Source of the DNA: Candidatus Levyibacteriota bacterium
GTDB lineage: Bacteria > Patescibacteriota > Microgenomatia > Levybacterales > UBA12049
Length of the DNA stretch: 64,000 nt
NCBI GenBank assembly: GCA_016432345.1
Contig: CP066685.1
Coordinates: forward strand, 560,236-624,235
Reading direction: 5' to 3'
Part shown: positions 1 to 64,000 of the stretch, in pieces
Layout of the letters: every line of letters begins with the position of its first letter
Position numbering within the stretch: the first letter of the stretch is position 1
Position numbers and translations under genes: made by a program
The notes under the pieces: generated by a model
Database searches by the model: none
What the model was told of the DNA's origin: nothing
What the model saw: only the letters and a program-made list of their open reading frames with translations

Positions 1-499
1 TAATAAGTTCTCTTTGTCCCCGTCCAATTGGAATCATGGCATCAATGGCTTTGATGCCGGTTTTGAGTGGGGTGTTAACAGGCTCGCGTTCAACCACACC
101 TGCGGCAATTCGTTCGATGAACATGTCTTTGGTTTTTTTTATTTTTGGTTTGCCGTCAAGAGGAAGTCCTAAAGGATTTACCACTCTTCCCAATAAGTCT
201 TCTGATGCGCCGATGCTTAAAAGTTTTCCGGTTGTTTTAACTTTGTCTCCTTCTTTAATAGTAATGCCACTTCCTAGCAAAATAATCGAAACATTATCTT
301 CATCTAAGTTTAATACCACTCCCAAAGTGTCGTTTTCAAAGGCAACCAGTTCGCCGATCATGCTTTTGGAAAGTCCAGACGCCACAATCACACCATCATT
401 GTTTTTTTGGACAATTCCCACATTTTGTATGGTTGAATCGGCTGTAAAATGACTTAAACTTTTTTCCAATTGCGAAATAATATCTTTACTTTCAATCAT
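1..499 (-). CDS. atpA: F1 ATP synthase alpha subunit, N-terminal part (gene runs off left edge)
   Basis: Hand translation of the minus strand from ATG 499-497 gives MIESKDIISQLEKSLSHFTADSTIQNVGIVQKNNDGVIVASGLSKSMIGELVAFENDTLGVVLNLDEDNVSIILLGSGITIKEGDKV..., the AtpA N-terminal barrel pattern. The start overlaps the atpH stop (ATGATTGA). Position follows atpB-E-F-H. It is absent from the ORF track because no stop lies in the window; + ORF 36..452 is its antisense shadow. Confidence 0.85.
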   Translation of the reverse strand, partial: MIESKDIISQLEKSLSHFTADSTIQNVGIVQKNNDGVIVASGLSKSMIGELVAFENDTLGVVLNLDEDNVSIILLGSGITIKEGDKVKTTGKLLSIGASEDLLGRVVNPLGLPLDGKPKIKKTKDMFIERIAAGVVEREPVNTPLKTGIKAIDAMIPIGRGQRELI

Positions 500-848
500 A
501 ATTGTTTCTTATTCTGTTAAAGATTAAATCTAATGCTCCTTTGATGGTCATTTCATAAATAATATCATCTTTGGTAATTTTTATCCCGGCAATAAGTTGC
601 GAGTTAGTATTATAAGTAATTTTTTTATTCGGGAAAATTTCCTGCAGTTCGTCTTTTTGCTTGTCGTCAACTTCAAGCGCAGAGTCAATAGCGACAGATA
701 GATAAGATTCTCTTTGTTTTAATCCTTTTATATATTGTTTCAACATTGTTCTATTAAGTATTTTGGCAATTTTTTCAACTTTTTGCGGGTCTAGATTGCC
801 TTTAGTATAACTTGCTAAAACTAATTCTTTAATAATTTTTTTGGTCAT
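492..848 (-). CDS. atpH: F-type ATP synthase delta (OSCP-like) subunit, short form
   Basis: 118 aa ORF between atpF and atpA. The call rests mainly on operon position; it is short for a delta subunit. Confidence 0.65.
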   Translation of the reverse strand: MTKKIIKELVLASYTKGNLDPQKVEKIAKILNRTMLKQYIKGLKQRESYLSVAIDSALEVDDKQKDELQEIFPNKKITYNTNSQLIAGIKITKDDIIYEMTIKGALDLIFNRIRNNYD

Positions 849-849
849 A

Positions 850-1356
850 TCAATTATTTTTCTGTTTTATTTTTCTGGCTGCTGTTTTAACAATTTCGTG
901 TTGTTCTTTTTCCGAGAAAAGTCCGGTGAGTGATTTTTGCAAAAATTGCACTGCCAGTTCGCTAACATATGAAGATAAGGCAATTTTAGCTTCTTTTGTT
1001 TCATAAACAATTTGAGTTCTGGCCTCTTTTAATATTCTGTCTGCTTGGTTTTTGGCAACTTCTTCCGCTTGTTTGATAAGAAGTAATTTTTGTTCTTTTG
1101 TTTCATCCAATAGTTTTTTTGCCAACTTTTCGGCTTTTTGGAGCATGATTTTTTCTTTTTCAGCCGCTTTTTCTAAAAGCAATCTTCCTTCTTCTGCTTG
1201 CTGCAATCCTTTAGCAATGGTATTTTTCCGATCTTCCAAAGCAGAAAGCAGCGGCTTATACAAAAGTTTGCGCAGTAAAAATAACACAATTAAAAAATTA
1301 ATTACTTGCGCAATTAATAATTTTATATCAACGCCGAATGTATTTAATATCTCCAT
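850..1356 (-). CDS. atpF: F0 ATP synthase subunit b
   Basis: 168 aa with one N-terminal hydrophobic helix (LLIAQVINFLIVLFLL) followed by a long charged coiled coil. It lies between atpE and atpH. Confidence 0.8.
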   Translation of the reverse strand: MEILNTFGVDIKLLIAQVINFLIVLFLLRKLLYKPLLSALEDRKNTIAKGLQQAEEGRLLLEKAAEKEKIMLQKAEKLAKKLLDETKEQKLLLIKQAEEVAKNQADRILKEARTQIVYETKEAKIALSSYVSELAVQFLQKSLTGLFSEKEQHEIVKTAARKIKQKNN

Positions 1357-1357
1357 T

Positions 1358-1564
<207 letters not shown>

Positions 1565-2335
1565 TTAATTATTCACCTCCCTCGCATGCTCTTCTGCATG
1601 ATGCGGTGTTGTAAAAATAGTCATAAAGACAAATGTTAGCATAGAGAAAACCAGCGCCTGAACAAATCCAACAATTACTTCAAGCAACATAAATGGCAAC
1701 GGAAACAAAAAAGAAAATATATTGGATACTGTTGCTAAAACAACTTCTCCTGCATATATATTACCAAATAATCGAAAAGAAAGCGAGATCATTTTTGTAA
1801 ATTCAGAAACAACTTCAAGTAGTCCCACAAAAACAAAAATTGGCGCAAAGTAGATAGGAGAAAATGTAAAGAAATGACTAAAATATCCTTTAAGCCCTAA
1901 TGTTTTGATGCTCATAACGTGTGTTGCGACAAGCGAAATAATAGCCAATGCAAATGTGGTGTTTACATCGCTGGTAGCGCCTCTTATAAGTGGTATGAGC
2001 TCTTTTTTTCCATGTGATTCTTCAAAAAACCCAATTGAGGAAACACCTGGTAAAAGACCGCTCCAATTGGCGACTAAAATAAAAAGGAAAAAAGTCATAA
2101 AGTAAGGGAAAATTTGTTTTGTCCGTTCTCCGGCAATTGACGCAGTCATATCATAAAACGTCTCTAAAAGCATTTCTCCGGCATTTTGTAATTTAGATGG
2201 AAGCATGGTTATTTTTTTGGTAACTGCATATGTTGTCCCAATTAAAAATGAGTCAATAAGGAGTGTGTTAAGGATGGTGTTTGTGATAGGAAATGATCCA
2301 ATATGCGTAATAACTTCAGGTGCAAATGATGACAT
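1565..2335 (-). CDS. atpB: F0 ATP synthase subunit a
   Basis: 256 aa polytopic membrane protein with the conserved LSFRLFGNIYAGE motif. It is the first gene of the atp operon. Confidence 0.9.
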   Translation of the reverse strand: MSSFAPEVITHIGSFPITNTILNTLLIDSFLIGTTYAVTKKITMLPSKLQNAGEMLLETFYDMTASIAGERTKQIFPYFMTFFLFILVANWSGLLPGVSSIGFFEESHGKKELIPLIRGATSDVNTTFALAIISLVATHVMSIKTLGLKGYFSHFFTFSPIYFAPIFVFVGLLEVVSEFTKMISLSFRLFGNIYAGEVVLATVSNIFSFLFPLPFMLLEVIVGFVQALVFSMLTFVFMTIFTTPHHAEEHAREVNN

Positions 2336-2373
2336 AATTATTCTTACTATTTTATATTGAGAACGTAGCTAAG

Positions 2374-5300
2374 TCAAGATGCGAAGTGATTTGTGACGAC
2401 AATTTTTTCTGCAATAATCGCAATCTTTTCGTTTTTGGCATCAAGATGTCCCTCGATAACAATAACGCTATCTTTTATCAAATAACTTTTGTATTGTTCA
2501 AACACTTTTGGAAACACTACGCAGTCAATAGCGATTCCTTTTTCGTTTCCTACAGCTAAAAACGCCATTTCTGCCCCTGTTTTTTTGGTAAAAATTCTTC
2601 TTATTGCTTCAATGATGCCGCCTATTTTAACTGTGGCGCCGTCTTTTTCTTCGGAAAGTAAATCGAGCTGGTGGGTAATAATTGATTGAATTTGTAATAA
2701 GCGTTCCATTTGCGGGTGGGCAGTTAAATAAAATCCCAAGAGTTCTTTTTCAAAACCAAGTTTTTCTTCGAAAGAAAAATCGTCAACAATAACTTTAGAT
2801 GTTTTTTGGATTAGTTCTGGTTCGCTGTCACCAAAAAGCGATGCCTGGCCAGATTCTTTCTTCTTTTTTTTACTTATCATTTCGATAATGTCTGGGAATG
2901 TTAGCAGAAGCATTGCCCTTTTGCCAAATATATCAAACGCGCCTGCTTTGATAAGGCTTTCCATGGTTTTTTTGTTTACTTTTGCCAGATCCACTCGTTC
3001 ACAAAAATCATTGATGTTGGTAAATAGCCCTTTGCTGCGGGCAGAAAGGATTGTTTCTATAGCAGCTTCTCCAACATTTTTTATTGCCGAAAGGCCAAAG
3101 CGAATTTTTTTCTTATCTTCAATGGTAAAGTCGTTTTCCGAAGTATTAATGTCTGGAGGCAAGACTTCGATATTAAGTCTTTTACATTCGGCTACTGCTT
3201 GAGCTATTTTTTCGTTTTTAGTCGGCCCGGTGGTGCCACGGCTTTCAGCCGTTAGTACTGCCGTCATAAATTCTACAGGAAAATGGGCTTTTAAGTAGCC
3301 TGTGCGAAAAGCAATTGTGGCATAGCAGGCGGCATGGGCTTTGTTAAATCCATAGCCGGCAAAAGGGGCTATAAGTTCGTAAATTTCTTCTGCCTTTTTT
3401 TGCGACAAGCCATTAGCAACAACGCCTTTTAGAAATATTTCTTTTTGTTTTTTCATTTCAGACGGGATTTTTTTACCCATGGCTTTTCTAAATTTATCCG
3501 CATCCAGCCAGGTATAACCAGCAATAGCCATAGTGGTTAGCAATACATCGTCCTGGTAGGTTAAAATGCCGTAAGACTGTGATAGGATATCTTTTAGTCT
3601 TGGGTCCGGATAGGAAATAAGCTTTGGGTTGTGTTTACGGGCAATAAAATCGGGAATATTTTGCATTGGTCCTGGTCTGTATAATGCCACCATAGCCATA
3701 AGATCAAAAATAGTGGTTGGTTTTAATTCTTTAATGTAGCGGCGCATACCAGCTGATTCAAGTTGAAAAATGCCAGTTGTTTCGCCGCTGGCAAGCAAGG
3801 TATAAGTTTTTTTGTCATCAACCGGAACAACTGAAAGATCTATTTCCATTTCCTGATTTTGTTTAATAAAGCGCATAGCCTCTTCTATAATGGTTAAATT
3901 CCGCAGTCCCAAAAAATCCATTTTTAAAAGACCAACGCCATCTTCACCAACTGTGTACATGTCGTACTGGGTTACTATTTTATCTCCGTTTGTTTCTCGT
4001 TGCAGCGGCACATATTCCATTAAGGGTTTATCGGCAATTACCACGCCTGCGGCGTGCACCGACGCATGGCGAGCCACACCTTCTAGTTTTTTGGCAACAT
4101 CTAACAAACGTTTGGTGTCTGTTTCTGTTTCGTATGCCCGTTTTAGATCTGGGCTTTGCTGTAAAGCTGATTCAATTGTCATGGCATGCCCCTGCCAGCC
4201 GGGTGGAATCATTTTAGAAATCCTATCTGGTCCAGAATAGGGCATGCCAAGCGCCCGTCCAGCATCCCGAACCGCCCCCCGGGCTTCCATAGTACCAAAA
4301 GTAATAATTTGCGCCACTTTATCCTCGCCGTATTTTTCGGTAACATAAGCAATTACCTCATCCCGTCGTATATCGGCAAAATCAAGGTCTATATCCGGAG
4401 CGGATGGTCTAAAGGGATTTAAAAACCGTTCAAACGGCAGTTTAAAAAAGAAAGGATCAACATCTGTTATGCCTAAAGCATACGACACCACCGATCCAGC
4501 AGCCGATCCGCGGCCGGGGCCAACCGAGATGCCGTTTTTCTTTGCCCAGTTTACAAAATCAGCCACAATTAAAAAATACGTTTCGTAACCTTTTTTAAGA
4601 ATAACTGACAGCTCGTATTCAATTCTGTCTATAATTTCCGCTGTTACATCTTGGTAGCGATTTTTAAGACCTTGATTTACCAAAGATTTAAGATAATCAG
4701 AAGTTGGTATATTATTAGGTGGAGTAAATTTTGGCATAATCCATTTGCCTAGCGGAATTTCCACATTACACATGTCGGCTATTTTGACTGTATTTGCAAT
4801 GGCATCAGGAGTTAGGGTAAAAAGATTTATCATTTCTTCTTGGGATTTAATATAAAAATCAGGCGAGCCAATCATGGAAAGTTTTCTTTCTTTGTTTTCG
4901 ATAGTTGTTTGGGTTTGAATGCAAAGTAAAATTTCCTGCGCTTCGGCATCGTCTTTACCTGTGTAATGATTATCATTTGTGGCCACAATTGGCACGCCAT
5001 ATTTTCGGGAAATCTCAATCAGTTTTTCATTCAGCGGCTCTTGCGGAGGGATATTGAGATGTTTTTGTAGTTCCAGATAAAAATTTCCCTCACCATAGAT
5101 TTCCTGCAATTTTTTCATGCGATCTATTGCTACAGTTTCTTCGTTGTGGAGAAGTGGATCAGAAATATAGCCGTTAACACAGGCGGAAAGGCAAATAAGG
5201 CCTTCGTTGTATTTTGTAAGTAGTTCTATGTCTGTGCGTGGCTTGTAATAAAAACCATCGAGGTTAGAAATAGAAACAATCTTCATTAAATTTTTGTAGC

Positions 5301-5592
5301 CAGTATTGTTTTTTGCCAAAAGAATTAAATGGTTATAATCGTTGTCTACTCCTGCTTCTTTGTCGGTCAGTTTTCTTTTGGCCACATAAATTTCACATCC
5401 TATGATTGGTTTGATCCCTGCATCTAGGCAGGTTTTATAAAATTTTATGGTGCCATACATATTGCCATGATCGGTAATAGCCAAAGTCTTCATGCCCAGC
5501 TTTTTGGCATGCTCTACCATGGGTTTTATTTTCGAAAGCCCATCTAAAAGTGAGTACTCACTGTGGTTATGAAGATGCGCAAAGTCCGTCAT
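2374..5592 (-). CDS. dnaE: DNA polymerase III alpha subunit
   Basis: 1072 aa with the N-terminal PHP motif HLHNHSEYSLLDG, the core motifs GPGRGSAAGSVVSYALGITDVDP and GFNKAHAACYA, and an OB-fold tail. Confidence 0.95.
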   Translation of the reverse strand: MTDFAHLHNHSEYSLLDGLSKIKPMVEHAKKLGMKTLAITDHGNMYGTIKFYKTCLDAGIKPIIGCEIYVAKRKLTDKEAGVDNDYNHLILLAKNNTGYKNLMKIVSISNLDGFYYKPRTDIELLTKYNEGLICLSACVNGYISDPLLHNEETVAIDRMKKLQEIYGEGNFYLELQKHLNIPPQEPLNEKLIEISRKYGVPIVATNDNHYTGKDDAEAQEILLCIQTQTTIENKERKLSMIGSPDFYIKSQEEMINLFTLTPDAIANTVKIADMCNVEIPLGKWIMPKFTPPNNIPTSDYLKSLVNQGLKNRYQDVTAEIIDRIEYELSVILKKGYETYFLIVADFVNWAKKNGISVGPGRGSAAGSVVSYALGITDVDPFFFKLPFERFLNPFRPSAPDIDLDFADIRRDEVIAYVTEKYGEDKVAQIITFGTMEARGAVRDAGRALGMPYSGPDRISKMIPPGWQGHAMTIESALQQSPDLKRAYETETDTKRLLDVAKKLEGVARHASVHAAGVVIADKPLMEYVPLQRETNGDKIVTQYDMYTVGEDGVGLLKMDFLGLRNLTIIEEAMRFIKQNQEMEIDLSVVPVDDKKTYTLLASGETTGIFQLESAGMRRYIKELKPTTIFDLMAMVALYRPGPMQNIPDFIARKHNPKLISYPDPRLKDILSQSYGILTYQDDVLLTTMAIAGYTWLDADKFRKAMGKKIPSEMKKQKEIFLKGVVANGLSQKKAEEIYELIAPFAGYGFNKAHAACYATIAFRTGYLKAHFPVEFMTAVLTAESRGTTGPTKNEKIAQAVAECKRLNIEVLPPDINTSENDFTIEDKKKIRFGLSAIKNVGEAAIETILSARSKGLFTNINDFCERVDLAKVNKKTMESLIKAGAFDIFGKRAMLLLTFPDIIEMISKKKKKESGQASLFGDSEPELIQKTSKVIVDDFSFEEKLGFEKELLGFYLTAHPQMERLLQIQSIITHQLDLLSEEKDGATVKIGGIIEAIRRIFTKKTGAEMAFLAVGNEKGIAIDCVVFPKVFEQYKSYLIKDSVIVIEGHLDAKNEKIAIIAEKIVVTNHFAS

Positions 5593-6365
5593 ATTCTTGG
5601 TCGTTCGGGAATTATTACTTCATTGAAAGAAAAGTTTCTCCGATTTTTTTGTGCTATGTATCCTCTGTTTTTTCCTCCTCTTTTTGCAAAATCAAGGGCG
5701 ATATCAGCACGCTTGAATAAACTTTCTGTAGTATCTCCTGGAATCCACTGCGCAACTCCAAAACTGCATGTGATACGCCTCATAAGTTCATCATCTGGAA
5801 CAGTACTGATAGGAGTTCTATTATTTAGTAGATCTTCGCTTATTCCTTGGAGCGAGTATGAGTATCTTATTAAAATTTGTTTTATTCTTGCTGGAGTTAA
5901 TGATCCTTCTATCATTTGAGCAAATTCTTCTCCTCCTATGCGCGCGATTTCATCTGTTTCTCGAGCATTTAGTGTTTTCATGCATCGTAAGATAGCGTCT
6001 CCGCCCGGGTGGCCATATTGGGTATTTGCCATTTTAAAATTATCGTAATCCATAATGATCAGAAATAATGGTTTTTTTGTTCTATCACTTTCTCGTTCTT
6101 TTACTCTTCTTTCTAGCTCGTCATCAAACCACCTTCTTGATTTAAGACCTGTTAGAGGATCAATCATAGAAAGTTCTTGCGCCTTATGTAGTTCATCTCT
6201 AAGGCGTTGTCTAACAAGAGCAGCTGCTACTTTATCTCTTGCTCGTTGATGGAGATAAGCAATATCAGCATTAGGTTGTCTCTTTTCTAGTTCGTCTCTT
6301 TTTTCTAAGATGGCGGCAGTAATTTGTGGATTTTTGCTTAGTTTTAATTCTGTACGTTCAGCCAT
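5589..6365 (-). CDS. GGDEF-domain diguanylate cyclase, stand-alone
   Basis: 258 aa. A coiled-coil N-terminus is followed by DPLTGLKSRR, an active-site GGEEF, and RETD five residues upstream of it (RxxD I-site spacing). It overlaps the gatB stop by 8 nt and the dnaE start by 4 nt. Confidence 0.85.
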   Translation of the reverse strand: MAERTELKLSKNPQITAAILEKRDELEKRQPNADIAYLHQRARDKVAAALVRQRLRDELHKAQELSMIDPLTGLKSRRWFDDELERRVKERESDRTKKPLFLIIMDYDNFKMANTQYGHPGGDAILRCMKTLNARETDEIARIGGEEFAQMIEGSLTPARIKQILIRYSYSLQGISEDLLNNRTPISTVPDDELMRRITCSFGVAQWIPGDTTESLFKRADIALDFAKRGGKNRGYIAQKNRRNFSFNEVIIPERPRI

Positions 6366-7665
6366 AGCTATTTAGTTTTTTAATCAATAGTGTTTTTACT
6401 ATATTTGCATCTAGTTTTTGTTTAGATTTTTTCATGACTTGTCCAACTAAAAACATTATGACAGTTTCTTTGCCATTTTTGAAGTCCTCAACTGCTTTTT
6501 GGTTTTCGGAAATTACTTCGTCAATAATTTTTCCAAGTGATTCATCGTCTACTGTTGCGGTTTGGGTTGATTGAATAATTTGTTTAACAAGCATTGCCGG
6601 GAGAACCTCTTCGATATTAATCTTTTTGTTAATAATGTAATTAGCAATAGATTTAGGTTGTAGGGTTGAGACTTTGACACATTCTTCAAAATAGTCTGCC
6701 ATTGATTTTTCTCTTGTTAAAATTTCTGCATCATAGATTGGTAAGTCATATTCTTTTTGGAATCTTTTTAGTTTTGCGTCTGGTAATTCCGGCATTTGTT
6801 TCGCCAGCTGGCGGATTGATGATTTATTCCACCTTAGAGGTGGAATGTCCGGCTCTGGGAAATACCGATATTCATTTGCTTCTTCTTTTGTTCGTTGGGA
6901 ATATGTGATTTGTTTTTTTTCGTCCCATCCCCTGGTTTCCTGCGCCGGTAGTTTTCCGCTGTCCAATATTTCTGTTTGTCGTGTAATTTCATACTCTATA
7001 GTTTTTTCTACAAACCGAAAAGAGTTAATATTTTTTACTTCAACTTTATATTTTGGTAAATATTTTTCATCCTCTTTTCGGAGCGAAATATTCGGTTCCA
7101 ATCTCATGTCGCCTTTTTCCATATCGGCATTGGCTACATTCAAATACCTCACAATTTGTTGTAATTTTTGCAGGTATTCTTTAACATCTGCTGCATTATC
7201 AAAATCCGGCTCGGTAACTATTTCGACCAAAGGCACTCCCGATCTATTAAAATCGACCAAACTATCTTTTCCTTCGTGCATCAATTTGGCTGTATCTTCT
7301 TCCATGTGGACTCGTGTGATCCCTATTGTTTTGCCGTTTGAAAGTTTTATAGAACCTTTTAGACAAAATGGTTGGTCATATTGGCTAATTTGGTATCCTT
7401 TTGCGAGATCCGGATAAAAATAATTTTTGCGGTCAAACTTAGAAAACAGGGGAATTTCGCAATTTAGCGCCATGCCAATCATGACACACCAGTCAATGGC
7501 TTGTTGATTAGGTACTGGCAAAGCGCCTGGTAGTCCAAGACAGACAGGGCAGGTATGGGTGTTTGGTTTCTGGCCAAAATAGTCGGCACTGCACCCACAA
7601 AACATTTTGGATTTTGTTTTAAGCTCCACATGGATTTCTAGTCCGATAACTGGCGTGTATTTCAT
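6358..7665 (-). CDS. gatB: Asp/Glu-tRNA amidotransferase subunit B
   Basis: 435 aa with MKYTPVIGLEIHVEL and the CPVCLGLPGALP motif. It lies in gatC-A-B order. Confidence 0.95.
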   Translation of the reverse strand: MKYTPVIGLEIHVELKTKSKMFCGCSADYFGQKPNTHTCPVCLGLPGALPVPNQQAIDWCVMIGMALNCEIPLFSKFDRKNYFYPDLAKGYQISQYDQPFCLKGSIKLSNGKTIGITRVHMEEDTAKLMHEGKDSLVDFNRSGVPLVEIVTEPDFDNAADVKEYLQKLQQIVRYLNVANADMEKGDMRLEPNISLRKEDEKYLPKYKVEVKNINSFRFVEKTIEYEITRQTEILDSGKLPAQETRGWDEKKQITYSQRTKEEANEYRYFPEPDIPPLRWNKSSIRQLAKQMPELPDAKLKRFQKEYDLPIYDAEILTREKSMADYFEECVKVSTLQPKSIANYIINKKINIEEVLPAMLVKQIIQSTQTATVDDESLGKIIDEVISENQKAVEDFKNGKETVIMFLVGQVMKKSKQKLDANIVKTLLIKKLNSYG

Positions 7666-9074
7666 AGGTTAGGTTTTTGTTTGTGCCACTTTGTTGCTTG
7701 TTCAAATTGATATCCAGCATTTAAGATTTTATCTTCCGAAAACTGTGGGCCGATTAGCTGCATACCGATTGGTAGATTATTTTTGGAAAATCCACACGGT
7801 AACGCTAAAGATGGTACTCCAGCTAAATTAATTAGAACCGTATAAATATCAACTAAATACATTTGTAATGGATCATCTGTTTTTTCTCCAATTTTAAATG
7901 GAGGTGTGGGGGAAACTGGGGAAAGAATAACATCGCATTTTTCGAATGCTTTGGTAAAATCATTTTTAATCATGGTTCTAACCTGCATAGCTTTTTTGTA
8001 ATATGCATCGTAGTAGCCGGCGGATAAAGCATAAGTGCCAATCATAATTCTTCGTTTTGCTTCGTCTCCAAAACTACTCCGTTTGTTGCCGTATCTAATG
8101 CCGTCATAACGAGCCAAATTAGAACTTGTTTCGCTTGGGGCAATAATATAGTAGGTGGCAATACCGTATTCAACAGAAGGAATAGAAGCATCAACAATTT
8201 CAGCTCCTTGTGATGTCAGTGTTTTGATAGCCTCGTCAATTGTTTGTTTTACTTCAATGTCGAGTCCTTTACCAAAAAATTCTTTGGGTAGGCCAATACG
8301 AAGACCCCTGATGTTATTAGTTAAGTGTTTTGTGTACAGTGGAACATTCCTTGGAGAGCTTGTGGCATCTTTTTCGTCCCCGCCGGCAATAATTTCTAAA
8401 AGATAAGCTGCGTCTTCTACAGATTTTGTAATTGGTCCCATGGTGTCAAGGGAGGATGCGTAGGCAATTGCGCCATAACGGGAAACCCGGCCATAGGTAA
8501 CTTTTAGTCCAACGGTTGAACAAAATGATGCTGGAAGTCTTATTGACCCACCAGTGTCTTCACCAATTTCAAAAATTGTCATGTCCGATGCAAGTGCCGC
8601 AGTTGATCCACCGCTTGATCCTCCCGCTACATAGTCTTTGTTCCAGGGGTTTTTTGTAACACCAAAATCGGAATTTTCGGTAGATCCACCATGTCCCCAG
8701 GCATCGCAATTGGTTTTACCTAAAAGTATGGCGCCCGCATTAACTAATTTTTGATATACAGTTGCATTGTATGGGGGAATGTAATTATCTAAAACTTTTG
8801 ATCCGGCAGTTGTCCTCACGTTTTTCGTTGAATATACATCTTTCATGGAAAAAGGAATTCCAAGAAGTGGAGAAGTATCTCCATTTTTTAGTTTTTCATC
8901 TGCTTTTTTAGCAGCAGCAAGGGCTTTGTCTTTGCAAATAGTTAGAAAGGCGTTTAATTCTTTATTATGTTTTTCAATTTGCAAAAGACAGGCTTTTGTA
9001 AGTTCAACAGACGAAAACTTTTTTTCTTTTAATCCCTCTTTTGCTTCCGAGATTGTAAGTTGGTTTAAGTTCAT
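7662..9074 (-). CDS. gatA: Asp/Glu-tRNA amidotransferase subunit A
   Basis: 470 aa with the amidase signature GGSSGGSTAA. There are 4-nt overlaps with gatC and gatB. Confidence 0.95.
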   Translation of the reverse strand: MNLNQLTISEAKEGLKEKKFSSVELTKACLLQIEKHNKELNAFLTICKDKALAAAKKADEKLKNGDTSPLLGIPFSMKDVYSTKNVRTTAGSKVLDNYIPPYNATVYQKLVNAGAILLGKTNCDAWGHGGSTENSDFGVTKNPWNKDYVAGGSSGGSTAALASDMTIFEIGEDTGGSIRLPASFCSTVGLKVTYGRVSRYGAIAYASSLDTMGPITKSVEDAAYLLEIIAGGDEKDATSSPRNVPLYTKHLTNNIRGLRIGLPKEFFGKGLDIEVKQTIDEAIKTLTSQGAEIVDASIPSVEYGIATYYIIAPSETSSNLARYDGIRYGNKRSSFGDEAKRRIMIGTYALSAGYYDAYYKKAMQVRTMIKNDFTKAFEKCDVILSPVSPTPPFKIGEKTDDPLQMYLVDIYTVLINLAGVPSLALPCGFSKNNLPIGMQLIGPQFSEDKILNAGYQFEQATKWHKQKPNL

Positions 9075-9352
9075 GATTCTAAAATAGCAGGTACTTTGAA
9101 TAATCCATTGTGTTTTGAAGTAGTATTTGATAATGCTTCATCTTGTGTGAAAGATGGGGCGGTAATATCTTCCCTTGTTACATTTTCGAGTCCTGTCACC
9201 TGGCTGGTTGGTTCTATATTTTTTGTATCAACCTCATTTAGTTTTGCAATGTATTCCAAAATTGAAGAAAGCTGCTTCTCGAATTTCTTTTTTTCCTCGT
9301 CCGTTAGGGGTAAATTTGCCAATTTTGCCACATGTGCAACATCAATTTTCAT
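9071..9352 (-). CDS. gatC: Asp/Glu-tRNA amidotransferase subunit C
   Basis: 93 aa with VAKLANLPLTDEE typical of GatC. It is the first gene of gatCAB. Confidence 0.85.
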   Translation of the reverse strand: MKIDVAHVAKLANLPLTDEEKKKFEKQLSSILEYIAKLNEVDTKNIEPTSQVTGLENVTREDITAPSFTQDEALSNTTSKHNGLFKVPAILES

Positions 9353-9412
9353 GAATTTATTATATGCCTATCAATCCAAAACCGCAATGCTTAGGAGTAA
9401 CTTTTTGATAGC

Positions 9413-10186
9413 TTATTTTAGTTTTTTAATCATTACTTCGTGGGCTTGGAGTTCGAGGGAGTCGTCGAGTGGGGAGAGGGCAATTGTTTTTTTATATTTT
9501 TTCTCAAGCGCTAGTTTAATTATGTAATCTGCAAAATGAGGATTTTTGGGTAGGATTGGGCCGTGGAGGTAGGTTCCAAAGCTATTTTTATAAATTGCGC
9601 CTTCTGTACCATCTTCTTCATTATTCCCAAATCCTTTGATGACTTTTCCTAGTGGTTTTATATTTTTACCTAAATAAGTTCTTCCCCCATGATTTTCAAA
9701 CCCAACCATTGTATTTTTCCACCTTAGAGGTGGAATAGATACGCCACCTAGGGAAACAACGATGTTTCCGATGAGACGATCATGGTTCTCTCCAGGGTTT
9801 TCAGTATACAAATCGAGGATATCAAGGCCGGGGATAATAGTTTCATCTGCTTCTTTGTAGTATTTGCCTAAAAACTGGTATGCGCCACAGATATAGAGTC
9901 CTGGTATTCCATCTTCAATCATTTCTCTTAAATCTTTATTCTTTAATTTTAAATCTTTGGATACTATCTCTTGTTGCCTGTCTTGCGCCCCTCCCATAAA
10001 TAGTAGATGACACGCAGCAAGTAGCTTGTGGTCAAAACCAACATCGAGTTTTTTGACTTCAACTTTTATCCCCCGCCACTCACAGCGTTTTGAAAGCGCA
10101 ATGATATTTCCGCGGTCTCCATAGGTGCTCATGAGTTCTGGATAGAGCCAGCCGATTGTCAACTTGTATTTAGTATTATGTATCAT
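9413..10186 (-). CDS. gatD: Lipid II isoglutaminyl synthase, glutamine amidotransferase subunit (GatD-type)
   Basis: 257 aa CobB/CobQ-type GATase with nucleophile context LYICGAYQFLG. It sits immediately downstream of murT. Confidence 0.7.
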   Translation of the reverse strand: MIHNTKYKLTIGWLYPELMSTYGDRGNIIALSKRCEWRGIKVEVKKLDVGFDHKLLAACHLLFMGGAQDRQQEIVSKDLKLKNKDLREMIEDGIPGLYICGAYQFLGKYYKEADETIIPGLDILDLYTENPGENHDRLIGNIVVSLGGVSIPPLRWKNTMVGFENHGGRTYLGKNIKPLGKVIKGFGNNEEDGTEGAIYKNSFGTYLHGPILPKNPHFADYIIKLALEKKYKKTIALSPLDDSLELQAHEVMIKKLK

Positions 10187-10197
10187 GTATTAAGTAT

Positions 10198-11493
10198 TTA
10201 AAGTATTCTGCGACCCGTTAAGATTTTTCTAACTTCAAGCATTGCTGAATAGGTTGGCAGGATATAAAGAACGTCATTTTTAGGAGTTTTGTTTAAAGCC
10301 ACCTTTATTGCTTTGCCTAAATTTTCTTGTATTATGTATTTTGTATTATGTATTAAGGGTTCTATATATTTAATTCTTAACCCAATGTCGTAGCAACGGT
10401 CTCCAGAGACGGTAATGTTTATGTTTTTTTCAATAAACTCTTCAAAATCAACATCCCAAATCCAGGAAACATCCCGGCCGTCGGGGATGCGGTCATTTAA
10501 AACAAGAAGCAGATTTTTACCATTCAATTCTTTAACTGTTCGTAGAGATTCGTTAAAACTGGTGGGGTTTTTCGAGAGAAAGATTTGTACTTTTTTGCCG
10601 TTAATTTCTATAATTTCTTGCCGACCAAAAGCTGGAGAGAATGATTTGAGTGATTGTTGAATTGTTTCATTGTTTACATTGTTAGCTTTAGCAACAAGAA
10701 CCGCAGCAAGGGTGTTGTAGCGATTATATACGCCTGAAAGGGGGTAGTATGATGATATTTTTGCAAGGGGTCCCCTTGCAAGGCTGCAGTTGGGGCAGAA
10801 CCAGTCGCCGAGGTGAGAAAAGTAGATTGTTTTGTAGGTAAGTTTGTAGTGGCAGTTTGGACAATAAGTAGAATCTGCCGCGTATTGGGGTGTTTTAATG
10901 GCAATAGATTTATCTTCAAGGCCAAAATACTTTGTATTTTTGTTGTTTTTACCTAAAAAGGCAATTTGTGGGTCGTCGGCGTTGAGAATTAGAATTGTTT
11001 GGTTGTTCAATTGTTCAATTGCTTTTTTCCATTTGACAGCGATTGTATTCACTTCGCCATAGCGGTCGAGTTGGTCCCGAAAAAGATTAAGCAGTACCAA
11101 ATAGTCAGGCGTAATTTGTTGTAAAACAAGGGGGAGGCTGTTTTCATCAACTTCAAAGATAGCAAAATCGCTGGTTATTTTTCCATTCTTGGAATGCATC
11201 ATAATTGAAGAAGCAATGCCATTAAGTAAGTTTGCCCCTGCCTCGTTTTGAAAAACTTTATTGCCTGATTTTTCCAAAATTGCTTGGATTAGTTTTCCTG
11301 TGGTTGTTTTGCCATTTGTGCCGGCAACTATGATGGTCTTTAGTCTTTGGTCGCTGGTCGCTAGAGCATCGCGAACAAAATTTTTATTAATTTTGAGAGC
11401 AATATGTCCAGGCCATGTTGAACCATTACCAAGGTTTAGGGAGCGACTAATTTGAGAAATAATTTTGCCGATAGATATCAGGATTTTAACCAT
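10198..11493 (-). CDS. murT: Lipid II isoglutaminyl synthase, Mur-ligase subunit (MurT-type)
   Basis: 431 aa with the P-loop VAGTNGKTTT and the four-Cys ribbon CPNCHYKL...CPNC characteristic of MurT. It is paired with the gatD-type gene. Confidence 0.8.
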   Translation of the reverse strand: MVKILISIGKIISQISRSLNLGNGSTWPGHIALKINKNFVRDALATSDQRLKTIIVAGTNGKTTTGKLIQAILEKSGNKVFQNEAGANLLNGIASSIMMHSKNGKITSDFAIFEVDENSLPLVLQQITPDYLVLLNLFRDQLDRYGEVNTIAVKWKKAIEQLNNQTILILNADDPQIAFLGKNNKNTKYFGLEDKSIAIKTPQYAADSTYCPNCHYKLTYKTIYFSHLGDWFCPNCSLARGPLAKISSYYPLSGVYNRYNTLAAVLVAKANNVNNETIQQSLKSFSPAFGRQEIIEINGKKVQIFLSKNPTSFNESLRTVKELNGKNLLLVLNDRIPDGRDVSWIWDVDFEEFIEKNINITVSGDRCYDIGLRIKYIEPLIHNTKYIIQENLGKAIKVALNKTPKNDVLYILPTYSAMLEVRKILTGRRIL

Positions 11494-13241
11494 TTGACAA
11501 ACTCATTATACGGCAAGCTGTTTAGGATGTCACTTTTTGTAGCCCAGCCGCGGCGTGCTACAGAAACGCCATATTTCATCATATCCATTTGCCAAGTGCT
11601 GTGACTGTCAGTATTTATAACAAATTTTACACCTTTTTTTATTGCTTCAAAAACAAGCGAATCTGGTAAATCTAAGCGGGTTGGCCAGGCATTTATTTCT
11701 AAAGCCTTGTTATTTTTTATACAAAACTCAAAAATTTTATCGAAATCAAGTTCGTAACCTGCTCGTTGATTTAATAAACGTCCTGTGGGATGAGCAAGTA
11801 TTTTTGCTTTTGGGTTAGATAATCCCTCTAAAACCCTTTTGGTCATTTCTTCTTTATTCATTGAAAAATTACTGTGAATAGAAACAATGACTGCGTCTAT
11901 TACTGAAAGTGATTTTTCATCGATTGCAACTTTTCCAGAAGCTAAAATATCTAGTTCTAGTAAATTTATTACTCGAACATATTTATTACTCTCATTAAGT
12001 TGTTCGATTTTATCTTTTCGTCTTGATAGTATTGAATATATTTGTGATGATGTATGTTTTGAAACACTTGGGTTATGTTCGGAAAAGCCCAAGTAATTGT
12101 AGCCCAGGGATTCTGCCTTTTTAAGCATGTCTTCCATTGTGTTTTTTCCCATATCATGGCTTGGCTCAATCGGGTAATTCGAATGAATATGCAAATCTCC
12201 CATTATATCTTTAAGTTCAACTAGTTTTGGCAATTTGTTTTGCGCCGCCAGCTCGATTTCTCCTTTGTCTTCCCGCATTTCTGGGGGAATCCATGCTAAT
12301 CCTATGGCTTTATAAAACTTTTCTTCCGTGTCGTATTTTTGTATAGTTTTATGTTTTGCTTTTTTGATGCCATATTCAGATAATGAAAGCCTCTTTTTAA
12401 GGGCAAACTCACGGAGATGAATATTATGGCGCTTGCTGCCGGTAAAATGCTGTAAAAGAGATCCAAAAGCGTCTGGTGGCTGTACCATAAGGTCTATCTG
12501 TTTACCTCCAGAGATTAGAATTGATGCTGTTTGCGATCCCTGCTCAATTACTCTATCTTTGTATGGATAATCAATGAAATGTTTTATGACCTCATCTGGG
12601 AAATTTGTTGCAACTGCAAAGTCTATATCGCCAACAGTTGAAACCATCCGCCGCAGGCTGCCAAGTGGATGCGCTTGGATAACTGCATTTGATGTTTTTA
12701 GATATGCCAATACTTTTTGTGCAAGTTCTGAGGCGTAAGGTAGTACCATGCGTTTTGTTTTAGCCCGGCCTTTTTTATATTCGGAAATTGCTTGAAGAAT
12801 ATCTTCTTGTGATTTGGCGCCAAATCCTTCAAGCGAGGCGATTTTATTTTGTTTGGCAATTTTTTCAAGATCAGAAATTACATTTTTGGGATCTTTTAGC
12901 TTAAATTCTGCGACAAGCTTATGGGCTTTTTTAGGGCCGAATGATGGTACATCCAAAAGTGGAAAAACCGAAGCTGGAATTCCGTCCATTACCCAATTAA
13001 AATGTTTTACTTTACCTGTTTTTATTAATTCTTCAAGATGTTGACGAATTGAATGTCCAATTCCTGGTAATAATTCGAGTTTGTTTTCTAAAAGTAAATC
13101 TTTTACTTCGGAAGTTGAGTTTTCGATTGCATCCGCAGCTTTCTGGTAGGCAATAATTTGGAAGCGAAATTTTCTTTCATCTTTTATAGTATATGCTGCG
13201 GCGACATTACGCAGCAGCGTAGCAATTTCTGTATTTGTCAT
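11478..13241 (-). CDS. Family X DNA polymerase with C-terminal PHP domain (PolX)
   Basis: Start reset to ATG 13241 (MTNTEIATLLRNVAAAY...). It carries the nucleotidyltransferase motif GSLRRMVSTVGDIDFAV and PHP motifs DLHIHSNYP / NTDSH. The 48-codon extension in the track (to 13385) reads through tRNA-Asp on the opposite strand and is spurious. Confidence 0.85.
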   Translation of the reverse strand: MTNTEIATLLRNVAAAYTIKDERKFRFQIIAYQKAADAIENSTSEVKDLLLENKLELLPGIGHSIRQHLEELIKTGKVKHFNWVMDGIPASVFPLLDVPSFGPKKAHKLVAEFKLKDPKNVISDLEKIAKQNKIASLEGFGAKSQEDILQAISEYKKGRAKTKRMVLPYASELAQKVLAYLKTSNAVIQAHPLGSLRRMVSTVGDIDFAVATNFPDEVIKHFIDYPYKDRVIEQGSQTASILISGGKQIDLMVQPPDAFGSLLQHFTGSKRHNIHLREFALKKRLSLSEYGIKKAKHKTIQKYDTEEKFYKAIGLAWIPPEMREDKGEIELAAQNKLPKLVELKDIMGDLHIHSNYPIEPSHDMGKNTMEDMLKKAESLGYNYLGFSEHNPSVSKHTSSQIYSILSRRKDKIEQLNESNKYVRVINLLELDILASGKVAIDEKSLSVIDAVIVSIHSNFSMNKEEMTKRVLEGLSNPKAKILAHPTGRLLNQRAGYELDFDKIFEFCIKNNKALEINAWPTRLDLPDSLVFEAIKKGVKFVINTDSHSTWQMDMMKYGVSVARRGWATKSDILNSLPYNEFVKWLKS

Positions 13242-13303
13242 ACGTTTGGAGCATAGCAAAGGATTGACGCAAACGCAATAATTTGTTAGGATAGGTTGGC
13301 TTT

Positions 13304-13381
13304 GGGGTCGTAGCTCAGTTTGGCTAGAGCGCCTCCCTGTCACGGAGGAGGTCGCGGGTTCGAGTCCCGTCGGCCCCGCCA
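13304..13381 (+). tRNA. tRNA-Asp (GTC), CCA encoded
   Basis: Cloverleaf folded by hand: acceptor GGGGTCG/CGGCCCC, D arm GCTC/GAGC, anticodon stem CCTCC/GGAGG with loop CTGTCAC, T arm GCGGG-TTCGAGT-CCCGT, discriminator G, then CCA. Confidence 0.9.
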
Positions 13382-13404
13382 TCAAGGCAGGAAATTTACT
13401 ATAT

Positions 13405-14052
13405 ATGAGAAGAGCAAGTATTCAAAAAGCTTTACCAAAATCAAAAAAAGTAGAATCAGGTATTTTATGGGAAATGCCGCAATTTAGTTTGTCCGAATCG
13501 TACATGAGTTTACTTTTAGGAGTGGTTGTAGTTATATTTTCGGCTATTCTTTTTATGTCGTTTGTTAAAAGCGCAGCGCCAAAAAATACAGGGGTATTGC
13601 AATCAGAAATAATAGTTCAGGATTTTCCTAAAACAAAACAGGCAGAAGTAAAGACTTTTTCTAGTGTAATTGTTGTAAAAGGCGATACATTATGGAGCAT
13701 TGCAGAAAAAAATTATAATTCTGGATTTGAATGGGTAAAAATCGCCAAAGCAAACAGTATAACTAATCCAGATACTATTGAAATTGGAACAAAGTTAACA
13801 TTGCCAGATATTGTAGAAACAAAAATTCTCGCAACAAGTACTAATATACAGGCGGAAAAAGCGGCTTTGACAAAGCAAGCGAAAGCAATCTCGAGTGATA
13901 CATATACTATACAACGCGGTGATAATTTATGGGATATCGCAGTACGCGCTTATGGCGATGGATTTAAATGGCCAGAGATTGCAAAAGCGAACAATCTGGA
14001 AAATCCAAGTCTAATCCACGCAGATAATGTTCTCAAGCTGCCGCGGGATTAG
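13405..14052 (+). CDS. Membrane-anchored protein with two LysM domains
   Basis: 215 aa with one TM segment (LLLGVVVVIFSAILFM). It has two LysM repeats (VVKGDTLWSIAEKNY...LTLP and YTIQRGDNLWDIAVRAY...LKLP). The last 10 nt overlap the 5' end of tRNA-Gly. Confidence 0.85.
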   Translation: MRRASIQKALPKSKKVESGILWEMPQFSLSESYMSLLLGVVVVIFSAILFMSFVKSAAPKNTGVLQSEIIVQDFPKTKQAEVKTFSSVIVVKGDTLWSIAEKNYNSGFEWVKIAKANSITNPDTIEIGTKLTLPDIVETKILATSTNIQAEKAALTKQAKAISSDTYTIQRGDNLWDIAVRAYGDGFKWPEIAKANNLENPSLIHADNVLKLPRD

Positions 14053-14113
14053 TACACCGGTAGTATGCTACCTTCCCAAGGTAGAGAAGCCAGTTCGATT
14101 CTGGTATCCCGCT
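14043..14113 (+). tRNA. tRNA-Gly (CCC), no encoded CCA
   Basis: Hand fold: acceptor GCGGGAT/ATCCCGC, anticodon stem CTACC/GGTAG with loop TTCCCAA, T arm GCCAG-TTCGATT-CTGGT, discriminator T. Track ORFs 14033..14257 and 14049..14282 are antisense artefacts of this tRNA plus the GC-rich patch. Confidence 0.85.
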
Positions 14114-14119
14114 CTGAAT

Positions 14120-14180
14120 GAGACTTCGGGGATAGACCCTGGGGCTGGCTCTGGCTGCCCACCCCCAGCCAGAGCGTCTC
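14120..14180. other. GC-rich nested stem-loop 7 nt downstream of tRNA-Gly
   Basis: Outer arms GAGAC (14120-14124) / GTCTC (14176-14180). They stack directly on an inner 10-bp stem GCTCTGGCTG (14148-14157) / CAGCCAGAGC (14166-14175). The patch is visibly GC-rich against AT-rich flanks, and no T-run follows it. Confidence 0.4.
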
Positions 14181-14342
14181 AAAGCCCTGTCTGAAAACCG
14201 GAACCAGCTGCCGATTCGTGAGAAAGAACTTTTGAAAAATTTCAAATGGCGCAACAAGTGGACTCAGTTTTAAAAACATCAATTTTTCTTAATTTTTGAC
14301 AAGAGAACAATGTAGTTCAATGAGATACTTTTTGGAGCAAAA

Positions 14343-14984
14343 TTATAATGTGGAATTTTGATTTCCTAAACAAACTTGATTCCTCATATCCCAAAATAAA
14401 TATCTTGCTAGATATCCTTCTGAAGAATTACTTGCTAATACTTTTTGAATATTTTCTAAATATACCTTTTGAGATTTTTGATATGCTTCTCCTACCGTGT
14501 GGCCTTTTAGTAAAGAATGTATAACCTCATTTGCAGGTTCTAAGAATAGTTTTGCTCTTTCATCACTTAGTGGATTTGAGGTCTTCTGATTATTGAAGTA
14601 AAAAATAAATTCTTCTTTGTATGCAATAAACGCAAGCGTCCCTTTTTGAATACAAGAAGGGCCTAAAAGTTTACCACTACTGCATGCTAATATATTAACA
14701 ATTGTACCCTTTAATATTTCTTCATTCTCATTTGTTACTACAAGAGATTCGTCATTGTTACCTGCAATCAACTCATAATTACCGTGTCCATTAAAGCAAA
14801 TAAGCTGAGGCTTCATCTTTTTAATAACACTTGTTAGCTCTTTTTTATTTGCTCTCTTTCTATCTAACTCCAAAACTTGATGTCCCTTATCTTTAGCATG
14901 TTTTATGTAGATAGTTGACCAATAAAAGAGATAGTGGGTTCCAGGATCGTATTGTGGTTTAGTAATTAGAATTGTTTTGGGCAT
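14343..14984 (-). CDS. Putative clan CD (caspase/gingipain-like fold) cysteine peptidase-like protein
   Basis: 213 aa with no signal peptide. A hydrophobic strand plus His-Gly (LICFNGHGNYE) is followed about 40 aa later by strand plus Cys (IVNILACSSGK). GTLAFIAY and GHTVGEAYQKSQ come after, the order seen in C25/C11/C14-type peptidases. Motif-level recognition only. Confidence 0.4.
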   Translation of the reverse strand: MPKTILITKPQYDPGTHYLFYWSTIYIKHAKDKGHQVLELDRKRANKKELTSVIKKMKPQLICFNGHGNYELIAGNNDESLVVTNENEEILKGTIVNILACSSGKLLGPSCIQKGTLAFIAYKEEFIFYFNNQKTSNPLSDERAKLFLEPANEVIHSLLKGHTVGEAYQKSQKVYLENIQKVLASNSSEGYLARYLFWDMRNQVCLGNQNSTL

Positions 14985-15195
14985 AGAAGATTCCTTCTTT
15001 TAACATTTTTAAATATTCTAGCTCAACCTCTGTTATTTTTTTACCTAACTCATCGTTCTTCTTAACATGCACAATTAGCTCATCACGTGTAAAGCTGCCT
15101 TCAGATCCAATGGATATACTTGCATCTGGTGGCAGTACCTGTAAACGAGCAATCACTAATTCTTTAATTTGTTCTACAAACTTTTGATCAGACAT
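14959..15195 (-). CDS. Small hypothetical protein (78 aa)
   Basis: ORF co-directional with, and overlapping by 26 nt, the peptidase-like gene. It is loosely similar in layout to the 77 aa ORF upstream. Confidence 0.45.
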   Translation of the reverse strand: MSDQKFVEQIKELVIARLQVLPPDASISIGSEGSFTRDELIVHVKKNDELGKKITEVELEYLKMLKEGIFYAQNNSNY

Positions 15196-15198
15196 ACA

Positions 15199-15432
15199 TT
15201 AAATTATACTTAATTTTTCCAAATAGGAAAGTATAGATTTTGATAATGAAGTGTTATTGTTTATTTCGACATACACTGCATTCCATGTATATGGTCTTTT
15301 ATCCTTATCCTCTGTAACATAAATAATTTCCTCCCGCGCAAGGGAAGGAAGGTTTGCATAGATTTTTAAAAATTTTTCTTTTGTTGGTAATATAGTTTGC
15401 TTGGTCATAGTAGGACTACTATTATATATCAA
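15199..15432 (-). CDS. Small hypothetical protein (77 aa)
   Basis: ORF 3 nt upstream of the 78 aa ORF and the first of a three-ORF minus-strand set. Confidence 0.45.
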   Translation of the reverse strand: MIYNSSPTMTKQTILPTKEKFLKIYANLPSLAREEIIYVTEDKDKRPYTWNAVYVEINNNTSLSKSILSYLEKLSII

Positions 15433-15516
15433 TCATAAAACCGATGTTATGTCAAAGTCAAATAAATAAAAACGTGGGCGTAAAGCTAAATCACACGGAG
15501 AGAGATAATCATAAAT

Positions 15517-15774
15517 TTACTTGTGTTTTTTAGGCGTAATTTTAAAAGGGTCAACAGTACCTTTTTTACCACTGAAAGGGTTTATATTCCCTTTTGCAGA
15601 AAAGTTGTCAAACTTTAATTTGTTGGGTGATGATTTAAAATGTGGGGCAACATAAGTACCATTCTTCTTTATATAACCCTTTACTTTTTGTAAAGCCTCT
15701 ACACTTGACGCTGTCACTAAAGAAAAAGAGAACGCCAGGAATAAAACAATTAAAACAAAAATTAATTTTTTCAT
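15517..15774 (-). CDS. Small secreted basic protein (85 aa)
   Basis: Signal-peptide-like N-terminus MKKLIFVLIVLFLAFSFSLVTASSVEA, followed by a Lys-rich mature part. Confidence 0.55.
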   Translation of the reverse strand: MKKLIFVLIVLFLAFSFSLVTASSVEALQKVKGYIKKNGTYVAPHFKSSPNKLKFDNFSAKGNINPFSGKKGTVDPFKITPKKHK

Positions 15775-15816
15775 AGCAACATTTATCCTTTAAACAGGAT
15801 TAAACGATAAATTATT

Positions 15817-16566
15817 TTAATAAATTGTGCCACAGGCATTATACGCACTTTGTCTCTGACTTTCATATACTGATTTACAGGCATTATAAGCCGAACCACC
15901 ATATTGAGTACAGCTTTGAATTAAACCAGTATATTGAGAGGCTACGTTATCTCTGCACTGCTGTACTTGGGAATTATGTTGATCGATAACCACTTGTGCT
16001 TGGCTATTTGTGAGTGTTGGAGTAGCATAGGGCTGATAGGAATATGTGGGAATGGGTGCATAGGTTGGAACAGCATATGTAGGATATGGAGCGTGAGTAG
16101 GGATCACATAACCAGCATTAGGTTGATAATTATTGTATGTTTGATTTGCTGCCTGCCATGCTAACGCACACACCCGAGACGGAACTTGATAATGTTCTCC
16201 TTTCGGCCCAACACAATCAATAGTCTGTTCTCCATTTTGATTTTGCTGATTTTGTGTTGTTCCCCATGCTGCATTGAACTTATCACACTCTTGTTGTGTT
16301 GTCTGAAAATGCTTACCATCTGAACCAGTACAATCAATCGTTGATTGAGATTTTTGAGCAGATTGCTGGGTGTTATTTCGAGTTGGTTGAGTGTATGGGA
16401 TTGAGGTTGGCGTATTAAGCACAATAGTTGGTGTGTTTTCTACAGGTGTTTGGGGAAGTTCTGTTGCATTTTTTGTTGGAAGAGTGACGTTGAAAGGATT
16501 AAGCACAGCGATACTAGTTGTAGCAACGATAAATAATTGTTTTAATCCGTCAATAATATCAGTCAT
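15817..16566 (-). CDS. Q/T/P/Y-rich exported protein with duplicated Cys motif
   Basis: 249 aa with an N-terminal hydrophobic anchor. It has an internal duplication, IDCTGSDGKHFQTTQQECDKFNAAWG versus IDCVGPKGEHYQVPSRVCALAWQAA, and PTY/APTY-rich low-complexity sequence. Confidence 0.55.
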   Translation of the reverse strand: MTDIIDGLKQLFIVATTSIAVLNPFNVTLPTKNATELPQTPVENTPTIVLNTPTSIPYTQPTRNNTQQSAQKSQSTIDCTGSDGKHFQTTQQECDKFNAAWGTTQNQQNQNGEQTIDCVGPKGEHYQVPSRVCALAWQAANQTYNNYQPNAGYVIPTHAPYPTYAVPTYAPIPTYSYQPYATPTLTNSQAQVVIDQHNSQVQQCRDNVASQYTGLIQSCTQYGGSAYNACKSVYESQRQSAYNACGTIY

Positions 16567-16580
16567 AAATCAAAAAACTT

Positions 16581-17162
16581 TTATAATGCGTGTTTACTAT
16601 CATTAAGAAAAATCTTGTATTGTTTTTGGATCTTTTCCATGTCTTTTTCTGTGAATTTCTTGTTTTGCCAAAATCCTCTTAACTCGTAATCGCCAGTTCC
16701 TAGTTTATATATCCAGACATTAAAAAGCTTATCTTGTTTATCTTGGAAGATGATGTTTATCTCTTTTCCACCCGCGATACTATCGTTTATTCCAAAAACA
16801 ATAAATTTGCTTTTATAGTAATCCTTACTAAAGGAATCTAATCCGCTTATCGTTCCATCCTCTGCTTTATCGACTTTGATTGCAAGCGGTTCTATGCCAT
16901 CGTTATTTCCTGTCAGGTAATTATTTAGTACCTTTCTGATATGTAAAACAAAGGGGTTATTATACGAAGAGTAATAACTTTTTAGTTGTTCTTCAGTAAA
17001 ATGTAGTTCTTGTACTATTTCTGTTGGCGTTGCTTGGGCACTAGTAGTTGATGTTACTTTTTCTGTGCTGGTTGGTTTTTTGTTGGAGCTTCTATAAAAC
17101 AGAAACAAAAAAACAAATATTACAAATGCCAGTAAAATGAATATATATTTTCGTCTTGTCAT
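16581..17162 (-). CDS. Membrane-anchored hypothetical protein
   Basis: 193 aa with the N-terminal TM IFILLAFVIFVFLFLF. There is a 4-nt overlap with the upstream UPF0489-like gene. Confidence 0.55.
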   Translation of the reverse strand: MTRRKYIFILLAFVIFVFLFLFYRSSNKKPTSTEKVTSTTSAQATPTEIVQELHFTEEQLKSYYSSYNNPFVLHIRKVLNNYLTGNNDGIEPLAIKVDKAEDGTISGLDSFSKDYYKSKFIVFGINDSIAGGKEINIIFQDKQDKLFNVWIYKLGTGDYELRGFWQNKKFTEKDMEKIQKQYKIFLNDSKHAL

Positions 17163-17929
17163 TTTTTAGTTGTCGTACTAAAAGTCATTATCATATTTTT
17201 TTTGGGAATTAATTTTTGCAGCTTAAATTTTATACCTAAAATAGGAATATATTTTTCACAAAATTTTTCTGCATCTTTCCAGCTTCCAGAACAATCAGCA
17301 TCAGGACTTAGTGCTATTGTTAGAACTATAATTCTATCTTTGTCTATCATTTTCTTAATTCCGGTAAAAAATTTATTGATATCATCTGATTTAAATTGTG
17401 ATTTTTGATCTTTTGCTTTTGGTCCTATGAAATAATCAAGATCTAGATTAAAAATAAATTTGTCTTTATTAAAATTAATTTTTTCAAAAAGACTTTTTAC
17501 GGAAAATATATCAAGATTAGTATATATGAATTTTGGATTTTCTTGAGGAAATGAGGAAACATGATGCCCTATATAAAATTTGTCTATTAAATAATAATAA
17601 CATTCACCCATGAATGATAAATAATTATCATATCTAAAAATTCGGCAGTTTAAATCATTTGTATAACTACGATATTCATTTATTGACATTTGTTTAATTT
17701 TTTCCGCAGTAGGAGTATGTTGCTTCCACTCATGTATTGATCCCGTATCGAAATGTTCATCTATGTGAATTAATGAATATTTTTTTGTGAGATTTAATCT
17801 CTGCATCCAACACCAAAGCGCAACACGATGATTATCTGAAATGTATATATTTTTATCTCTATACAAAAAATTTACACCATATTCCTCTGATTTTCCTCGT
17901 TTAGAAAAAGGAATAATCCAATTATTCAT
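17159..17929 (-). CDS. UPF0489-like protein (arginase/deacetylase-like fold family)
   Basis: 256 aa. YISDNHRVALWCW...SLIHIDEHFD matches my memory of the UPF0489 N-terminal signature (xxDxHxxxL ... HxDxHxD). Not checked against an HMM. Confidence 0.5.
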   Translation of the reverse strand: MNNWIIPFSKRGKSEEYGVNFLYRDKNIYISDNHRVALWCWMQRLNLTKKYSLIHIDEHFDTGSIHEWKQHTPTAEKIKQMSINEYRSYTNDLNCRIFRYDNYLSFMGECYYYLIDKFYIGHHVSSFPQENPKFIYTNLDIFSVKSLFEKINFNKDKFIFNLDLDYFIGPKAKDQKSQFKSDDINKFFTGIKKMIDKDRIIVLTIALSPDADCSGSWKDAEKFCEKYIPILGIKFKLQKLIPKKNMIMTFSTTTKK

Positions 17930-18120
17930 ATAAATGAAGCAAGTAATCTAGGGCTGTTTCGTGCCAATTTCATGAAATATCTATTACCATACGGGTATAA
18001 ATTTACCATGCTCATTTGTGTATCTGTCAATTTTGACCCTAATAGATTTAAGTTCGTAGTAAAATCATAATATAAATAAAAACCGTTATTGCTTTTGCGT
18101 GCTCCTATATCTATCGACAT
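17926..18120 (-). CDS. Small hypothetical ORF (64 aa)
   Basis: ORF with a 4-nt overlap on the UPF0489-like gene start. No recognisable motif. Confidence 0.3.
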   Translation of the reverse strand: MSIDIGARKSNNGFYLYYDFTTNLNLLGSKLTDTQMSMVNLYPYGNRYFMKLARNSPRLLASFI

Positions 18121-18182
18121 CTTTGAACATTAAAGATTACTTAGTTATTCTTAATAATATATTACTTATTTTTATGTTCTTT

Positions 18183-18578
18183 TTATTGCTTTTTATCTGT
18201 TGTTATTTTCTTTGATTTCATGGAGCTTATTAATCTGTTAACTTCCTCCTTACTTTTTTGATCTTCCACAATCCATTTATCATTAATCTGTCTGACTGTA
18301 TATTTTAGACCTTCACGGTCAAGGAACTCTTTAAGATATTCCTCTTTTTTCAAATTCTCTTTTCCCAAAAAAGATCCAAAATTAAGAAGAAACCAAATGC
18401 CTAAACTTTTTGTAGCCCATTGGGCAGCCGTTCCTGGCTCGCAACCTGAAGAACATCCCCCATATAAGGGATCGGGATTGCAATTAGGATCTGGATTACA
18501 ATTAGTATTGTTTAACAATAGACCTACAATAATGGCAACGATTATGAAAACAGATTGTTGGTTAAAAAAATTTTTCAT
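18183..18578 (-). CDS. Membrane-anchored protein with NCNPDP tandem repeat
   Basis: 131 aa with the TM VFIIVAIIVGLLL, then NCNPDPNCNPDPLYGGCSSGCEPG and a second hydrophobic stretch. Confidence 0.5.
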   Translation of the reverse strand: MKNFFNQQSVFIIVAIIVGLLLNNTNCNPDPNCNPDPLYGGCSSGCEPGTAAQWATKSLGIWFLLNFGSFLGKENLKKEEYLKEFLDREGLKYTVRQINDKWIVEDQKSKEEVNRLISSMKSKKITTDKKQ

Positions 18579-18667
18579 AATTTTTAAGTTGTTTTCTTTT
18601 TTGGTCTTATGATAATTTTCCCTTCCTTATAATCTTTTAAACAATCCTCGTATATTACCGCTCGATC

Positions 18668-18778
18668 TTACATGAACTGCTTCTGAACAGATCTCGGATC
18701 ATCAATTTTTCTAGATCCAGTAATTTTAGGTCCAACATTTTCTTTTTCCTTTTTGCAAATTGGACATTCCTGCTTCAT
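18668..18778 (-). CDS. Possible 36-aa micro-ORF with CPxC motif
   Basis: Hand-found: MKQECPICKKEKENVGPKITGSRKIDDPRSVQKQFM. Its ATG overlaps the TGA stop of the upstream gene (ATGA). It is below the ORF-track length cutoff. Confidence 0.25.
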   Translation of the reverse strand: MKQECPICKKEKENVGPKITGSRKIDDPRSVQKQFM

Positions 18779-19209
18779 ATACTTTTATAATAATCTTCTA
18801 GTTTCCCTAATCCATTACCTTCAAAGAGTAATATTTTTAAAGTCATTTTCTCTTTTATTGTTGGATTTTCCATAAATGCTCTTTGAATTCCAATCGCACG
18901 ATGAATACCGTCTGAAATTACAATTGGAGAATTATCATCTTTTCTCATTCCGAATATCGTAGTATCTGTATATAAATTTCCTAACACAACCTTCTTAAAA
19001 TGATTTATTTTTCTTAATTTATCTTCTTTTTCATAATTGGGAATATTTTTGTCTTGCGACAATTCTGTCAATGTTTTTCTATTTTGCCACATAACATACA
19101 TAGCTCCCAATATATCCAAGTCAATAATAAAATAGCTCACTTGATCTGAATTAGAAAGCATCATAGAAAAAGCCCTTGTGGCGTTCTGATCTAGCTTACC
19201 AATATTCAT
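18775..19209 (-). CDS. ParB/Srx-fold (DGQHR-like) domain protein
   Basis: 144 aa. The motif VISDGIHRAIGIQRA resembles the DGxHR signature of DndB/DGQHR and ParB-like nuclease domains. The protein is short, so the call is tentative. Confidence 0.35.
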   Translation of the reverse strand: MNIGKLDQNATRAFSMMLSNSDQVSYFIIDLDILGAMYVMWQNRKTLTELSQDKNIPNYEKEDKLRKINHFKKVVLGNLYTDTTIFGMRKDDNSPIVISDGIHRAIGIQRAFMENPTIKEKMTLKILLFEGNGLGKLEDYYKSI

Positions 19210-19436
19210 GTATTTATGTTTTTTATCTCACCGTATTATACAACAACCAAGATTTAAAATTCTATCAAAAACGGATGAGGTAGCTAAAAAGATAGAAAAA
19301 ATTGTGGCAGGATACAAGAACGAGAGTCAATATTCTCATCGCTGCGGGCTACTGCGGAGAACAGGTCGTCAAATCAAGCTAAACGCTATCATGCCGTGGG
19401 GTTTTCAAATTTTGTAGGATTTTTTTGGGTCTCCGG

Positions 19437-19473
19437 GTGGCGGCCTGCCCGCCTCTGGCGTGGCTTCCGCCGC
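19437..19473. other. GC-rich stem-loop in the 334-nt gap between the receiver gene and the ParB-like gene
   Basis: Arms GTGGCGG (19437-19443) / CCGCCGC (19467-19473) pair, including one G-T pair. An inner GCC-TCT-GGC hairpin lies within. The surrounding 19427-19490 is visibly GC-rich. Confidence 0.3.
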
Positions 19474-19543
19474 AGCGGACGACTACCGCAATAACGTAAA
19501 GGAGGTTCTAACTTTTTCGTAAACGAGCTCAGATGTGTGGTAT

Positions 19544-19915
19544 TTAAGATAAATTGAGGACTTCTTTGATTCTTTTAAGTAGCGCTTCGGGCTGAACATT
19601 TGACTTAATCAAAAAATCTGCGGCTTTGCCTTCGACTGCTTGAAGTAAATTACTTGTATCTCCTGCATTTGTGAGAAAAATAACAGGAATAGTTATATTT
19701 TTTGCTTTTAGGTTTTGAAAAATGGTTATGCCGTCGACATCTGGCAAGATAATATCTAGTAAAATCAAATCTGGATTTTGTTGCATGGCGATATTTTGTC
19801 CTTCTTTGCCGTTTGCAGCGGTAATTATTTCGTATCCTTCCTGTGCGAGAAGCTCTTCATAGAAGTCGCGAGTATATTGGTCGTCTTCAACAATAAGAAT
19901 TTTTTTCTTTTCCAT
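19544..19915 (-). CDS. Stand-alone response regulator receiver (CheY-like)
   Basis: 123 aa with KILIVEDD and the phospho-acceptor context LILLDIILPDVDG, and no output domain. Confidence 0.85.
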   Translation of the reverse strand: MEKKKILIVEDDQYTRDFYEELLAQEGYEIITAANGKEGQNIAMQQNPDLILLDIILPDVDGITIFQNLKAKNITIPVIFLTNAGDTSNLLQAVEGKAADFLIKSNVQPEALLKRIKEVLNLS

Positions 19916-19949
19916 ACTACCTTTATGCTATACCTCTAACAAATACTTT

Positions 19950-21383
19950 TCAAGCAACAAAGTGGGCGCCGAGGCTCTTTTTGCGTTTTTGGGCGGCTTG
20001 GGTAATAAGGATAGCAACTTGAGTTATATTTTGAGCCTCAAGGATTTGTTCGTTGACTCCATTTTTTACAAGAGCGTTGGCTTCGCTTTCTAGTTTTTTT
20101 AATTCTTTTAATGCAGAGTATACTCCTTTTGGAGAACGTATAATTCCAACATAATTCCACATAATTTTTTGCACCTGTTTTCTATACATTTTTTCCGGTA
20201 ATTTTTCTTGATATTGTGGGATATATTCTTTAATTTGGATAATTTTTTTGGGTAATTTTTTAATACACTTTGCGATTTGGTTTGAGAAAACAATCCCTTC
20301 AAGAAGCGAATTAGATGCCAAGCGATTGGCGCCGTGTACCCCAGTACATGTTACCTCGCCATAAGCAAAAAGATTTTTAACAGATGTTTTTCCATAAAGA
20401 TCAGTAACTATGCCTCCGCACAAAAAATGAGCGGCTGGAGTAACAGGAATAATATCTTTTGCCAAATCAAAACCTCTTTTTTGCAGCTGCTTGTAAATAT
20501 TGGGAAATCTTTTTATTAAAAACTGTTTGCCTTTATGCCGAATATCTAAATAAACATTTCCTTCTTTTTGCTTTTTGAATATTGCTCTTGCTACGACATC
20601 GCGCGGGGCAAGTTCGTTAATAAATCTTTTGCCATATATGTCTAAAAGGTATGCTCCTTCGCCGCGGAGCGCTTCGGATAGCAGAAAAAGGGGAGAGGTT
20701 TTTCCTTTTAGGGCAGTTGGATGAAATTGCACAAATTCTAAATCTTTTGTTTTTGCGCCTGCCCTATGGGAAATGGCAATTCCATCGCCTGTAACAACGC
20801 TGGGATTTGTGGTATATGAGTACAGTTGTCCTGCTCCTCCTGTGGCAAGAACAACAGCGCGGCTAAAAATTTGTATAATTTTTTTATCTTTTAACGCAGT
20901 TACACCAAAACAGATATTATTTTTTGCAATTAGATCAATTGCGTAAGTATGTTTCCACACCGAAATATTTGGATTTTTTAAGACTGCGGCAACAAGCGCC
21001 TTTTCTATTTCGTGTCCGGTGATATCTGTGGCGTGGTGAATTCTGGGAAAAGAATGAGCTGCCTCTAGGGTAGTTTTTTTATCAAAATTAACTCCAAAAT
21101 CAGCAAGTTTAATAATTGCGGTTTTTCCATGTTTGACCAAAAACGAAACCGCAGATTTTTTATTGTGGAACGATCCTGCTTTTAGTGTATCGTTAATATG
21201 AGAAAAGATAGTATCTTTTGGATTTGTTACCGCCGCAACCCCTCCTTGGGCAATGTTTGTCGAGGAATCTTCTATTGCTTGTTTGGTAATAATCGTCACG
21301 TTTCCAAAATTTGCAAGCGTCAGAGCAGCATTGAGCCCTGCAATACCGGATCCAATTACAATAAAATCAGTAGTTAGCCTCAT
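19950..21383 (-). CDS. nadB: L-aspartate oxidase
   Basis: Start reset to ATG 21383 (MRLTTDFIVIGSGIAGLNAAL, FAD fold). The 36 extra codons in the track overlap nadA and look spurious. It is divergent from nadA-nadC. Confidence 0.9.
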   Translation of the reverse strand: MRLTTDFIVIGSGIAGLNAALTLANFGNVTIITKQAIEDSSTNIAQGGVAAVTNPKDTIFSHINDTLKAGSFHNKKSAVSFLVKHGKTAIIKLADFGVNFDKKTTLEAAHSFPRIHHATDITGHEIEKALVAAVLKNPNISVWKHTYAIDLIAKNNICFGVTALKDKKIIQIFSRAVVLATGGAGQLYSYTTNPSVVTGDGIAISHRAGAKTKDLEFVQFHPTALKGKTSPLFLLSEALRGEGAYLLDIYGKRFINELAPRDVVARAIFKKQKEGNVYLDIRHKGKQFLIKRFPNIYKQLQKRGFDLAKDIIPVTPAAHFLCGGIVTDLYGKTSVKNLFAYGEVTCTGVHGANRLASNSLLEGIVFSNQIAKCIKKLPKKIIQIKEYIPQYQEKLPEKMYRKQVQKIMWNYVGIIRSPKGVYSALKELKKLESEANALVKNGVNEQILEAQNITQVAILITQAAQKRKKSLGAHFVA

Positions 21384-21401
21384 ATCTGGTATAATAGTCC
21401 T

Positions 21402-22364
21402 ATGGACAATAGAAATCAAACGACACTTATTAAAGAAATTAAAAAATGGAAAAAAAAGCGGGGAGCTTTGATTATTGCTCACAATTACCAAATTCCCGGT
21501 ATTCAGGATGTGGCAGATTTTGTGGGGGATTCACTTGAGCTTTCCCAAAAAGCAGCCCAAGCTCCAGAAAAAATAATTGTGTTTTGCGGTGTACATTTTA
21601 TGGCGGAAAGCGCGGCTATTTTTTCTCCTGACAAAACAGTTTTAATTCCAGATTCAAACGCCGGGTGTAGTTTGGCCGCATCAATTGACGCGGAAGAACT
21701 TAGAAAATGGAAGAGACGATACCCAAAAGCATTGGTGGTAAGCTATGTTAATACCACAGCCGAAGTGAAAGCAGAGTCTGATTATTGCTGCACATCTACA
21801 AATGCTATACAGGTTGTAAATTTCATACCTAAAGACCGCGAAATTATTTTTACCCCTGATTTATTTTTAGGTGACTATGTGGCCCGAATGACGGGGCGAA
21901 AAATTTATGTCTATCCCGGGGAGTGTCATGTACATGCTAGAGTTAGACCAAAAGATATTTTTGCAAAATTGGGAAAATATCCGGGGGCGGAATTTTTAAT
22001 TCATCCGGAATGCGGTTGTGTGTCCGAATGTATGCATTATGTCGCCGTTGGGGAAATACCAGAAAAAACCACCCACATTTTTTCAACCGGCGGCATGATG
22101 AATTATGCCAAAAATTCAAAATCAAAACAGTTTGTGATAGCAACCGAAACAGGAATTTTGCACCGATTAAAAAAAGAAAATCCCGCAAAAGAATTTATTC
22201 CCTTACGGGAAGATATGGTGTGTGAATATATGAAGATGATAACACCAGAAAAATTGCTTAATAGTCTTATAAATTTAGAATACGAAGTAAAAGTCCCGCG
22301 TGATATTGCAGAGAAAGCCAGGATTCCAATAGAGAGGATGCTAGAAATTAGTAAGAAAGAATGA
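21402..22364 (+). CDS. nadA: Quinolinate synthase
   Basis: 320 aa with ALIIAHNYQ, the FMAESA motif, and conserved Cys ligands (e.g. CSLA). Confidence 0.9.
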   Translation: MDNRNQTTLIKEIKKWKKKRGALIIAHNYQIPGIQDVADFVGDSLELSQKAAQAPEKIIVFCGVHFMAESAAIFSPDKTVLIPDSNAGCSLAASIDAEELRKWKRRYPKALVVSYVNTTAEVKAESDYCCTSTNAIQVVNFIPKDREIIFTPDLFLGDYVARMTGRKIYVYPGECHVHARVRPKDIFAKLGKYPGAEFLIHPECGCVSECMHYVAVGEIPEKTTHIFSTGGMMNYAKNSKSKQFVIATETGILHRLKKENPAKEFIPLREDMVCEYMKMITPEKLLNSLINLEYEVKVPRDIAEKARIPIERMLEISKKE

Positions 22365-23269
22365 CGAGAAAAGAAAAAGTAGCCAAACATTTTCAAAAAA
22401 AACATTTGCTGACTGTTAGCAACAGTTTTTATAAAGAGCAGCTGCTTGCTCTTTTTGACTGGATGAAAATTTGCGATGGCGTGGCAGACGATTTGACTAC
22501 AAAATATCTTGGTTTGTCTGGACAGTGTGTGGCTGAAGTTATTAGTAAACAGGCAGGGGTAATTTCTGGGATTGAAGAAATTGCATTTCTCCTTGATTCA
22601 AAAACCACTCTAGTAGTTGATAAGCATGTCAGTGGAGATGTTTTGCTTCGTCTTTCCGGTAATGTTAAAGAAATTCTTGGGCTTGAGCGAATAATCCTTA
22701 ATATCATTGGGAGAATGTCGGGCATTGCTACATACACTAATCTTTTTTTGCAGAAGATAAAAGAAATTCCCAATCCGCCACTGCTTGTTTCCACCAGAAA
22801 AACCCCCTGGATGTTACTGGATAAAAAAGCAGTGTGTGATGGTGGGGGAGGGACACACAGGCTTTCTTTGTCGGACTTTGCCTTAGTAAAAAACACGCAT
22901 CTTTTTACTTCTGATAGCAGCATTGAAAAGGTAGTGCAAAAAATGATGGCCTCGGGTGATTTTTTTGAAATCGAAGTGGGAAGTATTCAGCAGGCAGAAG
23001 CAGTTATAGATATTTTGGAAAAGGCGCAGTATCAAGAGGCGGCTATAATGCTTGATAATGTATCACCAAAGATAGCTTTAGAATTTATGGATAAATTCAA
23101 AAACCACCCATTTTACGAGCATGTTTATATAGAAGCATCGGGCGAGGTAACAAAAGATAATCTTCTTTTGTGGGCTGACACAGGAGTAGATGTTATCTCA
23201 AGCGGTAGCCTTACCCATTCTGCCCCAGCCTTCAACGTTTCCATGTTGACTAAGACACCTGCTTTTTGA
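22361..23269 (+). CDS. nadC: Nicotinate-nucleotide pyrophosphorylase (quinolinate phosphoribosyltransferase)
   Basis: 302 aa with ERIILNIIGRMSGIAT, TRKT and LDN motifs. There is a 4-nt overlap with nadA. Confidence 0.85.
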   Translation: MTRKEKVAKHFQKKHLLTVSNSFYKEQLLALFDWMKICDGVADDLTTKYLGLSGQCVAEVISKQAGVISGIEEIAFLLDSKTTLVVDKHVSGDVLLRLSGNVKEILGLERIILNIIGRMSGIATYTNLFLQKIKEIPNPPLLVSTRKTPWMLLDKKAVCDGGGGTHRLSLSDFALVKNTHLFTSDSSIEKVVQKMMASGDFFEIEVGSIQQAEAVIDILEKAQYQEAAIMLDNVSPKIALEFMDKFKNHPFYEHVYIEASGEVTKDNLLLWADTGVDVISSGSLTHSAPAFNVSMLTKTPAF

Positions 23270-23280
23270 TAAGATAAATC

Positions 23281-24948
23281 GTGCAACAACATAAACTAAA
23301 ATATATCTTTGTTTCGGGAGGCGTAATCTCGGGAATTGGTAAAGGCACCACAGCGGCCTCAATCGCCTTTCTTCTTAAATCGGCGGGTTACAAAATTGCT
23401 CCCATTAAGTTTGAAAATTATCTTAATTTAGACGCGGGAACCATTAACCCCATCGAGCACGGAGATCCGTTTCTTTGTGAAGACGGCACAGAAGCAGACA
23501 TGGATATTGGCAGCTACGAAAAGTTTTTAGATGAGGATATGGGCAAAGACAATTTTGTGACCATGGGCCAGATTTATAAAACAGTTATTGATCGTGAGCG
23601 ACGGTTTGAGTATAAAGGAGAAGATGTAGAAGCTATCCCTCATATTACCGACGAGATTATTCATCGCATAAAAAATGTAGGGCAAAAAAAAGCGGCAGAT
23701 ATTGTAATTATCGAGTTGGGTGGTACAGCTGGGGAATATCAAAACCTTTTTTATTACGAGGCCTCAAGAATACTAACTCTTAAAAATCCTAATGATGTAA
23801 TCCATATTCATGTTAGTTATGTGCCAACGCCACGCCATCTGGGAGAGCCTAAAACAAAACCAACGCAGCTATCGGTGCGAACGCTTAATTCCATGGGTAT
23901 CCAGCCTGATTTTATTATCACCAGGTCAGAAAAATATTTGGATCAAAGACGCAGAGACAGGTTTGCTTTGTTTTGTAATATTTTGCCATCGGATATTATT
24001 TCTAATCCAGATTTAGAAAGCATCTACGAGATTCCAGAAGTGTTGCATAAGCAGGAATTAGATAAGCGGATTTTAGAAAAACTGCACTTGCCAGTACGCA
24101 CGCCAGATCTTTCTTCGTGGAAAAAGCTGTTAGGCAAAATTGCCAATAAAAAACAAAAAACAGCAACAGTGGCCATTATTGGAAAATACTTTGGCACAGG
24201 AGATTACCAATTGCGCGATTCGTACGCGGCGCTTTTTGATGCCATCGATCATGCCGCCTGGGAAGTTGGTGTTATGGTTAAAACACATTGGATAGATGCT
24301 GAAAAAGTTGAGAAGGAAGGAGAAAGTATTATTGGAAAACCTGATGGGATTATTGTACCGATTGGCTGGGGAAAAAGAGGATCTGAAGGGATGATTACTG
24401 CAGCATCCTACGCCAGACGGGAGAAAATTCCCTATTTAGGGCTATGCTATGGTATGCAACTGGCAGTGGTGGCTTTTGCCCGCGATATTTTAGGATTTAA
24501 AGATGCAAATACTACAGAAAATAACAAAAATACAACTTACCCTGTAATTGATTTAATGCCGCAGCAAAAGAAATTTATGGAAAGAAGAACTTATGGTGGA
24601 ACTATGAGGTTAGGCAGTTGGGATGCTTTGGTAAAAAAGGACAGTCGGGCATTTTTGCTTTATCAACAATATGGCGGATTGCTGGATAAAGAAAAAGGTT
24701 TAACCAGCGAGCGACATCGGCACAGGTACGAGTTTAATAATAAATTTGCCAGCGATTTTGAGAAAAAAGGACTTGTTATTAGCGCCAGATCGGTTACCGA
24801 GAACCTGGTAGAAATTATTGAATTGCCAAAAAGCATGCACCCTTTTTATTTTGGTACCCAAGGACATCCTGAATATAAAAGTAGGCCGCTTAGACCCCAT
24901 CCATTTTTTGTGGGTTTTTTAGAAGCTTGCGCTCGCAATGACAATTAG
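23281..24948 (+). CDS. pyrG: CTP synthase
   Basis: 555 aa with a GTG start. KYIFVSGGVISGIGKG is at the N-terminus, and the GATase motif LGLCYGMQ is present. Confidence 0.95.
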   Translation: MQQHKLKYIFVSGGVISGIGKGTTAASIAFLLKSAGYKIAPIKFENYLNLDAGTINPIEHGDPFLCEDGTEADMDIGSYEKFLDEDMGKDNFVTMGQIYKTVIDRERRFEYKGEDVEAIPHITDEIIHRIKNVGQKKAADIVIIELGGTAGEYQNLFYYEASRILTLKNPNDVIHIHVSYVPTPRHLGEPKTKPTQLSVRTLNSMGIQPDFIITRSEKYLDQRRRDRFALFCNILPSDIISNPDLESIYEIPEVLHKQELDKRILEKLHLPVRTPDLSSWKKLLGKIANKKQKTATVAIIGKYFGTGDYQLRDSYAALFDAIDHAAWEVGVMVKTHWIDAEKVEKEGESIIGKPDGIIVPIGWGKRGSEGMITAASYARREKIPYLGLCYGMQLAVVAFARDILGFKDANTTENNKNTTYPVIDLMPQQKKFMERRTYGGTMRLGSWDALVKKDSRAFLLYQQYGGLLDKEKGLTSERHRHRYEFNNKFASDFEKKGLVISARSVTENLVEIIELPKSMHPFYFGTQGHPEYKSRPLRPHPFFVGFLEACARNDN

Positions 24949-24962
24949 ATATAATCGAGTAT

Positions 24963-25244
24963 ATGATAGCAACAATTGATTTTGCGCCAGGGGATACCGT
25001 TAGGGTTCATCAGAAAATTAAAGAAGATGCCAAGACTCGTACCCAGATATTTGAAGGGGTCGTTTTGGGCATTAAAGGACGGGGAGAAAATAAAAGTTTT
25101 ACGATTAGAAAAACAGTTGGCGATATCGCTGTGGAGCGTATTTGGCCAATTTTTTCGCCAAGTGTGGAAAAAGTTGTAATTAAAGAAAAATCCAAAAAAA
25201 GAGTTAGACGGGCAAAACTATATTATCTTCGAAAATTAAACTAG
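24963..25244 (+). CDS. rplS: Ribosomal protein L19 (short form)
   Basis: 93 aa with the L19 pattern GDTVRVHQKIKE...RTQIFEGVVLGIKGRGENKSFTIRK. Confidence 0.9.
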   Translation: MIATIDFAPGDTVRVHQKIKEDAKTRTQIFEGVVLGIKGRGENKSFTIRKTVGDIAVERIWPIFSPSVEKVVIKEKSKKRVRRAKLYYLRKLN

Positions 25245-25256
25245 CCTTGTTTAATT
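25234..25256. terminator. Possible bidirectional terminator at the convergent rplS/uvrB stops
   Basis: AATTAAAC (25234-25241) / GTTTAATT (25249-25256) form an 8-bp AT-rich stem with a 7-nt loop. It is followed by GTTTTT on + and, in reverse complement, TTTTC on -. It overlaps both stop codons. Confidence 0.35.
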
Positions 25257-27229
25257 GTTTTTATCTTATCTCTAAGTCTAGCCGCTCCCTCAAAATCTAA
25301 ATCTTTGGCTGCTTGTTTCATTTCTTTTCGCAAAAGTGAAATCAGTTTTTCTTTTTCGTCTGGCAAAAGCACTTCTTTTTGATCAAGATAAGTTAATGTT
25401 TTCTCTTCTTCTTGTTGTTGCGCAAGTTTGGCGCGAATTGTTTTTTCTATTCCTTTTGGAGTAATATTGTGAGTTTTATTGTATGCAAGTTGTACTTTAC
25501 GTCTTCGTTTAACTTCAGCTATTGCCTTACTCATAGATTTAGTCATATTGTCGGCGTAGAGTATAACTGTGGCATCAATGTGTCGCGCTGCTCTGCCCAT
25601 GGTTTGGATAAGCGATGTTTTGCTTCTTAAAAATCCTTCTTTATCGGCATCAAGTATTGCTACAAGCGAAACTTCTGGTAAATCAAGGCCCTCACGAAGA
25701 AGATTTATACCAACAAGCACATCGTATTCGCCTCTGCGTAAATTATCCAAAACATCCTGGCGGCTAAGAGTTTCTATATCTGAATGAAGGTATGCTACTT
25801 TTAGTTCTCTTTCCAAGAGATACGAAGATAACTCTTCTGCCATGCGTTTGGTGAGTGTTGTAACAAGTACACGTTGCCCTTTCGAGACTCGTTTTTGAAT
25901 TTCTTGTATTAAGTCTTCTATTTGTCCTTTTGTTTTTTTAACAATAACTTTAGGGTCAATAAGGCCAGTTGGCCTAACAAGTTGTTCAACAATTGCGTTG
26001 TTTTCTTCTTTTGCCAAAGAAAGTTCGTATTCGTCTGGCGTTGCAGAAACATAGGTAATTTGGTGAGTGCGCTTTATAAATTCGTCGAAGCGAAGCGGTC
26101 TGTTGTCGTACGCAGCAGGCAGGCGGAATCCATAATTAATCAGCGTTTCTTTTCTGGCCCTGTCCCCGTTATACATGCCTCTAATTTGGGGAATAGTCAT
26201 GTGAGATTCATCAATAATTAAAAGCCAGTTTTTGTCAGGCGAAGCCTGATCGAAATAATCAAGAAGAGAATATGGCGGATCGCCAGGATTTCGTCCATCA
26301 AAATAGCGGGAGTAATTTTCGATACCATTGACATAACCAACTTCTTTTATCATTTCAAGATCAAAATTAGTTCGCTGTGATAATCGTTGGGCTTCGATAA
26401 GCTTGTTATTGTTTTTTAATTCTTTTACTCTTATTGCTAAATCTTTTCTTATTTGCGCAAAAACATGGTCGTAGTTTTTAGGATCTGTCATATAGTGTTT
26501 AGCAGGATAAATAACACTGCTTGTTAATAATTGCTGAGTTTCACCAGTGAGTGGATTAAATTGGGAAAGAGAAACGATTTTATCGTCAGCAAAAGTTATT
26601 TCGATACCATAGTCAACGTAGGCAGGAAATATGTTTATATTATCGCCGCGGACGCGAAATGTTCCCCTTTCGAAACTATAGTCGTTTCGTTCGTATTGTA
26701 AATCGGTAAGACGTTCGAGTACGCTTTTTTGGTTTACTTTTATGCCAGGTTTTAGCTCTAACACAAATTTTCCATACTCAACTGGCGAACCTAAGTTGTA
26801 AATGCAGGAAACCGAAGCCACCACTAAAGTATCTGGTCTGGTTAATAAATTTGTAGTAGCAGATAACCTTAATTTATCTATTTCCTCATTTATCTCCACC
26901 TCTTTTTCGATATATGTATCAGTGTGAGGGATATAAGCTTCTGGTTGGTAATAATCATAATAGGAGACAAAATACGAAACTGCATTGTTGGGAAAAAAAT
27001 CTCTAAATTCCTGGTAAAGTTGCCCGGCCAGGGTTTTGTTGTGCGAAATAACCAGAGTTGGCCGCTGTACACGGGCTATCACATTGGCCATGGTAAAAGT
27101 TTTTCCGGATCCTGTAACCCCAAGCAACACTTGATTTTTTTTGCCAGATTCAAGATTTTTGATAAGCTTTTCGATTGCTTGTGGCTGGTCTCCGGTTGAT
27201 TTAAAAGGCGAAACAAGCTCAAATTTCAT
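25241..27229 (-). CDS. uvrB: Excinuclease ABC subunit B
   Basis: Start reset to ATG 27229 (MKFELVSPFKSTGDQPQAIEKL). It has the Walker A GVTGSGKTF, the DESH box (IIDESHMT), and a C-terminal UVR motif. Confidence 0.95.
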   Translation of the reverse strand: MKFELVSPFKSTGDQPQAIEKLIKNLESGKKNQVLLGVTGSGKTFTMANVIARVQRPTLVISHNKTLAGQLYQEFRDFFPNNAVSYFVSYYDYYQPEAYIPHTDTYIEKEVEINEEIDKLRLSATTNLLTRPDTLVVASVSCIYNLGSPVEYGKFVLELKPGIKVNQKSVLERLTDLQYERNDYSFERGTFRVRGDNINIFPAYVDYGIEITFADDKIVSLSQFNPLTGETQQLLTSSVIYPAKHYMTDPKNYDHVFAQIRKDLAIRVKELKNNNKLIEAQRLSQRTNFDLEMIKEVGYVNGIENYSRYFDGRNPGDPPYSLLDYFDQASPDKNWLLIIDESHMTIPQIRGMYNGDRARKETLINYGFRLPAAYDNRPLRFDEFIKRTHQITYVSATPDEYELSLAKEENNAIVEQLVRPTGLIDPKVIVKKTKGQIEDLIQEIQKRVSKGQRVLVTTLTKRMAEELSSYLLERELKVAYLHSDIETLSRQDVLDNLRRGEYDVLVGINLLREGLDLPEVSLVAILDADKEGFLRSKTSLIQTMGRAARHIDATVILYADNMTKSMSKAIAEVKRRRKVQLAYNKTHNITPKGIEKTIRAKLAQQQEEEKTLTYLDQKEVLLPDEKEKLISLLRKEMKQAAKDLDFEGAARLRDKIKTIKQG

Positions 27230-27236
27230 GTTGGTA

Positions 27237-27249
27237 TTGTACCATACAA
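27237..27249. promoter_or_regulatory. Palindrome TTGTA-CCA-TACAA overlapping the uvrB -10 (candidate operator)
   Basis: Perfect 5-bp arms. The minus-strand TGgTACAAT (extended -10, TACAAT = 27241..27236) lies 6 nt upstream of the uvrB ATG. Confidence 0.35.
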
Positions 27250-27279
27250 AATTGACCCACTTTGTATCTGTTAGTCTTA

Positions 27280-27309
27280 TTGACAAATTATTCGAATATT
27301 TCGTATAAA
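27280..27309 (+). promoter_or_regulatory. lexA promoter with embedded palindrome CGAA-TAT-TTCG (candidate operator)
   Basis: TTGACA (27280-27285), an 18-nt spacer, then TATAAA (27304-27309). The palindrome 27293-27303 lies inside the spacer. The lexA ATG is 6 nt after the -10. Confidence 0.4.
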
Positions 27310-27315
27310 ATATGT

Positions 27316-27942
27316 ATGCCAGGAGTTATATATAAAAAAGAGAGAGAGATTTTAGAGTATATTGCGCAGTTTCAAAAGCAATATAGCTACTCGCCAAAAT
27401 TAGCAGAAATTGCCCATGCCACAGGACACAAAAGTATTTCCACAATTCATTCTATTATTCGTTCTTTAGTACAAAAAGGATATATTCAAAAAGTAGAAGG
27501 CAATACACGGGTTCTGAAAATCTTAGATCAAAAAATTGTAGATGCTGCGATTGGTTTGCCGCCGACAATAGAGCTTCCGCTGATGGGGTTTATTGCCGCA
27601 GGAAAGCCGCTTGAACCACATACCGATCCAAATGCCACCTTTCATGTATCTGCTTCTATGATAACTGGGAAAAAAATTGCCTATACCTTACAGGTAAAAG
27701 GAAATTCCATGGTTGAAGACGGTATTTTAGATGGCGATTATGTGGTTATTGAACGCGCAAACGATGCCCAAAATGGCGATATTGTGGTGGCAATTGTTGA
27801 TGATAGTCTAGCCACCTTAAAACGCTTCTACAATGAAAACGGCAAAGTTGTTTTAAAACCCGCAAACTCCTCGATGGAACCAATTTATCCTAACTCGTTA
27901 ACAGTGCAGGGCAGGGTGGTGGGAGTGATTCGAAAGTATTAA
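27316..27942 (+). CDS. lexA: LexA-type repressor/autopeptidase
   Basis: Start reset to ATG 27316 (MPGVIYKKEREILEYI, winged HTH). It has the cleavage site AAG (GFIAAGKP), Ser in VKGNSM and Lys in ATLKRF. Confidence 0.85.
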   Translation: MPGVIYKKEREILEYIAQFQKQYSYSPKLAEIAHATGHKSISTIHSIIRSLVQKGYIQKVEGNTRVLKILDQKIVDAAIGLPPTIELPLMGFIAAGKPLEPHTDPNATFHVSASMITGKKIAYTLQVKGNSMVEDGILDGDYVVIERANDAQNGDIVVAIVDDSLATLKRFYNENGKVVLKPANSSMEPIYPNSLTVQGRVVGVIRKY

Positions 27943-28658
27943 TGGGCACGTTATACATTGTTGCTACACCAATTGGGAATTTACAGGATATTACGCTTCG
28001 GGCAATAGAAATTCTGCAAACAGTTGATGTTATAGTATGTGAAGATACCAGGAGAACCGGAAACCTTCTAACTAATTTTCAATTTTCAATTTTCAATTTT
28101 CAAAAAAACCCAAACAAGCCAAAGCCGCGATTAATTTCTTACTATGAGCAGAATGAGATGCAAAGAATACCCGAGATTATGGCGTTTTTAAAAAATGGTA
28201 TGAATGTAGCTTTGGTGTCTGATGCAGGGACGCCGACAATTTCTGATCCAGGATTTAAATTAGTTAGATTATGTATTCAAGAAGAGGTACGGGTGGAATC
28301 TATTCCTGGACCATCGTCTGTTATTTCAGCATTAGTAAGTTCGGGTCTACCAACCGATAAGTTTTTGTTTGTTGGTTATCCACCCAAAAAAAAGGGCCAC
28401 AGAAAAAAACTCATTACCGATCTTCTTGCTCTTTCAATAAAAACAACGATTATTCTTTTTGAGGCACCTCATCGATTGGTAAAAACACTAGGGGAAATGC
28501 AGGAGATTTTTGGAAATATTGATGTTGTGGTGGCTCGGGAGCTCACAAAAATCCACGAAGAAGTCAGACGGGAAAAAATCTCTGACTCGATCATTCATTT
28601 CGAAAAAACAAATCCTAGGGGGGAATTTGTGATACTATTTTCTTATGAAAGAAATTGA
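27942..28658 (+). CDS. rsmI: 16S rRNA (cytidine1402-2'-O)-methyltransferase
   Basis: 238 aa with GTLYIVATPIGNLQDITLRA, CEDTRRT and SDAGTPTISDPG motifs. It contains the heptamer repeat insertion. Confidence 0.85.
   Translation: MGTLYIVATPIGNLQDITLRAIEILQTVDVIVCEDTRRTGNLLTNFQFSIFNFQKNPNKPKPRLISYYEQNEMQRIPEIMAFLKNGMNVALVSDAGTPTISDPGFKLVRLCIQEEVRVESIPGPSSVISALVSSGLPTDKFLFVGYPPKKKGHRKKLITDLLALSIKTTIILFEAPHRLVKTLGEMQEIFGNIDVVVARELTKIHEEVRREKISDSIIHFEKTNPRGEFVILFSYERN
28074..28101 (+). repeat. Tandem heptamer (AATTTTC)x4 followed by A7, inside rsmI
   Basis: Four exact direct copies counted at 28074-28101, then AAAAAAA at 28102-28108. The repeat is translated as NFQFSIFNFQKN. Confidence 0.9.
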
Positions 28659-28914
28659 AGAGCTGAAATGGGAAATTGAGAAGATAAAAGAGAGAAATAG
28701 ACGAGTGGAGATGGATAAAGCATGGGAAACAAGTTGGACGCGAAAAATCTTTATTGCTGTTTCAACATACGTTTTGGTTGTTATTCTGTTGGTATCAATT
28801 GATGCAGACAAACCGTTTTTTTCCGCAGTTGTACCAGCTATTGCTTATTTAATTTCAACTACCTCGCTTGGGATTATTAAATCTTGGTGGTTGTGTAGAC
28901 AAGGACGTAGCTAA
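28645..28914 (+). CDS. Small two-TM membrane protein
   Basis: 89 aa with a charged helical N-terminus and two hydrophobic segments. It overlaps the rsmI end by 14 nt. Confidence 0.5.
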   Translation: MKEIEELKWEIEKIKERNRRVEMDKAWETSWTRKIFIAVSTYVLVVILLVSIDADKPFFSAVVPAIAYLISTTSLGIIKSWWLCRQGRS

Positions 28915-28918
28915 AAGT

Positions 28919-29713
28919 TTATTGTTGATTTGGAATTTCTAGTCGAAGGTAAGGACAAACAATTTTTCTTACTTCCTGCAAGGAGAGATGACCATTTCTA
29001 ATAGTTTGGGCAAGTCTATGAGTAATAGTTGCCGGTGTAGGATTGAGGTCATCAAAAATAATTCCCGCCCTAAGAACCCCTTTTTTTAGATGTCCTCCGT
29101 GAAAAAAATCTTCTGCTTTTTCAAAAATACCTATTTCACCCATAGGATATTCGATCGCAAGTTTGTTTTTTTTGCCGATATCAGGTTTTAATTGTGGATG
29201 AAAAATCGTATTTCCTGTTTCATCAAGAGTAAAAAGAGTAAAACCGTTGGGTAATACAAGTTGTAAGTTATCATCGTCGTGAATTCTACAAAAAGGGGTG
29301 GTATTTTGGATAATGGCAGCAATCTGCGAAAAAATATTAGGAGGTAGAAAGCTGATGTCGGTTTGCAAAATCTGCTGCAACCGAGAATCAATTATTGGAG
29401 CAATTTCTCCATGTAGATGATGAATTGTTCCATCGTTTCCTTCCCAGACATTGAAATAGTAGCTATTAGCAGGAATAAGATCAACAATAGTTTTATCTTG
29501 TGATGTTTGAGCATCAAAGCCAACGATTGGTTTTCCGCCTGCAATAGTATCGAAACGAGACAGATTTGGTTGACCAATAGCTGTTATTTGCACGTCCCTT
29601 GCGATATTCCCATCTGGTCCTTGGACAAAAGCTTGTGTTTTAATTCCTGGCCCATCCAGATGAAAAGCTTGTAAAGGGGAAGGTTTATATGTTTCGCAGT
29701 TTACTTTGTTCAT
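28919..29713 (-). CDS. Hypothetical protein (264 aa)
   Basis: Long clean ORF downstream of the acyl-CoA synthetase gene. I recognise no motif. Confidence 0.55.
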   Translation of the reverse strand: MNKVNCETYKPSPLQAFHLDGPGIKTQAFVQGPDGNIARDVQITAIGQPNLSRFDTIAGGKPIVGFDAQTSQDKTIVDLIPANSYYFNVWEGNDGTIHHLHGEIAPIIDSRLQQILQTDISFLPPNIFSQIAAIIQNTTPFCRIHDDDNLQLVLPNGFTLFTLDETGNTIFHPQLKPDIGKKNKLAIEYPMGEIGIFEKAEDFFHGGHLKKGVLRAGIIFDDLNPTPATITHRLAQTIRNGHLSLQEVRKIVCPYLRLEIPNQQ

Positions 29714-29755
29714 GCTTGCATTATGCTTGAAAAATAGGAAAAAGCAAGAGGTATT

Positions 29756-31504
29756 TTAGTATTCTTCAAGAGTTGAGGTATCGCCGATGGGAAGGCCTAG
29801 TTCTTTAGCTTTGAGTATTCTTCTCATAATTTTACCGCTTCTGGTTTTGGGTAGTTTGTTGACAAACTCAATCTCTCGTGGGTACGCGTGGCCTGCCAAA
29901 TGTCTTTTAACATGTTCTTGTAAAACTTCTTTAAGTTCGTCCGATGGTGTAATTCCTTTTTTTAGCACCACAAATGCCTTAATAATTTCACCTCGCAGTT
30001 TATCCGGTTTGCCAATTACACCTGCTTCGGCAACAGACAAATGCTCGATAAGCGCTGATTCAACTTCGAAAGGTCCAACCCTTTCTCCTGATGTTTTTAT
30101 GACATCATCGGCTCTGCCTATAAACCAAAAGTAGTTATCGTCGTCTTTCCATGCCCGATCACCCGAAATATACCAGCCGTTAACAAAATATGAGCTATAC
30201 TTTTTTTTATTTTTCCAGATTTCTTTCATCAGAGATGGAAAGTTTGGTTTTAGAGCTAAGTTTCCTTCTTGTTTGTTGGGAATAACTTTGCCTTGATCGT
30301 CAACAATTGCTGCAATAACACCAGGAATAGGTTTACCCATAGAGCCGACTTTTATGTCCATTGCGGGATAATTGGCAATACAAATTGCCCCCAGTTCTGT
30401 TTGCCACCAATTATCGTGAAAGGGGAGTCCGAAAGCCTTTATTCCCCACAAAAGCGCTTCTGGATTAAGAGGTTCGCCCACACTGGCCATATGCCGCAGT
30501 GCTGAAAGATGGTATTTTTTAACTTTATCTGTTCCTTCACTCATGAGCATGCGAATGGCTGTTGGGGCTGTATACCAAACTGTTACTTTGTAATCTTGTA
30601 AAATGGCGTACCAGCGATCTGCATTAAACCTGCCGTCAAAAATAATACATGATGCGCCATTGGCCCATGTTCCTAATATTTCATAGGCAATTCCCGTAAC
30701 CCAACCAGGATCAGCCGTACACCAGTAGACATCATCTTCTTTTAAATCTAAAACCCACTTTGCCGATGAATATTCTTGAATTATGGCCTCGTGTTTGTGC
30801 ACAACGCCTTTGGGCTTTCCAGTAGTGCCCGAAGTATATAACATAAACGATGGATCGTCTTTTTTCATGGGTGTTGCGCTAAATTCTTTGTCTGCCTTTT
30901 TTAGTTCTTTATGGAAAAAAAGCAGATGTTCGTGATGAGGAAATTCAAATGCTCCACGTTCAACAATAATAATGTGTTTTAAGTGGGGGAGTTTTTTCCA
31001 AATTTTCTCAACCCGTTTAAAAAGCTCGGCATTGGTAATTAAAAGTGACGCCTCGCTATTTTGTAGCCGATCAAAAAGCGCTTGTTCTTGAAATGCGGCA
31101 AAAAGCGTTCCGGCAATTGCGCCGATTTTAAGGATTCCCAAAAATGCAATAAAGAGCTCGGGAATTCTGGGGAGAAAAATAAACACTCGCTCTCCCTTTT
31201 TAATATTGTGATTATGAAGGACATTTGCAAATTGATTAGAGCTTTCGGATAGCTGCGCAAAAGTATATTGTTCTTTTATTCCCTGCTCGGATTCGTAATA
31301 CAGGGCAATTTTATTTTTCCTAAAATTCTGCGCGTTTACATCAACTGCAATATATGCAGCATTGAGTTTGTGATGAGCAAAAGAAGCAAGTTCCTTTTCG
31401 ATATCAGCCCAAGAAAAGTTTTTACATGCTTTCTCGTAATCAGGCATATTTGCCCTCTCTATTTGCTGTTTTGTTTTTTTTATAGATTTTGTATCAGTAA
31501 TCAT
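29756..31504 (-). CDS. AMP-forming acyl/acetyl-CoA synthetase
   Basis: Start reset to ATG 31504, 1 nt after the gpmA stop (TAA 31508-31506). It has the AMP-binding motif YTSGTTGKPKGV and C-terminal PKTRSGKIMRR. The longer track ORF overlaps gpmA. Confidence 0.8.
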   Translation of the reverse strand: MITDTKSIKKTKQQIERANMPDYEKACKNFSWADIEKELASFAHHKLNAAYIAVDVNAQNFRKNKIALYYESEQGIKEQYTFAQLSESSNQFANVLHNHNIKKGERVFIFLPRIPELFIAFLGILKIGAIAGTLFAAFQEQALFDRLQNSEASLLITNAELFKRVEKIWKKLPHLKHIIIVERGAFEFPHHEHLLFFHKELKKADKEFSATPMKKDDPSFMLYTSGTTGKPKGVVHKHEAIIQEYSSAKWVLDLKEDDVYWCTADPGWVTGIAYEILGTWANGASCIIFDGRFNADRWYAILQDYKVTVWYTAPTAIRMLMSEGTDKVKKYHLSALRHMASVGEPLNPEALLWGIKAFGLPFHDNWWQTELGAICIANYPAMDIKVGSMGKPIPGVIAAIVDDQGKVIPNKQEGNLALKPNFPSLMKEIWKNKKKYSSYFVNGWYISGDRAWKDDDNYFWFIGRADDVIKTSGERVGPFEVESALIEHLSVAEAGVIGKPDKLRGEIIKAFVVLKKGITPSDELKEVLQEHVKRHLAGHAYPREIEFVNKLPKTRSGKIMRRILKAKELGLPIGDTSTLEEY

Positions 31505-31505
31505 A

Positions 31506-32111
31506 TTAGCGGATTTGCTTGTTTGCAACTTCGCCGTTTTGACCGATTTGGTAGACATATATACCGCCGGTTGGGAGCTCGAGTTTTGGGATATCAATGT
31601 CGGAAATGTTTTCGAGATATTTAATTAGCGCCCGCAAAGAATTGCCGTGGGCAGAAATAAGTATGTTTGTTCCAGATTTTAGTTTTGGCAGTATTGAGCT
31701 TTTATAATAGGGAATAACACGTTCGTATACCTGTTTTAATGATTCGCCATTGGGAATTTGAAAATCGAAGCTGCGTCTAATTTGCAGAAACTTATTCTCT
31801 CCAACTTTTTGTTGAATCTCCCATTTATTTTTTCCGGTAAAATCGCCATAATCTCGTTCGTTAAGAGCCTTATCATAAAATATAGGAATACCTGCTTTTC
31901 CAATAATATCCAATATAATCGTACCTGTATCTATTGCTCGACAAAGTTTAGAAGTAAACATTTCGTCAATTGGTAAATCTTTTATTATTTGGGCTGCTTG
32001 CTTTGCTTCTTCTTTGCCTTTTTGGGAAAGACCAATGTCGGTTAAGCCGGTCCATAAACCTTTGGCATTCCACTCCGACTCACCATGGCGAACAAGTATT
32101 AGATAAGCCAT
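31506..32111 (-). CDS. gpmA: Phosphoglycerate mutase, histidine-phosphatase (dPGM) type
   Basis: 201 aa with LILVRHGESEWNAKGLWTG and a second His in ISAHGNSLRAL. Confidence 0.85.
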   Translation of the reverse strand: MAYLILVRHGESEWNAKGLWTGLTDIGLSQKGKEEAKQAAQIIKDLPIDEMFTSKLCRAIDTGTIILDIIGKAGIPIFYDKALNERDYGDFTGKNKWEIQQKVGENKFLQIRRSFDFQIPNGESLKQVYERVIPYYKSSILPKLKSGTNILISAHGNSLRALIKYLENISDIDIPKLELPTGGIYVYQIGQNGEVANKQIR

Positions 32112-33367
32112 TATGTTGTTGTTAGTTCTGATTCAATCTTTAATAACCTATTATATTTTGCCACTCGTTCTCCCCGGGCCGGGGCGCCGAATTTAACAAA
32201 ATCGGCATTTATTCCAACTGCAAAGTCGGCGATGAAATCGTCGTTTGTTTCGCCGCTTCTATGGGAAACAACTGTTTTGATATTTGCTTGTTTGGCAATT
32301 GCCGCAACAGCTATTGCTTCACTAATTGTTCCTATCTGATTTGGTTTGATAATTATGCCTGTTGCCGCCTTTTTTTCGATGGCCAATTTTAGTCTTTCTG
32401 GATTGGTTACCAACAGGTCGTCGCCTACCACAATTGTTTCTTTGCCAGAAAGAGCGGAAGCAAGCTGTGTCCAATTATCCCAATCATCTTCAGCCAACGC
32501 ATCTTCAAGGAATAAAAATCGGTACTCGTTATTTAGTTGTGTGTACAAAGCAATAAGTTCCGAGGCGCTTGCGCCATTTGGGTTTTCTTTTAGAATATAT
32601 TTTCCGTCTTTATAAAAACTTGATGCTGCCACATCAAGACCAACAGACATATCTTTAGCAAAAACAAGTTGTGTTTGTTCGATGGCTTGCTTTATAAAGG
32701 ACAAAGCAGCCTTATTATTTGATAGCACTGGTCCAAAGCCTCCTTCATCGCCTACCAAGATTGATAGATGATTTTGTTCAAGAAGTTTTTTAAGAGAAAA
32801 ATATACCGAAACTGCTTGTTCTAGCCCCTTTGAAAAGGGAGTTTGACGATTTGGAATAACAATAAATTCCTGAAAGTCTATGTTTTCTCCGGCATGTTTT
32901 CCGCCGTTTAAAATATTAAAAAATGGAGTAGGCACCGCAACACTTAAATTACCTGTTATTCTTTGGATGTATCTATAGATTGGAATTTTTTCGCTTACAC
33001 TTTGCGCTTTGGCAACGGCAATCGAAGCAGAAAGTATGGTGTTAGCGCCTAATTTTGCCTTATTTGGTGTGCCGTCTAAAGCAGTTAGTATTGCGTCTAT
33101 ATCTTTTTGGACTCCCGCTTCTTTACCAATAAGTTGTGGGCCAACAATATTTTCTATGTTTGAAACTGCCTGCAAAACTCCTTTGCCATTGTATCTGCTG
33201 TTGTCGTTATCCCTAAGTTCAACTGCTTCGTGCATCCCGGTTGAGGCGCCGCTTGGACAGGAAGCTGTTCCTACAGATCCGTCCTCTAAAATAACTGTTG
33301 TTTCAATTGTAGGATTACCTCTGGAGTCCAAAATTTCGCGGGCAAAGACTTGTTTTATTTTTGCCAT
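32111..33367 (-). CDS. eno: Enolase
   Basis: 418 aa with REILDSRGNPTIE and the SHRSGETND motif. Confidence 0.95.
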   Translation of the reverse strand: MAKIKQVFAREILDSRGNPTIETTVILEDGSVGTASCPSGASTGMHEAVELRDNDNSRYNGKGVLQAVSNIENIVGPQLIGKEAGVQKDIDAILTALDGTPNKAKLGANTILSASIAVAKAQSVSEKIPIYRYIQRITGNLSVAVPTPFFNILNGGKHAGENIDFQEFIVIPNRQTPFSKGLEQAVSVYFSLKKLLEQNHLSILVGDEGGFGPVLSNNKAALSFIKQAIEQTQLVFAKDMSVGLDVAASSFYKDGKYILKENPNGASASELIALYTQLNNEYRFLFLEDALAEDDWDNWTQLASALSGKETIVVGDDLLVTNPERLKLAIEKKAATGIIIKPNQIGTISEAIAVAAIAKQANIKTVVSHRSGETNDDFIADFAVGINADFVKFGAPARGERVAKYNRLLKIESELTTT

Positions 33368-35643
33368 TATTTTTTATCTAATTTTTTTTCAACAATTGCA
33401 ATGTTTTCCCGTGTTACATCAATTGCGTCTGGAGATACAGAAACAGATGTGATACCCCATTCCACTAATTTTTCGACAAGGTCTGGATATTGAGAGGGAG
33501 CTTGTCCGCACATCGAGCAGGTAATATGGTGTTTTTTGCAAGTAGTGATGATTTTTTCAAATGCCCACAATACTGCCGGATTGCGCTCGTTGTAAATTTG
33601 GGCTACTTCGCTATTGTCGCGGTCTGTGCCTAAAATTAGCATAGTTAGATCATTTGAGCCAATAGACACCCCATCAATGCCGCATTTTATAAAATCTTCA
33701 ACCAAAATAACATTTGATGGTATTTCTACCATCACCCACAGTTTAAACGAAGAAGAACGTTTTAATCCAGATTTTTCCACCAGTTTCATCACACCGTTAA
33801 GTTCTTCGACAGTCCTTACAAAAGGAATCATCAGCCATAAATTGTCTAAGTGATGTTTGTTTCTAACCCGTTTTATGGCTTCAAGTTCTAAATTAAAAAC
33901 ATTTGGATCACTAACATAGCGAAACGCGCCTCTATATCCAAGCATGGGGTTTTCTTCGTGCGGTTCGTAGTCTTTTCCACCGATTAAATTGCGGTATTCG
34001 TTGGTCTTAAAATCAGAAGCCCGGTAAACTACCGGGCGGGGGTGAAAAGCCTTACAAAATTTAAGAAGGCTTTCAGTCAGCTTCTCGGTAAAGACGTGTC
34101 CCTTGCCATCTCTAATCAATTTTTTAGGATGCGTGCCAATGTTGGCAATCATAAACTCGGCCCGTAATAATCCAATGCCATCGGCATTTTTTTGAGCAAC
34201 TTTTTCGGCCAAATCTGGCTGCGCCAAATTAACATACACATTTGTTCTGGTCTTTATTCGAAGCACGCTCTTGGCAAAACCTTTTGCTTCTTCACTTTGA
34301 ATATACGATCCTTTATAGATTTCTCCTAAACTTCCGTTGACTGTGATAACCATGCCATTTTTAATTTGTTTGGTGGCATTTTCTGCTCCAACCACCGCCG
34401 GAATTCCCAGTTCCCGCGACACAATGGCCGCATGGGAAGTTCGTCCGCCGGCATCGGTAACAATTGCCACTGCCTTTTTCATGGCCGGGACAAAATCCGG
34501 GTTGGTTTGCGGCGCAACAAGTACTTCACCAGACAACACTTTGCCAATTTCTTTGGCTGATTTTATTATTCGAGCAGGCCCGGAAACCATACCAGGACTG
34601 GCGGGGCTGCCTTTAAGAAGCAAATTTGCTTTTTTCCACTTTTCGTCTTCTTCGTTTACCTTTTCATCTTTTGCTTTGTTGCCAAGAGTTGTTACCGGCC
34701 GCGTTTGGACTAAATAGAGAGTATTTTTTTCGATTGCCCATTCTGTGTCTTGCGGAAAATAATAATGTTTTTCAAGTTTTCGGCCAAGAAGGGCAAGGTC
34801 CATAATATTGTTGTCTGTAATTTTTTGTTTTGATCCTTCATTTTCGGATAATTTTACTTCTTTGTTTTCGGTGCCGACTTTTTTGAGCATGGTTTTTTGA
34901 TAGGCGGTTGACTTAGATAAAATTTTTAGATCTTTTTTTGACACTTCATAGTGGTCTGGGGTAGCCGCACCCTGCACGATAAGTTCGCCCAGTCCATAAA
35001 TTGCTTCAATAATAATTTTTGATTTGTCGTTGGTAATTGGATCAATGGAAAACATCACACCTGATTTTTCGGACTGCACCATTTTTTGCACTGGTATGGC
35101 GATGCCAACTTTAAAGTGGGAAAATTTTTGCTCTTCTCGATAAAAAATTGCCCGCTCGTTAAATAGCGACGCCCACGCCTCTTTTATTTTTTGCACTAGC
35201 ACAGCTTCTCCCTTGACATTAAGAAATGTTTCTTGCTGGCCGGCAAAACTGGCTGTAGGCAAATCTTCGGCTGTGGCTGACGACCTAACGGCAACAAGCG
35301 CATCCTCCAACGGACCGCTAAGTAATTTGTAGGCGTTAAAGATTTCCTTGACAAGCTCTTCTGAAAGTTTGCCGTCCATGATGTATTTTTTAATATGCTT
35401 GGAGACCTGCATTAAAGATTCTGGTTTTTCTAAGTTGGCAGTGTTTAAGATGTGTTTAATTTTTTGGACCAGATTGTTTTCTTTAAGATAAGTGTAATAC
35501 GCGTGGGAGGTTACAATAAAACCGTTGGGAACCGGAAAGGAAGCTTTGACCATTTCTCCTAAGTTGGCGCCCTTTCCTCCCACTAATTCTATATCATGCT
35601 TATCAACTTCGGAGAACCAAAGTATATACTTGTTTTGCTTCAT
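33367..35643 (-). CDS. ppsA: Phosphoenolpyruvate synthase (pyruvate, water dikinase)
   Basis: 758 aa with VGGKGANLGEM, the phospho-His context GGRTSHAAIVSRELGIPAV, and a C-terminal PEP-utilising TIM domain. Confidence 0.9.
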   Translation of the reverse strand: MKQNKYILWFSEVDKHDIELVGGKGANLGEMVKASFPVPNGFIVTSHAYYTYLKENNLVQKIKHILNTANLEKPESLMQVSKHIKKYIMDGKLSEELVKEIFNAYKLLSGPLEDALVAVRSSATAEDLPTASFAGQQETFLNVKGEAVLVQKIKEAWASLFNERAIFYREEQKFSHFKVGIAIPVQKMVQSEKSGVMFSIDPITNDKSKIIIEAIYGLGELIVQGAATPDHYEVSKKDLKILSKSTAYQKTMLKKVGTENKEVKLSENEGSKQKITDNNIMDLALLGRKLEKHYYFPQDTEWAIEKNTLYLVQTRPVTTLGNKAKDEKVNEEDEKWKKANLLLKGSPASPGMVSGPARIIKSAKEIGKVLSGEVLVAPQTNPDFVPAMKKAVAIVTDAGGRTSHAAIVSRELGIPAVVGAENATKQIKNGMVITVNGSLGEIYKGSYIQSEEAKGFAKSVLRIKTRTNVYVNLAQPDLAEKVAQKNADGIGLLRAEFMIANIGTHPKKLIRDGKGHVFTEKLTESLLKFCKAFHPRPVVYRASDFKTNEYRNLIGGKDYEPHEENPMLGYRGAFRYVSDPNVFNLELEAIKRVRNKHHLDNLWLMIPFVRTVEELNGVMKLVEKSGLKRSSSFKLWVMVEIPSNVILVEDFIKCGIDGVSIGSNDLTMLILGTDRDNSEVAQIYNERNPAVLWAFEKIITTCKKHHITCSMCGQAPSQYPDLVEKLVEWGITSVSVSPDAIDVTRENIAIVEKKLDKK

Positions 35644-35711
35644 CTACACGATATTATGCAAAAGATTTTTGTCTTTGACAAGAGGGAATTTTTTAGCATA
35701 TAGTATATATA

Positions 35712-36011
35712 ATGCCTAAAGTAACGGATTTATCCTCGTTTCAATCCCTCTATCTGCAAACTGCCAAAGAAAATGCGCAGGCTTTAAAAGACGGTTTGGA
35801 AAAGGGAGATATTGAAATTGCCTATAGAAACGCTCACACGCTAAAAAGCAAAAGTTTTGTGATGGGATATCAAGAAATAGGAAATCTGGCCAAAGTCATA
35901 GAAGACACTCTTTACAATATAAAAAACAACAAAGCTGTACTTTCGCAGGAAACACTTAAAATACTAACAGATCAAACAACGCGAATTGAAACGCTGCTGT
36001 TTCAGATATGA
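35712..36011 (+). CDS. HPt (histidine phosphotransfer) domain protein
   Basis: 99 aa four-helix-type sequence with the phospho-His context AHTLKSKS. Confidence 0.7.
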   Translation: MPKVTDLSSFQSLYLQTAKENAQALKDGLEKGDIEIAYRNAHTLKSKSFVMGYQEIGNLAKVIEDTLYNIKNNKAVLSQETLKILTDQTTRIETLLFQI

Positions 36012-36373
36012 AAATTTTAATTGCCGAAGATGACGCATTTTTCCAAAAATTTTACAGCACCAAACTAACTGAAAAAGACTTTGAAGTAATTACGGCATCG
36101 GATGGAGAGGAAACACTGGCAAAAGTTTTAGAGTCAAAACCAGACCTAATTTTATTAGATCTGATTATGCCCAAGAAGGACGGTTTTGAAGTGCTGACTG
36201 CGCTTTCTAAAGACGCAATTAGCAAAGATATACCAGTGATTGTTTTTTCGTCTCTTGGTCAAGAACAAGATGTTAAAAGGGCCAAAACGCTTGGAGCCAA
36301 AGACTATATAAATAAAGGGTTTTATGATTTTGATTCTTTAGTTGCAAAAATATCAATGTATAAAAAACAATGA
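36008..36373 (+). CDS. Response regulator receiver, stand-alone
   Basis: 121 aa with KILIAEDD and LILLDLIMPKKDG. There are 4-nt overlaps with the HPt gene and pilB. Confidence 0.85.
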   Translation: MKILIAEDDAFFQKFYSTKLTEKDFEVITASDGEETLAKVLESKPDLILLDLIMPKKDGFEVLTALSKDAISKDIPVIVFSSLGQEQDVKRAKTLGAKDYINKGFYDFDSLVAKISMYKKQ

Positions 36374-38055
36374 TTATATCCGATACAGAACTTAAAACAC
36401 TTATTGTAAAAACAGGTATTCTCGATCAGCAAAAGATTGAAGACTTGGCAAATCTGGCCAAAAATTCATTTTCTACGCTGGGGGATGTTTTGATTGAACG
36501 AGATGTTATTACCGATCAGAATTTGGGGCTGTTGGTTGCCGACTATTTTAAATTACCTTTTATAATTTTATCCAATATTTCCATACCAGAAGAGGTATTT
36601 AGAATAGTTCCCCAAAAAATTGCCCGAAAAGGTAAGGTGATTGCTTTTGCCAGAGAAGATGGTGGAATAAAAATTGCCATGTCGGACCCGCGAAACATAG
36701 AAATACGAGATTTAATTGCTAAAAAAACAGGCGCAAGGGTTACCACTTATTATGCCACAGAACGCGACATAGATAATGCGCTTCGCATTTACCGAAAAGA
36801 TTTACAAAAAGCGTTTAATGATTTGGTAAAAATTGTAGGAGAGCAATTTGTGATCGAGAAACCAGACGAGGTCCCCATTGCAAAAGTTGTTGATATGCTG
36901 GTTGATTACGCGTACCAGGATAGAGCATCAGACTTGCATATTGAGCCAAAAGAAACAGATTCGCTTGTTCGGTTTCGTATAGATGGTATTTTGCATGATA
37001 TGCTGTATTTTCCCAAAAATCTTCATGAACGCATTATTACCAGAATAAAGATTCTAGCCAAACTTCGCACAGACGAACATCTAAGCGCTCAAGATGGCAA
37101 AATGCGTATTTTGCTAGAAGAAGAAAATTTAGATATTAGGGTGTCAATTATTCCAATTGTCGAGGGTGAAAAAGCAGTGTTGCGTTTGCTGTCTTCTCAT
37201 TTTCGGCAATTTTCGCTAATTGATCTTGGCATGAGTAAAGAAGATCTTAAAAAAGTAACTGCCGGGTTTAAAAAATCCTACGGCATGATTTTATCAACTG
37301 GTCCAACTGGAAGCGGTAAAACAACCAGTATTTACGCCATCCTAAAAATTTTAAATACCCGTGAGAAAAACATTACCACAGTTGAAGACCCTGTTGAGTA
37401 TAGAATTGCCGGGGTTAATCAGGTACAGGTAAATACCAAAACCGATCTTACTTTTGCGCATGGACTGCGGTCGCTTCTGCGCCAAGACCCTAATATTATT
37501 TTTGTGGGAGAAATACGCGACAATGAAACCGCCGGAATTGCTGTAAATGCAGCCCTAACCGGTCATTTGGTTTTATCAACTCTTCACACCAACGATGCCG
37601 CATCGGCAATTCCTAGACTTATTGATATGGATGTTGAACCTTTTTTGGTTGCTTCAACCATAACTTTAGTGGTTGCGCAAAGATTGGTGCGAAAAATTTG
37701 CGACATGTGCAAAACGTCTTATATTGCCAAAAAAGACGAGCTCGAACAAAACATCCCAAAAAACCTTATGCAAAAACATTTTGGCGACAAGGACGAAATT
37801 AGAGTTTACAAAGGACAAGGATGTAAAGTATGTCATCATACAGGGTATCAGGGAAGAGTCGGTTTATTTGAGGTGCTAGGGGTAAGCAAGGTTATACGGG
37901 AGCTTATTGCTAAAAAAAGCGAGCCAGATGTGATTATGAAACAGGCGGATATCGAGGGTATGACAACAATGATAGAAGATGGACTGCAGAAAGTTTTAAA
38001 AGGACAAACAACAATAGAAGAAGTTTTAAGAGTAACAAAAGTGGAGATGGCATAA
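36370..38055 (+). CDS. pilB: Type IV pilus/T2SS assembly ATPase (PilB/GspE family)
   Basis: 561 aa with a T2SSE_N-like N-terminus, the Walker A GPTGSGKTT, Asp/His boxes and the tetracysteine CDMC...CKVC. Confidence 0.9.
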   Translation: MIISDTELKTLIVKTGILDQQKIEDLANLAKNSFSTLGDVLIERDVITDQNLGLLVADYFKLPFIILSNISIPEEVFRIVPQKIARKGKVIAFAREDGGIKIAMSDPRNIEIRDLIAKKTGARVTTYYATERDIDNALRIYRKDLQKAFNDLVKIVGEQFVIEKPDEVPIAKVVDMLVDYAYQDRASDLHIEPKETDSLVRFRIDGILHDMLYFPKNLHERIITRIKILAKLRTDEHLSAQDGKMRILLEEENLDIRVSIIPIVEGEKAVLRLLSSHFRQFSLIDLGMSKEDLKKVTAGFKKSYGMILSTGPTGSGKTTSIYAILKILNTREKNITTVEDPVEYRIAGVNQVQVNTKTDLTFAHGLRSLLRQDPNIIFVGEIRDNETAGIAVNAALTGHLVLSTLHTNDAASAIPRLIDMDVEPFLVASTITLVVAQRLVRKICDMCKTSYIAKKDELEQNIPKNLMQKHFGDKDEIRVYKGQGCKVCHHTGYQGRVGLFEVLGVSKVIRELIAKKSEPDVIMKQADIEGMTTMIEDGLQKVLKGQTTIEEVLRVTKVEMA

Positions 38056-38066
38056 GCTTTTAGATT

Positions 38067-39122
38067 ATGAAGAAATTAGAAAATACAACATTGTCTGCAA
38101 ACGAGAAAATTGGCCTTATTGCTAATTTGGCAACTATGCTTGCTGCAGGTATTCCAATTCTTGAAGTAGTGGACTCATTGCTTGATGGCGCAAAAAATTC
38201 GCATCGGCTTGTTTTACAAGTTTTGCGGGACGATATCTCGCAAGGTCAACATTTGTATACAACGTTTTCTAAATTTCCTAAGGTTTTTGACAAAGTAACA
38301 GTACAAATTGTGCGCGCTTCGGAAGAAGCAGGAACATTAGAAGCAACATTGCGGGATTTACAGCAAGATATTAAAAGACAAACAGAATTTACCGACAAAG
38401 TTCATTCGGCCATGGTATATCCGCTTTTTGTTTCGGCGGTTTTTCTAGGAGTAATGCTTCTTATGCTGACCTTTGTTATTCCCAGAATTTCGGCGGTTTT
38501 TTTAAAACTTAACGTCGTGCTTCCTCTTCCCACAAAAATTTTAATTCTGCTTTCGCAGACTATTTTACAATATAAAGTTGCTTCAATTATAGGAATAATT
38601 TTGTTTACTTTTTCTCTTTTTTATTCGTACAAAAAAAAGAGAGATTTTTTTATCCGCATACTTAGCTCTTTTCCTATTATAAACGAGCTCGTAAAACAAA
38701 TTGATCTAACTAAATTTTCTCGCAGCCTTTATTTACTGCTTAACGCCGGTATTCCCATTACTTCGGCTTTGGAATTAACAGAAGATATTGTTACGAGAAA
38801 AGATCTGAAAAAAATAATTATTCATTGTAAAGAAATAGTTATTGGCGGAAAAAGATTGTCAGAGGGTTTTTCTGACGCAAAGCATGTTCTTCCCAGTATT
38901 ATGATTAAAATTACCGAGGCAGGAGAACGAAGCGGATCGCTTGAGAAATCCATGCAGGACATTTCGGAATATCTTGATTATCAGGTATCAACACGGTTGA
39001 AAACCGTTACTGCTCTTATTGAGCCAATTATGCTGGTTTTGGTTGGTCTGTTAATTGGCGGCATGATGCTGGCTATTATTGCTCCGATTTATAATTTAAT
39101 TTCTCAAATTTCTGCAAGATAG
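38067..39122 (+). CDS. pilC: Type IV pilus platform protein (PilC/GspF family)
   Basis: 351 aa with duplicated T2SSF-type repeats and three TM segments. It lies downstream of pilB. Confidence 0.9.
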   Translation: MKKLENTTLSANEKIGLIANLATMLAAGIPILEVVDSLLDGAKNSHRLVLQVLRDDISQGQHLYTTFSKFPKVFDKVTVQIVRASEEAGTLEATLRDLQQDIKRQTEFTDKVHSAMVYPLFVSAVFLGVMLLMLTFVIPRISAVFLKLNVVLPLPTKILILLSQTILQYKVASIIGIILFTFSLFYSYKKKRDFFIRILSSFPIINELVKQIDLTKFSRSLYLLLNAGIPITSALELTEDIVTRKDLKKIIIHCKEIVIGGKRLSEGFSDAKHVLPSIMIKITEAGERSGSLEKSMQDISEYLDYQVSTRLKTVTALIEPIMLVLVGLLIGGMMLAIIAPIYNLISQISAR

Positions 39123-39128
39123 CATTTT

Positions 39129-39590
39129 ATGGAGAAAAAAAATGTTGGCGCCACAATTATTGAGTTAGTTACTGTTATTACTATCTTTTCAACACTTTTT
39201 GGAGTTGTTGCGCTTAATCTTTTTACAGCAAAAGCAAAGGCATCGTTTCAAAGCACAATAAATATGTTTCTTGCGGATATCACCGGCCAGCAAATAAAAG
39301 CCATGGCGCAAAATGCGCAAGGCATTTATTTCTCCCAAAACAGCTATACCCTATTTAAGGGAGATGTGTATTTAGCATCAGATCAAGACAATTTTGTGGT
39401 AAAACTAGGAGACAATATTGAATTTTTATCTGTTTTACTTCCCTCGCAGAGCGTTGTTTTTTCTAAAATTTCAGGTGAGGTATTGGGATTTGATGAGAAT
39501 CAAAATAGCATAGTAATAAGAGATACAGAAAATAATCAACAAAAAACAATAAAAATAAATAAGTATGGGGTTATAACACAGGTGAACTGA
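39129..39590 (+). CDS. Prepilin-type N-terminal domain protein (pilin/pseudopilin)
   Basis: 153 aa with the class III signal KNVG/ATIIELVTVITIFSTLF, carrying Glu at +5. Confidence 0.65.
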   Translation: MEKKNVGATIIELVTVITIFSTLFGVVALNLFTAKAKASFQSTINMFLADITGQQIKAMAQNAQGIYFSQNSYTLFKGDVYLASDQDNFVVKLGDNIEFLSVLLPSQSVVFSKISGEVLGFDENQNSIVIRDTENNQQKTIKINKYGVITQVN

Positions 39591-41449
39591 TGAAAGGACA
39601 ATCTCTTGTTGAGCTGTTGTTGGCAATTGCTTTTGCCGGAATTATTATTCCAGTTCTTTTTACTGGATTTTTGACATCTCGGGATGGTAAAGCCCAAGAA
39701 GCAAAGCGTTTATTAGCCATACCTCTTCTTAAAGAAGCCCAAGAAGCAGCAAGAATGGTAAGAGAAAAAGACTGGAACACTTTTTCGGTAAACGGTACGT
39801 ACCATCCTGTTGTTTCTGGCAACACTTGGTCATTTATTGCAGGCACAGAAAGTATTAATGATTTTAATCGAAATCTTGTTGTAAGTGATGGCGCTGATTC
39901 TTCAATAAAAAAAGTTGTCGCCACTGTTTCCTGGTCTACTCCTCGCGCATCATCGGTTGCATCAACCATGTATTTAAGCCGTTATATAAATAATTCTGTT
40001 TATATACACACAACCGCAAATGATTTTAACGCTGGAACAAAAACAGGCGTAACAGTTACTAATACAAGCGGCGGAGAGGTTATTTTGGGGGCAGGCGGCA
40101 ATGCCGACTGGTGCGCGCCTAATTTGTCTATAGCGGCTTTGGATCTTCCTAAAAGCAGCGCTGCAAAAGCAATAACAGCCGTGTATGGCGAAGCATTCGC
40201 CGGTACCGGCCAGGATTCATCAGGAGAGTCTTTAGTTGATATTTTTGTATCTAATACACATCCGCCTGCTGCCAGTATTAATACTACATTTGACGGGTAT
40301 AAAACAAACGATGTTTTTGGCGAGGTAGGTTTTGCCTATATTGCTACTGACACAAACGCAAAAGAAGTTGTTATTATCAGTACTGCCAATAAGCCATTTA
40401 CCGAAGTTGGGTATTTTAATGCTCCGGGAAGCGAGGACGGGAAAAGCATTTTTGTATCGGGAAATACGGGGTATCTTGTTCAAGGGAATAAATTATGGAA
40501 TTTTGATCTCTCGAGCAAAGCTGGTTTGCGGCCAGCCGTTGATGCAGACGGGATAACACTGGCAGGAGAAGGCAAAGCCGTATACGTGGTTGGGAATTAT
40601 GCATATGTTGCTATAGAGGATAACAGTGTACAAATGCAGATAATTGATATAAGTAATTTGTCAAACATGGTTGTGGTTGGACAGGCAATAGTAAATGGAG
40701 AAGATGGGCAAGATATTTTTGTAAACAGCAGTGCAACAAGGGCATATTTAGTAACTAAGTCGTCGAGCAGTCAACGAGAGCTTTTTATAATTGACGTGTC
40801 CACAAAATCGGGAAATAGACCGATTATAGGAAGCTACGATACAAATGGCATGAATCCAAAAGGGGTTGAGGCGGTTACCAATAATAAGGTTATTGTTGTA
40901 GGAGAAAACGCAGAGGAATATCAGGTAGTTAATATACAAAATGAGACATCTCCAGTGCGTTGCGGAGGATTGCAGATTAATTCGGGTATTTTTGACAGCG
41001 CGTCTGTTATAGAACCAGATGGCGATGCCTTTGCTTACATAGTTACAGGAGATTCATCGGCGGAGCTTAAAATTATCGAAGGCGGGCCAGGTGGATCTTT
41101 TGCCACATCAGGCACTTTTGAGTCCAGCACATTCGATGCGATAAATTCTGTCACATTTAATCGTTTTATTGTGTCAGGCGATAAACCCCAACAGACAAAT
41201 CTTACATTTCAAGTTTCAGGCGCAGATGTAAATCCATTAACAGGGGACTGTACAGACATAACATTTAGTTTTGTAGGTCCAGATTTAACCTCAAATACCT
41301 ACTTTGCCACCTCGTCTGCAATTCCACTAAACACAACGGGCGAATACAAAAATCCTGCTCGTTGTTTTCGATATAAGTCGTTTTTGTCCACATCTGACCC
41401 AACTCAAAGCCCAGCATTATACGATATGACGGTTAATTATTCACCGTAA
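39590..41449 (+). CDS. Giant pseudopilin with beta-propeller (LVIVD-like) repeats
   Basis: 619 aa with the N-terminus MKG/QSLVELLLAIAFAGIII (Glu +5). Repeated GNxxYxV...IIDxS blocks (GNTGYLVQG, VVGNYAYVAIED...QIIDISN, ELFIIDVST) resemble LVIVD propeller repeats. Confidence 0.6.
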   Translation: MKGQSLVELLLAIAFAGIIIPVLFTGFLTSRDGKAQEAKRLLAIPLLKEAQEAARMVREKDWNTFSVNGTYHPVVSGNTWSFIAGTESINDFNRNLVVSDGADSSIKKVVATVSWSTPRASSVASTMYLSRYINNSVYIHTTANDFNAGTKTGVTVTNTSGGEVILGAGGNADWCAPNLSIAALDLPKSSAAKAITAVYGEAFAGTGQDSSGESLVDIFVSNTHPPAASINTTFDGYKTNDVFGEVGFAYIATDTNAKEVVIISTANKPFTEVGYFNAPGSEDGKSIFVSGNTGYLVQGNKLWNFDLSSKAGLRPAVDADGITLAGEGKAVYVVGNYAYVAIEDNSVQMQIIDISNLSNMVVVGQAIVNGEDGQDIFVNSSATRAYLVTKSSSSQRELFIIDVSTKSGNRPIIGSYDTNGMNPKGVEAVTNNKVIVVGENAEEYQVVNIQNETSPVRCGGLQINSGIFDSASVIEPDGDAFAYIVTGDSSAELKIIEGGPGGSFATSGTFESSTFDAINSVTFNRFIVSGDKPQQTNLTFQVSGADVNPLTGDCTDITFSFVGPDLTSNTYFATSSAIPLNTTGEYKNPARCFRYKSFLSTSDPTQSPALYDMTVNYSP

Positions 41450-41454
41450 AAACT

Positions 41455-41958
41455 ATGCGCTATAAGCTATACACTATACGCTTTCAAAAGGGTTTTACTC
41501 TTGTTGAAATGCTTATCTATATGGGACTTTTATCCATACTTTTGGTGGTGATGGTTGATTTATTTGCCGCAAGTCTTGACGTACAGCTTGAATCAACTGC
41601 TACCTCCAGTGTTGATCGGGATGGAAAGTTTTTATACGCCAGATTTTTGTACGACATACCAAGGGCGCAAAACATTGTTTCTCCTACTCTTGGCGCTTCT
41701 TCTAATACGCTGCAAATATCTATAGATGGAATAAATAATACTTATGCTATAAATGAGGGGTCGCTTAAACTAACAAACAACAATGGGATAAATATGTTAA
41801 ACAGTTTTGACACAACAGTGAGCAATCTTTTGTTTCAGCATCTTGGAAATACCGGCGGAAAACCTGTTATCCGTGTTTCGTATACGTTAAACAGTAAAAC
41901 GAGCCGAACTGCAGGAACGGAATCAAAAAATTTCCAAACAAGTATTGGTTTAAGATGA
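41455..41958 (+). CDS. Prepilin-type N-terminal domain protein (pseudopilin)
   Basis: 167 aa with FQKG/FTLVEMLIYMGLLSILLVV. Confidence 0.65.
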   Translation: MRYKLYTIRFQKGFTLVEMLIYMGLLSILLVVMVDLFAASLDVQLESTATSSVDRDGKFLYARFLYDIPRAQNIVSPTLGASSNTLQISIDGINNTYAINEGSLKLTNNNGINMLNSFDTTVSNLLFQHLGNTGGKPVIRVSYTLNSKTSRTAGTESKNFQTSIGLR

Positions 41959-42338
41959 GAATTATTTTTTGTCAAAAAGGTCAATCGCTGATTACGCTTC
42001 TTTTCTTTATGATTATTGCTATTACAATTATTTCTGCCTCTGTTGTGGTAACGCTTGTTAATACGCAAAGCACAAGTAGGCTTGAAATTACCAACAACGC
42101 TTATGTTATGGCAGAAAATGGCGCAGAAGATGCTATTTTAAAATTGTTGCGAAATCCAGATTATACTGGAGAAAGTTTTTCTTTGGGAGAGGCAAATATC
42201 ATAACTCAAGTTTCAGGTACAAATACTAAAGCGGCAACCATCGAAGCAAGGCTTAACGGTTTTATTCGCAAAATTCAAGTGAATCTTGATTATTCAAATA
42301 ATATCTTGCGTATGATATCCTGGAAAGAGGTGTTATAA
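41955..42338 (+). CDS. Pseudopilin-like protein lacking Glu+5
   Basis: 127 aa with CQKG/QSLITLLFFMIIAITIISA. There is a 4-nt overlap with the upstream pilin gene. Confidence 0.45.
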   Translation: MRIIFCQKGQSLITLLFFMIIAITIISASVVVTLVNTQSTSRLEITNNAYVMAENGAEDAILKLLRNPDYTGESFSLGEANIITQVSGTNTKAATIEARLNGFIRKIQVNLDYSNNILRMISWKEVL

Positions 42339-42340
42339 AA

Positions 42341-43024
42341 ATGGCCTTACAGCAAAGTATTATTTATCTTTCCCGCCAGGGGTTTGGCTACTATAGCAGC
42401 AGCCGTGTTTTGTGGTTTGCATTTCCTCAAACATCGGTAAAAGATTTAGATGTGATAAACAAAACCGAGTTGGTTAATTCAATAGAAATGTTTATTGACA
42501 AAAATCAAATTGCTAAAGCGTCGTGTTTTATGATTTTATCGGAGCATGTCTATTTTGAAAAGGATTATATTGGAGCATTAGACCAGCAGGAAATACTAAC
42601 GCAGGCATTTGCCGATACAGTGCCGTTTGAAAATGTTCTTAAAAAAACATTTCCGATAGAAAATGGTTTTAAGGTTGTGGCTGCAAACAAAGATCTTTGT
42701 TTGTGTATTCGGCAAGCTTTTTGGGAAAAGGGATTTGTTTTTGAAGCAATAACACCTGCCTTGATTGTTGGATCTCAAGTAGTAGAAAATGAAAATGGTT
42801 TGATTCAAGAGTCAATTGATTTACTTTTTCAAAAAATTGCAGTTTTTAGACAAAATGGTTTTTCGCTAGACGAACAAACTGCGCAAACAAAAATTGCTTC
42901 ACAGCCATTCGTTAGGCAAACCACTTCTTCGCAAAATAATAACTCAAAGATTATCTGGCTTTTGAGCGCGTTTTTTATTTTATTGCTTATCTTAGCTGGT
43001 TTGCTTTCGGGCAGGTTTTTTTAA
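42341..43024 (+). CDS. Hypothetical protein with C-terminal TM anchor, possibly pilus biogenesis
   Basis: 227 aa and the last gene of the pilus cluster, with a C-terminal hydrophobic tail IIWLLSAFFILLLILAGLL. The function is inferred from position only. Confidence 0.3.
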   Translation: MALQQSIIYLSRQGFGYYSSSRVLWFAFPQTSVKDLDVINKTELVNSIEMFIDKNQIAKASCFMILSEHVYFEKDYIGALDQQEILTQAFADTVPFENVLKKTFPIENGFKVVAANKDLCLCIRQAFWEKGFVFEAITPALIVGSQVVENENGLIQESIDLLFQKIAVFRQNGFSLDEQTAQTKIASQPFVRQTTSSQNNNSKIIWLLSAFFILLLILAGLLSGRFF

Positions 43025-43036
43025 AAACTATCTTCG

Positions 43037-43110
43037 TACCGCGTAGGGGATTCGAACCCCTGATTCTTGGGCTGAAAACCCAATGTCCTAGGCCACTAGA
43101 CGAACGCGGC
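43037..43110 (-). tRNA. tRNA-Glu (TTC)
   Basis: Minus-strand hand fold: GCCGCGT TC GTCT AGTGGCCTA GGAC A TTGGG TTTTCAG CCCAA GAATC AGGGG TTCGAAT CCCCT ACGCGGT A. The D arm is typical of tRNA-Glu. Confidence 0.85.
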
Positions 43111-43157
43111 TTTTATTGCACTAATTATTATAGCAAAATTGCACCGCCTTGCCTATC

Positions 43158-43820
43158 TTATTTTAACTTCTTTCGAAGATCATCAATAACATCTTTGGCA
43201 GCATTTTGTCCGCCAAGACCAAAAGCAATTCCACCAGAAATTGCCAGCATTGCCACAAACCCGGTAAAGAGAATTCTTACTAAATCTGATGCGACACCAA
43301 GTTGGTTAAGTACTGCCAACAGCACAAATATAGTTATAGACCATCTTGTTACAGATGCAATTGAACGGGATGTCTCGCTGGAAACTCCGTGCACCGATGC
43401 TAGCACAATATCGTGCGCTATTTTGGCAAACGACAAACCAACAAGAGCAATAATTGCTGCGACAAAAACGTTTGGTAAATAAAGTAAAAATTGATTTAAA
43501 ACCGTTATAATTTGCGGTAAACCCCAAACGTCTGCTGTTGGAATAAGAAAAATAACAATCACAAACCATCGGACAATTTCGGCTAAGATATTAGACCATG
43601 TAAATTCTTCCCGCATTTCTGGCACACCGTATTTATGTAAAAACGATTCAACTTTAAGCGCTTTAAAAACTTCCAGAAGCAGTTGCTTAAAAATTGACGC
43701 AACAACAATACCAACTAAAATTATTACGGCTCCTGCGACAAATTTGGGTACAAAACTAACGATTGCCAAAAGCCCGCTATTAAGTGAAGCAAGGAGAATT
43801 TGACCTATGTCTGTTGTCAT
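43158..43820 (-). CDS. Polytopic membrane protein (conserved TM-helix repeat / MscS-N-like)
   Basis: 220 aa with repeated long hydrophobic helices with the pattern FVPKFVAGAVIILVGIVVA. Family recognition is from memory only. Confidence 0.45.
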   Translation of the reverse strand: MTTDIGQILLASLNSGLLAIVSFVPKFVAGAVIILVGIVVASIFKQLLLEVFKALKVESFLHKYGVPEMREEFTWSNILAEIVRWFVIVIFLIPTADVWGLPQIITVLNQFLLYLPNVFVAAIIALVGLSFAKIAHDIVLASVHGVSSETSRSIASVTRWSITIFVLLAVLNQLGVASDLVRILFTGFVAMLAISGGIAFGLGGQNAAKDVIDDLRKKLK

Positions 43821-43880
43821 ATAATCACCTCCTTTCGGCGGCTACACCCACCAAACCAGTCTAATAATATTTAAACACAC

Positions 43881-43910
43881 TTGTCAAGAGTTAAGATAAA
43901 TTGATATAAT
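43881..43910 (+). promoter_or_regulatory. Promoter of tRNA-Lys
   Basis: TTGTCA (43881-43886), an 18-nt spacer, then TATAAT (43905-43910). The tRNA starts 10 nt downstream. Confidence 0.5.
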
Positions 43911-43920
43911 TATGTAGTTA

Positions 43921-43992
43921 GGGTCGGTAGCTCAGCGGTAGAGCAGGAGCCTTTTAAGCTCTTGGTCACAGGTTCGATCCCTGTCCGACTCA
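43921..43992 (+). tRNA. tRNA-Lys (TTT), no encoded CCA
   Basis: Hand fold: GGGTCGG TA GCTC AGCGGTA GAGC A GGAGC CTTTTAA GCTCT TGGTC ACAGG TTCGATC CCTGT CCGACTC A. Confidence 0.9.
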
Positions 43993-44002
43993 CAGTAGCG
44001 GG

Positions 44003-44018
44003 GTCTGATGAATCAGAC
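44003..44018 (+). terminator. Small hairpin after tRNA-Lys
   Basis: GTCTGA-TGAA-TCAGAC followed by TTATT. The stem and U-tract are weak. Confidence 0.3.
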
Positions 44019-44043
44019 TTATTGATTAGCTCGAAATACGGCG

Positions 44044-45546
44044 CTAAACTAGTGTTTCCAGAAATTCCCCAACGACTGCTAAAACTATCGTCATATCTAT
44101 GTTTTTATCTTCCTGTTTATTCTTATTTTCATTTAGTACTGCTATCTCTTGTACAACTTCTTTTAAGTTATCCTCTGCAAGCTTAATTGCTTCATCAGAC
44201 GAGAATTTCATCATTTGTTTGCCTATTAGTTTTTTTTGACTTTCCAATTCAGCAATCTTTTCATCAATTGTCTGGACATCACGTTGGCCTATGGTTAGAT
44301 TATCCTGCCATTTGCTTAAAACCCGTTGCTTGAGTTTCTCAACGCCTTCTTGCGTTACTTTAACTCTGCTAACAAAATTTTTGATGGTTTGCTCAAAGGT
44401 TTCTGCTGGAATTCTAAAATAATGATTTCTTTTATTACAGTGATAGGCGGGATAACGTGTACCATTTCTTCCTCTTGAAGCACTGCCATATAAAGGGTAT
44501 CTACAGGTTGGACACAAAACATATCTTTTATAAGGATAATCAGGATTTTTGACACATTTTTTAAGCCTCCATTCTTCTGGTTTGTTTTTATAGATAGTTA
44601 TTCCGCCATTTTCTTCAGTTAATACAACTTTACCTCTGTTTGCCTTATTAAACAGCTCAATTGATATTAAGCCATCAAATTTTGTTTTAACAGGCTGATC
44701 ATTAGTCCACTTTTCATCGTTTATTCCTGCATAAATCGGTTTACGGATATATTCTACAAAGCGTTTTACCGCAAGTTTTATACCTCCTCGTTCTCCTATA
44801 ACTACAGTTTTATCTTTTGGATCTCTTAGTAAATTTACTCTGGATTTATACCCCATTTTATTGACCTCTTCTATAATTTGTTCATCAGATATAGTTTTTT
44901 TAGCCCTTAACTCAAACATTTTAATAATAAGCGGGGCTTCTTTCGGATGAGGTTTAAGAATAACTCTTTTTCCATTAGGAGTATCTATTTTTACGTTCAT
45001 ATATCCATATGGAGAGGGTCTAACTCGATAACCCATTCTGACGTAACGAATTTCTGCCCCGATCATTCTGCTTAAAATATCTCTAATTTCATCTTTTGCT
45101 CTTTCTGCCTCTAAAATCTCTGACTTTTTAGTTGGAGAATAAACACTCCACGGAAATTCAATACCTAAATGCCCTAAGGTATTAACTTCTGTATTACCTA
45201 TAATCCCATAAATATCAATTAGCCTTACCCCATAATGGGTGAGCTGCATTTTCATATGATCATAAAAGTAAGAACCGCCCCTGGTAAACCTATCAATCGA
45301 TTTAATTATAAAAAGTTGGATATCATTTTTAGGGTTTTTACAGTAATCAATCGCTTCCTGTACAGGCTGTTCCTCTTTAGAAGCTGATTCCATAAAAATG
45401 AAGAATTTTTTTACGTTTATATTGTGGGCTTTGGCGAATTGTTCTATCTGTTCTTTCTGGGCTTGGGGAGAATCGCCCTGTAATCCCTGCTTTGTAGAGG
45501 AAACTCTGATTGCTGCTACTGCATTTTCAATTTTATACGGATTCAT
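44044..45546 (-). CDS. Large serine recombinase
   Basis: 500 aa with the resolvase-type catalytic N-domain (AAIRVSSTKQG, SIDRFTRG), a recombinase domain, the Cys ribbon CPTCRYPL...YHC and a C-terminal coiled coil. Confidence 0.9.
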   Translation of the reverse strand: MNPYKIENAVAAIRVSSTKQGLQGDSPQAQKEQIEQFAKAHNINVKKFFIFMESASKEEQPVQEAIDYCKNPKNDIQLFIIKSIDRFTRGGSYFYDHMKMQLTHYGVRLIDIYGIIGNTEVNTLGHLGIEFPWSVYSPTKKSEILEAERAKDEIRDILSRMIGAEIRYVRMGYRVRPSPYGYMNVKIDTPNGKRVILKPHPKEAPLIIKMFELRAKKTISDEQIIEEVNKMGYKSRVNLLRDPKDKTVVIGERGGIKLAVKRFVEYIRKPIYAGINDEKWTNDQPVKTKFDGLISIELFNKANRGKVVLTEENGGITIYKNKPEEWRLKKCVKNPDYPYKRYVLCPTCRYPLYGSASRGRNGTRYPAYHCNKRNHYFRIPAETFEQTIKNFVSRVKVTQEGVEKLKQRVLSKWQDNLTIGQRDVQTIDEKIAELESQKKLIGKQMMKFSSDEAIKLAEDNLKEVVQEIAVLNENKNKQEDKNIDMTIVLAVVGEFLETLV

Positions 45547-45751
45547 ATTGGTTATTTTCTACATCATTAGGCTGGACTGGAAAATTCCCCTTCTGGCTTT
45601 CTTCAACAATTCTTTCTAAAAGAATATCTGCCAAGGAGTCTAAAAGCTCGTCCGAAGATTTAGGAGTTATTACAGATGTAACTTTCGGACCAGGTTTTTT
45701 AGGATTGATTTGTTGTAGATTTTTATATTCTAAAGCGTTGAGAGTATTCAT
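45533..45751 (-). CDS. Small acidic protein upstream of and overlapping the recombinase gene
   Basis: 72 aa (…SSDELLDSLADILLERIVEESQKG…) with a 14-nt overlap on the recombinase start. The competing + ORF 45510..45815 looks like low-complexity antisense. Confidence 0.4.
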   Translation of the reverse strand: MNTLNALEYKNLQQINPKKPGPKVTSVITPKSSDELLDSLADILLERIVEESQKGNFPVQPNDVENNQYESV

Positions 45752-45763
45752 AAATTTAGCTTC

Positions 45764-45787
45764 ATATTATAAGGATACTTATAATAT
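45764..45787. promoter_or_regulatory. 24-bp palindrome carrying back-to-back TATAAT boxes
   Basis: ATATTATAAG-GATA-CTTATAATAT has perfect 10-bp arms. TATAAT reads on + at 45780-45785 and on - at 45771..45766. It lies between the minus-strand recombinase operon (ATG 45751) and the + strand ORFs. Confidence 0.45.
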
Positions 45788-45838
45788 ACTCTGCCTGGTT
45801 TTTATTGTCAAGTAAGAAAAGGGTTAATTCTTAATGAC

Positions 45839-46006
45839 ATGTTTGCTAACTGTAAAATGGGGAAAGTTTTTGTAACTGCTTTCCCTGATTTCGAAGAATT
45901 TAGAAAGCATACAAGTGGAATATCGTGGGAAACAGAGGTATGGATTGCTGAAAATCCCGATCATATGATTCACTACAATGGTGATCGCTTCATGGAACCA
46001 AGGTAA
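45839..46006 (+). CDS. Possible small protein (55 aa)
   Basis: Hand-found ORF MFANCKMGKVFVTAFPDFEEFRKHTSGISWETEVWIAENPDHMIHYNGDRFMEPR, below the track cutoff. It is followed 42 nt later by a good terminator hairpin. Confidence 0.35.
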   Translation: MFANCKMGKVFVTAFPDFEEFRKHTSGISWETEVWIAENPDHMIHYNGDRFMEPR

Positions 46007-46048
46007 TTTATTCTATATACTAGTTCATCTAGCAAAATTCTTACATTT

Positions 46049-46074
46049 AAGATAGCCTAAGCAGGCTATCTTTT
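46049..46074 (+). terminator. Rho-independent terminator
   Basis: AAGATAGCC-TAAGCA-GGCTATCTT (9-bp stem) running into TTTT. Confidence 0.6.
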
Positions 46075-46086
46075 ACATATGATTCG

Positions 46087-46317
46087 ATGGATTGCATTAT
46101 TAGATTTTTCATTTTATACTTTATTCAGTCTGAGCAAAAACCTGGCCAACAAGATTATAAAAGGGAATATGAGTATCATCATGATATGCTAGACCATAGT
46201 AGAGAGTTTGATAAATTAGTGGACTCAGTGCCGGAAGACAACACAAAAACTAGAGAAGCAATAAGAGGAATGTTTTATTCCAGACCAGATAAACTAATTG
46301 ATCCAGTGAAATTTTGA
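46087..46317 (+). CDS. Hypothetical small protein (76 aa)
   Basis: ORF from the track with a charged C-terminal half and no motif. Confidence 0.3.
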   Translation: MDCIIRFFILYFIQSEQKPGQQDYKREYEYHHDMLDHSREFDKLVDSVPEDNTKTREAIRGMFYSRPDKLIDPVKF

Positions 46318-46470
46318 AATTAAAACAAGAAGACCCGCCATTATTTGCAGAGGCGAATAAGGTTTATATGGATTACTTGAAGCAGTCCCTTGGGCTAGAG
46401 TGACTTTATAATTGATATTAAAATCCAACAATTTGACATCATGGGTAAAAGAAGCATACTTAATTGAGTT

Positions 46471-47793
46471 ATGGAACCAAAGTCAGAAGGTGCACCAAGA
46501 CAAGCAGAAAAAGCACAGGAACTAACCAAAGTCGGATTTAGCAAATTGGGACAATCCGATATTTTTGAAAGAGGCCCTTTTACCATCGGTGTTAATAACG
46601 ATGGCAGATATTCATTTTACCAGAACATGCAATCTAGACTAGCAATGGAAGCTATTACTGGAATTAAAGTTGCTACAACACAACCGTCAAATGCTCCTTG
46701 GTTAGCTGTCCTTGGAATGCATGAAAAGTGGGGAGAACACGTATCTATGGATGATCCTATTAGTGGATCCTCTATTAGTGGAGCACCCGGGAATGGAAAC
46801 GTTCCAGACTTTAGTGATATCTCGGGCAAAACCATGGAGCAACAGTTAACCGAAGCTGGTTTTACTAATGATAAACAAGGAGCGGGACTTTTTCAACGCA
46901 CATTCGGCAACGGAGAAAATACAGTAAATGTTATTGCTGTTGTTGAAGACGGAAAATTTAAAAAATTAATAAAGGAGAAAAGAATATATGATGATAGCTT
47001 ACTTGAAAAGATGGGATATGAAATAACAGGAGTTGGGGAAAATGAATTGTATGGTGGTCGTACAACACCTGTCCTAAGAGCAGAAAATGATGCATTAACA
47101 TTTGATATAGGATCTGGTGGAGGAACACTAAATGTAAAACTCAAGAGAGAATTAACGCCTGAAGAATTAGGAATTACTCCATTGCCAGAAACAGAACAAC
47201 CAGATGGATTTAGAATCGGAGGCGCAAATTCCACAGATACAATAAGAAGACTAACTACTATTAACGGTCAATCAATTGAAGAGTTAGAACGAAGGATGAG
47301 GCCAGCTTTAAGTATGGATAGACACTCTAACCTTCGTCCAACAGGTGGCATATCCATGGCTGGATTCTTAGGTCCTCAAGAGCGATTACTTGATGTTATG
47401 GCTGCCGACAATGATTATGTCCAATCACAGGGACTAACACATCAGGATTTAGCTAATCAGCTACGATATGCAGAGGAGCTTTATTTCAAACTTGGCGTCC
47501 TAGAATTTACATATCACGGTAGAAGATATGGCGTAAGCATTAAACAATGGCGCGGAATTCAAGATTCTCCCTTTAATGATGGGACAACAACCAATTCCGA
47601 CATACAAATTACCAATCTTGATACAGACACATCATTAAGCGCATCCCTTTTATTGCCAGATATGATAGAACGGTATGGGTTTTATGAAGGAAAGGGTGCT
47701 TCTTATAGACTTGCCCCAGAACAGATTATTGAAGTTTTCGATTTTTTAAAGGAAGAAGGACAACAAAGAGTTCAATGGCCAACGAAGGGTTGA
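46471..47793 (+). CDS. Hypothetical protein (440 aa), no recognisable domain
   Basis: Long ORF with normal amino-acid composition and no TM or signal peptide. It is the first of four co-directional unknown ORFs. Confidence 0.6.
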   Translation: MEPKSEGAPRQAEKAQELTKVGFSKLGQSDIFERGPFTIGVNNDGRYSFYQNMQSRLAMEAITGIKVATTQPSNAPWLAVLGMHEKWGEHVSMDDPISGSSISGAPGNGNVPDFSDISGKTMEQQLTEAGFTNDKQGAGLFQRTFGNGENTVNVIAVVEDGKFKKLIKEKRIYDDSLLEKMGYEITGVGENELYGGRTTPVLRAENDALTFDIGSGGGTLNVKLKRELTPEELGITPLPETEQPDGFRIGGANSTDTIRRLTTINGQSIEELERRMRPALSMDRHSNLRPTGGISMAGFLGPQERLLDVMAADNDYVQSQGLTHQDLANQLRYAEELYFKLGVLEFTYHGRRYGVSIKQWRGIQDSPFNDGTTTNSDIQITNLDTDTSLSASLLLPDMIERYGFYEGKGASYRLAPEQIIEVFDFLKEEGQQRVQWPTKG

Positions 47794-47815
47794 CTTTTCC
47801 ACGCTGCATTGGTAC

Positions 47816-47881
47816 TTATATATGTTACTTAGAATAAAATTATTGAAAATAGCGACTTGCCGAAGGCAAGTAAAATATTAA
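47816..47881 (+). repeat. 66-nt intergenic repeat, copy A, with conserved hairpin
   Basis: It aligns by hand to 58500-58564 (59 of 66 columns identical). The hairpin is ACTTGCC-GAA-GGCAAGT at 47855-47871. Confidence 0.85.
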
Positions 47882-47907
47882 TCAATAATATGCTAAAATT
47901 TTAACCA

Positions 47908-48582
47908 ATGGAAGCTGACGAACAAACTAAACCATTTAATTCATTTAAAGAGTATCTACAAGCGGATCCTCAGGGAGCAAGGGCTGCTCTTGCTTACGAT
48001 TCTTATGCTCTTTTATGTGGTCTCGATAGAGATAAATTTTGGGATGAGCAAGTTTATAACAATCTAAAACAAGTATTGGGAGTAGAAAATCCTGTTATGC
48101 ATGCAGGAGTGCATCTTTTAACTGTTGTAGAACAACGTAGGCATGAGGAAGTAGGTGGACGTAGTCCAGGATCAACTTCTGAATATGCATTTATTGCTAG
48201 AAGACAAAATGAAAGATATAGGAAAGAGCTTGAAGATTGGAAACAGGCAGAGCCAGAGGAGTATGAAAAAGCAAAAGAATTAATAGATGCTATTGCAGAG
48301 GGGAGATTAGAACTATTTGACCAAGCAAGAGTAAAACAGATACTGCACAGTTCAATTTATCATTTCCCTGGAATTGCACTAAGCTACAAAATATACAAAA
48401 ATCAAGAAACCGTCCAAGTATATGAAGAAGAATTAGCCAAAAAGAAGGCAACAGCTGCTCCTGTCCCATCTAGAGAAGGTAAAAGTGCTCGGGAAAGATA
48501 CCAGGAATACCTAAAACAACAAAATCTAGGATCTATTGGTACTTCAGATCAAACTTCTCCCGAGGAAGGTAAAAAAACTTAA
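47908..48582 (+). CDS. Hypothetical protein (224 aa)
   Basis: ORF with a charged, helical-looking sequence and no motif. Confidence 0.55.
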   Translation: MEADEQTKPFNSFKEYLQADPQGARAALAYDSYALLCGLDRDKFWDEQVYNNLKQVLGVENPVMHAGVHLLTVVEQRRHEEVGGRSPGSTSEYAFIARRQNERYRKELEDWKQAEPEEYEKAKELIDAIAEGRLELFDQARVKQILHSSIYHFPGIALSYKIYKNQETVQVYEEELAKKKATAAPVPSREGKSARERYQEYLKQQNLGSIGTSDQTSPEEGKKT

Positions 48583-48602
48583 AATGGTCTATAATTAACC
48601 AT

Positions 48603-49055
48603 ATGTCAGTAGAAGGAGAACGACAAAATTCAGGGGAAAGTTTAGAAGATCAATATAAAGAAGTAACTGTCTTGCCTTTTGATCAGGTAAAAAGAGGCAG
48701 TGAAATTCTGGTTTTTACCGGACGTACCCTTGAAGAAGTAAAAGATATTCCTGATTATACGATTAAAGTTGTGGGTATTAGAAAAAATGGACTATTAGTC
48801 CAGGTATCTCCTGCTTATAAAGGAATGGGAGGAGATTTTACAGCCAGAATGCCAGGAAGCTTTAGAGGAATTTATCCTGACGTTTCAAGAAATTCTTTAG
48901 ATTATACCCCTGGTGTAAATAATGGTGTATTAGAAGTGGCAGATGAGAAAGTAGCAAGTATGCTCCATTTTGAAAACCTCAAAGATTTGGATGGTGAAAG
49001 AATGGCTAAATCAAGTACAACATCTCCAATCAGAAAAATACTTTTTAAAACATAA
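48603..49055 (+). CDS. Hypothetical protein (150 aa)
   Basis: ORF with no recognisable motif. TATAAT (48590-48595) lies 7 nt upstream of the ATG. Confidence 0.55.
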   Translation: MSVEGERQNSGESLEDQYKEVTVLPFDQVKRGSEILVFTGRTLEEVKDIPDYTIKVVGIRKNGLLVQVSPAYKGMGGDFTARMPGSFRGIYPDVSRNSLDYTPGVNNGVLEVADEKVASMLHFENLKDLDGERMAKSSTTSPIRKILFKT

Positions 49056-49285
49056 AGTATAACCCGTCCAGATTATTTACAATTAAATGATCCAGATTAT
49101 CTTGATGAAGCTACAAATGATTGCTTGCTCAGGATTTAGAAGCTGCTAAGGAAGCAGGACTGACAGAAGTTGCTGGAAAGATTCAGACAAAAATAGATGA
49201 TATTGAGAGAATCCGTAATGCTTTTGGCTCATAAAGCCTACCCTATAGTTGTTAAATAGCTAAAAAAGAGTATAATGCAGTCACC

Positions 49286-51274
49286 ATGGTACCCGATATT
49301 CAACCTTGGAGGCCAAACCTACCTGAGTCAGGAATAAAACCTACAGAAAGATTGAATGCCACTCAAAAAGCGGATGTTATTAGGATGTCTCGCGTTGAAG
49401 CTATCCTTCAAGAAACACTTGCTCAAGAAGGAATGCCAAATGCTGTATCGGGAGAAATTTGGAGAAACGAAGAAGATGCAACTTTTATTCTGTGGACAAA
49501 AAATCATGGGTTTTTTATTCAGTGGCAAGGTCCAGCAACATATCTTCAAGTAAAAGAAGTAATTAAATCTTATGGTGAAGATACTGTAGAATTTTTCTCT
49601 CATTTTCCGAAAAGCTCTGAATATACAAACCCCCAATTGCGTCCGGTTACAAATAGAATAAAGGCAGCCGTTGTGGCTGAACCGACCCCTGAAGAATTAC
49701 AAAGACTACCTGAAATTTTAGCAGCTAACCATAGAAGGGTGTCAGAAGCCTTTCTTTTCCAAATCAGAGAAGCTGTATCTAAAGGTGAGATATGGGGCAT
49801 TCCCCGCGATTTAGAATCTGCAAAAGAAAATGCTAGAGAAGCCGGAATAAGTATTGATCCTCAATTGGAACATGATATTTTTCAAGCATATCATCTTAGA
49901 AGAAGACAATTGGATTTTGCACAGTTACCAAAAATAAGAGGTGATGTTATGAGAAGAATGGATCCTTTTGTAGACCGAATTATTGAATCAGATGATTTTT
50001 TGGGAGAGGAACATCCAGACATTGTTAAAAGCTATGCTGGTAGAGCTGCCTTGCAAGCACTAAGAATAATTAGAGATTACACCCCTTTAGGATTTAACGA
50101 TAAAGATAGTGCAAGAGCCAGGATAAGGCAGTTTGAACTCTGGGAAGGAAAAGCTCTAAAATGGGCAAACGCTGCTGGAATAGATATTACTCAACAATTA
50201 GAAGCATTAAGAACTGTTGTGAATTCAGAGACGCAGGAGGCTTTAAAACCGATCCACAGAAGGATTTTAGATAGAGTCCAGAGAACACTTACGGGAGAGG
50301 TTGCTCAACCCAGAGCATTGGTTCCTAAACCAGACTTGGGTCCAGAAGATAAAGAAATAGAGCCAGCTTATCAGGATGATATCTCTGTTCTGATAAAAAC
50401 AAATAAAGGAAGGATTATTGGAGCGCAGTTAAGAAATGATAAGACTAATCAAGATTTTAGAATTGTGTTTCCGCTTAACTCATTTTCCCAAGAAGAAATT
50501 TTAGCAGCTTTAGATAAAACATTTCCTGGGGCAGAAGTTTATCATTCAACTCCCGATTTTCTACCCACCCAAGAAAAAACAACTGACGTATCGGACAGAA
50601 AATTTGCTGGTATTAGAATACCTTTAAAAGAAGAAAAACCTGTAGGTGGATCCAGGGTAAGAGCATTGTGGTTAACTGTTAGAGACGGAGCAACGCACTC
50701 TTTTGGTGCCGATACTCTAGCTTCTCCCAATGGGCCGATTGAGAATTTCTACTTTCCATATGACTCTTTAAATATAAAGATTGAAGGGGAATTTGATACA
50801 ACAGGCACATACGTATTGGGAGATGGATGGGTATTGCATCCTGCGTATCACCCCCTAACTGAGGCAGAATGGTCCCAAATGCATCAGAAGTTAGGAACCA
50901 TTCTCGAGCATTTATTTGAAAGTGGAAACGTCGTTACGGATTCAATTACTTCTATGAGTATCCATCCAGGTTCAGGTTCTCCACTGAGACCTGAGGAGTT
51001 TACAAAAAAGGCAGGATATCATTTAGAAAAAGCACAGCAGCAAATAACTGTTGAAGATGGTAATAATCTAAAGACTACAGAGAAACCAACAGTCGATTAC
51101 CCAAATCGGGAAGCTGGTAAATTTGTTTTTCAAGATGGAGAAAATCAGTTTGGGATTATAAATAGAAGAAATGGATATTTAATTAGCGATCTGTATACCT
51201 TAGTTAAGTTTTATCCTGAGGGATTACACTTTAATGAATTAACTCAAGAAATAGAAAAGTTAAGAGTAATGTAA
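49286..51274 (+). CDS. Hypothetical protein (662 aa), no recognisable domain
   Basis: Long ORF with no recognisable motif. TATAAT (49271-49276) lies 9 nt upstream of the ATG. Confidence 0.6.
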   Translation: MVPDIQPWRPNLPESGIKPTERLNATQKADVIRMSRVEAILQETLAQEGMPNAVSGEIWRNEEDATFILWTKNHGFFIQWQGPATYLQVKEVIKSYGEDTVEFFSHFPKSSEYTNPQLRPVTNRIKAAVVAEPTPEELQRLPEILAANHRRVSEAFLFQIREAVSKGEIWGIPRDLESAKENAREAGISIDPQLEHDIFQAYHLRRRQLDFAQLPKIRGDVMRRMDPFVDRIIESDDFLGEEHPDIVKSYAGRAALQALRIIRDYTPLGFNDKDSARARIRQFELWEGKALKWANAAGIDITQQLEALRTVVNSETQEALKPIHRRILDRVQRTLTGEVAQPRALVPKPDLGPEDKEIEPAYQDDISVLIKTNKGRIIGAQLRNDKTNQDFRIVFPLNSFSQEEILAALDKTFPGAEVYHSTPDFLPTQEKTTDVSDRKFAGIRIPLKEEKPVGGSRVRALWLTVRDGATHSFGADTLASPNGPIENFYFPYDSLNIKIEGEFDTTGTYVLGDGWVLHPAYHPLTEAEWSQMHQKLGTILEHLFESGNVVTDSITSMSIHPGSGSPLRPEEFTKKAGYHLEKAQQQITVEDGNNLKTTEKPTVDYPNREAGKFVFQDGENQFGIINRRNGYLISDLYTLVKFYPEGLHFNELTQEIEKLRVM

Positions 51275-51547
51275 TGTTATCATTTAGAGTTGAAGTTTAA
51301 AGGCCAAACATAAAACAATATGTACAAACAGCAGAAGTTAATATAATTATGTAGTCTTTGTAAGAATATTTTTATTATTGCAAGATGTCGGAATACTGGG
51401 GTTAAGTATACTATTTTAACTGCTGTATGGTTTTGGTCGGTAATAATTAAGGCTTTAGCTTTACTTAAAACCTAAAAACAAAGTCATGATATAATCCAAG
51501 TCAGATTCTGCTCATTTAATCTACTGCCTATGCTGTCCTAAAAGTAT

Positions 51548-54238
51548 ATGGCGCAAACTAATTTTTCTGAAGCTTTTCCTTCATACTTAAAACCTTTATC
51601 TCAACTTCACCTATCTGTTGTTGCTATCATTGGAATCTCAATAGGAATTGCTATCTCCTTTGTTGTTGGGTGGCTTTACCTGATATATTTAAAACTTCGA
51701 AATGCTCATAATCAAAAATACACTCTTTTAGAAATCAAACCAACCAATAAAACGTTAAAATCTCCGCTTTCTACTACACAGTTGTATACAGTACTCCATT
51801 CTCTGGTAGAAGGAGAATCAGGATTTTTATATACCACTCACAAAAGCATTAGTTTAGAAATAGCTTCTACGAAAGAGGATGGGATCAGATTTATTGTCAG
51901 AGTTCCTCAAAAAGAAGCAGGGATAGTTACCAAAAATGTTTATTCATATCTACCTGGAGTTGAGATTAACCAAATTGATGATTATTTCTCACTTAAGCTT
52001 TTTGATATTGATTCTTTTGACCATGTAGGAGTGCAGGAGATGAGACTGACAAACTCCTATCTTCTGCCTCTTGATAACCAGGATTCGCTAGGACAAGTTG
52101 ATCCTATTGCATATATCACAGGACAAATGACACAACTGGTAGAAAATGAATTAGTAGTAGCTCAATTTATCGCCACACCTATTCACAAATCAACTCATGG
52201 CAGTGCTACAGACATAATCAGTCAAGCACAAAAAAGATTAGAGGATAATTTAGATATTTCAGATCTTATTAATAAAACGAAATATAGCTCTATTACGCGT
52301 TTTTTTAATTATTTCATAAACTCCATTATTGTTGATCATGGTGGAGCTGCTGCTGGGTACGTATTAAACCAATGTCTTTCTCTATTTTTAAATATCGAGA
52401 ACAAATCAGATTCTCACTCTAAAAAACCAAAACATAAACAGATTAGTGAACTTGGGGCTCATAAACAAAAGCAGTTTCAAGCTGTTTCCCAAAAAATTAC
52501 CCAACCGTTATTTGATACCACTGTTCGGTTTGTTATCTATACTCCTCACAAAGAAACTATTAAGGATAGATTAAGAGGCATGGTTTCAGGTTTTGAAACC
52601 TCCCAGTCTGACTATCAAAAACTGAAAAAAGGGATGTACCTTAGATCATTCCTAGAAATTAGACGGTTAAATAAGTTTTATTTAATGTTACTCAAAGACC
52701 GTTTACCCTTAAGTTTTAACAGTGTTATTCTATCTGCTTCAGAACTTTCTTCTTTATATCATCTGCCCTATACAATCACCACCAAAACAGAAGATATTGC
52801 CAAAAATTTCTACAACGAGCTGCCAGCTCCGCTTTCTTTAAAGCAAAACGCAAACTTAGATATTGTATTTGCCAAAAACACCTATGGAGGAGTAGTTACC
52901 CCTATTGGAGTAACAAAGCTTGAACGGACTGGACATTTTTTTGTGATTGGTCAAACGAGAAGTGGAAAAACCAACATGATCAAACAAATGATTATTCAAG
53001 ATATTCAAAAAGGGAGAGGGGTGGTACTGGTTGATCCTCATGGAGATTTAGCCAAGGAACTAATTCCTTTTATTCCAGAAGAACGAATCAATGATTTTAT
53101 GTATTTTAATCCACGGGATATTAAACACCCGATGGGGATTAACTTATTGCAGCTTTCCAATATTGACGATGAGGATGAGAAGGAACTGGAAAAAGATATT
53201 GTTTCAGAAAGCGCGATTTCTATTTTACGAAAAATCTTTACCGATAAATCTTCAACCAATGCCTTTAAAATTGAATCAATTTTAAGAAACACCATTCACA
53301 CTGCTTTTTTAACCAAAGATCCGACACTTTTTACTATTTTTGATTTATTAAATAATCCAGAAATCAGATCCCAGGCTTTACAAAAAATAACTGACCCAAG
53401 ACTGATGGATTTTTGGCGGGAAGAATTTGGCAACTCTGGGGATTGGCAACGGGTAAAAATGGTAACTCCAGTTAATGCTCGTATTGGCAGATTTTTATTC
53501 TCTCCTATTATGAAAAGGGTTTTAGAGCAGAAAAAATCTACCATTAATTTTGATGATTTGTTAAACAACGAAAAAATCCTCATCTGTAATTTATCGAAAG
53601 GTGATATTTCTGAAGATAATTGTGAAGTCTTGGGAACGTTAATTATTACTAAAGTGAGACAAGCTGCGGAGAAAAGATCTTTAATGGATCCAAAAGATAG
53701 AAAGCCATTGTATTTATATGTTGATGAGTTTCAAAACTTTGCTACTCCTTCATTTGTAAAGATGCTTTCAGAACTTGGGAAATTTGGTATCAATATTATT
53801 ATTGTTGAACAATCAACCTCACAACAAGCAGATAGAACTCTCACAAATGTTATTTTGGCTAATACTGGTAATGTGATTACTTTCAAAACTGCTAACCCTA
53901 TTGATGAGGACTTAATGCTTGCCCAATTTTCTCCTGATGCGGAAAAAGGTCATATTCCTAATTTGCCAAGATATCACTTTTATATGAAGAAAGGTGCAGT
54001 TGAGCCGGAAGCACCTTTTTCTGGAATAACCGATCCAGTAGAGATAAAAGAAGATAAAGAAAAAGTAGAGCGGTTTATTGAAGCTTCAAGAAAAAACTAT
54101 GCAATAGAATACAAAAAGCCAGAACCTGCCCCTATTGTTGCGCCTCAAACACCACCTGCAAATAACCATAAATCCTTTAAACCAAAAAATACCGCTCCTA
54201 AAAATATAGTGGTAAAACCGTCTAAATACCTGGGTTGA
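51548..54238 (+). CDS. Type IV coupling protein-like / TraD-VirD4-HerA-type DNA-transfer ATPase
   Basis: 896 aa with an N-terminal TM (IIGISIGIAISFVVGWLYLIYL), the Walker A GQTRSGKT and the Walker B LYLYVDEFQNF. A Pro-rich tail ends the protein. Confidence 0.7.
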   Translation: MAQTNFSEAFPSYLKPLSQLHLSVVAIIGISIGIAISFVVGWLYLIYLKLRNAHNQKYTLLEIKPTNKTLKSPLSTTQLYTVLHSLVEGESGFLYTTHKSISLEIASTKEDGIRFIVRVPQKEAGIVTKNVYSYLPGVEINQIDDYFSLKLFDIDSFDHVGVQEMRLTNSYLLPLDNQDSLGQVDPIAYITGQMTQLVENELVVAQFIATPIHKSTHGSATDIISQAQKRLEDNLDISDLINKTKYSSITRFFNYFINSIIVDHGGAAAGYVLNQCLSLFLNIENKSDSHSKKPKHKQISELGAHKQKQFQAVSQKITQPLFDTTVRFVIYTPHKETIKDRLRGMVSGFETSQSDYQKLKKGMYLRSFLEIRRLNKFYLMLLKDRLPLSFNSVILSASELSSLYHLPYTITTKTEDIAKNFYNELPAPLSLKQNANLDIVFAKNTYGGVVTPIGVTKLERTGHFFVIGQTRSGKTNMIKQMIIQDIQKGRGVVLVDPHGDLAKELIPFIPEERINDFMYFNPRDIKHPMGINLLQLSNIDDEDEKELEKDIVSESAISILRKIFTDKSSTNAFKIESILRNTIHTAFLTKDPTLFTIFDLLNNPEIRSQALQKITDPRLMDFWREEFGNSGDWQRVKMVTPVNARIGRFLFSPIMKRVLEQKKSTINFDDLLNNEKILICNLSKGDISEDNCEVLGTLIITKVRQAAEKRSLMDPKDRKPLYLYVDEFQNFATPSFVKMLSELGKFGINIIIVEQSTSQQADRTLTNVILANTGNVITFKTANPIDEDLMLAQFSPDAEKGHIPNLPRYHFYMKKGAVEPEAPFSGITDPVEIKEDKEKVERFIEASRKNYAIEYKKPEPAPIVAPQTPPANNHKSFKPKNTAPKNIVVKPSKYLG

Positions 54239-54321
54239 TAGATGAATTTCAATATCAATCGTTTGATACTGGAAAACAATAAAAATGAAGCTAAAAAGTT
54301 ACATTTCACTCCTTATATACT

Positions 54322-54343
54322 CTTAATATATAAATATATTAAG
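54322..54343. promoter_or_regulatory. Perfect 22-bp palindrome upstream of the replication-relaxation-like gene (candidate operator or oriT repeat)
   Basis: CTTAATATAT-AA-ATATATTAAG, 14 nt upstream of ATG 54358. It is AT-rich, so the statistical weight is modest. Confidence 0.35.
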
Positions 54344-54357
54344 GGAAAGAGAACTTT

Positions 54358-55179
54358 ATGGAAAAACTAAAGAAAACTACACAACCTTTATCTAATCATC
54401 AAGAACGATTAAATCCATTCCTAGAACAAATACTGATCTTTATTTACAAATTCCGCTACTTATCCAGACCTCAAATACAAAAACTTATGAACCACAAACA
54501 TCACCACACTATTATGCTCTGGCTTAACTATTTAGTAAGTAACAAATACTTAAGAAAATACATTGACTCAAAATACAAAATAGAATCAGCCTACTTTTCA
54601 CTGGGGACAATGGCGAGAAAATATTTTTTAAAGACTGCTGAAATCCAGGATATCAATTATCCTAAACTGGATCGTGTTTGGAAAGAAAATAGTTATTCAG
54701 AAAGTTTTAAAAAACACTGTATGTTTTTAGCACATATTTATCTTTCTCTTCTTGATTTAGTCAAATCAGTTGATGAAGGAAAAGGTAAACTGCATTATTT
54801 TTCTAATGCTGACTTAGAAGGGGTCGAGCATATGATTTATCCTTTGCCGGATGCATACTTTACTATTGAGGATAAAGATGGTGCTATTGAGCGTTACTTT
54901 CTTGATGTGTTTTATGATTACACCAGATGGGGTGATATGGAAAAAAGAGTCAAACAATATCTTAATTACTGCAATAAACAAACCTGGCAGTTATATATGA
55001 AACATGATTTTCCAAAAGTGATTTTAGTTTGCCCTAAACCAATATCAAAAAATAACTTGGAAGAATATATTCAAAAGATGTATAAAGAAAAAGGTAAAAG
55101 AGTTGCTTTTTATTTAAGCACAAAAGAAGAGATACGATACCAGGGTATGAATAGCAGAACTTTACATGAAGTAAAATAA
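54358..55179 (+). CDS. Replication-relaxation family-like protein
   Basis: 273 aa with a winged-helix-like N-terminus ILIFIYKFRYLSRPQIQKLM...MLWLNYLVSNKYL. It is adjacent to the coupling ATPase, as in Gram-positive elements. From memory of PF13814, not searched. Confidence 0.5.
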   Translation: MEKLKKTTQPLSNHQERLNPFLEQILIFIYKFRYLSRPQIQKLMNHKHHHTIMLWLNYLVSNKYLRKYIDSKYKIESAYFSLGTMARKYFLKTAEIQDINYPKLDRVWKENSYSESFKKHCMFLAHIYLSLLDLVKSVDEGKGKLHYFSNADLEGVEHMIYPLPDAYFTIEDKDGAIERYFLDVFYDYTRWGDMEKRVKQYLNYCNKQTWQLYMKHDFPKVILVCPKPISKNNLEEYIQKMYKEKGKRVAFYLSTKEEIRYQGMNSRTLHEVK

Positions 55180-55211
55180 ACCTGCCGCTTGGATCTGACA
55201 AACGGCAGGTT
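55179..55211 (-). terminator. Terminator of the DUF2958-like gene
   Basis: AACCTGCCG (55179-55187) / CGGCAGGTT (55203-55211) form a 9-bp stem. On the minus strand it is followed by TATTTTAC. Confidence 0.5.
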
Positions 55212-55216
55212 AAAGC

Positions 55217-55516
55217 TTACTCATGCATTTTTTTAATAACTGACAAAGGTTGAGGTTCAAAATGCAGATCTCGCTCAACCCTAAGTCCATATGGTCCTTC
55301 TACCCACGAAAGCTCGGACAAGGAAAAATACCCGAGTTCGTTGTAGTCACCCACTACAAACCCGAAAAAAGTATCATTTCCGTCAAATTCAATGGCATAC
55401 CATGTCCATTTAGTCCAGGGACAGAAGAATTTGCAGATAACCATAGGATCTTTTGCGTTTTCCATTGCATAAAGTACTGGTAACTTTTCTGTTATGTATT
55501 TTGGTATAAGCATCAT
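55217..55516 (-). CDS. DUF2958-like protein
   Basis: 99 aa. KFFCPWTKWTWYAIEFDGNDTFFGFVVGDYNELGYFSLSELSWVEGPYGLRVERDLHFEP matches the DUF2958 pattern I remember from conjugative plasmids. Confidence 0.65.
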   Translation of the reverse strand: MMLIPKYITEKLPVLYAMENAKDPMVICKFFCPWTKWTWYAIEFDGNDTFFGFVVGDYNELGYFSLSELSWVEGPYGLRVERDLHFEPQPLSVIKKMHE

Positions 55517-55610
55517 GTATGTATCACCCCCTTCCTTTGCTTCCTAAATAATTATTTTTAGGTAGCAGCCTGCCTGCTACCAATACATGCTGCAAGCTTA
55601 GCGGGGTGAG

Positions 55611-55658
55611 TTTTGCAAGGGCGACGAAGAATGAGGAGTGCACTTTACCCTTGCAAAA
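55611..55658. repeat. Inverted repeat TTTTGCAAGGG / CCCTTGCAAAA (11-bp arms, 26-nt loop)
   Basis: Arms lie at 55611-55621 and 55648-55658. The right arm is part of the 14-mer ACCCTTGCAAAATG, which recurs at 58567-58580. Confidence 0.7.
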
Positions 55659-55730
55659 TGAGGGGTGCAACCCCTAAAAAGAGCTAGGAACACTTAGACA
55701 AATTTTGAGAATTTGAGGAGTACTTTTATT

Positions 55731-56213
55731 TTATCTGTTTAACAGGAAAATACTGAAATTTAAGATCGTGGCAAAACTGACCCATGCAAGATATGGCAAT
55801 AATATCCATGATGCCTTTTTATCAATTTTGTAAAATTTAACCATTACCATAATTATCAAAATCCATAAAACAATTATATTAACTAAAGACAAAGGAATAT
55901 TATTCATGCCAAAGAAAACAATCGACCAACTGGCATTAAATACCAAATGAACAGCAAAAAGTTTTAAGGCTTCCCTTACTTCTTTTTTCTTAGTCCCTTT
56001 AATCCATATCCAATAAAGGGAAATTCCCATCAGGGTATAAAGGGTTGTCCAGACAGGTCCAAAAAGCCAGTTAGGTGGTCTGAAGGAAGGTTGGTTTAGA
56101 AGGTTATACCAGTTTTCAATTGAGGAGACAGTAAATACAGTGCCTATCAATCCTGCGCTTTGGCAGATAGCAATTGAAAAAATGAGTTTTAAAATACTTT
56201 TGGGTAGTTTCAT
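55731..56213 (-). CDS. tspO: TspO/MBR family tryptophan-rich membrane protein
   Basis: 160 aa with five TM segments and PSFRPPNWLFGPVWTTLYTLMGISLYWIW. Confidence 0.85.
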   Translation of the reverse strand: MKLPKSILKLIFSIAICQSAGLIGTVFTVSSIENWYNLLNQPSFRPPNWLFGPVWTTLYTLMGISLYWIWIKGTKKKEVREALKLFAVHLVFNASWSIVFFGMNNIPLSLVNIIVLWILIIMVMVKFYKIDKKASWILLPYLAWVSFATILNFSIFLLNR

Positions 56214-56295
56214 TTCTTATATAATTACAGATTAAAAGGTGTTTGTAAACAAAAACACGCGAGTAATTTTAATTGAAGATAAAAGAAATGTTTCT

Positions 56296-57264
56296 TCATA
56301 TAATCTGCTGGTTCAGACCAGATGCTAAATTTATTTCAGCTTCTAGTACAATTCCAGACAAATGAATATTCGGAGTTTGAGTTTTTTTCATTTTTAAAGA
56401 TTCTTTACTACTTAATGAAAAAGTAACAACACCTTTATTCTCTACCGATACAGCCCATGCTAAAGGGTTATTAATATCCTTTTGCTTATATTCATAATAG
56501 TTAATAGGAATTTCAGATCGTTGCATAGTAACTTCTACCTCTATTGGCAAGCTTAATATCTTAAATCGTTGTCCATTGTTATGAATCCATAAATTCTTTG
56601 TGGTGGAACCTACTATAAATTTTACAGTACCAGATTCCAAGTCTGGTATACCTTTTGAGCGAGCAACTGTTGATATTTCATCAAGAGATTTGGATATTAA
56701 ATTATCAAGATTCAACAAATTAACCTCATTATCAATTTCGAAAACTTTATCATGGTTTGAAAGTTTAAATGCTTTATCCAATGGTGGATGATCAAATTTT
56801 ACCGAACCAATTGATTGAAAAGAAAATTTAGGTGTTAATTCTAAAGCGGAATTGAAGGGAAAGATTATATTCTCTATTTTTATCTTTTTGAGCTCTTCTA
56901 ACGTAAGTAATTTGACAGTAGATCCATATTCCAATTCAACATCTTCAATTATAGATTTAGGGTAACCCACTGCAGATACGCAAATAAGTTTTTGTGCCCC
57001 TACCTTTCTCATTTTCATCACCCAACCATCAAATGTAGTAATTTCAGGCTTTGTACCACGTTTTTGTACTTCAACTATCGTAATAGATTGTTGAGGCGGT
57101 TTACCATACGTAATAACAACATCACATTGTCTTTTTCCCGATCTACCAATAACAGGTAGCCATACATCATGTTCTACCTTTGCATCTGGTGTAAGCGACT
57201 TTTCAAGTATTGCCACTATCTCTTCAATCAATTTCCATTTGGATTTTAAAGTCTTCTGCTTCAT
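56296..57264 (-). CDS. Putative PD-(D/E)xK (restriction-endonuclease-like) N-domain protein
   Basis: 322 aa. The N-terminal ~110 aa follow the restriction-endonuclease-like layout: EEIVAILEKSL...KVEHDV...RQCDVVITY...ITIVEVQKRG...LICVSAVGYPKS. The C-terminal 200 aa are unknown. Confidence 0.4.
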   Translation of the reverse strand: MKQKTLKSKWKLIEEIVAILEKSLTPDAKVEHDVWLPVIGRSGKRQCDVVITYGKPPQQSITIVEVQKRGTKPEITTFDGWVMKMRKVGAQKLICVSAVGYPKSIIEDVELEYGSTVKLLTLEELKKIKIENIIFPFNSALELTPKFSFQSIGSVKFDHPPLDKAFKLSNHDKVFEIDNEVNLLNLDNLISKSLDEISTVARSKGIPDLESGTVKFIVGSTTKNLWIHNNGQRFKILSLPIEVEVTMQRSEIPINYYEYKQKDINNPLAWAVSVENKGVVTFSLSSKESLKMKKTQTPNIHLSGIVLEAEINLASGLNQQII

Positions 57265-57265
57265 C

Positions 57266-57847
57266 TTATTTATTCTGTCCCTTTTTCATTTTTTTAACGA
57301 TATCGTTTGTAGATAGTGCCTTTTCAAGTTTTTTATTTACTTCTTCTAATCTCCGTTCTTCAATACTCCAAGAAGGATGTTTTTTCATATAAGCGAAGTG
57401 TTTAGAGTCGGTAATTGTTTTTCGAAATTGAAGATATAATCCAACCATACCTTCTTTTAAAAATATCTTTGTTTTTCCATACTGTACTTCAATATCATCG
57501 TTCTCGAAGTTAAATCCTCTTGAAAGATATAGGTGGGGGTTTAGTAGATTTTGGGGAGATGATCTATGGCAAATGGCATCTCTTATATCTTTAACACTTA
57601 TCATAGAAGCTAGGGATTTTTCGTCTAAATCTTTACTAAAATATTTATCAACGTAATAACTAAGCTCTCGTAGAGACAAAATTAAATGCTCAACAAATAT
57701 ATGTGCTTCTTTTCTGATTGGATTCTCAGAAATTAGAATAATTAGATCCAAACACTGAGACAGTGCAGAAACGATCATGCCTTCATGGATAGAAGATATA
57801 TTTTTGTTAGTTTTCATTTTTTTCTTATTTCTATTTTCTCCAATCAT
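57266..57847 (-). CDS. Putative HEPN-like protein (Rx4H motif)
   Basis: 193 aa with a helical-looking first 100 aa ending in VKDIRDAICHRSS (R-x4-H). The stop TAA lies 1 nt before the downstream ATG. Confidence 0.4.
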   Translation of the reverse strand: MIGENRNKKKMKTNKNISSIHEGMIVSALSQCLDLIILISENPIRKEAHIFVEHLILSLRELSYYVDKYFSKDLDEKSLASMISVKDIRDAICHRSSPQNLLNPHLYLSRGFNFENDDIEVQYGKTKIFLKEGMVGLYLQFRKTITDSKHFAYMKKHPSWSIEERRLEEVNKKLEKALSTNDIVKKMKKGQNK

Positions 57848-57862
57848 TTGAATATGTTATTA

Positions 57863-58336
57863 TTATCCCCATTTTCTAATTCTTTCCAAGATAGAGTCAT
57901 CCAAAACTGCCGCTTGTCTTTGTAAACTAGCACAATACTCAATATCATCTTTTGATGGGTTTTTATTTTCATAGGGACCAGGTGTTTGTCTGATTGCGCA
58001 TAAAACCCACAAACCTAAGTATCTTCTTATGTCATCTGCTATTGACTTATCTAATCCTTCTACTTGTGAGGCAATATAATGGATATGTCTTTGGCTTCCA
58101 GGCATAGCATTGTAGCCTACAGTTGAACCTTCGGTACAAATAGCAATAACCTCTTTTGCAAACTCTCGCTTCTTCTTTTGAACAGCCTCCCGTTTATTAA
58201 AATATTCGTCAATAAATTTACTCCCAAATTTAGTAATCAATGTCAAAAATACCCCCAATGTACCACCGGCAATAAAGAAGGTAATATTTATAGTTGTAAA
58301 AAAATTATTTACCGTAACAGTTGATATTTCTTGCAT
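57863..58336 (-). CDS. Hypothetical protein with one N-terminal TM helix
   Basis: 157 aa with FFTTINITFFIAGGTLGVFLTLITKF. It lies 15 nt upstream of the HEPN-like ORF. Confidence 0.5.
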   Translation of the reverse strand: MQEISTVTVNNFFTTINITFFIAGGTLGVFLTLITKFGSKFIDEYFNKREAVQKKKREFAKEVIAICTEGSTVGYNAMPGSQRHIHYIASQVEGLDKSIADDIRRYLGLWVLCAIRQTPGPYENKNPSKDDIEYCASLQRQAAVLDDSILERIRKWG

Positions 58337-58499
58337 AATTATGATTTGATTTATAATCTTTCTACAATTTTTATTTGAGCTTTGATCAGACCGTAGAGCC
58401 TATATAAACGGATGGCTCAATTTTAGCAAAGTTCTTGCATTTAAGAAAGTCTAAGTAAGCTATCTTTTAAATTCGATCAAATGAATTAACTCTTCCGCA

Positions 58500-58564
58500 T
58501 TATATATGTTACTTAGAATTAAAATATTGAAAATAGCGACCTTCCGAAGGAAGGTAAATATTAA
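58500..58564 (+). repeat. 66-nt intergenic repeat, copy B, with compensated hairpin
   Basis: Same orientation as copy A. The hairpin is ACCTTCC-GAA-GGAAGGT at 58539-58555. The 14-mer ACCCTTGCAAAATG follows immediately (58567-58580). Confidence 0.85.
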
Positions 58565-58594
58565 ATACCCTTGCAAAATGTGAGGGGGCGCAAC

Positions 58595-59053
58595 CTACTT
58601 TGAATATTTATAAATAAAGAGATTTTTTATTGAATTCTTCTCAAGATTTTTAGAAGTGGTGATAATAATGTCTTCGATTTCGTCACCACCCAGTGACTTC
58701 ATCTCACTACTATCACCTAAAAACTTATCCCATAAGGACTTAAGGAAGTCTTTTCTTTTACCAGGAATACGGATACCAGCTATTGCTACAGATTTTGCAT
58801 TATACAGATCAGCAAGCGTAAAAGCAGATCTCAAGGATTGATGTAATCCTACATAATTTATTCTGGATTCTTCATTGTTATGATCTGCTATAGGCATAAA
58901 AATAACATGCTTGGCTTTTAACTCATATCCCTTAGTCATAACTGCATAACCAACCTCACAATATCCTATTGTTGTCACTTCTTTTACTAAATCTTTACCA
59001 GCTTTTTCAAAGATATTTTTAATTAAACTTTGTTTAGATTCATGTTTAAACAA
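58595..59053 (-). CDS. Macro-domain-like protein; true N-terminus probably upstream (frame open to 59185)
   Basis: The track ORF starts at TTG 59053. The same frame stays open for 44 more codons, back to the TAG at 59188-59186, and encodes ...QIATSGDITDFKGDVIIIPCDSELSYTK..., the GDIT first-strand motif of macro domains. Later segments AKHVIFMP and NAKSVAIAGI also fit. No ATG, GTG or TTG occurs in the extension. Confidence 0.5.
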   Translation of the reverse strand: MFKHESKQSLIKNIFEKAGKDLVKEVTTIGYCEVGYAVMTKGYELKAKHVIFMPIADHNNEESRINYVGLHQSLRSAFTLADLYNAKSVAIAGIRIPGKRKDFLKSLWDKFLGDSSEMKSLGGDEIEDIIITTSKNLEKNSIKNLFIYKYSK

Positions 59054-59229
59054 TCGGTAATCAGGATTGGGAGAAATGGTTTTAGTATAACTAAGTTCAG
59101 AGTCACACGGAATTATAATTACATCACCCTTAAAATCAGTTATATCTCCGCTTGTGGCAATTTGTATATTTATATTTTTACTGTACTATACTTATGTGCA
59201 AATCTAATCCACCTCGGCCGTGGATAGCA

Positions 59230-60063
59230 TTAAGCCTTTTTTGATATACCTTCACCAAATGAAAATCTATTATGACTAATACTACTACCTTCTCCTTGAA
59301 TGAGTCTTCCAGCTATGTTAGCTGGAAAAAAATGAGTTCTTCTCATTTCTCCCGTCTCACATGCAGAAATAATCATAGCGAGAATTATTGACAACTGCCA
59401 ACCAGAATCACTTACCGGAGGATCCCGAAACGCTTTATGATAATATTTTCCATTCGAATCCCAACCGCCGTTATCTTTATGCCTGGTAAGCAAACAGCCA
59501 TCCTTAAAAAACATTATTGCATTGGGACCAAGAACAAAATCTTCCTTAAGTTTCGTGGGGCTTGGTCTCTTAAACCATTTGTTTAAATTTTTATCACTTG
59601 GAGTTGTTCCACTATAACCAAAAATAATTGAAAATGGATTAACTTTAAATTTAGACAGACGTTTTGCTGAAGCTATATTTTCAACCGCATTATCAAAATC
59701 GCCTGCGTTAAGTGTGGTTTTTACCTCTAAAATTGCAATAACAGCCTCGGGAATGACTATGGCAAAATCTCCTTCCTGAAATAAATAAGCTGCTGGCATT
59801 GTCTCATCCACTATCATGATATCTATTTGATTACTAACATCACCCTTGCCTTTATAAATGAAACCCTTTTTAACTGAATATCTTTTTGTCAAAAAATTAC
59901 GTATTATCGTTCTTAAAATTTCCTCATGATAATCGCCGGATGTAACTCGATGTGAGGTTAAGGTTTTTATTCTCTGAAACTTACCCTTTATTTCATCAAC
60001 AAAGCTTTCAAAATATTCAATATCAGGAGCGTTAATGTTTGCCATATGATTGAATTGTACCAA
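59230..60063 (-). CDS. DUF6602-like PD-(D/E)xK nuclease-fold protein
   Basis: 277 aa. GDYHEEILRTIIRNFLTKRYSVKKGFI...SNQIDIMIVDE...AVIAILEVKTTL shows a D...E-x-K arrangement and the layout I remember for DUF6602. Confidence 0.45.
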   Translation of the reverse strand: MVQFNHMANINAPDIEYFESFVDEIKGKFQRIKTLTSHRVTSGDYHEEILRTIIRNFLTKRYSVKKGFIYKGKGDVSNQIDIMIVDETMPAAYLFQEGDFAIVIPEAVIAILEVKTTLNAGDFDNAVENIASAKRLSKFKVNPFSIIFGYSGTTPSDKNLNKWFKRPSPTKLKEDFVLGPNAIMFFKDGCLLTRHKDNGGWDSNGKYYHKAFRDPPVSDSGWQLSIILAMIISACETGEMRRTHFFPANIAGRLIQGEGSSISHNRFSFGEGISKKA

Positions 60064-60092
60064 AATTGAGCCTGAATTGCCGAACTGCTTTT

Positions 60093-60101
60093 TGGTATAA
60101 T
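60093..60101 (+). promoter_or_regulatory. Extended -10 (TGgTATAAT) for the OLD-family gene
   Basis: TG lies at 60093-60094 and TATAAT at 60096-60101, 23 nt upstream of ATG 60125. No good -35 is present. Confidence 0.4.
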
Positions 60102-60124
60102 GCGCTTAACTTTAATTAAAAACT

Positions 60125-61975
60125 ATGAGATTATCAAAAGTAATAATCACTGGGTTTCGATCTATTCAAAAAACTGAGGAAGTAATCCTTGACCCCAAAA
60201 TTAATATCTTAATTGGAGCAAACGATCACGGAAAAACCAATATCTTGTACGCAATTAGGTGTCTAAACGAAGATAGTCCCATAACAGAGGATGATAGGAA
60301 TTGGGATCTACCTAGCACTGATGCAGTCAAGGTACAGTGGCATTTTAAAGTTGATCAGGATTTTCTTGACAAGTATCCACAGAACGAGCAGGAAGTAGGA
60401 AAAGAGGAAGCTGAAAAAGGACTAGATGAAGAAAAAGCTTCAGACCTCCCAACAACTGAACCAGCAACTGAAGAGACTCCTCATGAAATCACATATTTTG
60501 CTACAAATAGCGATTGCGAACTGATTTTTTATCGAGAGGGTGTGGGTGAAACAAGTAAAGTTCGTGTCCTTAACACCCCAATCAAGATATCTATAGAGAA
60601 AGAAACGGAGTTACTAGAATTAAGACCGAGAGTAGAGATTTTTGAGGCACCCAAAACCAATTTAGTCGATAGAGTGAATCTTGCCCAACTAATAACCCCA
60701 GAGTTTGAGTTTATGCAGGGAATTTTCATGCTGGCGGGCTTATGGGAGAATCGGGAAACGGTGTTTTTCGAGAGTGATAAGACATCAAAATTACTCAACG
60801 AAGCCTCTGATAAGCTCACAAAAATCCTAAACGACAAATGGAATCAAGGAAAAAACCTTACATGGAAGCTCATTCATGTTGGTACTAACGGCGACCATAT
60901 CGAGATCAAAATTCAAGACCCATCCGTTAAGGGACAATATACCCGACCATCACTTCGATCATCAGGATTTCAGACATACTTCCTAATTTCGATGATTATC
61001 TTAGCTAGAACTCAGAATAATAAAGGTAAGTTCATCTATCTTTTTGATGAACCAGGAACCTATCTCCATCCACACGCTCAACTCGATCTACAGCGTTCAT
61101 TTGAACTTATCGCCGACGACACTCAACTTATATATACAACGCATTCACTGTTCCTCATTAGTAAGAACTATCCGAATAGAAATAAGGTCATAAGCAAAAC
61201 TGATGAAGGTACAAAAATTGATCAAAAACCATTTCTAAAAAATTGGAAATCAGTAAGAGACTCTCTGGGTATCCTGTTAAGTAATAACTTTCTGATCGCA
61301 GAAAAAACCCTACTTACGGAGGGTCCATCCGATGTAATTTACATTCTTAGTGCTATAAAGCAGATGAAAGCATTACAGAAAGTAGATATAGACTTAAATG
61401 ATTTGAGTATCGTAGACGCTGGCAGTCCAGATAACTACATCGCTATGGCAAAATTGATGCTCTTGGAGGGTAGAGAAATTGTGGCATTGCTTGATGGAGA
61501 CAAATCTGGTGATGACACCGAAAAAAAGCTCAAAAAAGTCTGCGAAAAAGAACTCAAAGATAAAAAGTTTCAGATTTATAAACTACCTAAGGATAAGTCG
61601 ACTGAGGATATCTTTACCAATCAGAATAGCCTAAGAGAGTCAATCAAAGCCACTGCAGAATATCTTATTAAGGAAGAAGTTAGGAAGCTAAAGGAGGGGG
61701 TAACTACGGATCAGGAAATTAAGAAGATTAAAACAACCTCAGGTAAAACATTGGGTAAGCTTATAGATGAAATTACAGCAGCAATGTTTACTGATGAAGA
61801 AAAACTTTCTAAGCTCTCAATATCATTAGACTATGAAGACCGAGTAGCCACATCTCAACCAGAGTTGCCAAAAGAAACTCAAACTTCAGTAGAAACACTT
61901 AGAACATTATTACAATTACGGGGTGAAAAATCAGCTGAAAAAAGTGTTTTTGAGGTAGTATCAAACTCCGAGTAG
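60125..61975 (+). CDS. OLD-family nuclease (ABC-type ATPase fused to Toprim)
   Basis: 616 aa with ITGFRSIQK...GANDHGKTN (Walker A), IYLFDEPGTYLHPHAQ (Walker B) and YTTHS (H-loop). The Toprim domain has LLTEGPSDVIYI and ALLDGDKSGDD. An acidic insertion EQEVGKEEAEKGLDEEKASDLPTTEPATEETPHE follows the P-loop region. Confidence 0.75.
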   Translation: MRLSKVIITGFRSIQKTEEVILDPKINILIGANDHGKTNILYAIRCLNEDSPITEDDRNWDLPSTDAVKVQWHFKVDQDFLDKYPQNEQEVGKEEAEKGLDEEKASDLPTTEPATEETPHEITYFATNSDCELIFYREGVGETSKVRVLNTPIKISIEKETELLELRPRVEIFEAPKTNLVDRVNLAQLITPEFEFMQGIFMLAGLWENRETVFFESDKTSKLLNEASDKLTKILNDKWNQGKNLTWKLIHVGTNGDHIEIKIQDPSVKGQYTRPSLRSSGFQTYFLISMIILARTQNNKGKFIYLFDEPGTYLHPHAQLDLQRSFELIADDTQLIYTTHSLFLISKNYPNRNKVISKTDEGTKIDQKPFLKNWKSVRDSLGILLSNNFLIAEKTLLTEGPSDVIYILSAIKQMKALQKVDIDLNDLSIVDAGSPDNYIAMAKLMLLEGREIVALLDGDKSGDDTEKKLKKVCEKELKDKKFQIYKLPKDKSTEDIFTNQNSLRESIKATAEYLIKEEVRKLKEGVTTDQEIKKIKTTSGKTLGKLIDEITAAMFTDEEKLSKLSISLDYEDRVATSQPELPKETQTSVETLRTLLQLRGEKSAEKSVFEVVSNSE

Positions 61976-62028
61976 ATTATCAATTCATCTGAAATGATTT
62001 TTGCTCTCGATAATTTTAATCTCCTCTG

Positions 62029-62310
62029 GTGTTAGGCCGTAGAGTTTATAAACTAACTGATGTTAATTTTAACAGAATTGTTGAATACCGATCTAAAGAA
62101 GAACAAATTCCAAGCAACAATAGTGATATAAAAATTATTAATGCTATCCACAATCATTTTAAAGACGACCCTTTTGCGTTCGAAAAATGTGCGGTTGAGA
62201 TCGTAAGAATGATGGATATCGATATAGTAGATATTCTTAAAAGAAACGGTTACTCCACTCCAGAACAAGTTATAAGATGGATTAATGCAATGATAAATTT
62301 AAGTACAAAT
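62029..62310 (+). pseudogene. Probable remnant of a restriction-endonuclease-type gene (N-terminal ~90 codons only)
   Basis: The first part of track ORF 62029..62559 reads like protein (…IINAIHNHFKDDPFAFEKCAVEIVRMMD…, resembling the FE-xx-v-xx-l start of Mrr-type catalytic domains). Past about 62310 it runs antisense through the DUF4420-like gene and becomes low-complexity. Confidence 0.3.
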
Positions 62311-62315
62311 ATATC

Positions 62316-63326
62316 CTATTTAGGAAAGGCTGCTTTAAATATTCCGTCTTTTAATTTTTCTGACTTCTTATTGATACTTTGGATATCTGATAGATCCACT
62401 TTAAAGTGCACATCACTAACTCCTTTAGGTAAGTCAGAATCAATACAAGGAATATTCTCAGGTAGAAAGAACATTAAAGACTTCTTTGCTAATTTTAAAT
62501 CAAACTTGTCTTTTGCAACTGACCTCCAATCGTTGCCCAAAGTATTGCCCATAACTTGATCTAAGTAAAGTAATAATTCAGGCTCTTTGTTTATTTTTAA
62601 GCGTACTGATTCCGCAAGTTCAGTTAGTGATGTTCCAGTTCCTACTCTTTCCACAAATACAGACGCGATTAATATGTCAACGACAGATGGTGGTTTTAAT
62701 TGATCTAAGGAAAAATGATGCTCTCTTAATCGAGATGTGGCACTTTTAATTTCTACACGTTGATTTCCAGAACCGAAGTCAAATTTATCACCTGGATTTC
62801 TATGCCACGCTCTTACCAATGAAATGGGATCTGTAGCTAAAGATATTAATAATAATTCAGCCCACAATCCTTGTACTGATTTTCGAGGAGCTTCATTCAT
62901 AACTCTGAATAACTCCACTAAGTCCCCAACAGCTTTAGCCACTTGTCCATGAGAAGGTGAATTTCCAATGACCGCTATCACAGCATTTCCAATACGTAGA
63001 AAGTATTCTTGCAAGAATATATCTTGATCTATACAGGAGATAACAGTGAATTTGCTATTTTCTAAAGTTTCTTTATGAGAAATTCGACAATCAATGTCGT
63101 ATATTACTTCTAAATGTTCCAACTTAATTGGAGCTGGACGATTAATTGCCGGAGATTCTTTTGTAGAAATAAGTAAACTGGGGTAGCCATTTACATCTTT
63201 AGCGAGTCGATGATTTGAATAACCCGGAATAGGTAACGCCGAGAATCGCGGTTGATTTTTAGAATTGATACTACTTGGAATTTTTAGCTGTTTGAATAAA
63301 TTAATTAGATTTAACATGGCTTTCAC
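62316..63326 (-). CDS. DUF4420-like PD-(D/E)xK family protein
   Basis: 336 aa. PGDKFDFGSGNQRVEIKSATSRLREHHFSLDQLKPP...ILIASVFVE matches my memory of the DUF4420 core (D-F ... E-x-K ... H-x-F-S ... QL). Confidence 0.5.
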   Translation of the reverse strand: MKAMLNLINLFKQLKIPSSINSKNQPRFSALPIPGYSNHRLAKDVNGYPSLLISTKESPAINRPAPIKLEHLEVIYDIDCRISHKETLENSKFTVISCIDQDIFLQEYFLRIGNAVIAVIGNSPSHGQVAKAVGDLVELFRVMNEAPRKSVQGLWAELLLISLATDPISLVRAWHRNPGDKFDFGSGNQRVEIKSATSRLREHHFSLDQLKPPSVVDILIASVFVERVGTGTSLTELAESVRLKINKEPELLLYLDQVMGNTLGNDWRSVAKDKFDLKLAKKSLMFFLPENIPCIDSDLPKGVSDVHFKVDLSDIQSINKKSEKLKDGIFKAAFPK

Positions 63327-64000
63327 CTTCTTGTACTTGGGCTAACCAAGAAACTGACATCTTCTCAGGAATTCTAATTGCAATAAACCTTATATCATTT
63401 CCTAATTCAGAATTATCTGGTCCCAGTATCTTTAATTTGTGAAGCTGAACTACAACTTTTGATTGATCTCCTATATTTCTATCACCAGGATAAAACTCTC
63501 CTGATTTATCAGGATTTGCTCCTTGAAATAGTTGTCCACCAATAGATCGTTCTCTAATAAGCCACTCGTTCTCAGTCGATTCACGACTCATTACATAAAT
63601 ACTACAAGTCTCTTCTGGGTTTTTCTCTAAATGTTTTCTCAATTGAAGTAACAATCCCTCGTAACGTTCCTGACTATTTCTATCTTTGACAGCAAATGAT
63701 CTTAATAAATTTTCATAAACATTCTTCAGACTTATATTTTCATTTACTAAATGCTTTTGCGTTGAGGTTCTTTTAATATGCCCTTTATCACTGGCCAAAT
63801 TTATTCCAGTAATAAAAGAGTCAGTCAAAGTTCGATTATTATTCTCCATCTCATCGGCTCCCGGGATAATATAAGGTGCAAACCATTCATCACTGAAATT
63901 ACCTCGAGTATATCCATCTTTCAAAACACTCCCTCTAGTTGGATGCAATTGATCAGGTATCTGAAAGACACGTTTCCATTCAGATAGTGGCTTTCCCGTA
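63301..64000 (-). CDS. C-terminal part of a larger unknown protein (gene continues beyond the right edge)
   Basis: The track starts it at TTG 63948, but the frame stays open upstream to position 64000 (…TGKPLSEWKRVFQIPDQLHPTRGS…). There is a 26-nt overlap with the DUF4420-like gene. DUF4420 genes often follow Z1-domain genes, but I see no diagnostic motif here. Confidence 0.5.
   Translation of the reverse strand, partial: TGKPLSEWKRVFQIPDQLHPTRGSVLKDGYTRGNFSDEWFAPYIIPGADEMENNNRTLTDSFITGINLASDKGHIKRTSTQKHLVNENISLKNVYENLLRSFAVKDRNSQERYEGLLLQLRKHLEKNPEETCSIYVMSRESTENEWLIRERSIGGQLFQGANPDKSGEFYPGDRNIGDQSKVVVQLHKLKILGPDNSELGNDIRFIAIRIPEKMSVSWLAQVQEGESHVKSN

Follow-up and report, generated by a model that had tools for sequence, protein, structure and literature searches.

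A tRNA-abutting DNA island in a Candidatus Levyibacteriota genome is a probable integrative mobilisable element of a large Patescibacteria family

Comparison with related loci indicates that the stretch of DNA analysed here, a 64-kb window from the genome of a Ca. Levyibacteriota bacterium, one of the ultra-small CPR/Patescibacteria, carries a discrete mobile DNA island of 11.7 kb, which extends from position 43994 to about 55675 and abuts the 3′ end of a tRNA-Lys(UUU) gene. We consider this island probably to be an integrative mobilisable element (IME) and a member of a large, apparently undescribed family in Patescibacteria. Judged from its sequence, it has the discrete ends and the gene content of an IME, namely its own integration module, a relaxase candidate and no mating-pore genes. 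Profile searches detected neither VirB4 nor channel or mating-pore genes in the element (43994–55675) or elsewhere in the window, in agreement with a preliminary description of this DNA. An ICE was rejected as a classification, since the mating-pair-formation module including VirB4 is absent between 43994 and 55675.

The tRNA-Lys(UUU) gene (43921–43993, plus strand; ttt anticodon), identified with ARAGORN, represents the integration target, and its 3′ end is the predicted left boundary of the element and B arm of attL. The tRNA-Glu/tRNA-Lys pair of the window is also found in the related locus L015. Next to the tRNA lies a left junction zone (43994–44043) with AGTAGCGGGGT at 43994–44004 and a hairpin, GTCTGAT-GA-ATCAGAC, at 44003–44018. 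This zone holds a remnant of the recombinase 3′ coding end, to which the C-terminus of the L015 recombinase can be aligned (window positions 44065 to 43919; 57% identity, 4e-11). Directly after the tRNA, AGTAGCGGGG is kept in the window, L099 and L100, and the first ~10 nt past the tRNA are conserved inside recombinase subgroups. At least 12 relatives have a recombinase ORF that extends in antisense over the 3′ end of a tRNA gene, and the tRNA involved varies between loci (Lys, Val, Gln, Leu, Arg, Glu).

The large serine recombinase (44044–45546, minus strand) was correctly recognised at the outset, although the gap to tRNA-Lys is 50 nt and not 52, and the allele turns out to be C-terminally truncated. 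It matches Resolvase (PF00239) above the Pfam cut-off at 1.5e-9 and the integrase family phrog_95 at 2.6e-33, and the motif AIRVSSTKQ in its N-terminal resolvase catalytic domain is conserved in the homologue alignment. The protein ends at residue 500, against lengths of 556–600 aa in homologues; across the full-length homologues the range is 528–630 aa, and nearly all of the 120 homologues listed are longer. Its C-terminal domains are incomplete, with Zn_ribbon_recom reaching 19.5 bits, below the cut-off of 25.3. Comparison with intact relatives revealed that ~75 conserved C-terminal residues have been lost via a clean 106-bp deletion, which shifts the reading frame. In these relatives, a direct repeat is present twice, 106 nt apart, and the repeats are conserved and co-varying; in the window, the surviving copy TTTCCAGAAA at 44055–44064 marks the deletion site. 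Logan unitigs L001 and L002 begin at 44059, and such breaks in the assembly graph suggest that an intact recombinase allele coexists. With the recombinase truncated, excision of this copy is probably compromised; the genes for transfer appear intact.

A 72-aa ORF (45533–45751, minus strand) overlaps the recombinase start by 14 nt and is translationally coupled to it. The motif LADI(L/I)(L/I)ER(I/L)(V/L)EE is common to this ORF and to the small ORFs that precede the recombinase gene in L099, L100 and family f6. Membership in this conserved small-protein family is compatible with a candidate directionality or accessory factor; a directionality factor had been proposed earlier.

Both ends of the element were set against related elements found in other contexts. 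Related elements compared in pairs are the same as far as a hairpin, H4 (55661–55675), and diverge beyond it, which places the likely right boundary after 55675, where homology between elements stops. The end assigned previously, 55516, excluded a conserved structured non-coding element (55553–55683, plus strand) that belongs to the island. This element of ~125 nt is present in 20 loci, where 17 of its 26 pairs display compensatory changes; the observed values were reached by none of 500 shuffles. It comprises a palindrome H1 (55561–55581), the unpaired AGCGGGGTGA (55600–55609), a long stem (55610–55621 with 55648–55659) enclosing a variable hairpin, and H4. We regard it as a candidate oriT, its function and nick site being guesses. 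The 9-mer TAGCGGGGT, found at 43996 and 55599, had been thought to lie within chance expectation. However, it is expected 0.12 times per window and both copies sit within sequence kept in relatives, so that the pair is probably not due to chance.

In most loci compared, no tRNA-derived direct repeat is present at the far end, and the lack of att repeats, also noted earlier, is expected for a serine integrase. Genome and metagenome scans yielded no empty site and no attB or attP junction, and the 160 loci that they returned included no circular contig; mobility is therefore deduced from comparison only. A defence island adjoins the element.

The 896-aa coupling ATPase (51548–54238, plus strand) contains the motifs GQTRSGKT and VDEFQNF and consists of an N-terminal TM helix, a DUF8128 domain (residues ~50–420) and a VirD4/TrwB-type ATPase domain (~450–860). 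A hydrophobic stretch at residues 22–48, modelled as a single long helix (H22–55), constitutes a predicted N-terminal membrane anchor. The protein scores above the Pfam cut-offs for TrwB_AAD_bind (30.8 versus 20.5), TraG-D_C (24.6 versus 22) and DUF87; sequence searches matched TrwB (2.4e-8) and DotL, and Foldseek retrieved TrwB (TM 0.64–0.69) and Cag-beta. Both sequence and modelled fold thus indicate a TrwB/VirD4-type coupling protein, in line with the initial TraD/VirD4-like assignment and not with a non-transfer family.

The adjacent gene (54358–55179, plus strand) encodes a 273-aa Replic_Relax-like protein, named replication-relaxation family protein by NCBI. Its own match to PF13814 (E 8e-4, 20.0 bits) falls below the gathering cut-off of 25.3; 19 of 23 close homologues match this family, the best at 1e-15. 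The preliminary description was right about the presence of a replication-relaxation-like protein; a correction to it is that such proteins are themselves a recognised non-HUH relaxase family (MOB_C). PF13814 is the MobC of Coluzzi 2017 (PMC5357655), and MOB_C relaxases are PD-(D/E)XK enzymes (PMC3424549; PMC12857230). In the AF2 model (pLDDT 88.8), the N-terminal domain is a MarR-like wHTH, for which all top Foldseek PDB matches are MarR-family regulators, and the C-terminal domain displays an alpha-beta-beta-beta-alpha-beta topology resembling a PD-(D/E)XK core. Residues E110, D152 and P164-D165 are near-invariant. Foldseek found no nuclease fold match in the PDB for the C-terminal domain, and strand 3 (FLD-V/I-F) shows no obvious (D/E)xK lysine of the classic kind. 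We regard the protein as a divergent MOB_C, non-HUH relaxase candidate; its family comprises 1,248 representative clusters at E ≤ 1e-3. A bidirectional terminator hairpin (55179–55211; a 13-bp stem followed by a T run) separates it from the convergent gene of a DUF2958 protein (55217–55516, minus strand), an assignment upheld by Pfam (7.4e-17). DUF2958 occurs in 8 GTDB and 8 JGI related loci, and the protein is at least 90% identical in a Daviesbacteria MAG.

The remaining ORFs, of 55, 76, 440, 224, 150 and 662 aa (45839–51274, plus strand), gave no Pfam, NCBIfam, PHROG or PADLOC matches and have no homologues in the GTDB-scan loci or in L097/L098. Five of them (76, 440, 224, 150 and 662 aa) form clusters of 1–2 sequences at 90% identity. 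As they are unique to this element, they represent cargo and not transfer machinery, a role once envisaged for four of them. Elsewhere in the family, cargo includes heavy-metal genes (L016) and a hydrolase (L019).

About 40 of the 160 loci returned by the scans repeat the same module: recombinase with small ORF, DUF8128/VirD4 ATPase, Replic_Relax directly downstream and often DUF2958. The relaxase gene directly follows the ATPase gene in 17 GTDB and 23 JGI loci, and the recombinase is present in 16 and 18, respectively. Among the Patescibacteria T4CPs, a single clade has the module; it is missing around T4CPs at a greater distance (~28% identity). Gene order is not fixed at a single locus, as both the tRNA site and the cargo differ between relatives, which supports the earlier view of a mobilisable integrated element lacking its own mating pore. 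T4SS are widespread in Patescibacteria and their T4CPs mostly orphan (Quinonero-Coronel et al. 2025, PMC12102498); the same survey counted 5,713 T4CP homologues, mostly far from virB4, found MOBC to be the commonest relaxase class detected (58), noted 39 relaxase genes near t4cp, and concluded that relaxases are nearly absent (PMC12102498). Patescibacteria T4SS genes adjoin the element in L018, L019 and L035, the last of which may be a complete ICE relative. Piggy-backing is thereby the best supported of the three transfer routes originally considered, but with the resident Patescibacteria T4SS as the likelier partner: the upstream locus suggested for that part lies outside the element and encodes a type IV pilus of the ordinary chromosomal kind.

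In the life cycle that we propose, the recombinase, aided by the small protein in the role of directionality factor, would bring about excision through crossover between one site at the 3′ end of the tRNA gene and another immediately beyond hairpin H4. The relaxase would attach through its MarR-like domain to the palindrome of the structured element, acting as oriT, and would nick the plus strand nearby with its PD-(D/E)XK domain. The element's own coupling ATPase would then hand the relaxase–DNA complex to the Patescibacteria T4SS (VirB2/3/4/6-like) encoded on the resident chromosome. Once in the recipient, the circle would be reinserted by the recombinase beside a cognate tRNA, leaving the integrase ORF to read into that tRNA from the opposite strand. 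A bolder extension, which we offer tentatively and would not bet on, is that one large "orphan" Patescibacteria T4CP clade, together with a divergent MOB_C family mostly missed by standard MOB profiles, marks a phylum-wide group of serine-integrase IMEs that target tRNA genes and travel through the T4SS of CPR; this reportedly essential system would then still be a working conjugation machine. Two features would be without precedent: an integrase ORF completed antisense across a tRNA gene, and co-varying direct repeats, spaced by exactly 106 nt, that would serve as an inbuilt switch for cutting the integrase short and fixing the element in place.

Transfer might instead be self-sufficient, the ATPase acting, in the manner of Streptomyces TraB of AICEs or archaeal CedD, as a hexameric translocase anchored in the membrane, without a T4SS and with DUF8128 replacing VirB4/channel functions. 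The element has no other ATPase, T4SS genes are absent from the surrounding 10 kb in most relatives, NCBIfam CedD is matched at 1.3e-11, and the best full-length Foldseek match, VirB4/TrwK over ~900 columns, hints at a VirB4-like N-domain. The global TM to VirB4 is, however, only 0.33–0.36; the ATPase domain resembles TrwB and includes TraG-D_C, the score for FtsK_SpoIIIE stays below the cut-off (E 0.084; 12.8 bits versus 24), and no pore-forming or multi-TM protein is kept in the module. Moreover, a relaxase together with a site rich in hairpins suggests conjugation with ssDNA, a process that requires a channel, and we consider self-sufficient transfer unlikely. Classification as an AICE with TraB/FtsK-type dsDNA transfer was rejected, as FtsK_SpoIIIE is unmatched and a relaxase-family gene is present.

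The absence of mating-pore genes would also suit an integrated plasmid-like replicon spread by natural transformation (CPR are competent) and not by conjugation, in which Replic_Relax is mainly a replication initiator, the structured element a replication origin and the ATPase a partition or DNA-pumping protein. PF13814 is annotated for replication and relaxation alike (PMC3424549), and the relaxase candidate weakly matches phrog_2190, a replication initiation protein. We find such a replicon improbable given that the relaxase is constantly coupled to a VirD4-type protein, which has no known replication role, that none of the 160 loci lies on a circular or extrachromosomal contig, and that a search of PLSDB gave no plasmid homologue.

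It is still less probable that the ATPase and the wHTH-nuclease form a domesticated or exapted chromosomal module, serving either defence or the epibiotic T4SS, in delivering effectors or DNA to the host bacterium, with the recombinase as a fossil. Relatives have intact recombinases, other tRNA sites and other cargo, DUF2958 is near-identical across lineages, and PADLOC gave no matches for the cargo and flanking proteins, to which that search was confined; these findings outweigh the truncated recombinase, the adjoining defence island and the T4CP exaptation suggested by Quinonero-Coronel et al. (PMC12102498). A prophage remnant or phage satellite with the ATPase as packaging or translocation motor deserves hardly any credence, for despite a full-length phrog_5156 match (1.7e-64), a weak match to a terminase PHROG and distant matches in Bacillus phages, capsid, portal and tail genes are absent, a relaxase is present, and an IMG/VR scan gave only distant matches to the ATPase domain.

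The IME family favoured here may explain why some coupling ATPases of CPR were reported as "orphan" and some relaxases as seemingly absent: for one T4CP clade, the coupling protein sits on a small integrative element beside a divergent MOB_C-type relaxase candidate. If these elements are mobilised via the resident T4SS, CPR would have an active conjugative route of gene flow, with cargo of no known function here and heavy-metal resistance in relatives, and the elements themselves would offer a natural means of bringing genetic tools to organisms that are very difficult to manipulate. The integrase toolbox could also gain new site specificities from these tRNA-abutting serine integrases.

Several known systems share parts of this arrangement. 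In Myxococcus phage Mx8, attP lies inside the phage's own integrase gene, intP, and Int is a tyrosine recombinase. The parallel with Mx8 is that the integrase ORF acquires a changed or newly defined 3′ end on integration, but here a large serine recombinase reads into an opposite-strand tRNA gene. Like AICEs of the TraB/FtsK type, the element is small and tRNA-associated, with a single DNA-translocating ATPase and no T4SS; AICEs, however, use tyrosine or some serine integrases and an FtsK-like dsDNA pump without relaxase, whereas the ATPase here is VirD4-type and a relaxase candidate is present. The MOB_C relaxases TraX (pAD1) and MobC (CloDF13) have an oriT with a large inverted repeat, as Francia et al. 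reportedly described in 2013. Like these enzymes (PMC12857230), the window protein has a MarR-type wHTH, a putative PD-(D/E)XK-like domain and no HUH/Tyr motifs, and its element carries a candidate oriT with an inverted repeat, but the protein is very divergent, scoring below the Pfam cut-off, without a PLSDB tblastn match and without an evident (D/E)xK lysine. The ATPase is one of the 5,713 VirD4-like, largely orphan Patescibacteria T4CP homologues counted previously (PMC12102498); that survey drew no connection between T4CPs and serine recombinases, mobile elements or tRNA sites, whereas here one T4CP clade sits with a divergent MOB_C protein on integrative elements. The closest parallel in layout is streptococcal IME_Class_8 (Coluzzi et al. 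2017, PMC5357655), which is likewise compact, combines a serine integrase, a Rel_PF13814/MobC relaxase and a canonical VirD4 coupling protein without mating-pore genes, and is presumed to hijack a FATA-type T4SS (PMC5357655). In contrast to IME_Class_8, the host here belongs to Patescibacteria and not Bacillota, the coupling protein has an extra DUF8128 domain of ~370 aa, the module includes DUF2958 and the 125-nt structured element, the elements insert at the 3′ ends of tRNA genes and their integrase ORF extends antisense into the tRNA, the family is a large one of hundreds of clusters where IME_Class_8 counts two examples, and help would come from a T4SS that is chromosomal and reportedly essential and not from an ICE or plasmid. 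The element is therefore best read as a new variant, in a new phylum, of an integrase/relaxase/coupling-protein triad already known from IME_Class_8.

The window, from a Ca. Levyibacteriota (CPR/Patescibacteria) MAG, holds a putative integrative mobilizable element (IME) beside a tRNA-Lys(UUU) gene (43921-43993, + strand; ARAGORN). Next to the tRNA, the element encodes a 500-aa serine recombinase (44044-45546, - strand; Resolvase, 1.5e-9; phrog_95 integrase, 2.6e-33), the start of which is overlapped by a 72-aa ORF (45533-45751, - strand). These are followed by + strand ORFs of 55, 76, 440, 224, 150, and 662 aa (45839-51274) with no match in Pfam, NCBIfam, PHROGs, or PADLOC, by an 896-aa ATPase (51548-54238, + strand) and a 273-aa protein (54358-55179, + strand), and finally by a DUF2958 protein (55217-55516, - strand; 7e-17). 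The preliminary description had listed the genes of this region accurately, with small coordinate slips only. The left flank comprises housekeeping genes and a type IV pilus locus (36008-43024) with genes for a response regulator, a PilB-like ATPase, a PilC-like platform protein, an LVIVD-repeat protein, and pilins. This locus was ruled out as part of the element, being chromosomal and situated directly left of the tRNA-Glu/tRNA-Lys pair. To the right lie TspO and then a defense-type island. The 15-mer ATATAATTATGTAGT, which contains TATAAT, occurs twice in the window, once in the tRNA-Lys promoter (43904-43918; TTGTCA-18-TATAAT) and once 193 nt upstream of the coupling ATPase gene (51341-51355).

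The ATPase scores above the cut-offs for TrwB_AAD_bind, DUF87, and TraG-D_C, and has a precomputed N-terminal DUF8128 assignment. Among proteins of solved structure, TrwB and DotL are its best sequence matches, and the C-terminal half of its AF2 model superposes on TrwB (TM 0.64-0.69) and Cag-beta, bearing out the earlier assignment as TraD/VirD4-like. For the full-length protein, the best Foldseek E-values were obtained with VirB4/TrwK over ~900 columns, at a global TM of only 0.33-0.36, which gives a faint hint that DUF8128 may resemble the VirB4 N-domain. Judged by sequence and model, the protein is a VirD4/TrwB-type coupling protein (T4CP) with an extra domain.

The 273-aa protein, originally called replication-relaxation-like, matches Replic_Relax with an E-value of 8e-4 in the window, and 19 of 23 homologues match the corresponding family PF13814, the best with 1e-15. 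This family is the MobC profile of CONJscan (Coluzzi 2017, PMC5357655). Replic_Relax has been classified within the PD-(D/E)XK superfamily, with HTH domains attached (Steczkiewicz 2012, PMC3424549), and MOB_C relaxases such as TraX of pAD1 and MobC of CloDF13 are restriction-endonuclease-like (PMC12857230). The AF2 model (pLDDT 88.8) displays an N-terminal winged helix matching MarR regulators and a C-terminal alpha-beta-beta-beta-alpha-beta core; E110, D152, and P164-D165 are near-invariant. A profile search of 1.84 billion representatives returned 1,248 clusters at E<=1e-3. The protein is thus a candidate MOB_C-type relaxase.

The window ATPase has very many CPR relatives at ~44% identity. 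We aligned 19 of these to scan one genome per GTDB species as well as JGI metagenomes, and the 160 returned loci were searched with iterated HMMs made from the window proteins. Within the close ATPase clade (roughly >450 bits), a Replic_Relax-like gene lies directly downstream of the ATPase in 17 GTDB and 23 JGI loci, 16 and 18, respectively, encode a large serine recombinase preceded by a small ORF, and 8 and 8 encode DUF2958. Gene maps reveal a common order of tRNA, recombinase (-), small ORF (-), variable genes that often include an XRE regulator, ATPase (+), relaxase (+), small ORF (-), and DUF2958 (-). More distant Patescibacteria T4CPs (~28% identity) are without this module, which makes the association specific to one T4CP clade. 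The smallest elements measure ~6.5 kb (L025, L100), while others carry copper and heavy-metal resistance (L016), a hydrolase (L019), or a transglutaminase-core protein (L098). L098, whose ATPase is the closest relative (64% identity), has a 103-aa ORF with nothing but a resolvase domain (5245-5556) between DUF2958 and a structured non-coding element described below.

Neither the GTDB-scan loci nor L097/L098 contain homologues of the window's unassigned ORFs, five of which were looked up and proved to belong to clusters of 1-2 sequences each at 90% identity. These ORFs are therefore cargo rather than conserved transfer functions, and the proposal that four of them could be transfer machinery was dropped, as they are not conserved in the loci searched. 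The DUF2958 protein of the window is >=90% identical to that of a Ca. Daviesbacteria MAG (L193, GCA_016187025.1), and the adjoining structured elements differ appreciably in the inner hairpin alone, being otherwise near-identical; this similarity between Levyibacteriota and Daviesbacteria is evidence of recent cross-lineage spread. Eight module contigs (L017, L021, L024, L026, L029, L084, L055, and L056) come from MAGs labeled Gammaproteobacteria, Methylococcaceae, Chlamydiae, or Bulleidia. With their uniform GC content of 34-44% and, for L024, an additional tRNA array in CPR style, these contigs probably belong to CPR bacteria and were mis-binned; the alternative reading is host-epibiont transfer.

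The recombinase ORF runs at its 3' end into a tRNA gene on the opposite strand in at least 12 loci, and alignment identifies the C-terminal peptides as antisense-tRNA translations. The tRNA varies (Lys-UUU, Lys-CUU, Val, Gln, Leu-UAG, Leu-GAG, Leu-CAG, Arg, and Glu). Since the same tRNA pairs occur beside different recombinase subfamilies (tRNA-Glu/tRNA-Lys(UUU) in the window and L015, tRNA-Arg/tRNA-Lys(CUU) in L018, L024, and L099), the tRNAs are host genes. The ~10 nt directly 3' of the tRNA are kept within recombinase subgroups, as AGTAGCGGGG in the window, L100, and L099 and as TA(C/G/T)AGAAC in L022, L025, and L035, which places the left arm of the element at the tRNA 3' end (43994, +/- a few nt). 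On the other side, pairs of related elements in different contexts (L024 with L026, and the window with L192 and L193) are identical through the terminal hairpin of the structured element and divergent beyond, setting the right end at 55675 (up to +3).

Exact and Smith-Waterman searches of at least 12 loci found no displaced tRNA 3' fragment that could serve as attR, L037 excepted; none is expected of a serine integrase whose 2-bp crossover lies close to the tRNA terminus. The L037 element lies between two tRNA-Leu genes (CAG and GAG; 3690-3896 and 20497-20629) that are alike over 28 nt of the 5' flank and 30 nt of the 3' end and have different anticodon arms, which suggests either an element-borne tRNA copy or recombination within the tRNA. 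Searches recovered neither attB nor attP, and none of the contigs among 80 JGI loci was circular. Ends of Logan unitigs were rejected as excision junctions because all contigs are collinear with the window. For the window element, we predict an attP of ...GAGGGGTGCAACCCCT/AGTAGCGGGGTCTGATG... and an attB of ...CCGACTCAC[A]/AAAAGAGCTAGGAAC..., the slash marking the junction. The 9-mer TAGCGGGGT had been considered within chance expectation, but with 0.12 occurrences expected per window, it is seen both at 43996, in the conserved left arm, and at 55599, in a motif of the structured element. In the reconstructed attP, its left copy and the terminal hairpin would form an ACCCC/GGGGT inverted repeat.

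Close homologues of the recombinase have 556-600 aa, and the window protein is the only short one among the matches listed. Alignment with L015 reveals that ~106 nt are missing, while the usual C-terminal tail is still encoded from 44065 down to the tRNA, in another frame. When direct repeats spaced 90-125 nt apart were compared, the longest had a spacing of exactly 106 nt in 11 of the 12 full-length genes of recombinase subfamily A, at the 3' end of the gene (L016, L019, L020, L023, L024, L026, L028, L099, L100, L114, and L123). These repeats of 8-14 nt, including TTTCTGGAACACC, TTTTGGAACACCT, ATGGAACACC, TCTCGAAC, and TTTCCGAAA, differ between elements, yet the two copies match within each element and thus co-vary, though read in different frames. 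The single copy in the window (44055-44064) combines the left flank of repeat 1 with the right flank of repeat 2, as left by a clean repeat-mediated deletion. Because 106 is 3n+1, the deletion shifts the frame, with a stop four codons on, and ~75 conserved residues are lost. The possibility that the missing C-terminus resides at the right end by circular permutation was discarded, as six-frame translation and simulated junctions were empty. Two independent Logan assemblies break exactly inside the deletion repeat, at 44059; at k = 31, these breaks suggest that the samples also contain another allele, for which the intact gene is the simplest candidate. An exact look-up found no record of the window protein, and the window copy of the element is probably impaired by its truncated integrase.

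Just outside DUF2958, related elements have in common a structured non-coding element of ~125 nt (55553-55683 in the window). It comprises a palindromic hairpin that varies in sequence between elements with its pairing kept, the unpaired AGCGGGGTGA, a 12-bp long-range stem around a variable hairpin, and a GC hairpin at the end. The variable inner hairpin has Logan breaks on either side, at 55624 and at 55647-55650. A covariance model detects the structure in 20 loci (the window and 19 relatives); 85.8% of alignment cells are paired, with compensatory changes in 17 of 26 pairs. None of 500 shuffles reached the observed values, slid controls gave <=68%, and the G-U pairs fit the + strand only, making the structure strand-specific. 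Rfam holds no family for it, and no promoter-like site was found in front of it; between it and the ATPase-relaxase operon lies a strong bidirectional terminator. A role as att arm was ruled out by L099, where it is internal, between the relaxase side and the small ORF-recombinase pair. Our best guess is an oriT, with the palindrome for a dimeric wHTH and a conserved nick region nearby.

T4SS genes adjoin the element in three relatives (L018, 18270-22280; L019, 8395-13563; L035, 4715-21618), encoding VirB2-like pilins, a pilin-TrbL/VirB6 fusion, PrgI/VirB3, a VirB4-like ATPase, and an M23 peptidase. In L035, they form one contiguous block with the coupling ATPase, with relaxase, recombinase, and tRNA-Gln at its borders, and this locus may therefore be a complete ICE. 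Going beyond gene content and comparative mobility, we infer that the recombinase would excise the element, the relaxase would nick it at the structured element, and delivery to a resident T4SS would fall to the coupling protein that the element itself encodes. Rivals to this reading are an autonomous translocase, an integrated replicon, an exapted module, and a phage remnant. FtsK_SpoIIIE was not matched by the window ATPase, and a PLSDB tblastn search with the relaxase candidate gave no match. The full-length ATPase (51548-54238) does match phrog_5156 of unknown function (1.7e-64), and the Bacillus phage proteins SPO1 gp27.4 and phage G gp156 have ~21% identity to it over roughly 56-66% of its length; an IMG/VR scan returned distant ATPase-domain matches only.

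These results link mobile elements with one large clade of the "orphan" coupling proteins of CPR bacteria, supply a candidate for the "missing" CPR relaxases, and add a serine-integrase family abutting tRNA genes, together with two conserved DNA features, the 106-nt repeats with their co-variation and the structured element. In Patescibacteria, chromosomal FATA-like T4SSs are widespread, T4CPs encoded at a distance from virB4 number in the thousands, and recognizable relaxases are few (PMC12102498). Exactly the same three components, a serine integrase, a MobC relaxase, and a VirD4 coupling protein, are found in the streptococcal IME_Class_8, which likewise lacks a mating pore (Coluzzi 2017, PMC5357655). 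Likeness to this class, the Patescibacteria background, and the T4SS genes beside three relatives lead us to favor excision, nicking, and delivery through a resident T4SS.

Follow-up and report, generated by a model that had tools for sequence, protein, structure and literature searches.

The closest described setting for the genes considered here is the cargo region of an IME or genomic island of the serine-recombinase type that has its own T4CP (reviewed in PMC5704250). The window, a stretch of 64,000 nucleotides from the genome of a Candidatus Levyibacteriota bacterium (CPR), holds an island that resembles this arrangement in several respects. A tRNA gene adjoins it, and it likewise has a large serine recombinase, a T4CP-like ATPase, a weak Replic_Relax-like protein, and DUF2958, with unknown genes between recombinase and ATPase and defence-type genes further on (OLD-like AAA_15+TOPRIM, DUF4420, DUF6602, and Macro). 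In contrast to the IME type, neither att sites nor element ends were found for the island, its GC content equals that of the flanks, the relaxase call falls below threshold (Replic_Relax, 20 bits against a cut-off of 25.3), and relatives of the cargo genes occupy core chromosomal contexts elsewhere. The 896-aa ATPase matches DUF8128, TrwB_AAD_bind, TraG-D_C, phrog_5156, and PADLOC mad8. Patescibacteria chromosomes very commonly carry a lone VirD4-like T4CP, mostly at a distance from virB4, and seldom a relaxase (PMC12102498). The sequence-only reading had placed four consecutive ORFs (Table 1) between a recombination module and a transfer module; the serine recombinase upstream and the ATPase downstream are indeed present, but the label of transfer module is shaky because of this commonness of lone T4CPs and rarity of relaxases. 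Its suggestion that the genes are cargo is a fair one given the variable, island-like setting, with tRNA-Lys and recombinase upstream and ATPase and defence-type genes downstream. The host is a tiny groundwater bacterium, and the four genes sit within a variable island of its chromosome.

Table 1. Features of the four-ORF region and its flanks (window coordinates).
Feature	Coordinates	Strand	Basis or remark
tRNA-Lys(UUU)	43921..43993	+	left flank of island; context
Large serine recombinase, Resolvase plus sub-threshold Zn_ribbon_recom match	44044..45546	-	context
ORF0, 76 aa, small gene 5' of ORF1	46087..46317	+	called as gene in L001-L003
ORF1, 440 aa, soluble two-domain protein, HYV37_03200 (hypothetical protein)	46471..47793	+	AlphaFold, homologues, dN/dS
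ORF1 N-terminal beta-rich domain, aa 1-225	46471..47145	+	conserved only in CPR homologues
ORF1 C-terminal alpha+beta domain, aa 230-430	47158..47760	+	widespread undescribed family
Intergenic repeat R, ORF1/ORF2 gap	47816..47874	+	90% identical to 58500-58558
ORF2, 224 aa, HYV37_03205	47908..48582	+	very small family, 4 homologues
ORF3, 150 aa, HYV37_03210	48603..49055	+	small, strongly conserved family, 52-87% identity
Relic of 131-aa gene, codons 86-131, frameshift near codon 100	49083..49234	+	comparison with intact gene
ORF4, 662 aa, HYV37_03215	49286..51274	+	AlphaFold, homologues, dN/dS
ORF4 N-module, aa 1-338, mostly helical	49286..50299	+	stand-alone elsewhere: P0127, P0135, P0138, P0140
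ORF4 C-module, aa 353-662, alpha+beta, C-terminus EIERxR	50342..51271	+	alignment, AlphaFold
Relic of 112-aa partner gene, first 23 codons	51274..51342	+	comparison with intact gene
T4CP/HerA-like ATPase, 896 aa, membrane-anchored	51548..54238	+	context
273-aa protein, sub-threshold Replic_Relax and rep-initiator similarity	54358..55179	+	context

The four genes are real, constrained, and outside any described protein family, and the two that were modelled, ORF1 and ORF4, fit no known fold. All are intact + strand ORFs of 440, 224, 150, and 662 aa, exactly as first called from sequence, with gaps of 114, 20, and 230 nt that follow from their coordinates, and the genome annotation lists each product as a hypothetical protein. 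The products are acidic (pI 5.0-5.5) and soluble. Their highest 19-residue hydropathy is at most 1.25, in agreement with the claim of no TM segment or signal peptide, and P-loop and HExxH motifs are absent as reported; the accompanying statement that there is no DxD is literally wrong, since trivial D-x-D tripeptides exist (e.g., DND at ORF1 313-315), though this is immaterial. The absence of a recognisable domain also held up: searches of the four ORFs against Pfam, PHROGs, NCBIfam, and PADLOC yielded no family match that rose above noise at E ≤ 1, a PDB sequence-profile search found nothing significant, and Foldseek comparison of the ORF1 and ORF4 AlphaFold models with the PDB and BFVD matched no solved or viral fold at E ≤ 1e-3 (TM about 0.1). 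Pfam likewise assigned no family to the 17 ORF4-family members scanned singly or to 89 ORF1-family members, save for a weak Tachylectin match in one of the latter (E 0.005). Homologues number at least 122 for ORF1, 4 for ORF2, 7 for ORF3 (its own identical database entry included), and 17 for ORF4, the only representatives of that family among 1.84 billion proteins. Values of dN/dS from 0.13 to 0.29 across all four indicate purifying selection, and the alignments contain 34 invariant columns in ORF3 and 66 in ORF2.

Because the relatives of the four ORFs are found apart elsewhere, we regard the 4.8-kb stretch as probably a patchwork in which accessory genes, each an independent and lineage-restricted orphan, stand together with two dead stubs, rather than a single system. 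Within the loci recovered, the four genes are not linked; these diverged loci are mostly short metagenome contigs of 1-6 kb that cover linkage over a few kilobases, and the 93.9-kb contig of P0125, with a 72% ORF4 homologue, was left out of the comparison. Searches by tblastn and phmmer in the recovered diverged loci of each ORF's homologues turned up no member of the remaining three. Where ORF1 homologues (40-52% identity) occur, in L005-L008 and L011, they stand by themselves: between PfkB and rplT/rpmI/infC/thrS genes in L011, adjoining DUF2283 and a cluster of type IV pilus genes in L005 and L006, and adjoining a polysaccharide-synthesis cluster in L007 and L008. No ORF0 homologue was found beside ORF1 relatives. 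The ORF2 homologues of L014 and L019 are likewise isolated, and none of the other three families adjoins the ORF3 homologues of L009, L013, and L015, each with a different upstream gene, or the ORF4 homologues of L012, L017, and L020-L022. Several of these loci lie in unremarkable chromosomal or accessory surroundings. Profile-profile comparison of ORF2, ORF3, and the 112-aa family with ORF4, ORF1, or ORF3 showed no relationship. The four ORFs are kept together only in identical copies of the island.

Four units would compose such a patchwork: ORF1 with ORF0; ORF2; ORF3, then the dead 3' end of a 131-aa gene; and ORF4, which has its own promoter-like site (49249-49276) and in which a helical and an alpha+beta module are fused. 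The ORF2-ORF3 adjacency, with its 20-nt gap, is peculiar to this island, and ORF2 itself is a rare protein; its likely promoter region lies 3' of repeat R. The cargo would have accreted in a variable Levyibacteriota island, with accessory genes gathered and partly decayed beside tRNA-Lys and the large serine recombinase. Two observations run against the patchwork reading. The 131-aa partner family is common to ORF3 and ORF4, which hints at a functional link between the third and fourth units. Separately, the base-for-base identity of the island in four sequencing runs (L001-L004) is evidence of stability in that population and not of decay.

The two stubs are plainly present as the tail of the 131-aa gene and the start of a 112-aa gene. 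A 37-aa TTG-initiated ORF had been proposed in the gap before ORF4; the frame exists (49121-49234) but is no gene, being the frameshifted C-terminal relic of the 131-aa gene. Intact copies lie directly after the ORF3 homologue in L015 and two genes 3' of the ORF4 homologue in L020, past the 112-aa gene, and are 76% identical to one another. At the other stub the TAATG start/stop overlap with ORF4 is kept, codon 9 has changed from Tyr to TAA, and homology is lost past 51342. Elsewhere the 112-aa gene stands directly 3' of ORF4 or its C-module in L017, L020, L021, and L022, with start and stop overlapping in three of the four loci and a 2-nt gap in L017. This alpha+beta module exists as a separate protein in P0128-P0134, P0136, P0139, and P0141. 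From the translationally coupled gene that directly follows it in other genomes we infer that the products of ORF4 and the 112-aa gene act as a complex. Since only 23 codons of the partner are left in the window, with a premature stop among them, ORF4 may act alone here or may itself be on the way out. In the ORF4 AlphaFold model (pLDDT 84) the C-module has long helices packed against curved antiparallel sheets, and its best Foldseek PDB matches are TATA-box-binding proteins over about 300 columns. In contrast to a true TBP-like or helix-grip fold, the scores are not significant (E 0.03, probability 0.54, rmsd 12 Å, TM 0.11 query-normalised and 0.25 target-normalised), and the candidate was rejected as a vague shape resemblance that gives no fold assignment.

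Looser neighbourhoods, which recur around ORF3 and ORF4 alone and involve the 112-aa and 131-aa partner genes, allow an alternative that we regard as unlikely, though it survives best of the rivals. ORF3, the 131-aa gene, ORF4, and the 112-aa gene, together with a 134-aa gene of L020, would make up a CPR-specific module of accessory genes in loose order, borne on mobile or variable regions, that might serve in host interaction, anti-defence, or addiction; the window copy would be partly decayed, with ORF1 and ORF2 as unrelated neighbours. ORF4 and the 112-aa gene pair in four of five informative loci, overlapping in three, and the 131-aa family occurs beside ORF3, near ORF4, and, as the relic, exactly between them in the window. 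Mobile or accessory markers are found near ORF3 (Terminase_2 and HTH genes in L013, DUF2283 in L015), and a HicA-like gene end lies upstream in L017, judged from a translated fragment only. However, ORF3 and ORF4 homologues never share a diverged contig; the ORF4 homologue of L012 has unrelated neighbours and neither the 112-aa or 131-aa gene nor ORF3; and ORF3 lacks the 131-aa gene in L009 and L013. In the window ORF3 and ORF4 have stayed intact although the two partners are dead, which makes these partners dispensable at least at this site. Moreover, the ORF1-ORF4 and 112-aa families were absent from 2.9 million viral contigs, and the four window proteins from sequenced phages, with ORF1 and ORF4 absent from plasmids too.

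The AlphaFold model of ORF1 is confident (pLDDT 92, pTM 0.88), and residues 230-430 align over the entire domain with Aquisphaera giovannonii OJF2_43390 (P0082; 43% identity, BLASTP E 1e-49), a member of a family of about 245 aa in Planctomycetota and other bacteria for which Pfam and NCBIfam hold no model. Planctomycetota proteins are 43-50% identical to the C-domain and share all of its motifs (MRPG, DN, THQ, SPFxD, RYGFYEG, and YRxxP), with 15 residues invariant. Unlike that family, ORF1 has no signal peptide, carries a 15-20-residue insertion of low pLDDT at aa 280-300, and possesses the 225-aa CPR-specific N-domain, for which Foldseek returned faint beta-propeller/lectin-like matches, none significant. 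Outside CPR the C-domain is mostly a protein of about 245 aa with a signal-peptide-like N-terminus (51 of 62 short homologues); it also occurs in fusions with various modules. Among the CPR-type homologues (P0001-P0030) only P0006 has such an N-terminus, and its motif position indicates that it is not of the CPR architecture. The pairing of one domain with varied modules (the CPR beta-domain, TIGR03067 in a source's own annotation, DUF1080, and LRR domains) recalls polymorphic effectors, as do the signal-peptide-like N-termini of most stand-alone forms. In contrast to polymorphic effectors, the added domain in P0068 and P0097 is C-terminal to the shared one, no conserved immunity-like gene lies downstream (the ORF2 family is missing beside other ORF1 homologues), and the neighbour of P0082 is unrelated and convergent. 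The C-domain is probably the conserved active part, a putative enzyme built around invariant E304, D313/N314, H324, D370, R401, Y405, and Y412, and the N-domain may target it to a substrate or partner.

A quite improbable alternative is that the four proteins are substrates of the adjacent T4CP-like ATPase and a CPR T4SS, which would deliver them, despite their lack of signal peptides, to the cell that hosts this presumed episymbiont. T4SS signals are often basic and C-terminal, and conserved basic extreme C-termini occur in ORF3 (PIRKILFK, family-invariant as PIRK..FK), ORF4 (EIERLRVM), and the 112-aa partner (RFTHR). All four proteins are soluble, acidic, and free of Sec signals, the T4CP-like gene is directly 3' of the ORFs, and the ORF1 C-domain bears its signal-peptide-like N-terminus in other phyla. 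Patescibacteria T4SS are thought to have roles besides conjugation (PMC12102498). Nevertheless, no homologue elsewhere adjoins a T4CP, neither virB4 nor any other T4SS gene is among the neighbours annotated in the window, C-terminal conservation has many alternative explanations, and the idea is purely inferential.

About as improbable is the functional unit of the sequence-only reading, taken as a single co-transcribed system, not yet described, that would serve an integrative element in transfer, anti-defence, or host interaction. The ORFs are co-oriented with short gaps between the serine recombinase and the ATPase, and the block is identical in four sequencing runs. That reading had itself named a failure of the four genes to co-occur elsewhere as contradicting it, and in every diverged locus recovered each homologue stands without the other three families, which brings the single system close to refuted. 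ORF4 also has a promoter-like site of its own, a stable hairpin (47855-47871, inside repeat R) separates ORF1 from ORF2, two pseudogene relics break the block, and PADLOC matches none of the four. The notion that any of the four frames is spurious, lying in DNA that does not code or is in decay, can be dismissed, for although two adjoining frames truly are relics, it is refuted by diverged homologues for all four, their dN/dS values and invariant columns, and the confident models of ORF1 and ORF4.

The genes ORF1-ORF4 would be best explained as accessory genes, lineage-restricted and independent of one another, that built up and partly decayed within a recombinase-associated variable region, so that the block is probably a patchwork and not a single system. 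The coordinates, strand, and lengths given by the sequence-only reading proved exact when the window was re-read (see the table), with gaps of 114, 20, and 230 nt between successive ORFs. The source contig (762,565 bp, Candidatus Levyibacteriota, CPR/Patescibacteria) carries all four in its NCBI annotation as hypothetical proteins. Their GC content of 0.36-0.41 is the same as that of the flanks, and the encoded proteins are acidic (pI 5.0-5.5) and soluble. Hydropathy and sequence analysis bore out the reported absence of transmembrane segments and signal peptides in all four. The accompanying claim about catalytic and nucleotide-binding motifs stands for the P-loop and HExxH, but "no DxD" was wrong in that trivial D-x-D tripeptides are present.

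Features in and around the ORF1-ORF4 block (window positions)
Feature	Position	Strand	Remarks
tRNA-Lys	43921-43993		
Large serine recombinase	44044-45546	-	51 nt from tRNA-Lys
ORF1	46471-47793	+	440 aa; HYV37_03200
ORF2	47908-48582	+	224 aa; HYV37_03205
ORF3	48603-49055	+	150 aa; HYV37_03210
131-aa gene relic	49083-49234		
ORF4	49286-51274	+	662 aa; HYV37_03215
112-aa gene relic	51274-51342	+	
T4CP-like ATPase	51548-54238		896 aa
TspO	55731-56213	-	
Macro	58595-59053	-	
DUF6602	59230-60063	-	
OLD-type AAA_15+TOPRIM nuclease	60125-61975	+	
DUF4420 PD-(D/E)XK protein	62316-63326	-	
215-aa ORF	63301-63948	-	

The four families were followed into diverged loci carrying homologues of ORF1 (L005-L008, L011), ORF2 (L014, L019), ORF3 (L009, L010, L013, L015, L016), or ORF4 (L012, L017, L020-L022). 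A second member of the four was sought in all of these loci with tblastn and with phmmer of all window proteins and was found in none, many of the contigs being only 1-6 kb long. The ORF1 homologue of L011 (52% identity) lies between PfkB and rplT/rpmI/infC/thrS, those of L005/L006 (45%) have a type IV pilus cluster and DUF2283 next to them, and those of L007/L008 (40%) lie beside a polysaccharide-synthesis cluster. Homologues of ORF2 in L014 (43%) and L019 (54%) are flanked by unrelated genes in divergent or convergent orientation. Upstream of the ORF3 homologues stand PolX on the opposite strand (L009, 55%), an unrelated 191-aa gene (L013, 60%), or a 401-aa HEAT-repeat gene (L015, 52%), and the neighbors of the ORF4 homologue in L012 (56%) are likewise unrelated. 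Comparison of the families by hhalign (ORF2 and ORF3 with ORF4, ORF3 with ORF1, and the 112-aa family with ORF3) gave no relationship.

What looser association exists involves ORF3 and ORF4. Two modules that are separate proteins elsewhere, one helical (aa 1-338) and one alpha+beta (aa 353-662), are fused in ORF4. An intact 112/113-aa gene is located directly 3′ of an ORF4 homologue or a lone C-module in L017, L020, L021, and L022; the ATG of this gene and the ORF4 stop codon share bases (TAATG) in three of these four loci, and in L017 the gap is 2 nt. The window keeps the TAATG overlap, but in place of an intact gene just 23 codons follow, reading MLSFRVEV*RPNIKQYVQTAEV compared with MSPLRVEVYRPEIKQYVQAGEV in L020, with a TAA stop at codon 9 and homology that ends with the last codon of the relic. 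After the 112-aa gene, L020 carries a 131-aa gene and then a 134-aa gene, and in L015 a 131-aa gene (76% identical) is found directly 3′ of the ORF3 homologue. The window version of the 131-aa gene has lost its first 85 codons. In the 230-nt ORF3-ORF4 gap, codons 86-102 are preserved at 49083-49133, and codons 99-131 stand in a different frame at 49121-49234. Because the gap holds codons 86-131 in two frames, the possible 37-aa TTG-initiated ORF at 49121-49234, whose position was confirmed, is the frameshifted tail of this gene and not a further gene. A looser ORF3/131-aa/ORF4/112-aa neighborhood survives in decayed form as the right half of the block, to which ORF1 and ORF2 are unrelated additions. 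The best surviving alternative gives this neighborhood more weight, as an accessory module of which the block is a worn copy. The ORF4/112-aa pairing, the 131-aa relic between ORF3 and ORF4, and the gene orders in L015 and L020 speak for it, ORF3 and ORF4 homologues did not occur together in any diverged locus, and we regard it as possible but doubtful. The ORF4/112-aa combination is a rare conserved gene pair restricted to the CPR, with ORF4 counting 17 representatives among 1.84 billion proteins. One ORF4 homologue of 72% identity (P0125) is encoded on a 93.9-kb NCBI contig. L022 (CAYSNL010000066.1), a 2.9-kb contig on which the 112-aa gene accompanies an ORF4 homologue of 79% identity, has been placed in a 'Candidatus Woesearchaeota archaeon' MAG and is probably a mis-binned CPR contig. 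The C-terminal half of the 215-aa ORF near the end of the window is weakly similar to the 112-aa family (27% identity over 92 aa, pairwise E 7e-5), so that the island may still hold, at another place, a remote paralogue of the lost partner.

The surroundings resemble a variable island or an integrative mobilizable element. On the upstream side are a type IV pilus cluster (36.0-43.0 kb), tRNA-Glu, an MscS-like gene, tRNA-Lys, and the large serine recombinase, which matches Resolvase at 38.6 bits (cut-off 23.3) and Zn_ribbon_recom below threshold at 19.5 bits (cut-off 25.3). Downstream of ORF4, a membrane-anchored T4CP/HerA-like ATPase matches TrwB_AAD_bind (30.8 bits, cut-off 20.5), TraG-D_C (24.6, cut-off 22), and DUF87 (30.8, cut-off 23.2), as expected of a type IV coupling protein (T4CP), and also DUF8128; its NCBIfam TraD/CD1115 matches are far under the cut-offs. 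A 273-aa protein follows, for which the relaxase test gave Replic_Relax at 20 bits, below the 25.3 cut-off, and then DUF2958, TspO, three uncharacterized genes, Macro, DUF6602, the OLD-type nuclease, and DUF4420. This remainder of the island (55731-63948) consists of defense-like and accessory genes. Among known arrangements, the block comes closest to the cargo region of an integrative mobilizable element or genomic island: recombinase and T4CP are both present, but the relaxase score lies below its cut-off and element ends were not found within 43-64 kb. Over this interval there is no tRNA-derived direct repeat (att), and Rfam returns nothing but the two tRNAs; no empty-site genome was found among the loci recovered, and the right end of the island may lie beyond the window.

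Several smaller observations concern possible boundaries. A 21-nt direct repeat (19/21; 43898-43918 and 51335-51355) takes in the TATAAT -10 region immediately 5′ of tRNA-Lys and recurs exactly where the 112-aa relic homology ends, upstream of the T4CP-like gene. As an att pair it was rejected, being about at chance level (~0.75 expected by our own estimate) and fitting two similar -10 promoter regions; it may simply be two similar promoters, though its placement at two junctions is striking. In L001-L003, which come from three independent Logan assemblies and carry identical copies of the block, the contigs all stop at one base (window ~44059), within the terminal part of the recombinase gene and ~65 nt from the tRNA-Lys 3′ end; this may hint at an element end. 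The contig of the fourth identical copy, L004, begins at 47794, the first base past the ORF1 stop codon. These shared ends may reflect population variation at an island or cassette boundary. An intergenic sequence of ~135 nt is contiguous at 58424-58487 and 58500-58558 and is split around ORF1 and the 76-aa ORF0 upstream of it (46030-46093 and 47816-47874), with 80% (left) and 90% (right) identity between the halves and the 58.4-kb copy. It looks as if one copy of this sequence had either taken up ORF0-ORF1 by insertion or lost it by deletion. The right half contains a 7-bp hairpin, ACTTGCC-GAAG-GGCAAGT compared with ACCTTCC-GAAG-GGAAGGT, in which two double (compensatory) changes leave the pairing intact; read on the minus strand, the hairpin would, by sequence, be a cUUCGg terminator with a T-run. 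No further copies were found in the window or the related loci.

The label "transfer module" for the genes downstream of the block fits the T4CP-type matches of the ATPase, but it is uncertain because a survey of 2,918 Patescibacteria genomes found 5,713 VirD4-like T4CPs, most of them at a distance from virB4, and relaxases are uncommon in these genomes (PMC12102498). The ATPase also matches PADLOC mad8 (E 1e-25) and, over nearly its full length, phrog_5156, a family of unknown function (E 2e-64), and it is distantly related to proteins of large Bacillus phages (SPO1 gp27.4, phage G gp156). The ATPase may be something other than a conjugative coupling protein. That ORF1-ORF4 are T4CP-dependent effectors, an idea that draws on this neighboring gene, seems very unlikely.

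A four-gene functional unit, as first proposed, is highly improbable. The block recurs base for base in four sequencing runs (L001-L004), a point in favor of a unit. The sequence-only reading had, however, staked the unit on the four genes co-occurring elsewhere, and because the families were never together in the diverged loci examined, many of them on contigs of 1-6 kb, its own check goes against the idea; its description of the block as cargo remains fair. Nor does the block seem to have the form of a single transcription unit, with relics inside it and at its end; a promoter-like site is predicted upstream of ORF4 (49249-49276), and a stable hairpin lies between ORF1 and ORF2 (47855-47871). 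ORF2 was considered as an immunity partner of ORF1 and rejected, since no other ORF1 homologue has an ORF2-like neighbor. The candidate for a hidden system thus fails, and effort is saved in that ORF1-ORF4 should not be analyzed or cloned as an operon. In CPR accessory regions, orphan genes pass from core to island settings or back and leave short remnants behind, a point of importance for annotation in Patescibacteria, whose genomes have a very large "hypothetical" fraction. That the four are merely spurious ORFs is hardly credible: because they have diverged homologues (at least 122 for ORF1, four for ORF2, and seven for ORF3, its own identical database entry included) and dN/dS values of 0.13-0.29 (Nei-Gojobori, against the available homologous loci), they are, on sequence evidence, real genes.

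The ORF1-ORF4 proteins are outside every described family. As the sequence-only reading had reported, no domain is recognizable, with Pfam, PHROGs, NCBIfam, and PADLOC all lacking a match above noise; PADLOC-DB defense-system HMMs gave zero families at E<=1. Pfam searches member by member (89 ORF1-family and 17 ORF4-family sequences) returned nothing except one weak Tachylectin match (E 0.005), and PDB sequence-profile searches with all four families and the 112-aa and 131-aa partners gave nothing significant. AlphaFold2 models of ORF1 (pLDDT 92, pTM 0.88) and ORF4 (pLDDT 84, pTM 0.62) had no Foldseek match in the PDB at E<=1e-3 (TM-scores ~0.1), nor did ORF4 in the viral BFVD at the same threshold. 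A TBP-like fold for the ORF4 C-module was rejected, its superposition not being significant and its Foldseek match faint (E 0.03). A ubiquitin-like beta-grasp at the ORF3 N-terminus likewise found no significant sequence match, the per-domain match reaching 3.7 bits (i-Evalue about 460); low whole-sequence polyubiquitin E-values arise because nine such 3.7-bit repeat matches are summed, and against a single ubiquitin-like chain E is 0.75. The segment concerned, ILVFTGRTLEEVKDIPDYTIK (aa 34-54; window 48702-48764), resembles a 20-residue ubiquitin segment at those 3.7 bits, which is not significant. GenBank phages (tblastn, all four proteins), PLSDB plasmids (tblastn, ORF1 and ORF4 only), and IMG/VR viral contigs (ORF1, ORF2, ORF3, ORF4, the 112-aa family, and the T4CP-like ATPase) yielded no relative, and across PHROGs, GenBank phages, IMG/VR, and BFVD those of the ORF1-ORF4 proteins that were compared show no sequence or fold similarity to viral proteins. 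GTDB species representatives gave none for ORF3 and one contig of 2.9 kb for ORF4, and JGI metagenomes gave none for ORF2.

ORF1 joins a beta-rich domain (aa 1-225), conserved among CPR homologues only and with faint beta-propeller/lectin-like Foldseek matches only, to an alpha+beta domain (aa 230-430) sharing 43-50% identity with ~245-aa proteins from Planctomycetota and further bacteria. The latter matches OJF2_43390 of Aquisphaera giovannonii (P0082) with 43% identity (BLASTP, E 1e-49), where gene context is uninformative. The ORF1 C-domain aligns with this undescribed family over its full length and carries all 15 residues invariant in the 89-sequence alignment: F299, E304, D313, N314, H324, P367, F368, D370, R401, G403, F404, Y405, G407, Y412, and P416. 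A signal-peptide-like N-terminus is found in 51 of the 62 short homologues and in none of the CPR-type homologues P0001-P0030 except P0006, which does not have the CPR architecture. Fusions elsewhere involve TIGR03067 (per the source's annotation), DUF1080, and LRRs. We infer that the C-domain would be catalytic or ligand-binding, extracellular in other phyla, and coupled in CPR to a targeting domain. This family and the ORF4/112-aa pair are undescribed, yet of the ordinary "domain of unknown function" kind. An unlikely pair of joint possibilities goes further: the C-domain would be an undescribed enzyme superfamily, its fold unmatched in the PDB, equipped in most cases with a signal-peptide-like N-terminus in Planctomycetota and other phyla but recruited in CPR behind a lectin-like beta-domain without a signal peptide, and ORF4/112-aa with the associated ORF3, 131-aa, and 134-aa genes would be a CPR accessory module with conserved basic C-termini, exportable through the neighboring T4CP/type IV secretion to the episymbiont's host cell. 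If true, the C-domain and the ORF4 module would be new biology, though the four-gene unit is not. Well conserved and widespread, with no Pfam/NCBIfam model, a confident model without a PDB fold match, and clear invariant polar residues, the C-domain would be well suited to a new domain entry and to biochemistry in a cultivable Planctomycete. The pilus cluster upstream of the block (36008-43024) is syntenic with L005 1702-9317 (response regulator, T2SSE/MshEN ATPase, T2SSF, pseudopilins, and LVIVD-repeat protein). In L005 the 45% ORF1 homologue also lies <1 kb from the pilus ATPase gene, but at the opposite end of the cluster, and the proximity may be a coincidence.

Follow-up and report, generated by a model that had tools for sequence, protein, structure and literature searches.

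A repeated hairpin with compensated stem changes, tentatively read as a minus-strand terminator-type module at cassette boundaries in a mobile island of a CPR bacterium

A repeat of 65 to 66 nucleotides, designated D3, was found twice in the window (the whole stretch of 64,000 nucleotides that was analysed here), and comparison of its copies supports the view that the hairpin which it carries has been kept by selection. Our favoured reading, put forward tentatively, is that D3 is a hairpin module of the terminator type, directed to the minus strand, by which cassette boundaries are marked in a mobile island of a CPR bacterium (Candidatus Levyibacteriota). It is most likely an ordinary terminator-type stem-loop that has been reused at cassette borders and not a new RNA gene. 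The positions of D3, of the neighbouring modules D2 and D4 and of the surrounding genes are given in Table 1.

Table 1. Positions of the repeat modules, their parts and the surrounding genes in the window.
Feature	Position	Strand	Description
Large serine recombinase	44044-45546	-	Only recombinase in the island
BsuBI/PstI restriction enzyme	45839-46006		C-terminal fragment
D2 copy A	46030-46093	+	10-bp hairpin AAGATAGCCT-AAGC-AGGCTATCTT, then TTTTACAT; plus-strand terminator-like
ORF76	46087-46317	+
Segment between D2 and D3 at locus A	46094-47786	+	1.69 kb, ORF76 and ORF440; missing at locus B
ORF440	46471-47793	+	Own promoter-like TTGACA-16-CATACT at 46433-46460
D3 copy A	47816-47881		Block 1, variable spacer, block 2, hairpin, TAAAATATTAA tail; R1 100.7 bits
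Block 1 of D3 copy A	47816-47835		20 nt
Variable spacer of D3 copy A	Between blocks 1 and 2		7 nt
Block 2 of D3 copy A	47841-47856		16 nt
U-rich tract CGCUAUUUUC	47845-47854	-	Directly 3' of hairpin A, inside block 2
Hairpin A	47855-47871	-	7-bp stem, 3-nt loop; reads ACUUGCC-UUC-GGCAAGU
ORF224	47908-48582	+	First of the plus-strand run to the coupling protein and ORF273
ORF150 and ORF662	Between ORF224 and the coupling protein
VirD4/TrwB-like coupling protein	51548-54238	+
Palindrome CTCTTAATATAT-AA-ATATATTAAGGG	54320-54345		Closely precedes ORF273; L092 and L093 conserve it
ORF273, MOBC-like	54358-55179	+	Replic_Relax, profile positions 2-179 of 191
Minus-strand genes	After ORF273	-	DUF2958, TspO, three unknown genes, macro-domain, DUF6602
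D2 copy B	58424-58487	+	80% identical to D2 copy A; 12 nt upstream of D3 copy B
D3 copy B	58500-58564		65 nt, 89% identity to copy A; R1 97.2 bits
U-rich tract CGCUAUUUUC	58529-58538	-	Directly 3' of hairpin B
Hairpin B	58539-58555	-	Reads ACCUUCC-UUC-GGAAGGU; 39 nt past the macro-domain stop (58595-58597)
D4	58566-58595		TACCCTTGCAAAATGTGAGGGGGCGCAACC, directly after D3 copy B; resembles 55646-55672, z = 5.0
Macro-domain gene	58595-59053	-	3' end, followed by D4 and then hairpin B
OLD-family nuclease gene	After DUF6602

The two copies lie in the same (direct) orientation, 10.7 kb apart in one island, and were paired at E = 2e-13 in a sensitive self-BLAST of the 64-kb window, which returned only one other repeat (D2). 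Their alignment has 66 columns, comprising 59 identities, six mismatches and a single 1-nt gap, and the two blocks reported as identical by the first-pass annotation are indeed so (TTATATATGTTACTTAGAAT, 20/20; TATTGAAAATAGCGAC, 16/16). The 20-mer of block 1 has two matches in the window against zero expected from 100 shuffles. The repeat is thereby confirmed as real and not a product of chance. Homology reaches further upstream (47787-47803 in copy A against 58483-58499 in copy B, 11 of 17 positions matching), with all six mismatches of this extension being transitions and copy A carrying 12 additional nucleotides in between. On the other side it stops 9 nt beyond the stem. As annotated earlier, copy A is flanked by the plus-strand frames of ORF440 and ORF224 and copy B by two minus-strand frames, the one at 57863-58336 and the macro-domain gene. 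A conserved 23-mer upstream of ORF224 (47873-47892) overlaps the final 9 nt of copy A.

The plus strand of the hairpin reads ACTTGCC-GAA-GGCAAGT in copy A and ACCTTCC-GAA-GGAAGGT in copy B. All seven pairs are Watson-Crick in both copies, four of the seven being G-C, and two pairs are changed on both sides, which takes up four of the six substitutions, in agreement with the covariation originally described. When six substitutions were placed at random in 2,000,000 trials, a fully paired stem with at least two double-changed pairs was obtained at a frequency of 9e-5; given four stem hits at random, the stem remained fully paired at a frequency of 0.01. The RNA folding energy of hairpin A is -8.6 kcal/mol on the minus strand and -9.2 kcal/mol on the plus strand, and the two hairpins together span -8.6 to -9.4 kcal/mol (z about -3.3 to -3.9). 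Two other structures were rejected, namely a cUUCGg tetraloop on the minus strand, whose CTTCGG register is incompatible with the stem, and a longer predicted hairpin around copy A, whose outer arms are missing from copy B.

A covariance model built from copies A and B only (R1) found a third copy among the loci fetched through protein relatives, at 7152-7191 of the contig L093 (28.7 bits, E about 7e-4; ATTTTTTTGAAAAAACCGAATTTCCGAAGGAAATTAAAAA). This contig belongs to a related island in which the coupling protein is 61% identical and 2.8 kb align to window positions 52422-55177 at 72% DNA identity. The L093 copy has no block 1, and the core common to the three copies consists of TTGAAAA.A.CGA, the hairpin with its CCGAAGG centre, and TAAA. 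Its stem is AATTTCC/GGAAATT, so that over the three copies 21 of 21 stem cells are paired, three of the seven pairs being double changes and no pair having a single-sided change, and shifting the stem partner by 1-3 columns lowers the pairing to 19-52%. No variation is seen in the loop or in the two C-G pairs that close it. With L093 as the outgroup, the double change at pair 5 falls on the A lineage and that at pair 3 on the B lineage; both lineages have therefore kept the stem. A column-shuffle control on the three sequences was unimpressive, as 19 of 500 shuffles attained the observed value, and the L093 hairpin itself, at -4.1 to -4.7 kcal/mol, is weak and folds no more stably than shuffled sequence. 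The proposal that selection acts on the hairpin structure is nevertheless better supported than when it was made, the independent L093 copy adding a third compensated pair, and the selected core would be the 7-bp hairpin with its 3-nt loop.

The search for further copies, which had been suggested from the start, thus yielded one with a compensated stem in L093 and none in the remainder of the window, in the GTDB, JGI and IMG/VR sets or in plasmids and phages. Apart from A and B, nothing in the window exceeded 13.8 bits with R1, and a core model built from all three copies (R2) returned only these three. Unfiltered model searches of the 64-kb window and of L046, which covers 4.3 kb beyond it, gave only A and B, the next match scoring 14.7 bits (E about 3). 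In the GTDB set (185,579 species genomes, one genome per species), the pattern TAGAAT-N4-10-TTGAAAATAGCGAC had seven matches, and in the JGI metagenomes the pattern ACTTAGAAT-N6-8-TTGAAAATAG had 36, all of them attributable to chance; the source genome is in neither set. Among IMG/VR viral contigs, TATTGAAAATAGCGAC occurred at 29 loci, all coding or chance, and the core pattern matched five times, always in coding sequence, while a sensitive BLASTN against plasmids and phages gave no D3 match. Scans of viral contigs guided by the ORF440 protein and the coupling protein gave no result, and ORF440 homologues stand in unrelated contexts from which D3 is absent. ORF224 has four homologues, three of which are distant and lie on short contigs without D3 upstream (L037-L039), whereas the fourth (L040, P0001) is uninformative because it is the window's own sequence, cut inside ORF224. 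Looking for exact protein matches led to nothing but identical copies of the same genome in other samples. Two weak matches were not counted as copies: one in L039 (17.6 bits, E about 1) lies inside a called gene, and one at 2233-2259 of L091 has an alignment score of 13 and a 1-nt deletion that breaks the stem register. The latter follows an ORF440 homologue and is a possible fourth, positional homologue of D3.

Read on the minus strand, each D3 hairpin in the window is followed by the T-tract CGCTATTTTC, and the L093 hairpin is followed by U-rich CGGUUUUUUC (this tail also being given as CGGTTTTTTC). A hairpin and then a U-rich tract on this strand would therefore make D3 an intrinsic-terminator-type 3'-end structure for minus-strand transcripts. 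The fit is a loose one, as three non-U bases (CGC or CGG) stand between the stem and the U run. A consensus scan found A and B to be terminator-like on the minus strand only, and the plus-strand tail past the hairpin is A-rich with no terminator. Since terminator-like sites were no commoner in a 20-kb stretch than after shuffling (12 against 12.3), the pattern match alone is weak evidence. As for position, copy B lies 39 nt past a co-oriented gene, and its hairpin has among the best T-tails of the few post-gene hairpins in the window, where only 13 of 53 genes have any hairpin past the stop. Copy A lies between two plus-strand genes, and upstream of it on the minus strand neither a gene nor a promoter-like site is found. 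In L093, the copy starts 3 nt past the stop of the ORF273 homologue and the contig ends at the hairpin; in the window, the equivalent slot is taken by a different hairpin of 13 bp (55211-55179), the minus-strand terminator of the convergent DUF2958 gene, and synteny with the window predicts a convergent minus-strand gene beyond the L093 hairpin as well.

It had been argued that an element lying sense to its neighbours once and antisense once could not be a one-directional terminator. This argument does not hold, as the positions of copy B and the L093 copy are those expected of a minus-strand terminator and only copy A is misplaced. The suggestion of a bidirectional terminator with conserved flanks survives in part: among the functions offered a terminator fits best, but it is a one-directional one, with the U-rich tract on the minus strand only. 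The L093 slot, the position of hairpin B, the strand of the U-tract and the decayed state of the hairpin in the adjacent D2 copy B (described below) together favour a minus-strand terminator-type function.

Likeness to an intrinsic terminator is seen in the G+C-containing stem-loop with a U-rich tract behind it, in a stem that varies freely while its pairing is kept, and in the placement of copy B shortly past a stop codon and of the L093 copy past the end of one gene and, judging by synteny, ahead of a convergent one. Differences are seen in the short stem (7 bp, -4 to -9 kcal/mol), in the non-U bases ahead of the U run, in the conservation of the loop and of the 20-nt block, neither of which a terminator needs, and in copy A having no co-oriented gene upstream. 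Two observations are left unexplained by the terminator reading, these being the 20/20 identity of block 1 beyond the U-tract, where no constraint is expected in a plain terminator, and the orientation of copy A between plus-strand genes.

Both D3 copies are found inside an integrated island that starts at tRNA-Lys (43921-43993), the first 43 kb of the window being taken up by housekeeping genes including dnaE, gatA, pyrG, uvrB and pilB. ORF440 and the coupling protein each have an exact match among database proteins assigned to a Candidatus Levyibacteriota MAG. Three independent assemblies end at window position 44059, just beyond this tRNA gene, which would fit a strain-variable insertion. 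The match of ORF273 to Replic_Relax is nearly full-length and scores 20.0 bits, below the cut-off of 25.3, and no relative of ORF273 was found among solved structures. Replic_Relax (PF13814) represents the MOBC relaxase class (PMC5357655), and in Patescibacteria thousands of VirD4-like genes have been recorded alongside few recognised relaxases, among which MOBC is commonest (PMC12102498).

The proposal that the copies delimit a gene cassette found support, though not in the form expected, as a second repeat is needed: it is D2 together with D3 that brackets a 1.7-kb two-gene segment. At locus A (that of D3 copy A), D2 sits after the restriction-endonuclease gene fragment and its last 7 nt form the start of ORF76. 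The D2 homology extends through this start codon (ATGGATT in A, ATGAATT in B), and that of D3 starts with the final codon of ORF440 and its stop (A, GGGTTGACTTTTCCACG; B, GAATTAACTCTTCCGCA), where the only mismatches are transitions. The two homologies overlap by a 4-nt RRTT microhomology, and locus B is therefore locus A minus 46094-47786, the remnant of ORF76-ORF440 being ATG AAT TAA (58481-58489). D2 and D3 are not homologous to each other, and the junction between the A and B arrangements lies outside the hairpin.

At locus B, D2 and D3 are directly followed by D4, so that the spacer 58424-58595 is a mosaic made up of three non-coding modules and bordered on either side by unrelated sequence. 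The sequence that D4 resembles (55646-55672) belongs to a conserved non-coding region upstream of the DUF2958 gene. The hairpin of D2 copy B has decayed, with two mismatches and one G-T pair and a fold no better than shuffled sequence (z = +0.3), and it faces the plus strand, where there is no gene for it to serve, whereas the hairpin of D3 copy B, which would serve the macro-domain gene, is intact. Elsewhere in the element family, related hairpins with a minus-strand T-run are found at 55661-55675 of the window and twice in L091 (c1 and c2), where hairpin repeats, AGGGA...TCCCT and AGGGG...CCCCT, flank an ORF115-ORF440h pair. The L091 c2 hairpin lies between two plus-strand genes, as does D3 copy A.

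The mechanism that we propose is that D2, D3 and D4 would constitute a small set of hairpin-bearing intergenic modules in a mobilisable island, beside which gene cassettes would be gained, lost or swapped. The modules appear to stay put while cassettes of either orientation swap beside them. The hairpin would terminate or stabilise RNA, and the conserved flanks may serve as recombination patches between related elements. Copy A may be kept as a shield of the ORF76-ORF440 cassette against antisense read-in, it may act as a 3' hairpin for the ORF440 mRNA, or it may merely have travelled with its flank as a recombination passenger; the recurrence in L091 of a minus-facing hairpin between plus-strand genes is the ground on which copy A is read in one of these three ways.

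A comparable arrangement is known from T4-type phages, in which PeSLs (promoter-early stem-loop cassettes; PMC2839356, PMC4122927) are composite promoter-terminator repeats that border accessory genes and mediate modular shuffling (PMC2839356). D3 likewise is a repeated intergenic module with a terminator-type stem-loop that borders accessory genes of unknown function in mobile DNA, and the ends of the indels adjoin modules, both at locus B, where ORF76-ORF440 is missing, and in L091, where ORF115-ORF440h lies between hairpin repeats. D3 is, however, not a member of the PeSL family. It has no detectable consensus sigma-70 promoter on either strand, two copies are known per element as opposed to dozens, and its host is the chromosomal island of a CPR bacterium and not a phage. 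In addition, the D2 and D3 modules that flank the cassette are not homologous, the junction being a 4-nt microhomology and not a crossover inside a shared module.

Several other explanations were weighed against the terminator reading. One in which D3 would be a plus-strand promoter, with TAGAAT as the -10 element, and a 5'-leader hairpin serving ORF224 and the transfer operon as a stabiliser or attenuator seems unlikely to us. Transcription would start about 7 nt downstream of TAGAAT, the hairpin would lie about 14 nt into the leader, and copy B would be an orphan promoter or an antisense promoter into the macro-domain gene. TAGAAT, within block 1, is perfectly conserved between the copies while the following 7 nt are variable and hold two of the six substitutions; copy A is 72 nt upstream of ORF224, and in L037 a TATAAT precedes the ORF224 homologue by a similar distance, the 23-mer next to the start codon being shared as well. 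Against this, no sigma-70-type match was found at A or B on either strand at a cut-off of at least 9 of 12 matches. The -10-like hexamers are limited to plus-strand TAGAAT and, on the opposite strand, TATAAT in B and TATAAG in A, and TAGAAT was rejected as a promoter because no -35 goes with it, copy A offering an unusable TTGGTA at 15-nt spacing and copy B nothing. Other promoters of this genome and its relatives carry a clear TTGAC-type -35, as at 46433-46460, at tRNA-Lys and in L087 and L091. Moreover, the hairpin core in L093 is retained without block 1 and lies 3' of a gene, no plus-strand gene is found within 1.5 kb downstream of copy B, and the three distant loci with ORF224 homologues have no element upstream. 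The same -10-like hexamer, together with conserved sequence and a covarying hairpin, could point to a plus-strand small RNA gene, one of three readings that the first-pass annotation had favoured, but this is the least probable of the explanations considered and we give it almost no weight. Neither strand has a promoter match, the A-rich plus-strand tail has no terminator after the hairpin, the homology between A and B ends just 9 nt beyond the stem and the L093 copy lacks the promoter-like block. At the gathering threshold, Rfam reported only four tRNAs in the window, with no known RNA family at D3.

It is also rather improbable that one or both window copies have no present function and are recombination relics in which the stem changes arose through intrastrand template switching, although locus B is a patchwork of D2, D3 and D4 fragments, D2 copy B is visibly decaying, copy A has no obvious client gene, and templated correction of quasi-palindromes, an established mutational mechanism, would yield exactly compensated changes. 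D3 is 89% identical with its 20/20 and 16/16 blocks intact while the adjacent D2 is 80% identical; if D2 is taken as the neutral rate, 36 unchanged positions have a chance of about 0.8^36 = 3e-4. There are furthermore three independent compensated pairs over three copies in different lineages, and the loop and two closing C-G pairs have not varied. A DNA-level site, at which the hairpin would be extruded or would form in transferred single-stranded DNA and serve as an oriT-like nick region for the island's relaxase or as a cassette recombination site for a recombinase, is in our view very improbable. Origins of transfer are typically organised as an inverted repeat beside a conserved flank, and D3, with a conserved 13-nt flank, resembles this arrangement, the comparison being with the oriT regions of MOBC-type mobilisable elements such as pAD1 or CloDF13; genes for a VirD4-like coupling protein and for a protein with a weak match to Replic_Relax are present in the island, the L093 copy adjoins the relaxase-like gene, and cassette differences lie between or beside the copies. 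One oriT per element is the norm, however, usually between the coupling-protein and relaxase genes, whereas D3 is present as two direct copies in one element with positions that vary between elements, and the usual oriT position is held by the better conserved palindrome at 54320-54345, a much better candidate for an oriT or operator. We know of no nick site for this lineage, and no known nick consensus is present in D3. The hairpin is only moderately stable as DNA (-4.1 to -6.3 kcal/mol), and the A/B junction lies outside it. The sole recombinase is of the large serine type, whose sites are symmetric around a 2-bp core and unlike a 3-nt loop. Three specific kinds of site were rejected: an att site of that recombinase, for the odd 3-nt centre and the perfect short arms; attL and attR of an inner element, for the 89% identity and the lack of an integrase between the copies; and an integron attC, a long imperfect palindrome acted on by a tyrosine integrase, for the large serine recombinase being the only one in the island and the perfect 7-bp stem lacking the attC layout. 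Less probable again is membership of D3 in a REP-, BOX- or MITE-like family of small hairpin repeats dispersed through the intergenic regions of this genome. In enterobacteria, REP/BIME elements are intergenic palindromes that occur in either orientation and can act as 3' mRNA stabilisers or weak terminators, with hundreds of copies genome-wide and a dedicated transposase, RAYT. D3 is similarly a short intergenic palindrome found in either orientation to its neighbours, with conserved flanks and a stem kept by compensated changes. It differs in having only two copies in 64 kb and the 4.3 kb beyond, both inside one island with no RAYT-type gene, in lacking both a target-site duplication and, apart from the hairpin, any terminal inverted repeats, and in being without a homologue in exact-pattern scans of the 185,579 species genomes, the JGI metagenomes and IMG/VR.

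As a terminator-type hairpin D3 is ordinary and its value is modest. It nevertheless offers a clean example, extended by an independent copy, of a stem that has evolved through compensated changes in a CPR bacterium, a group in which, to our knowledge, few non-coding signals have been described. Taken with D2 and D4, it suggests that a tRNA-linked island family evolves through cassette swaps at short conserved hairpin modules, and it draws attention to stronger candidates for cis-acting sites in its vicinity (54320-54345 and 55517-55730). Coupling proteins of this type are reported from thousands of Patescibacteria genomes, in most cases with no relaxase recognised (PMC12102498). Of greater interest than D3 itself, arguably, are the island around it and the better conserved cis sites there. 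Should D3 prove to be a nicking or recombination site at the DNA level for the MOBC-like protein or another unrecognised enzyme, with cassettes such as ORF76-ORF440 moved between sites, an outcome that we hold to be very unlikely, it would be the first cis-acting handle on the mobilisation and shuffling of DNA by these apparently relaxase-poor CPR islands.

The tRNA-Lys island carries genes for a large serine recombinase, a VirD4-like coupling protein, ORF273 (weakly MOBC-like, Replic_Relax), DUF2958 and TspO, which are followed by a defence cluster with a macro domain, DUF6602 and an OLD nuclease. This cluster continues past the window end in contig L046 with DUF4420, Z1, HATPase_c_3 and a DNA methylase. 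At position 44059, 15 nt into the recombinase gene, three independent assemblies come to an end. The 55-aa ORF immediately upstream of D2, a second repeat of the island, matches positions 106-153 of the 154-position BsuBI/PstI profile (E = 4e-18) and is a gene remnant.

Coordinates of the island and of features within it (unprefixed positions refer to the window)
Feature	Window	Related contigs	Description
Integrated island	43921-64000 and on	L046, to equivalent of 68336	adjoins tRNA-Lys
21-nt sequence	43898-43918		contains TATAAT box of tRNA-Lys; immediately upstream of tRNA-Lys
55-aa ORF	45839-46006		BsuBI/PstI restriction-endonuclease domain, final third only
23-mer AAATATTAATCAATAATATG	47873-47892	L037 296-318	adjoins ORF224
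Palindrome CTCTTAATATAT-AA-ATATATTAAGGG	54320-54345	L093 about 6280-6310; L092 about 12840-12870	AT-rich
Conserved non-coding region	55517-55730	L091 670-872	upstream of DUF2958
Short similarity ATAACTAAG...GGAATTA.AATTAC	59087-59122	L091 2316-2353	z = 4.8
Intergenic repeat pair		L091 789-813 and 2288-2312	bracket ORF115-ORF440h pair

The strong conservation upstream of DUF2958 (local alignment score 58, z = 37) includes a 21-nt hairpin, GGTAGCAG-CCTGC-CTGCTACC, that is identical in the window and L091, and the region also holds an 11-bp long-range inverted repeat (TTTTGCAAGGG / CCCTTGCAAAA); no match to it was found in Rfam. The two intergenic repeats of L091 form hairpins with a compensated change between the copies (AGGGA...TCCCT versus AGGGG...CCCCT), and both bear a T-run on the minus strand. 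The short similarity is a further non-coding fragment in common, lying in the window within the spacer that separates the macro and DUF6602 genes, and in L091 within the promoter-proximal part of the spacer.

The palindrome, situated immediately upstream of the Replic_Relax-like gene (ORF273), is kept in two related islands with coupling proteins that are only 54-61% identical, and is a candidate for an oriT or an operator. The sequence upstream of tRNA-Lys was found again, with 19 of 21 positions matching, at 51335-51355, inside the 273-nt spacer that precedes the gene for the coupling protein. The 23-mer retains 21 of its 23 positions in L037 although the L037 protein is only 54% identical; its ATG is the start codon in L037, whereas in the window the same ATG begins a 4-codon ORF and ORF224 starts 18 nt further on.

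Across the whole window, only 13 of the 53 long ORFs are followed, within 120 nt downstream of the stop codon, by a hairpin of at least 6 bp with at least three G-C pairs, and T-rich tails occur in few of these thirteen cases. Judged from the window, canonical terminators thus seem to be rare in this Candidatus Levyibacteriota genome.
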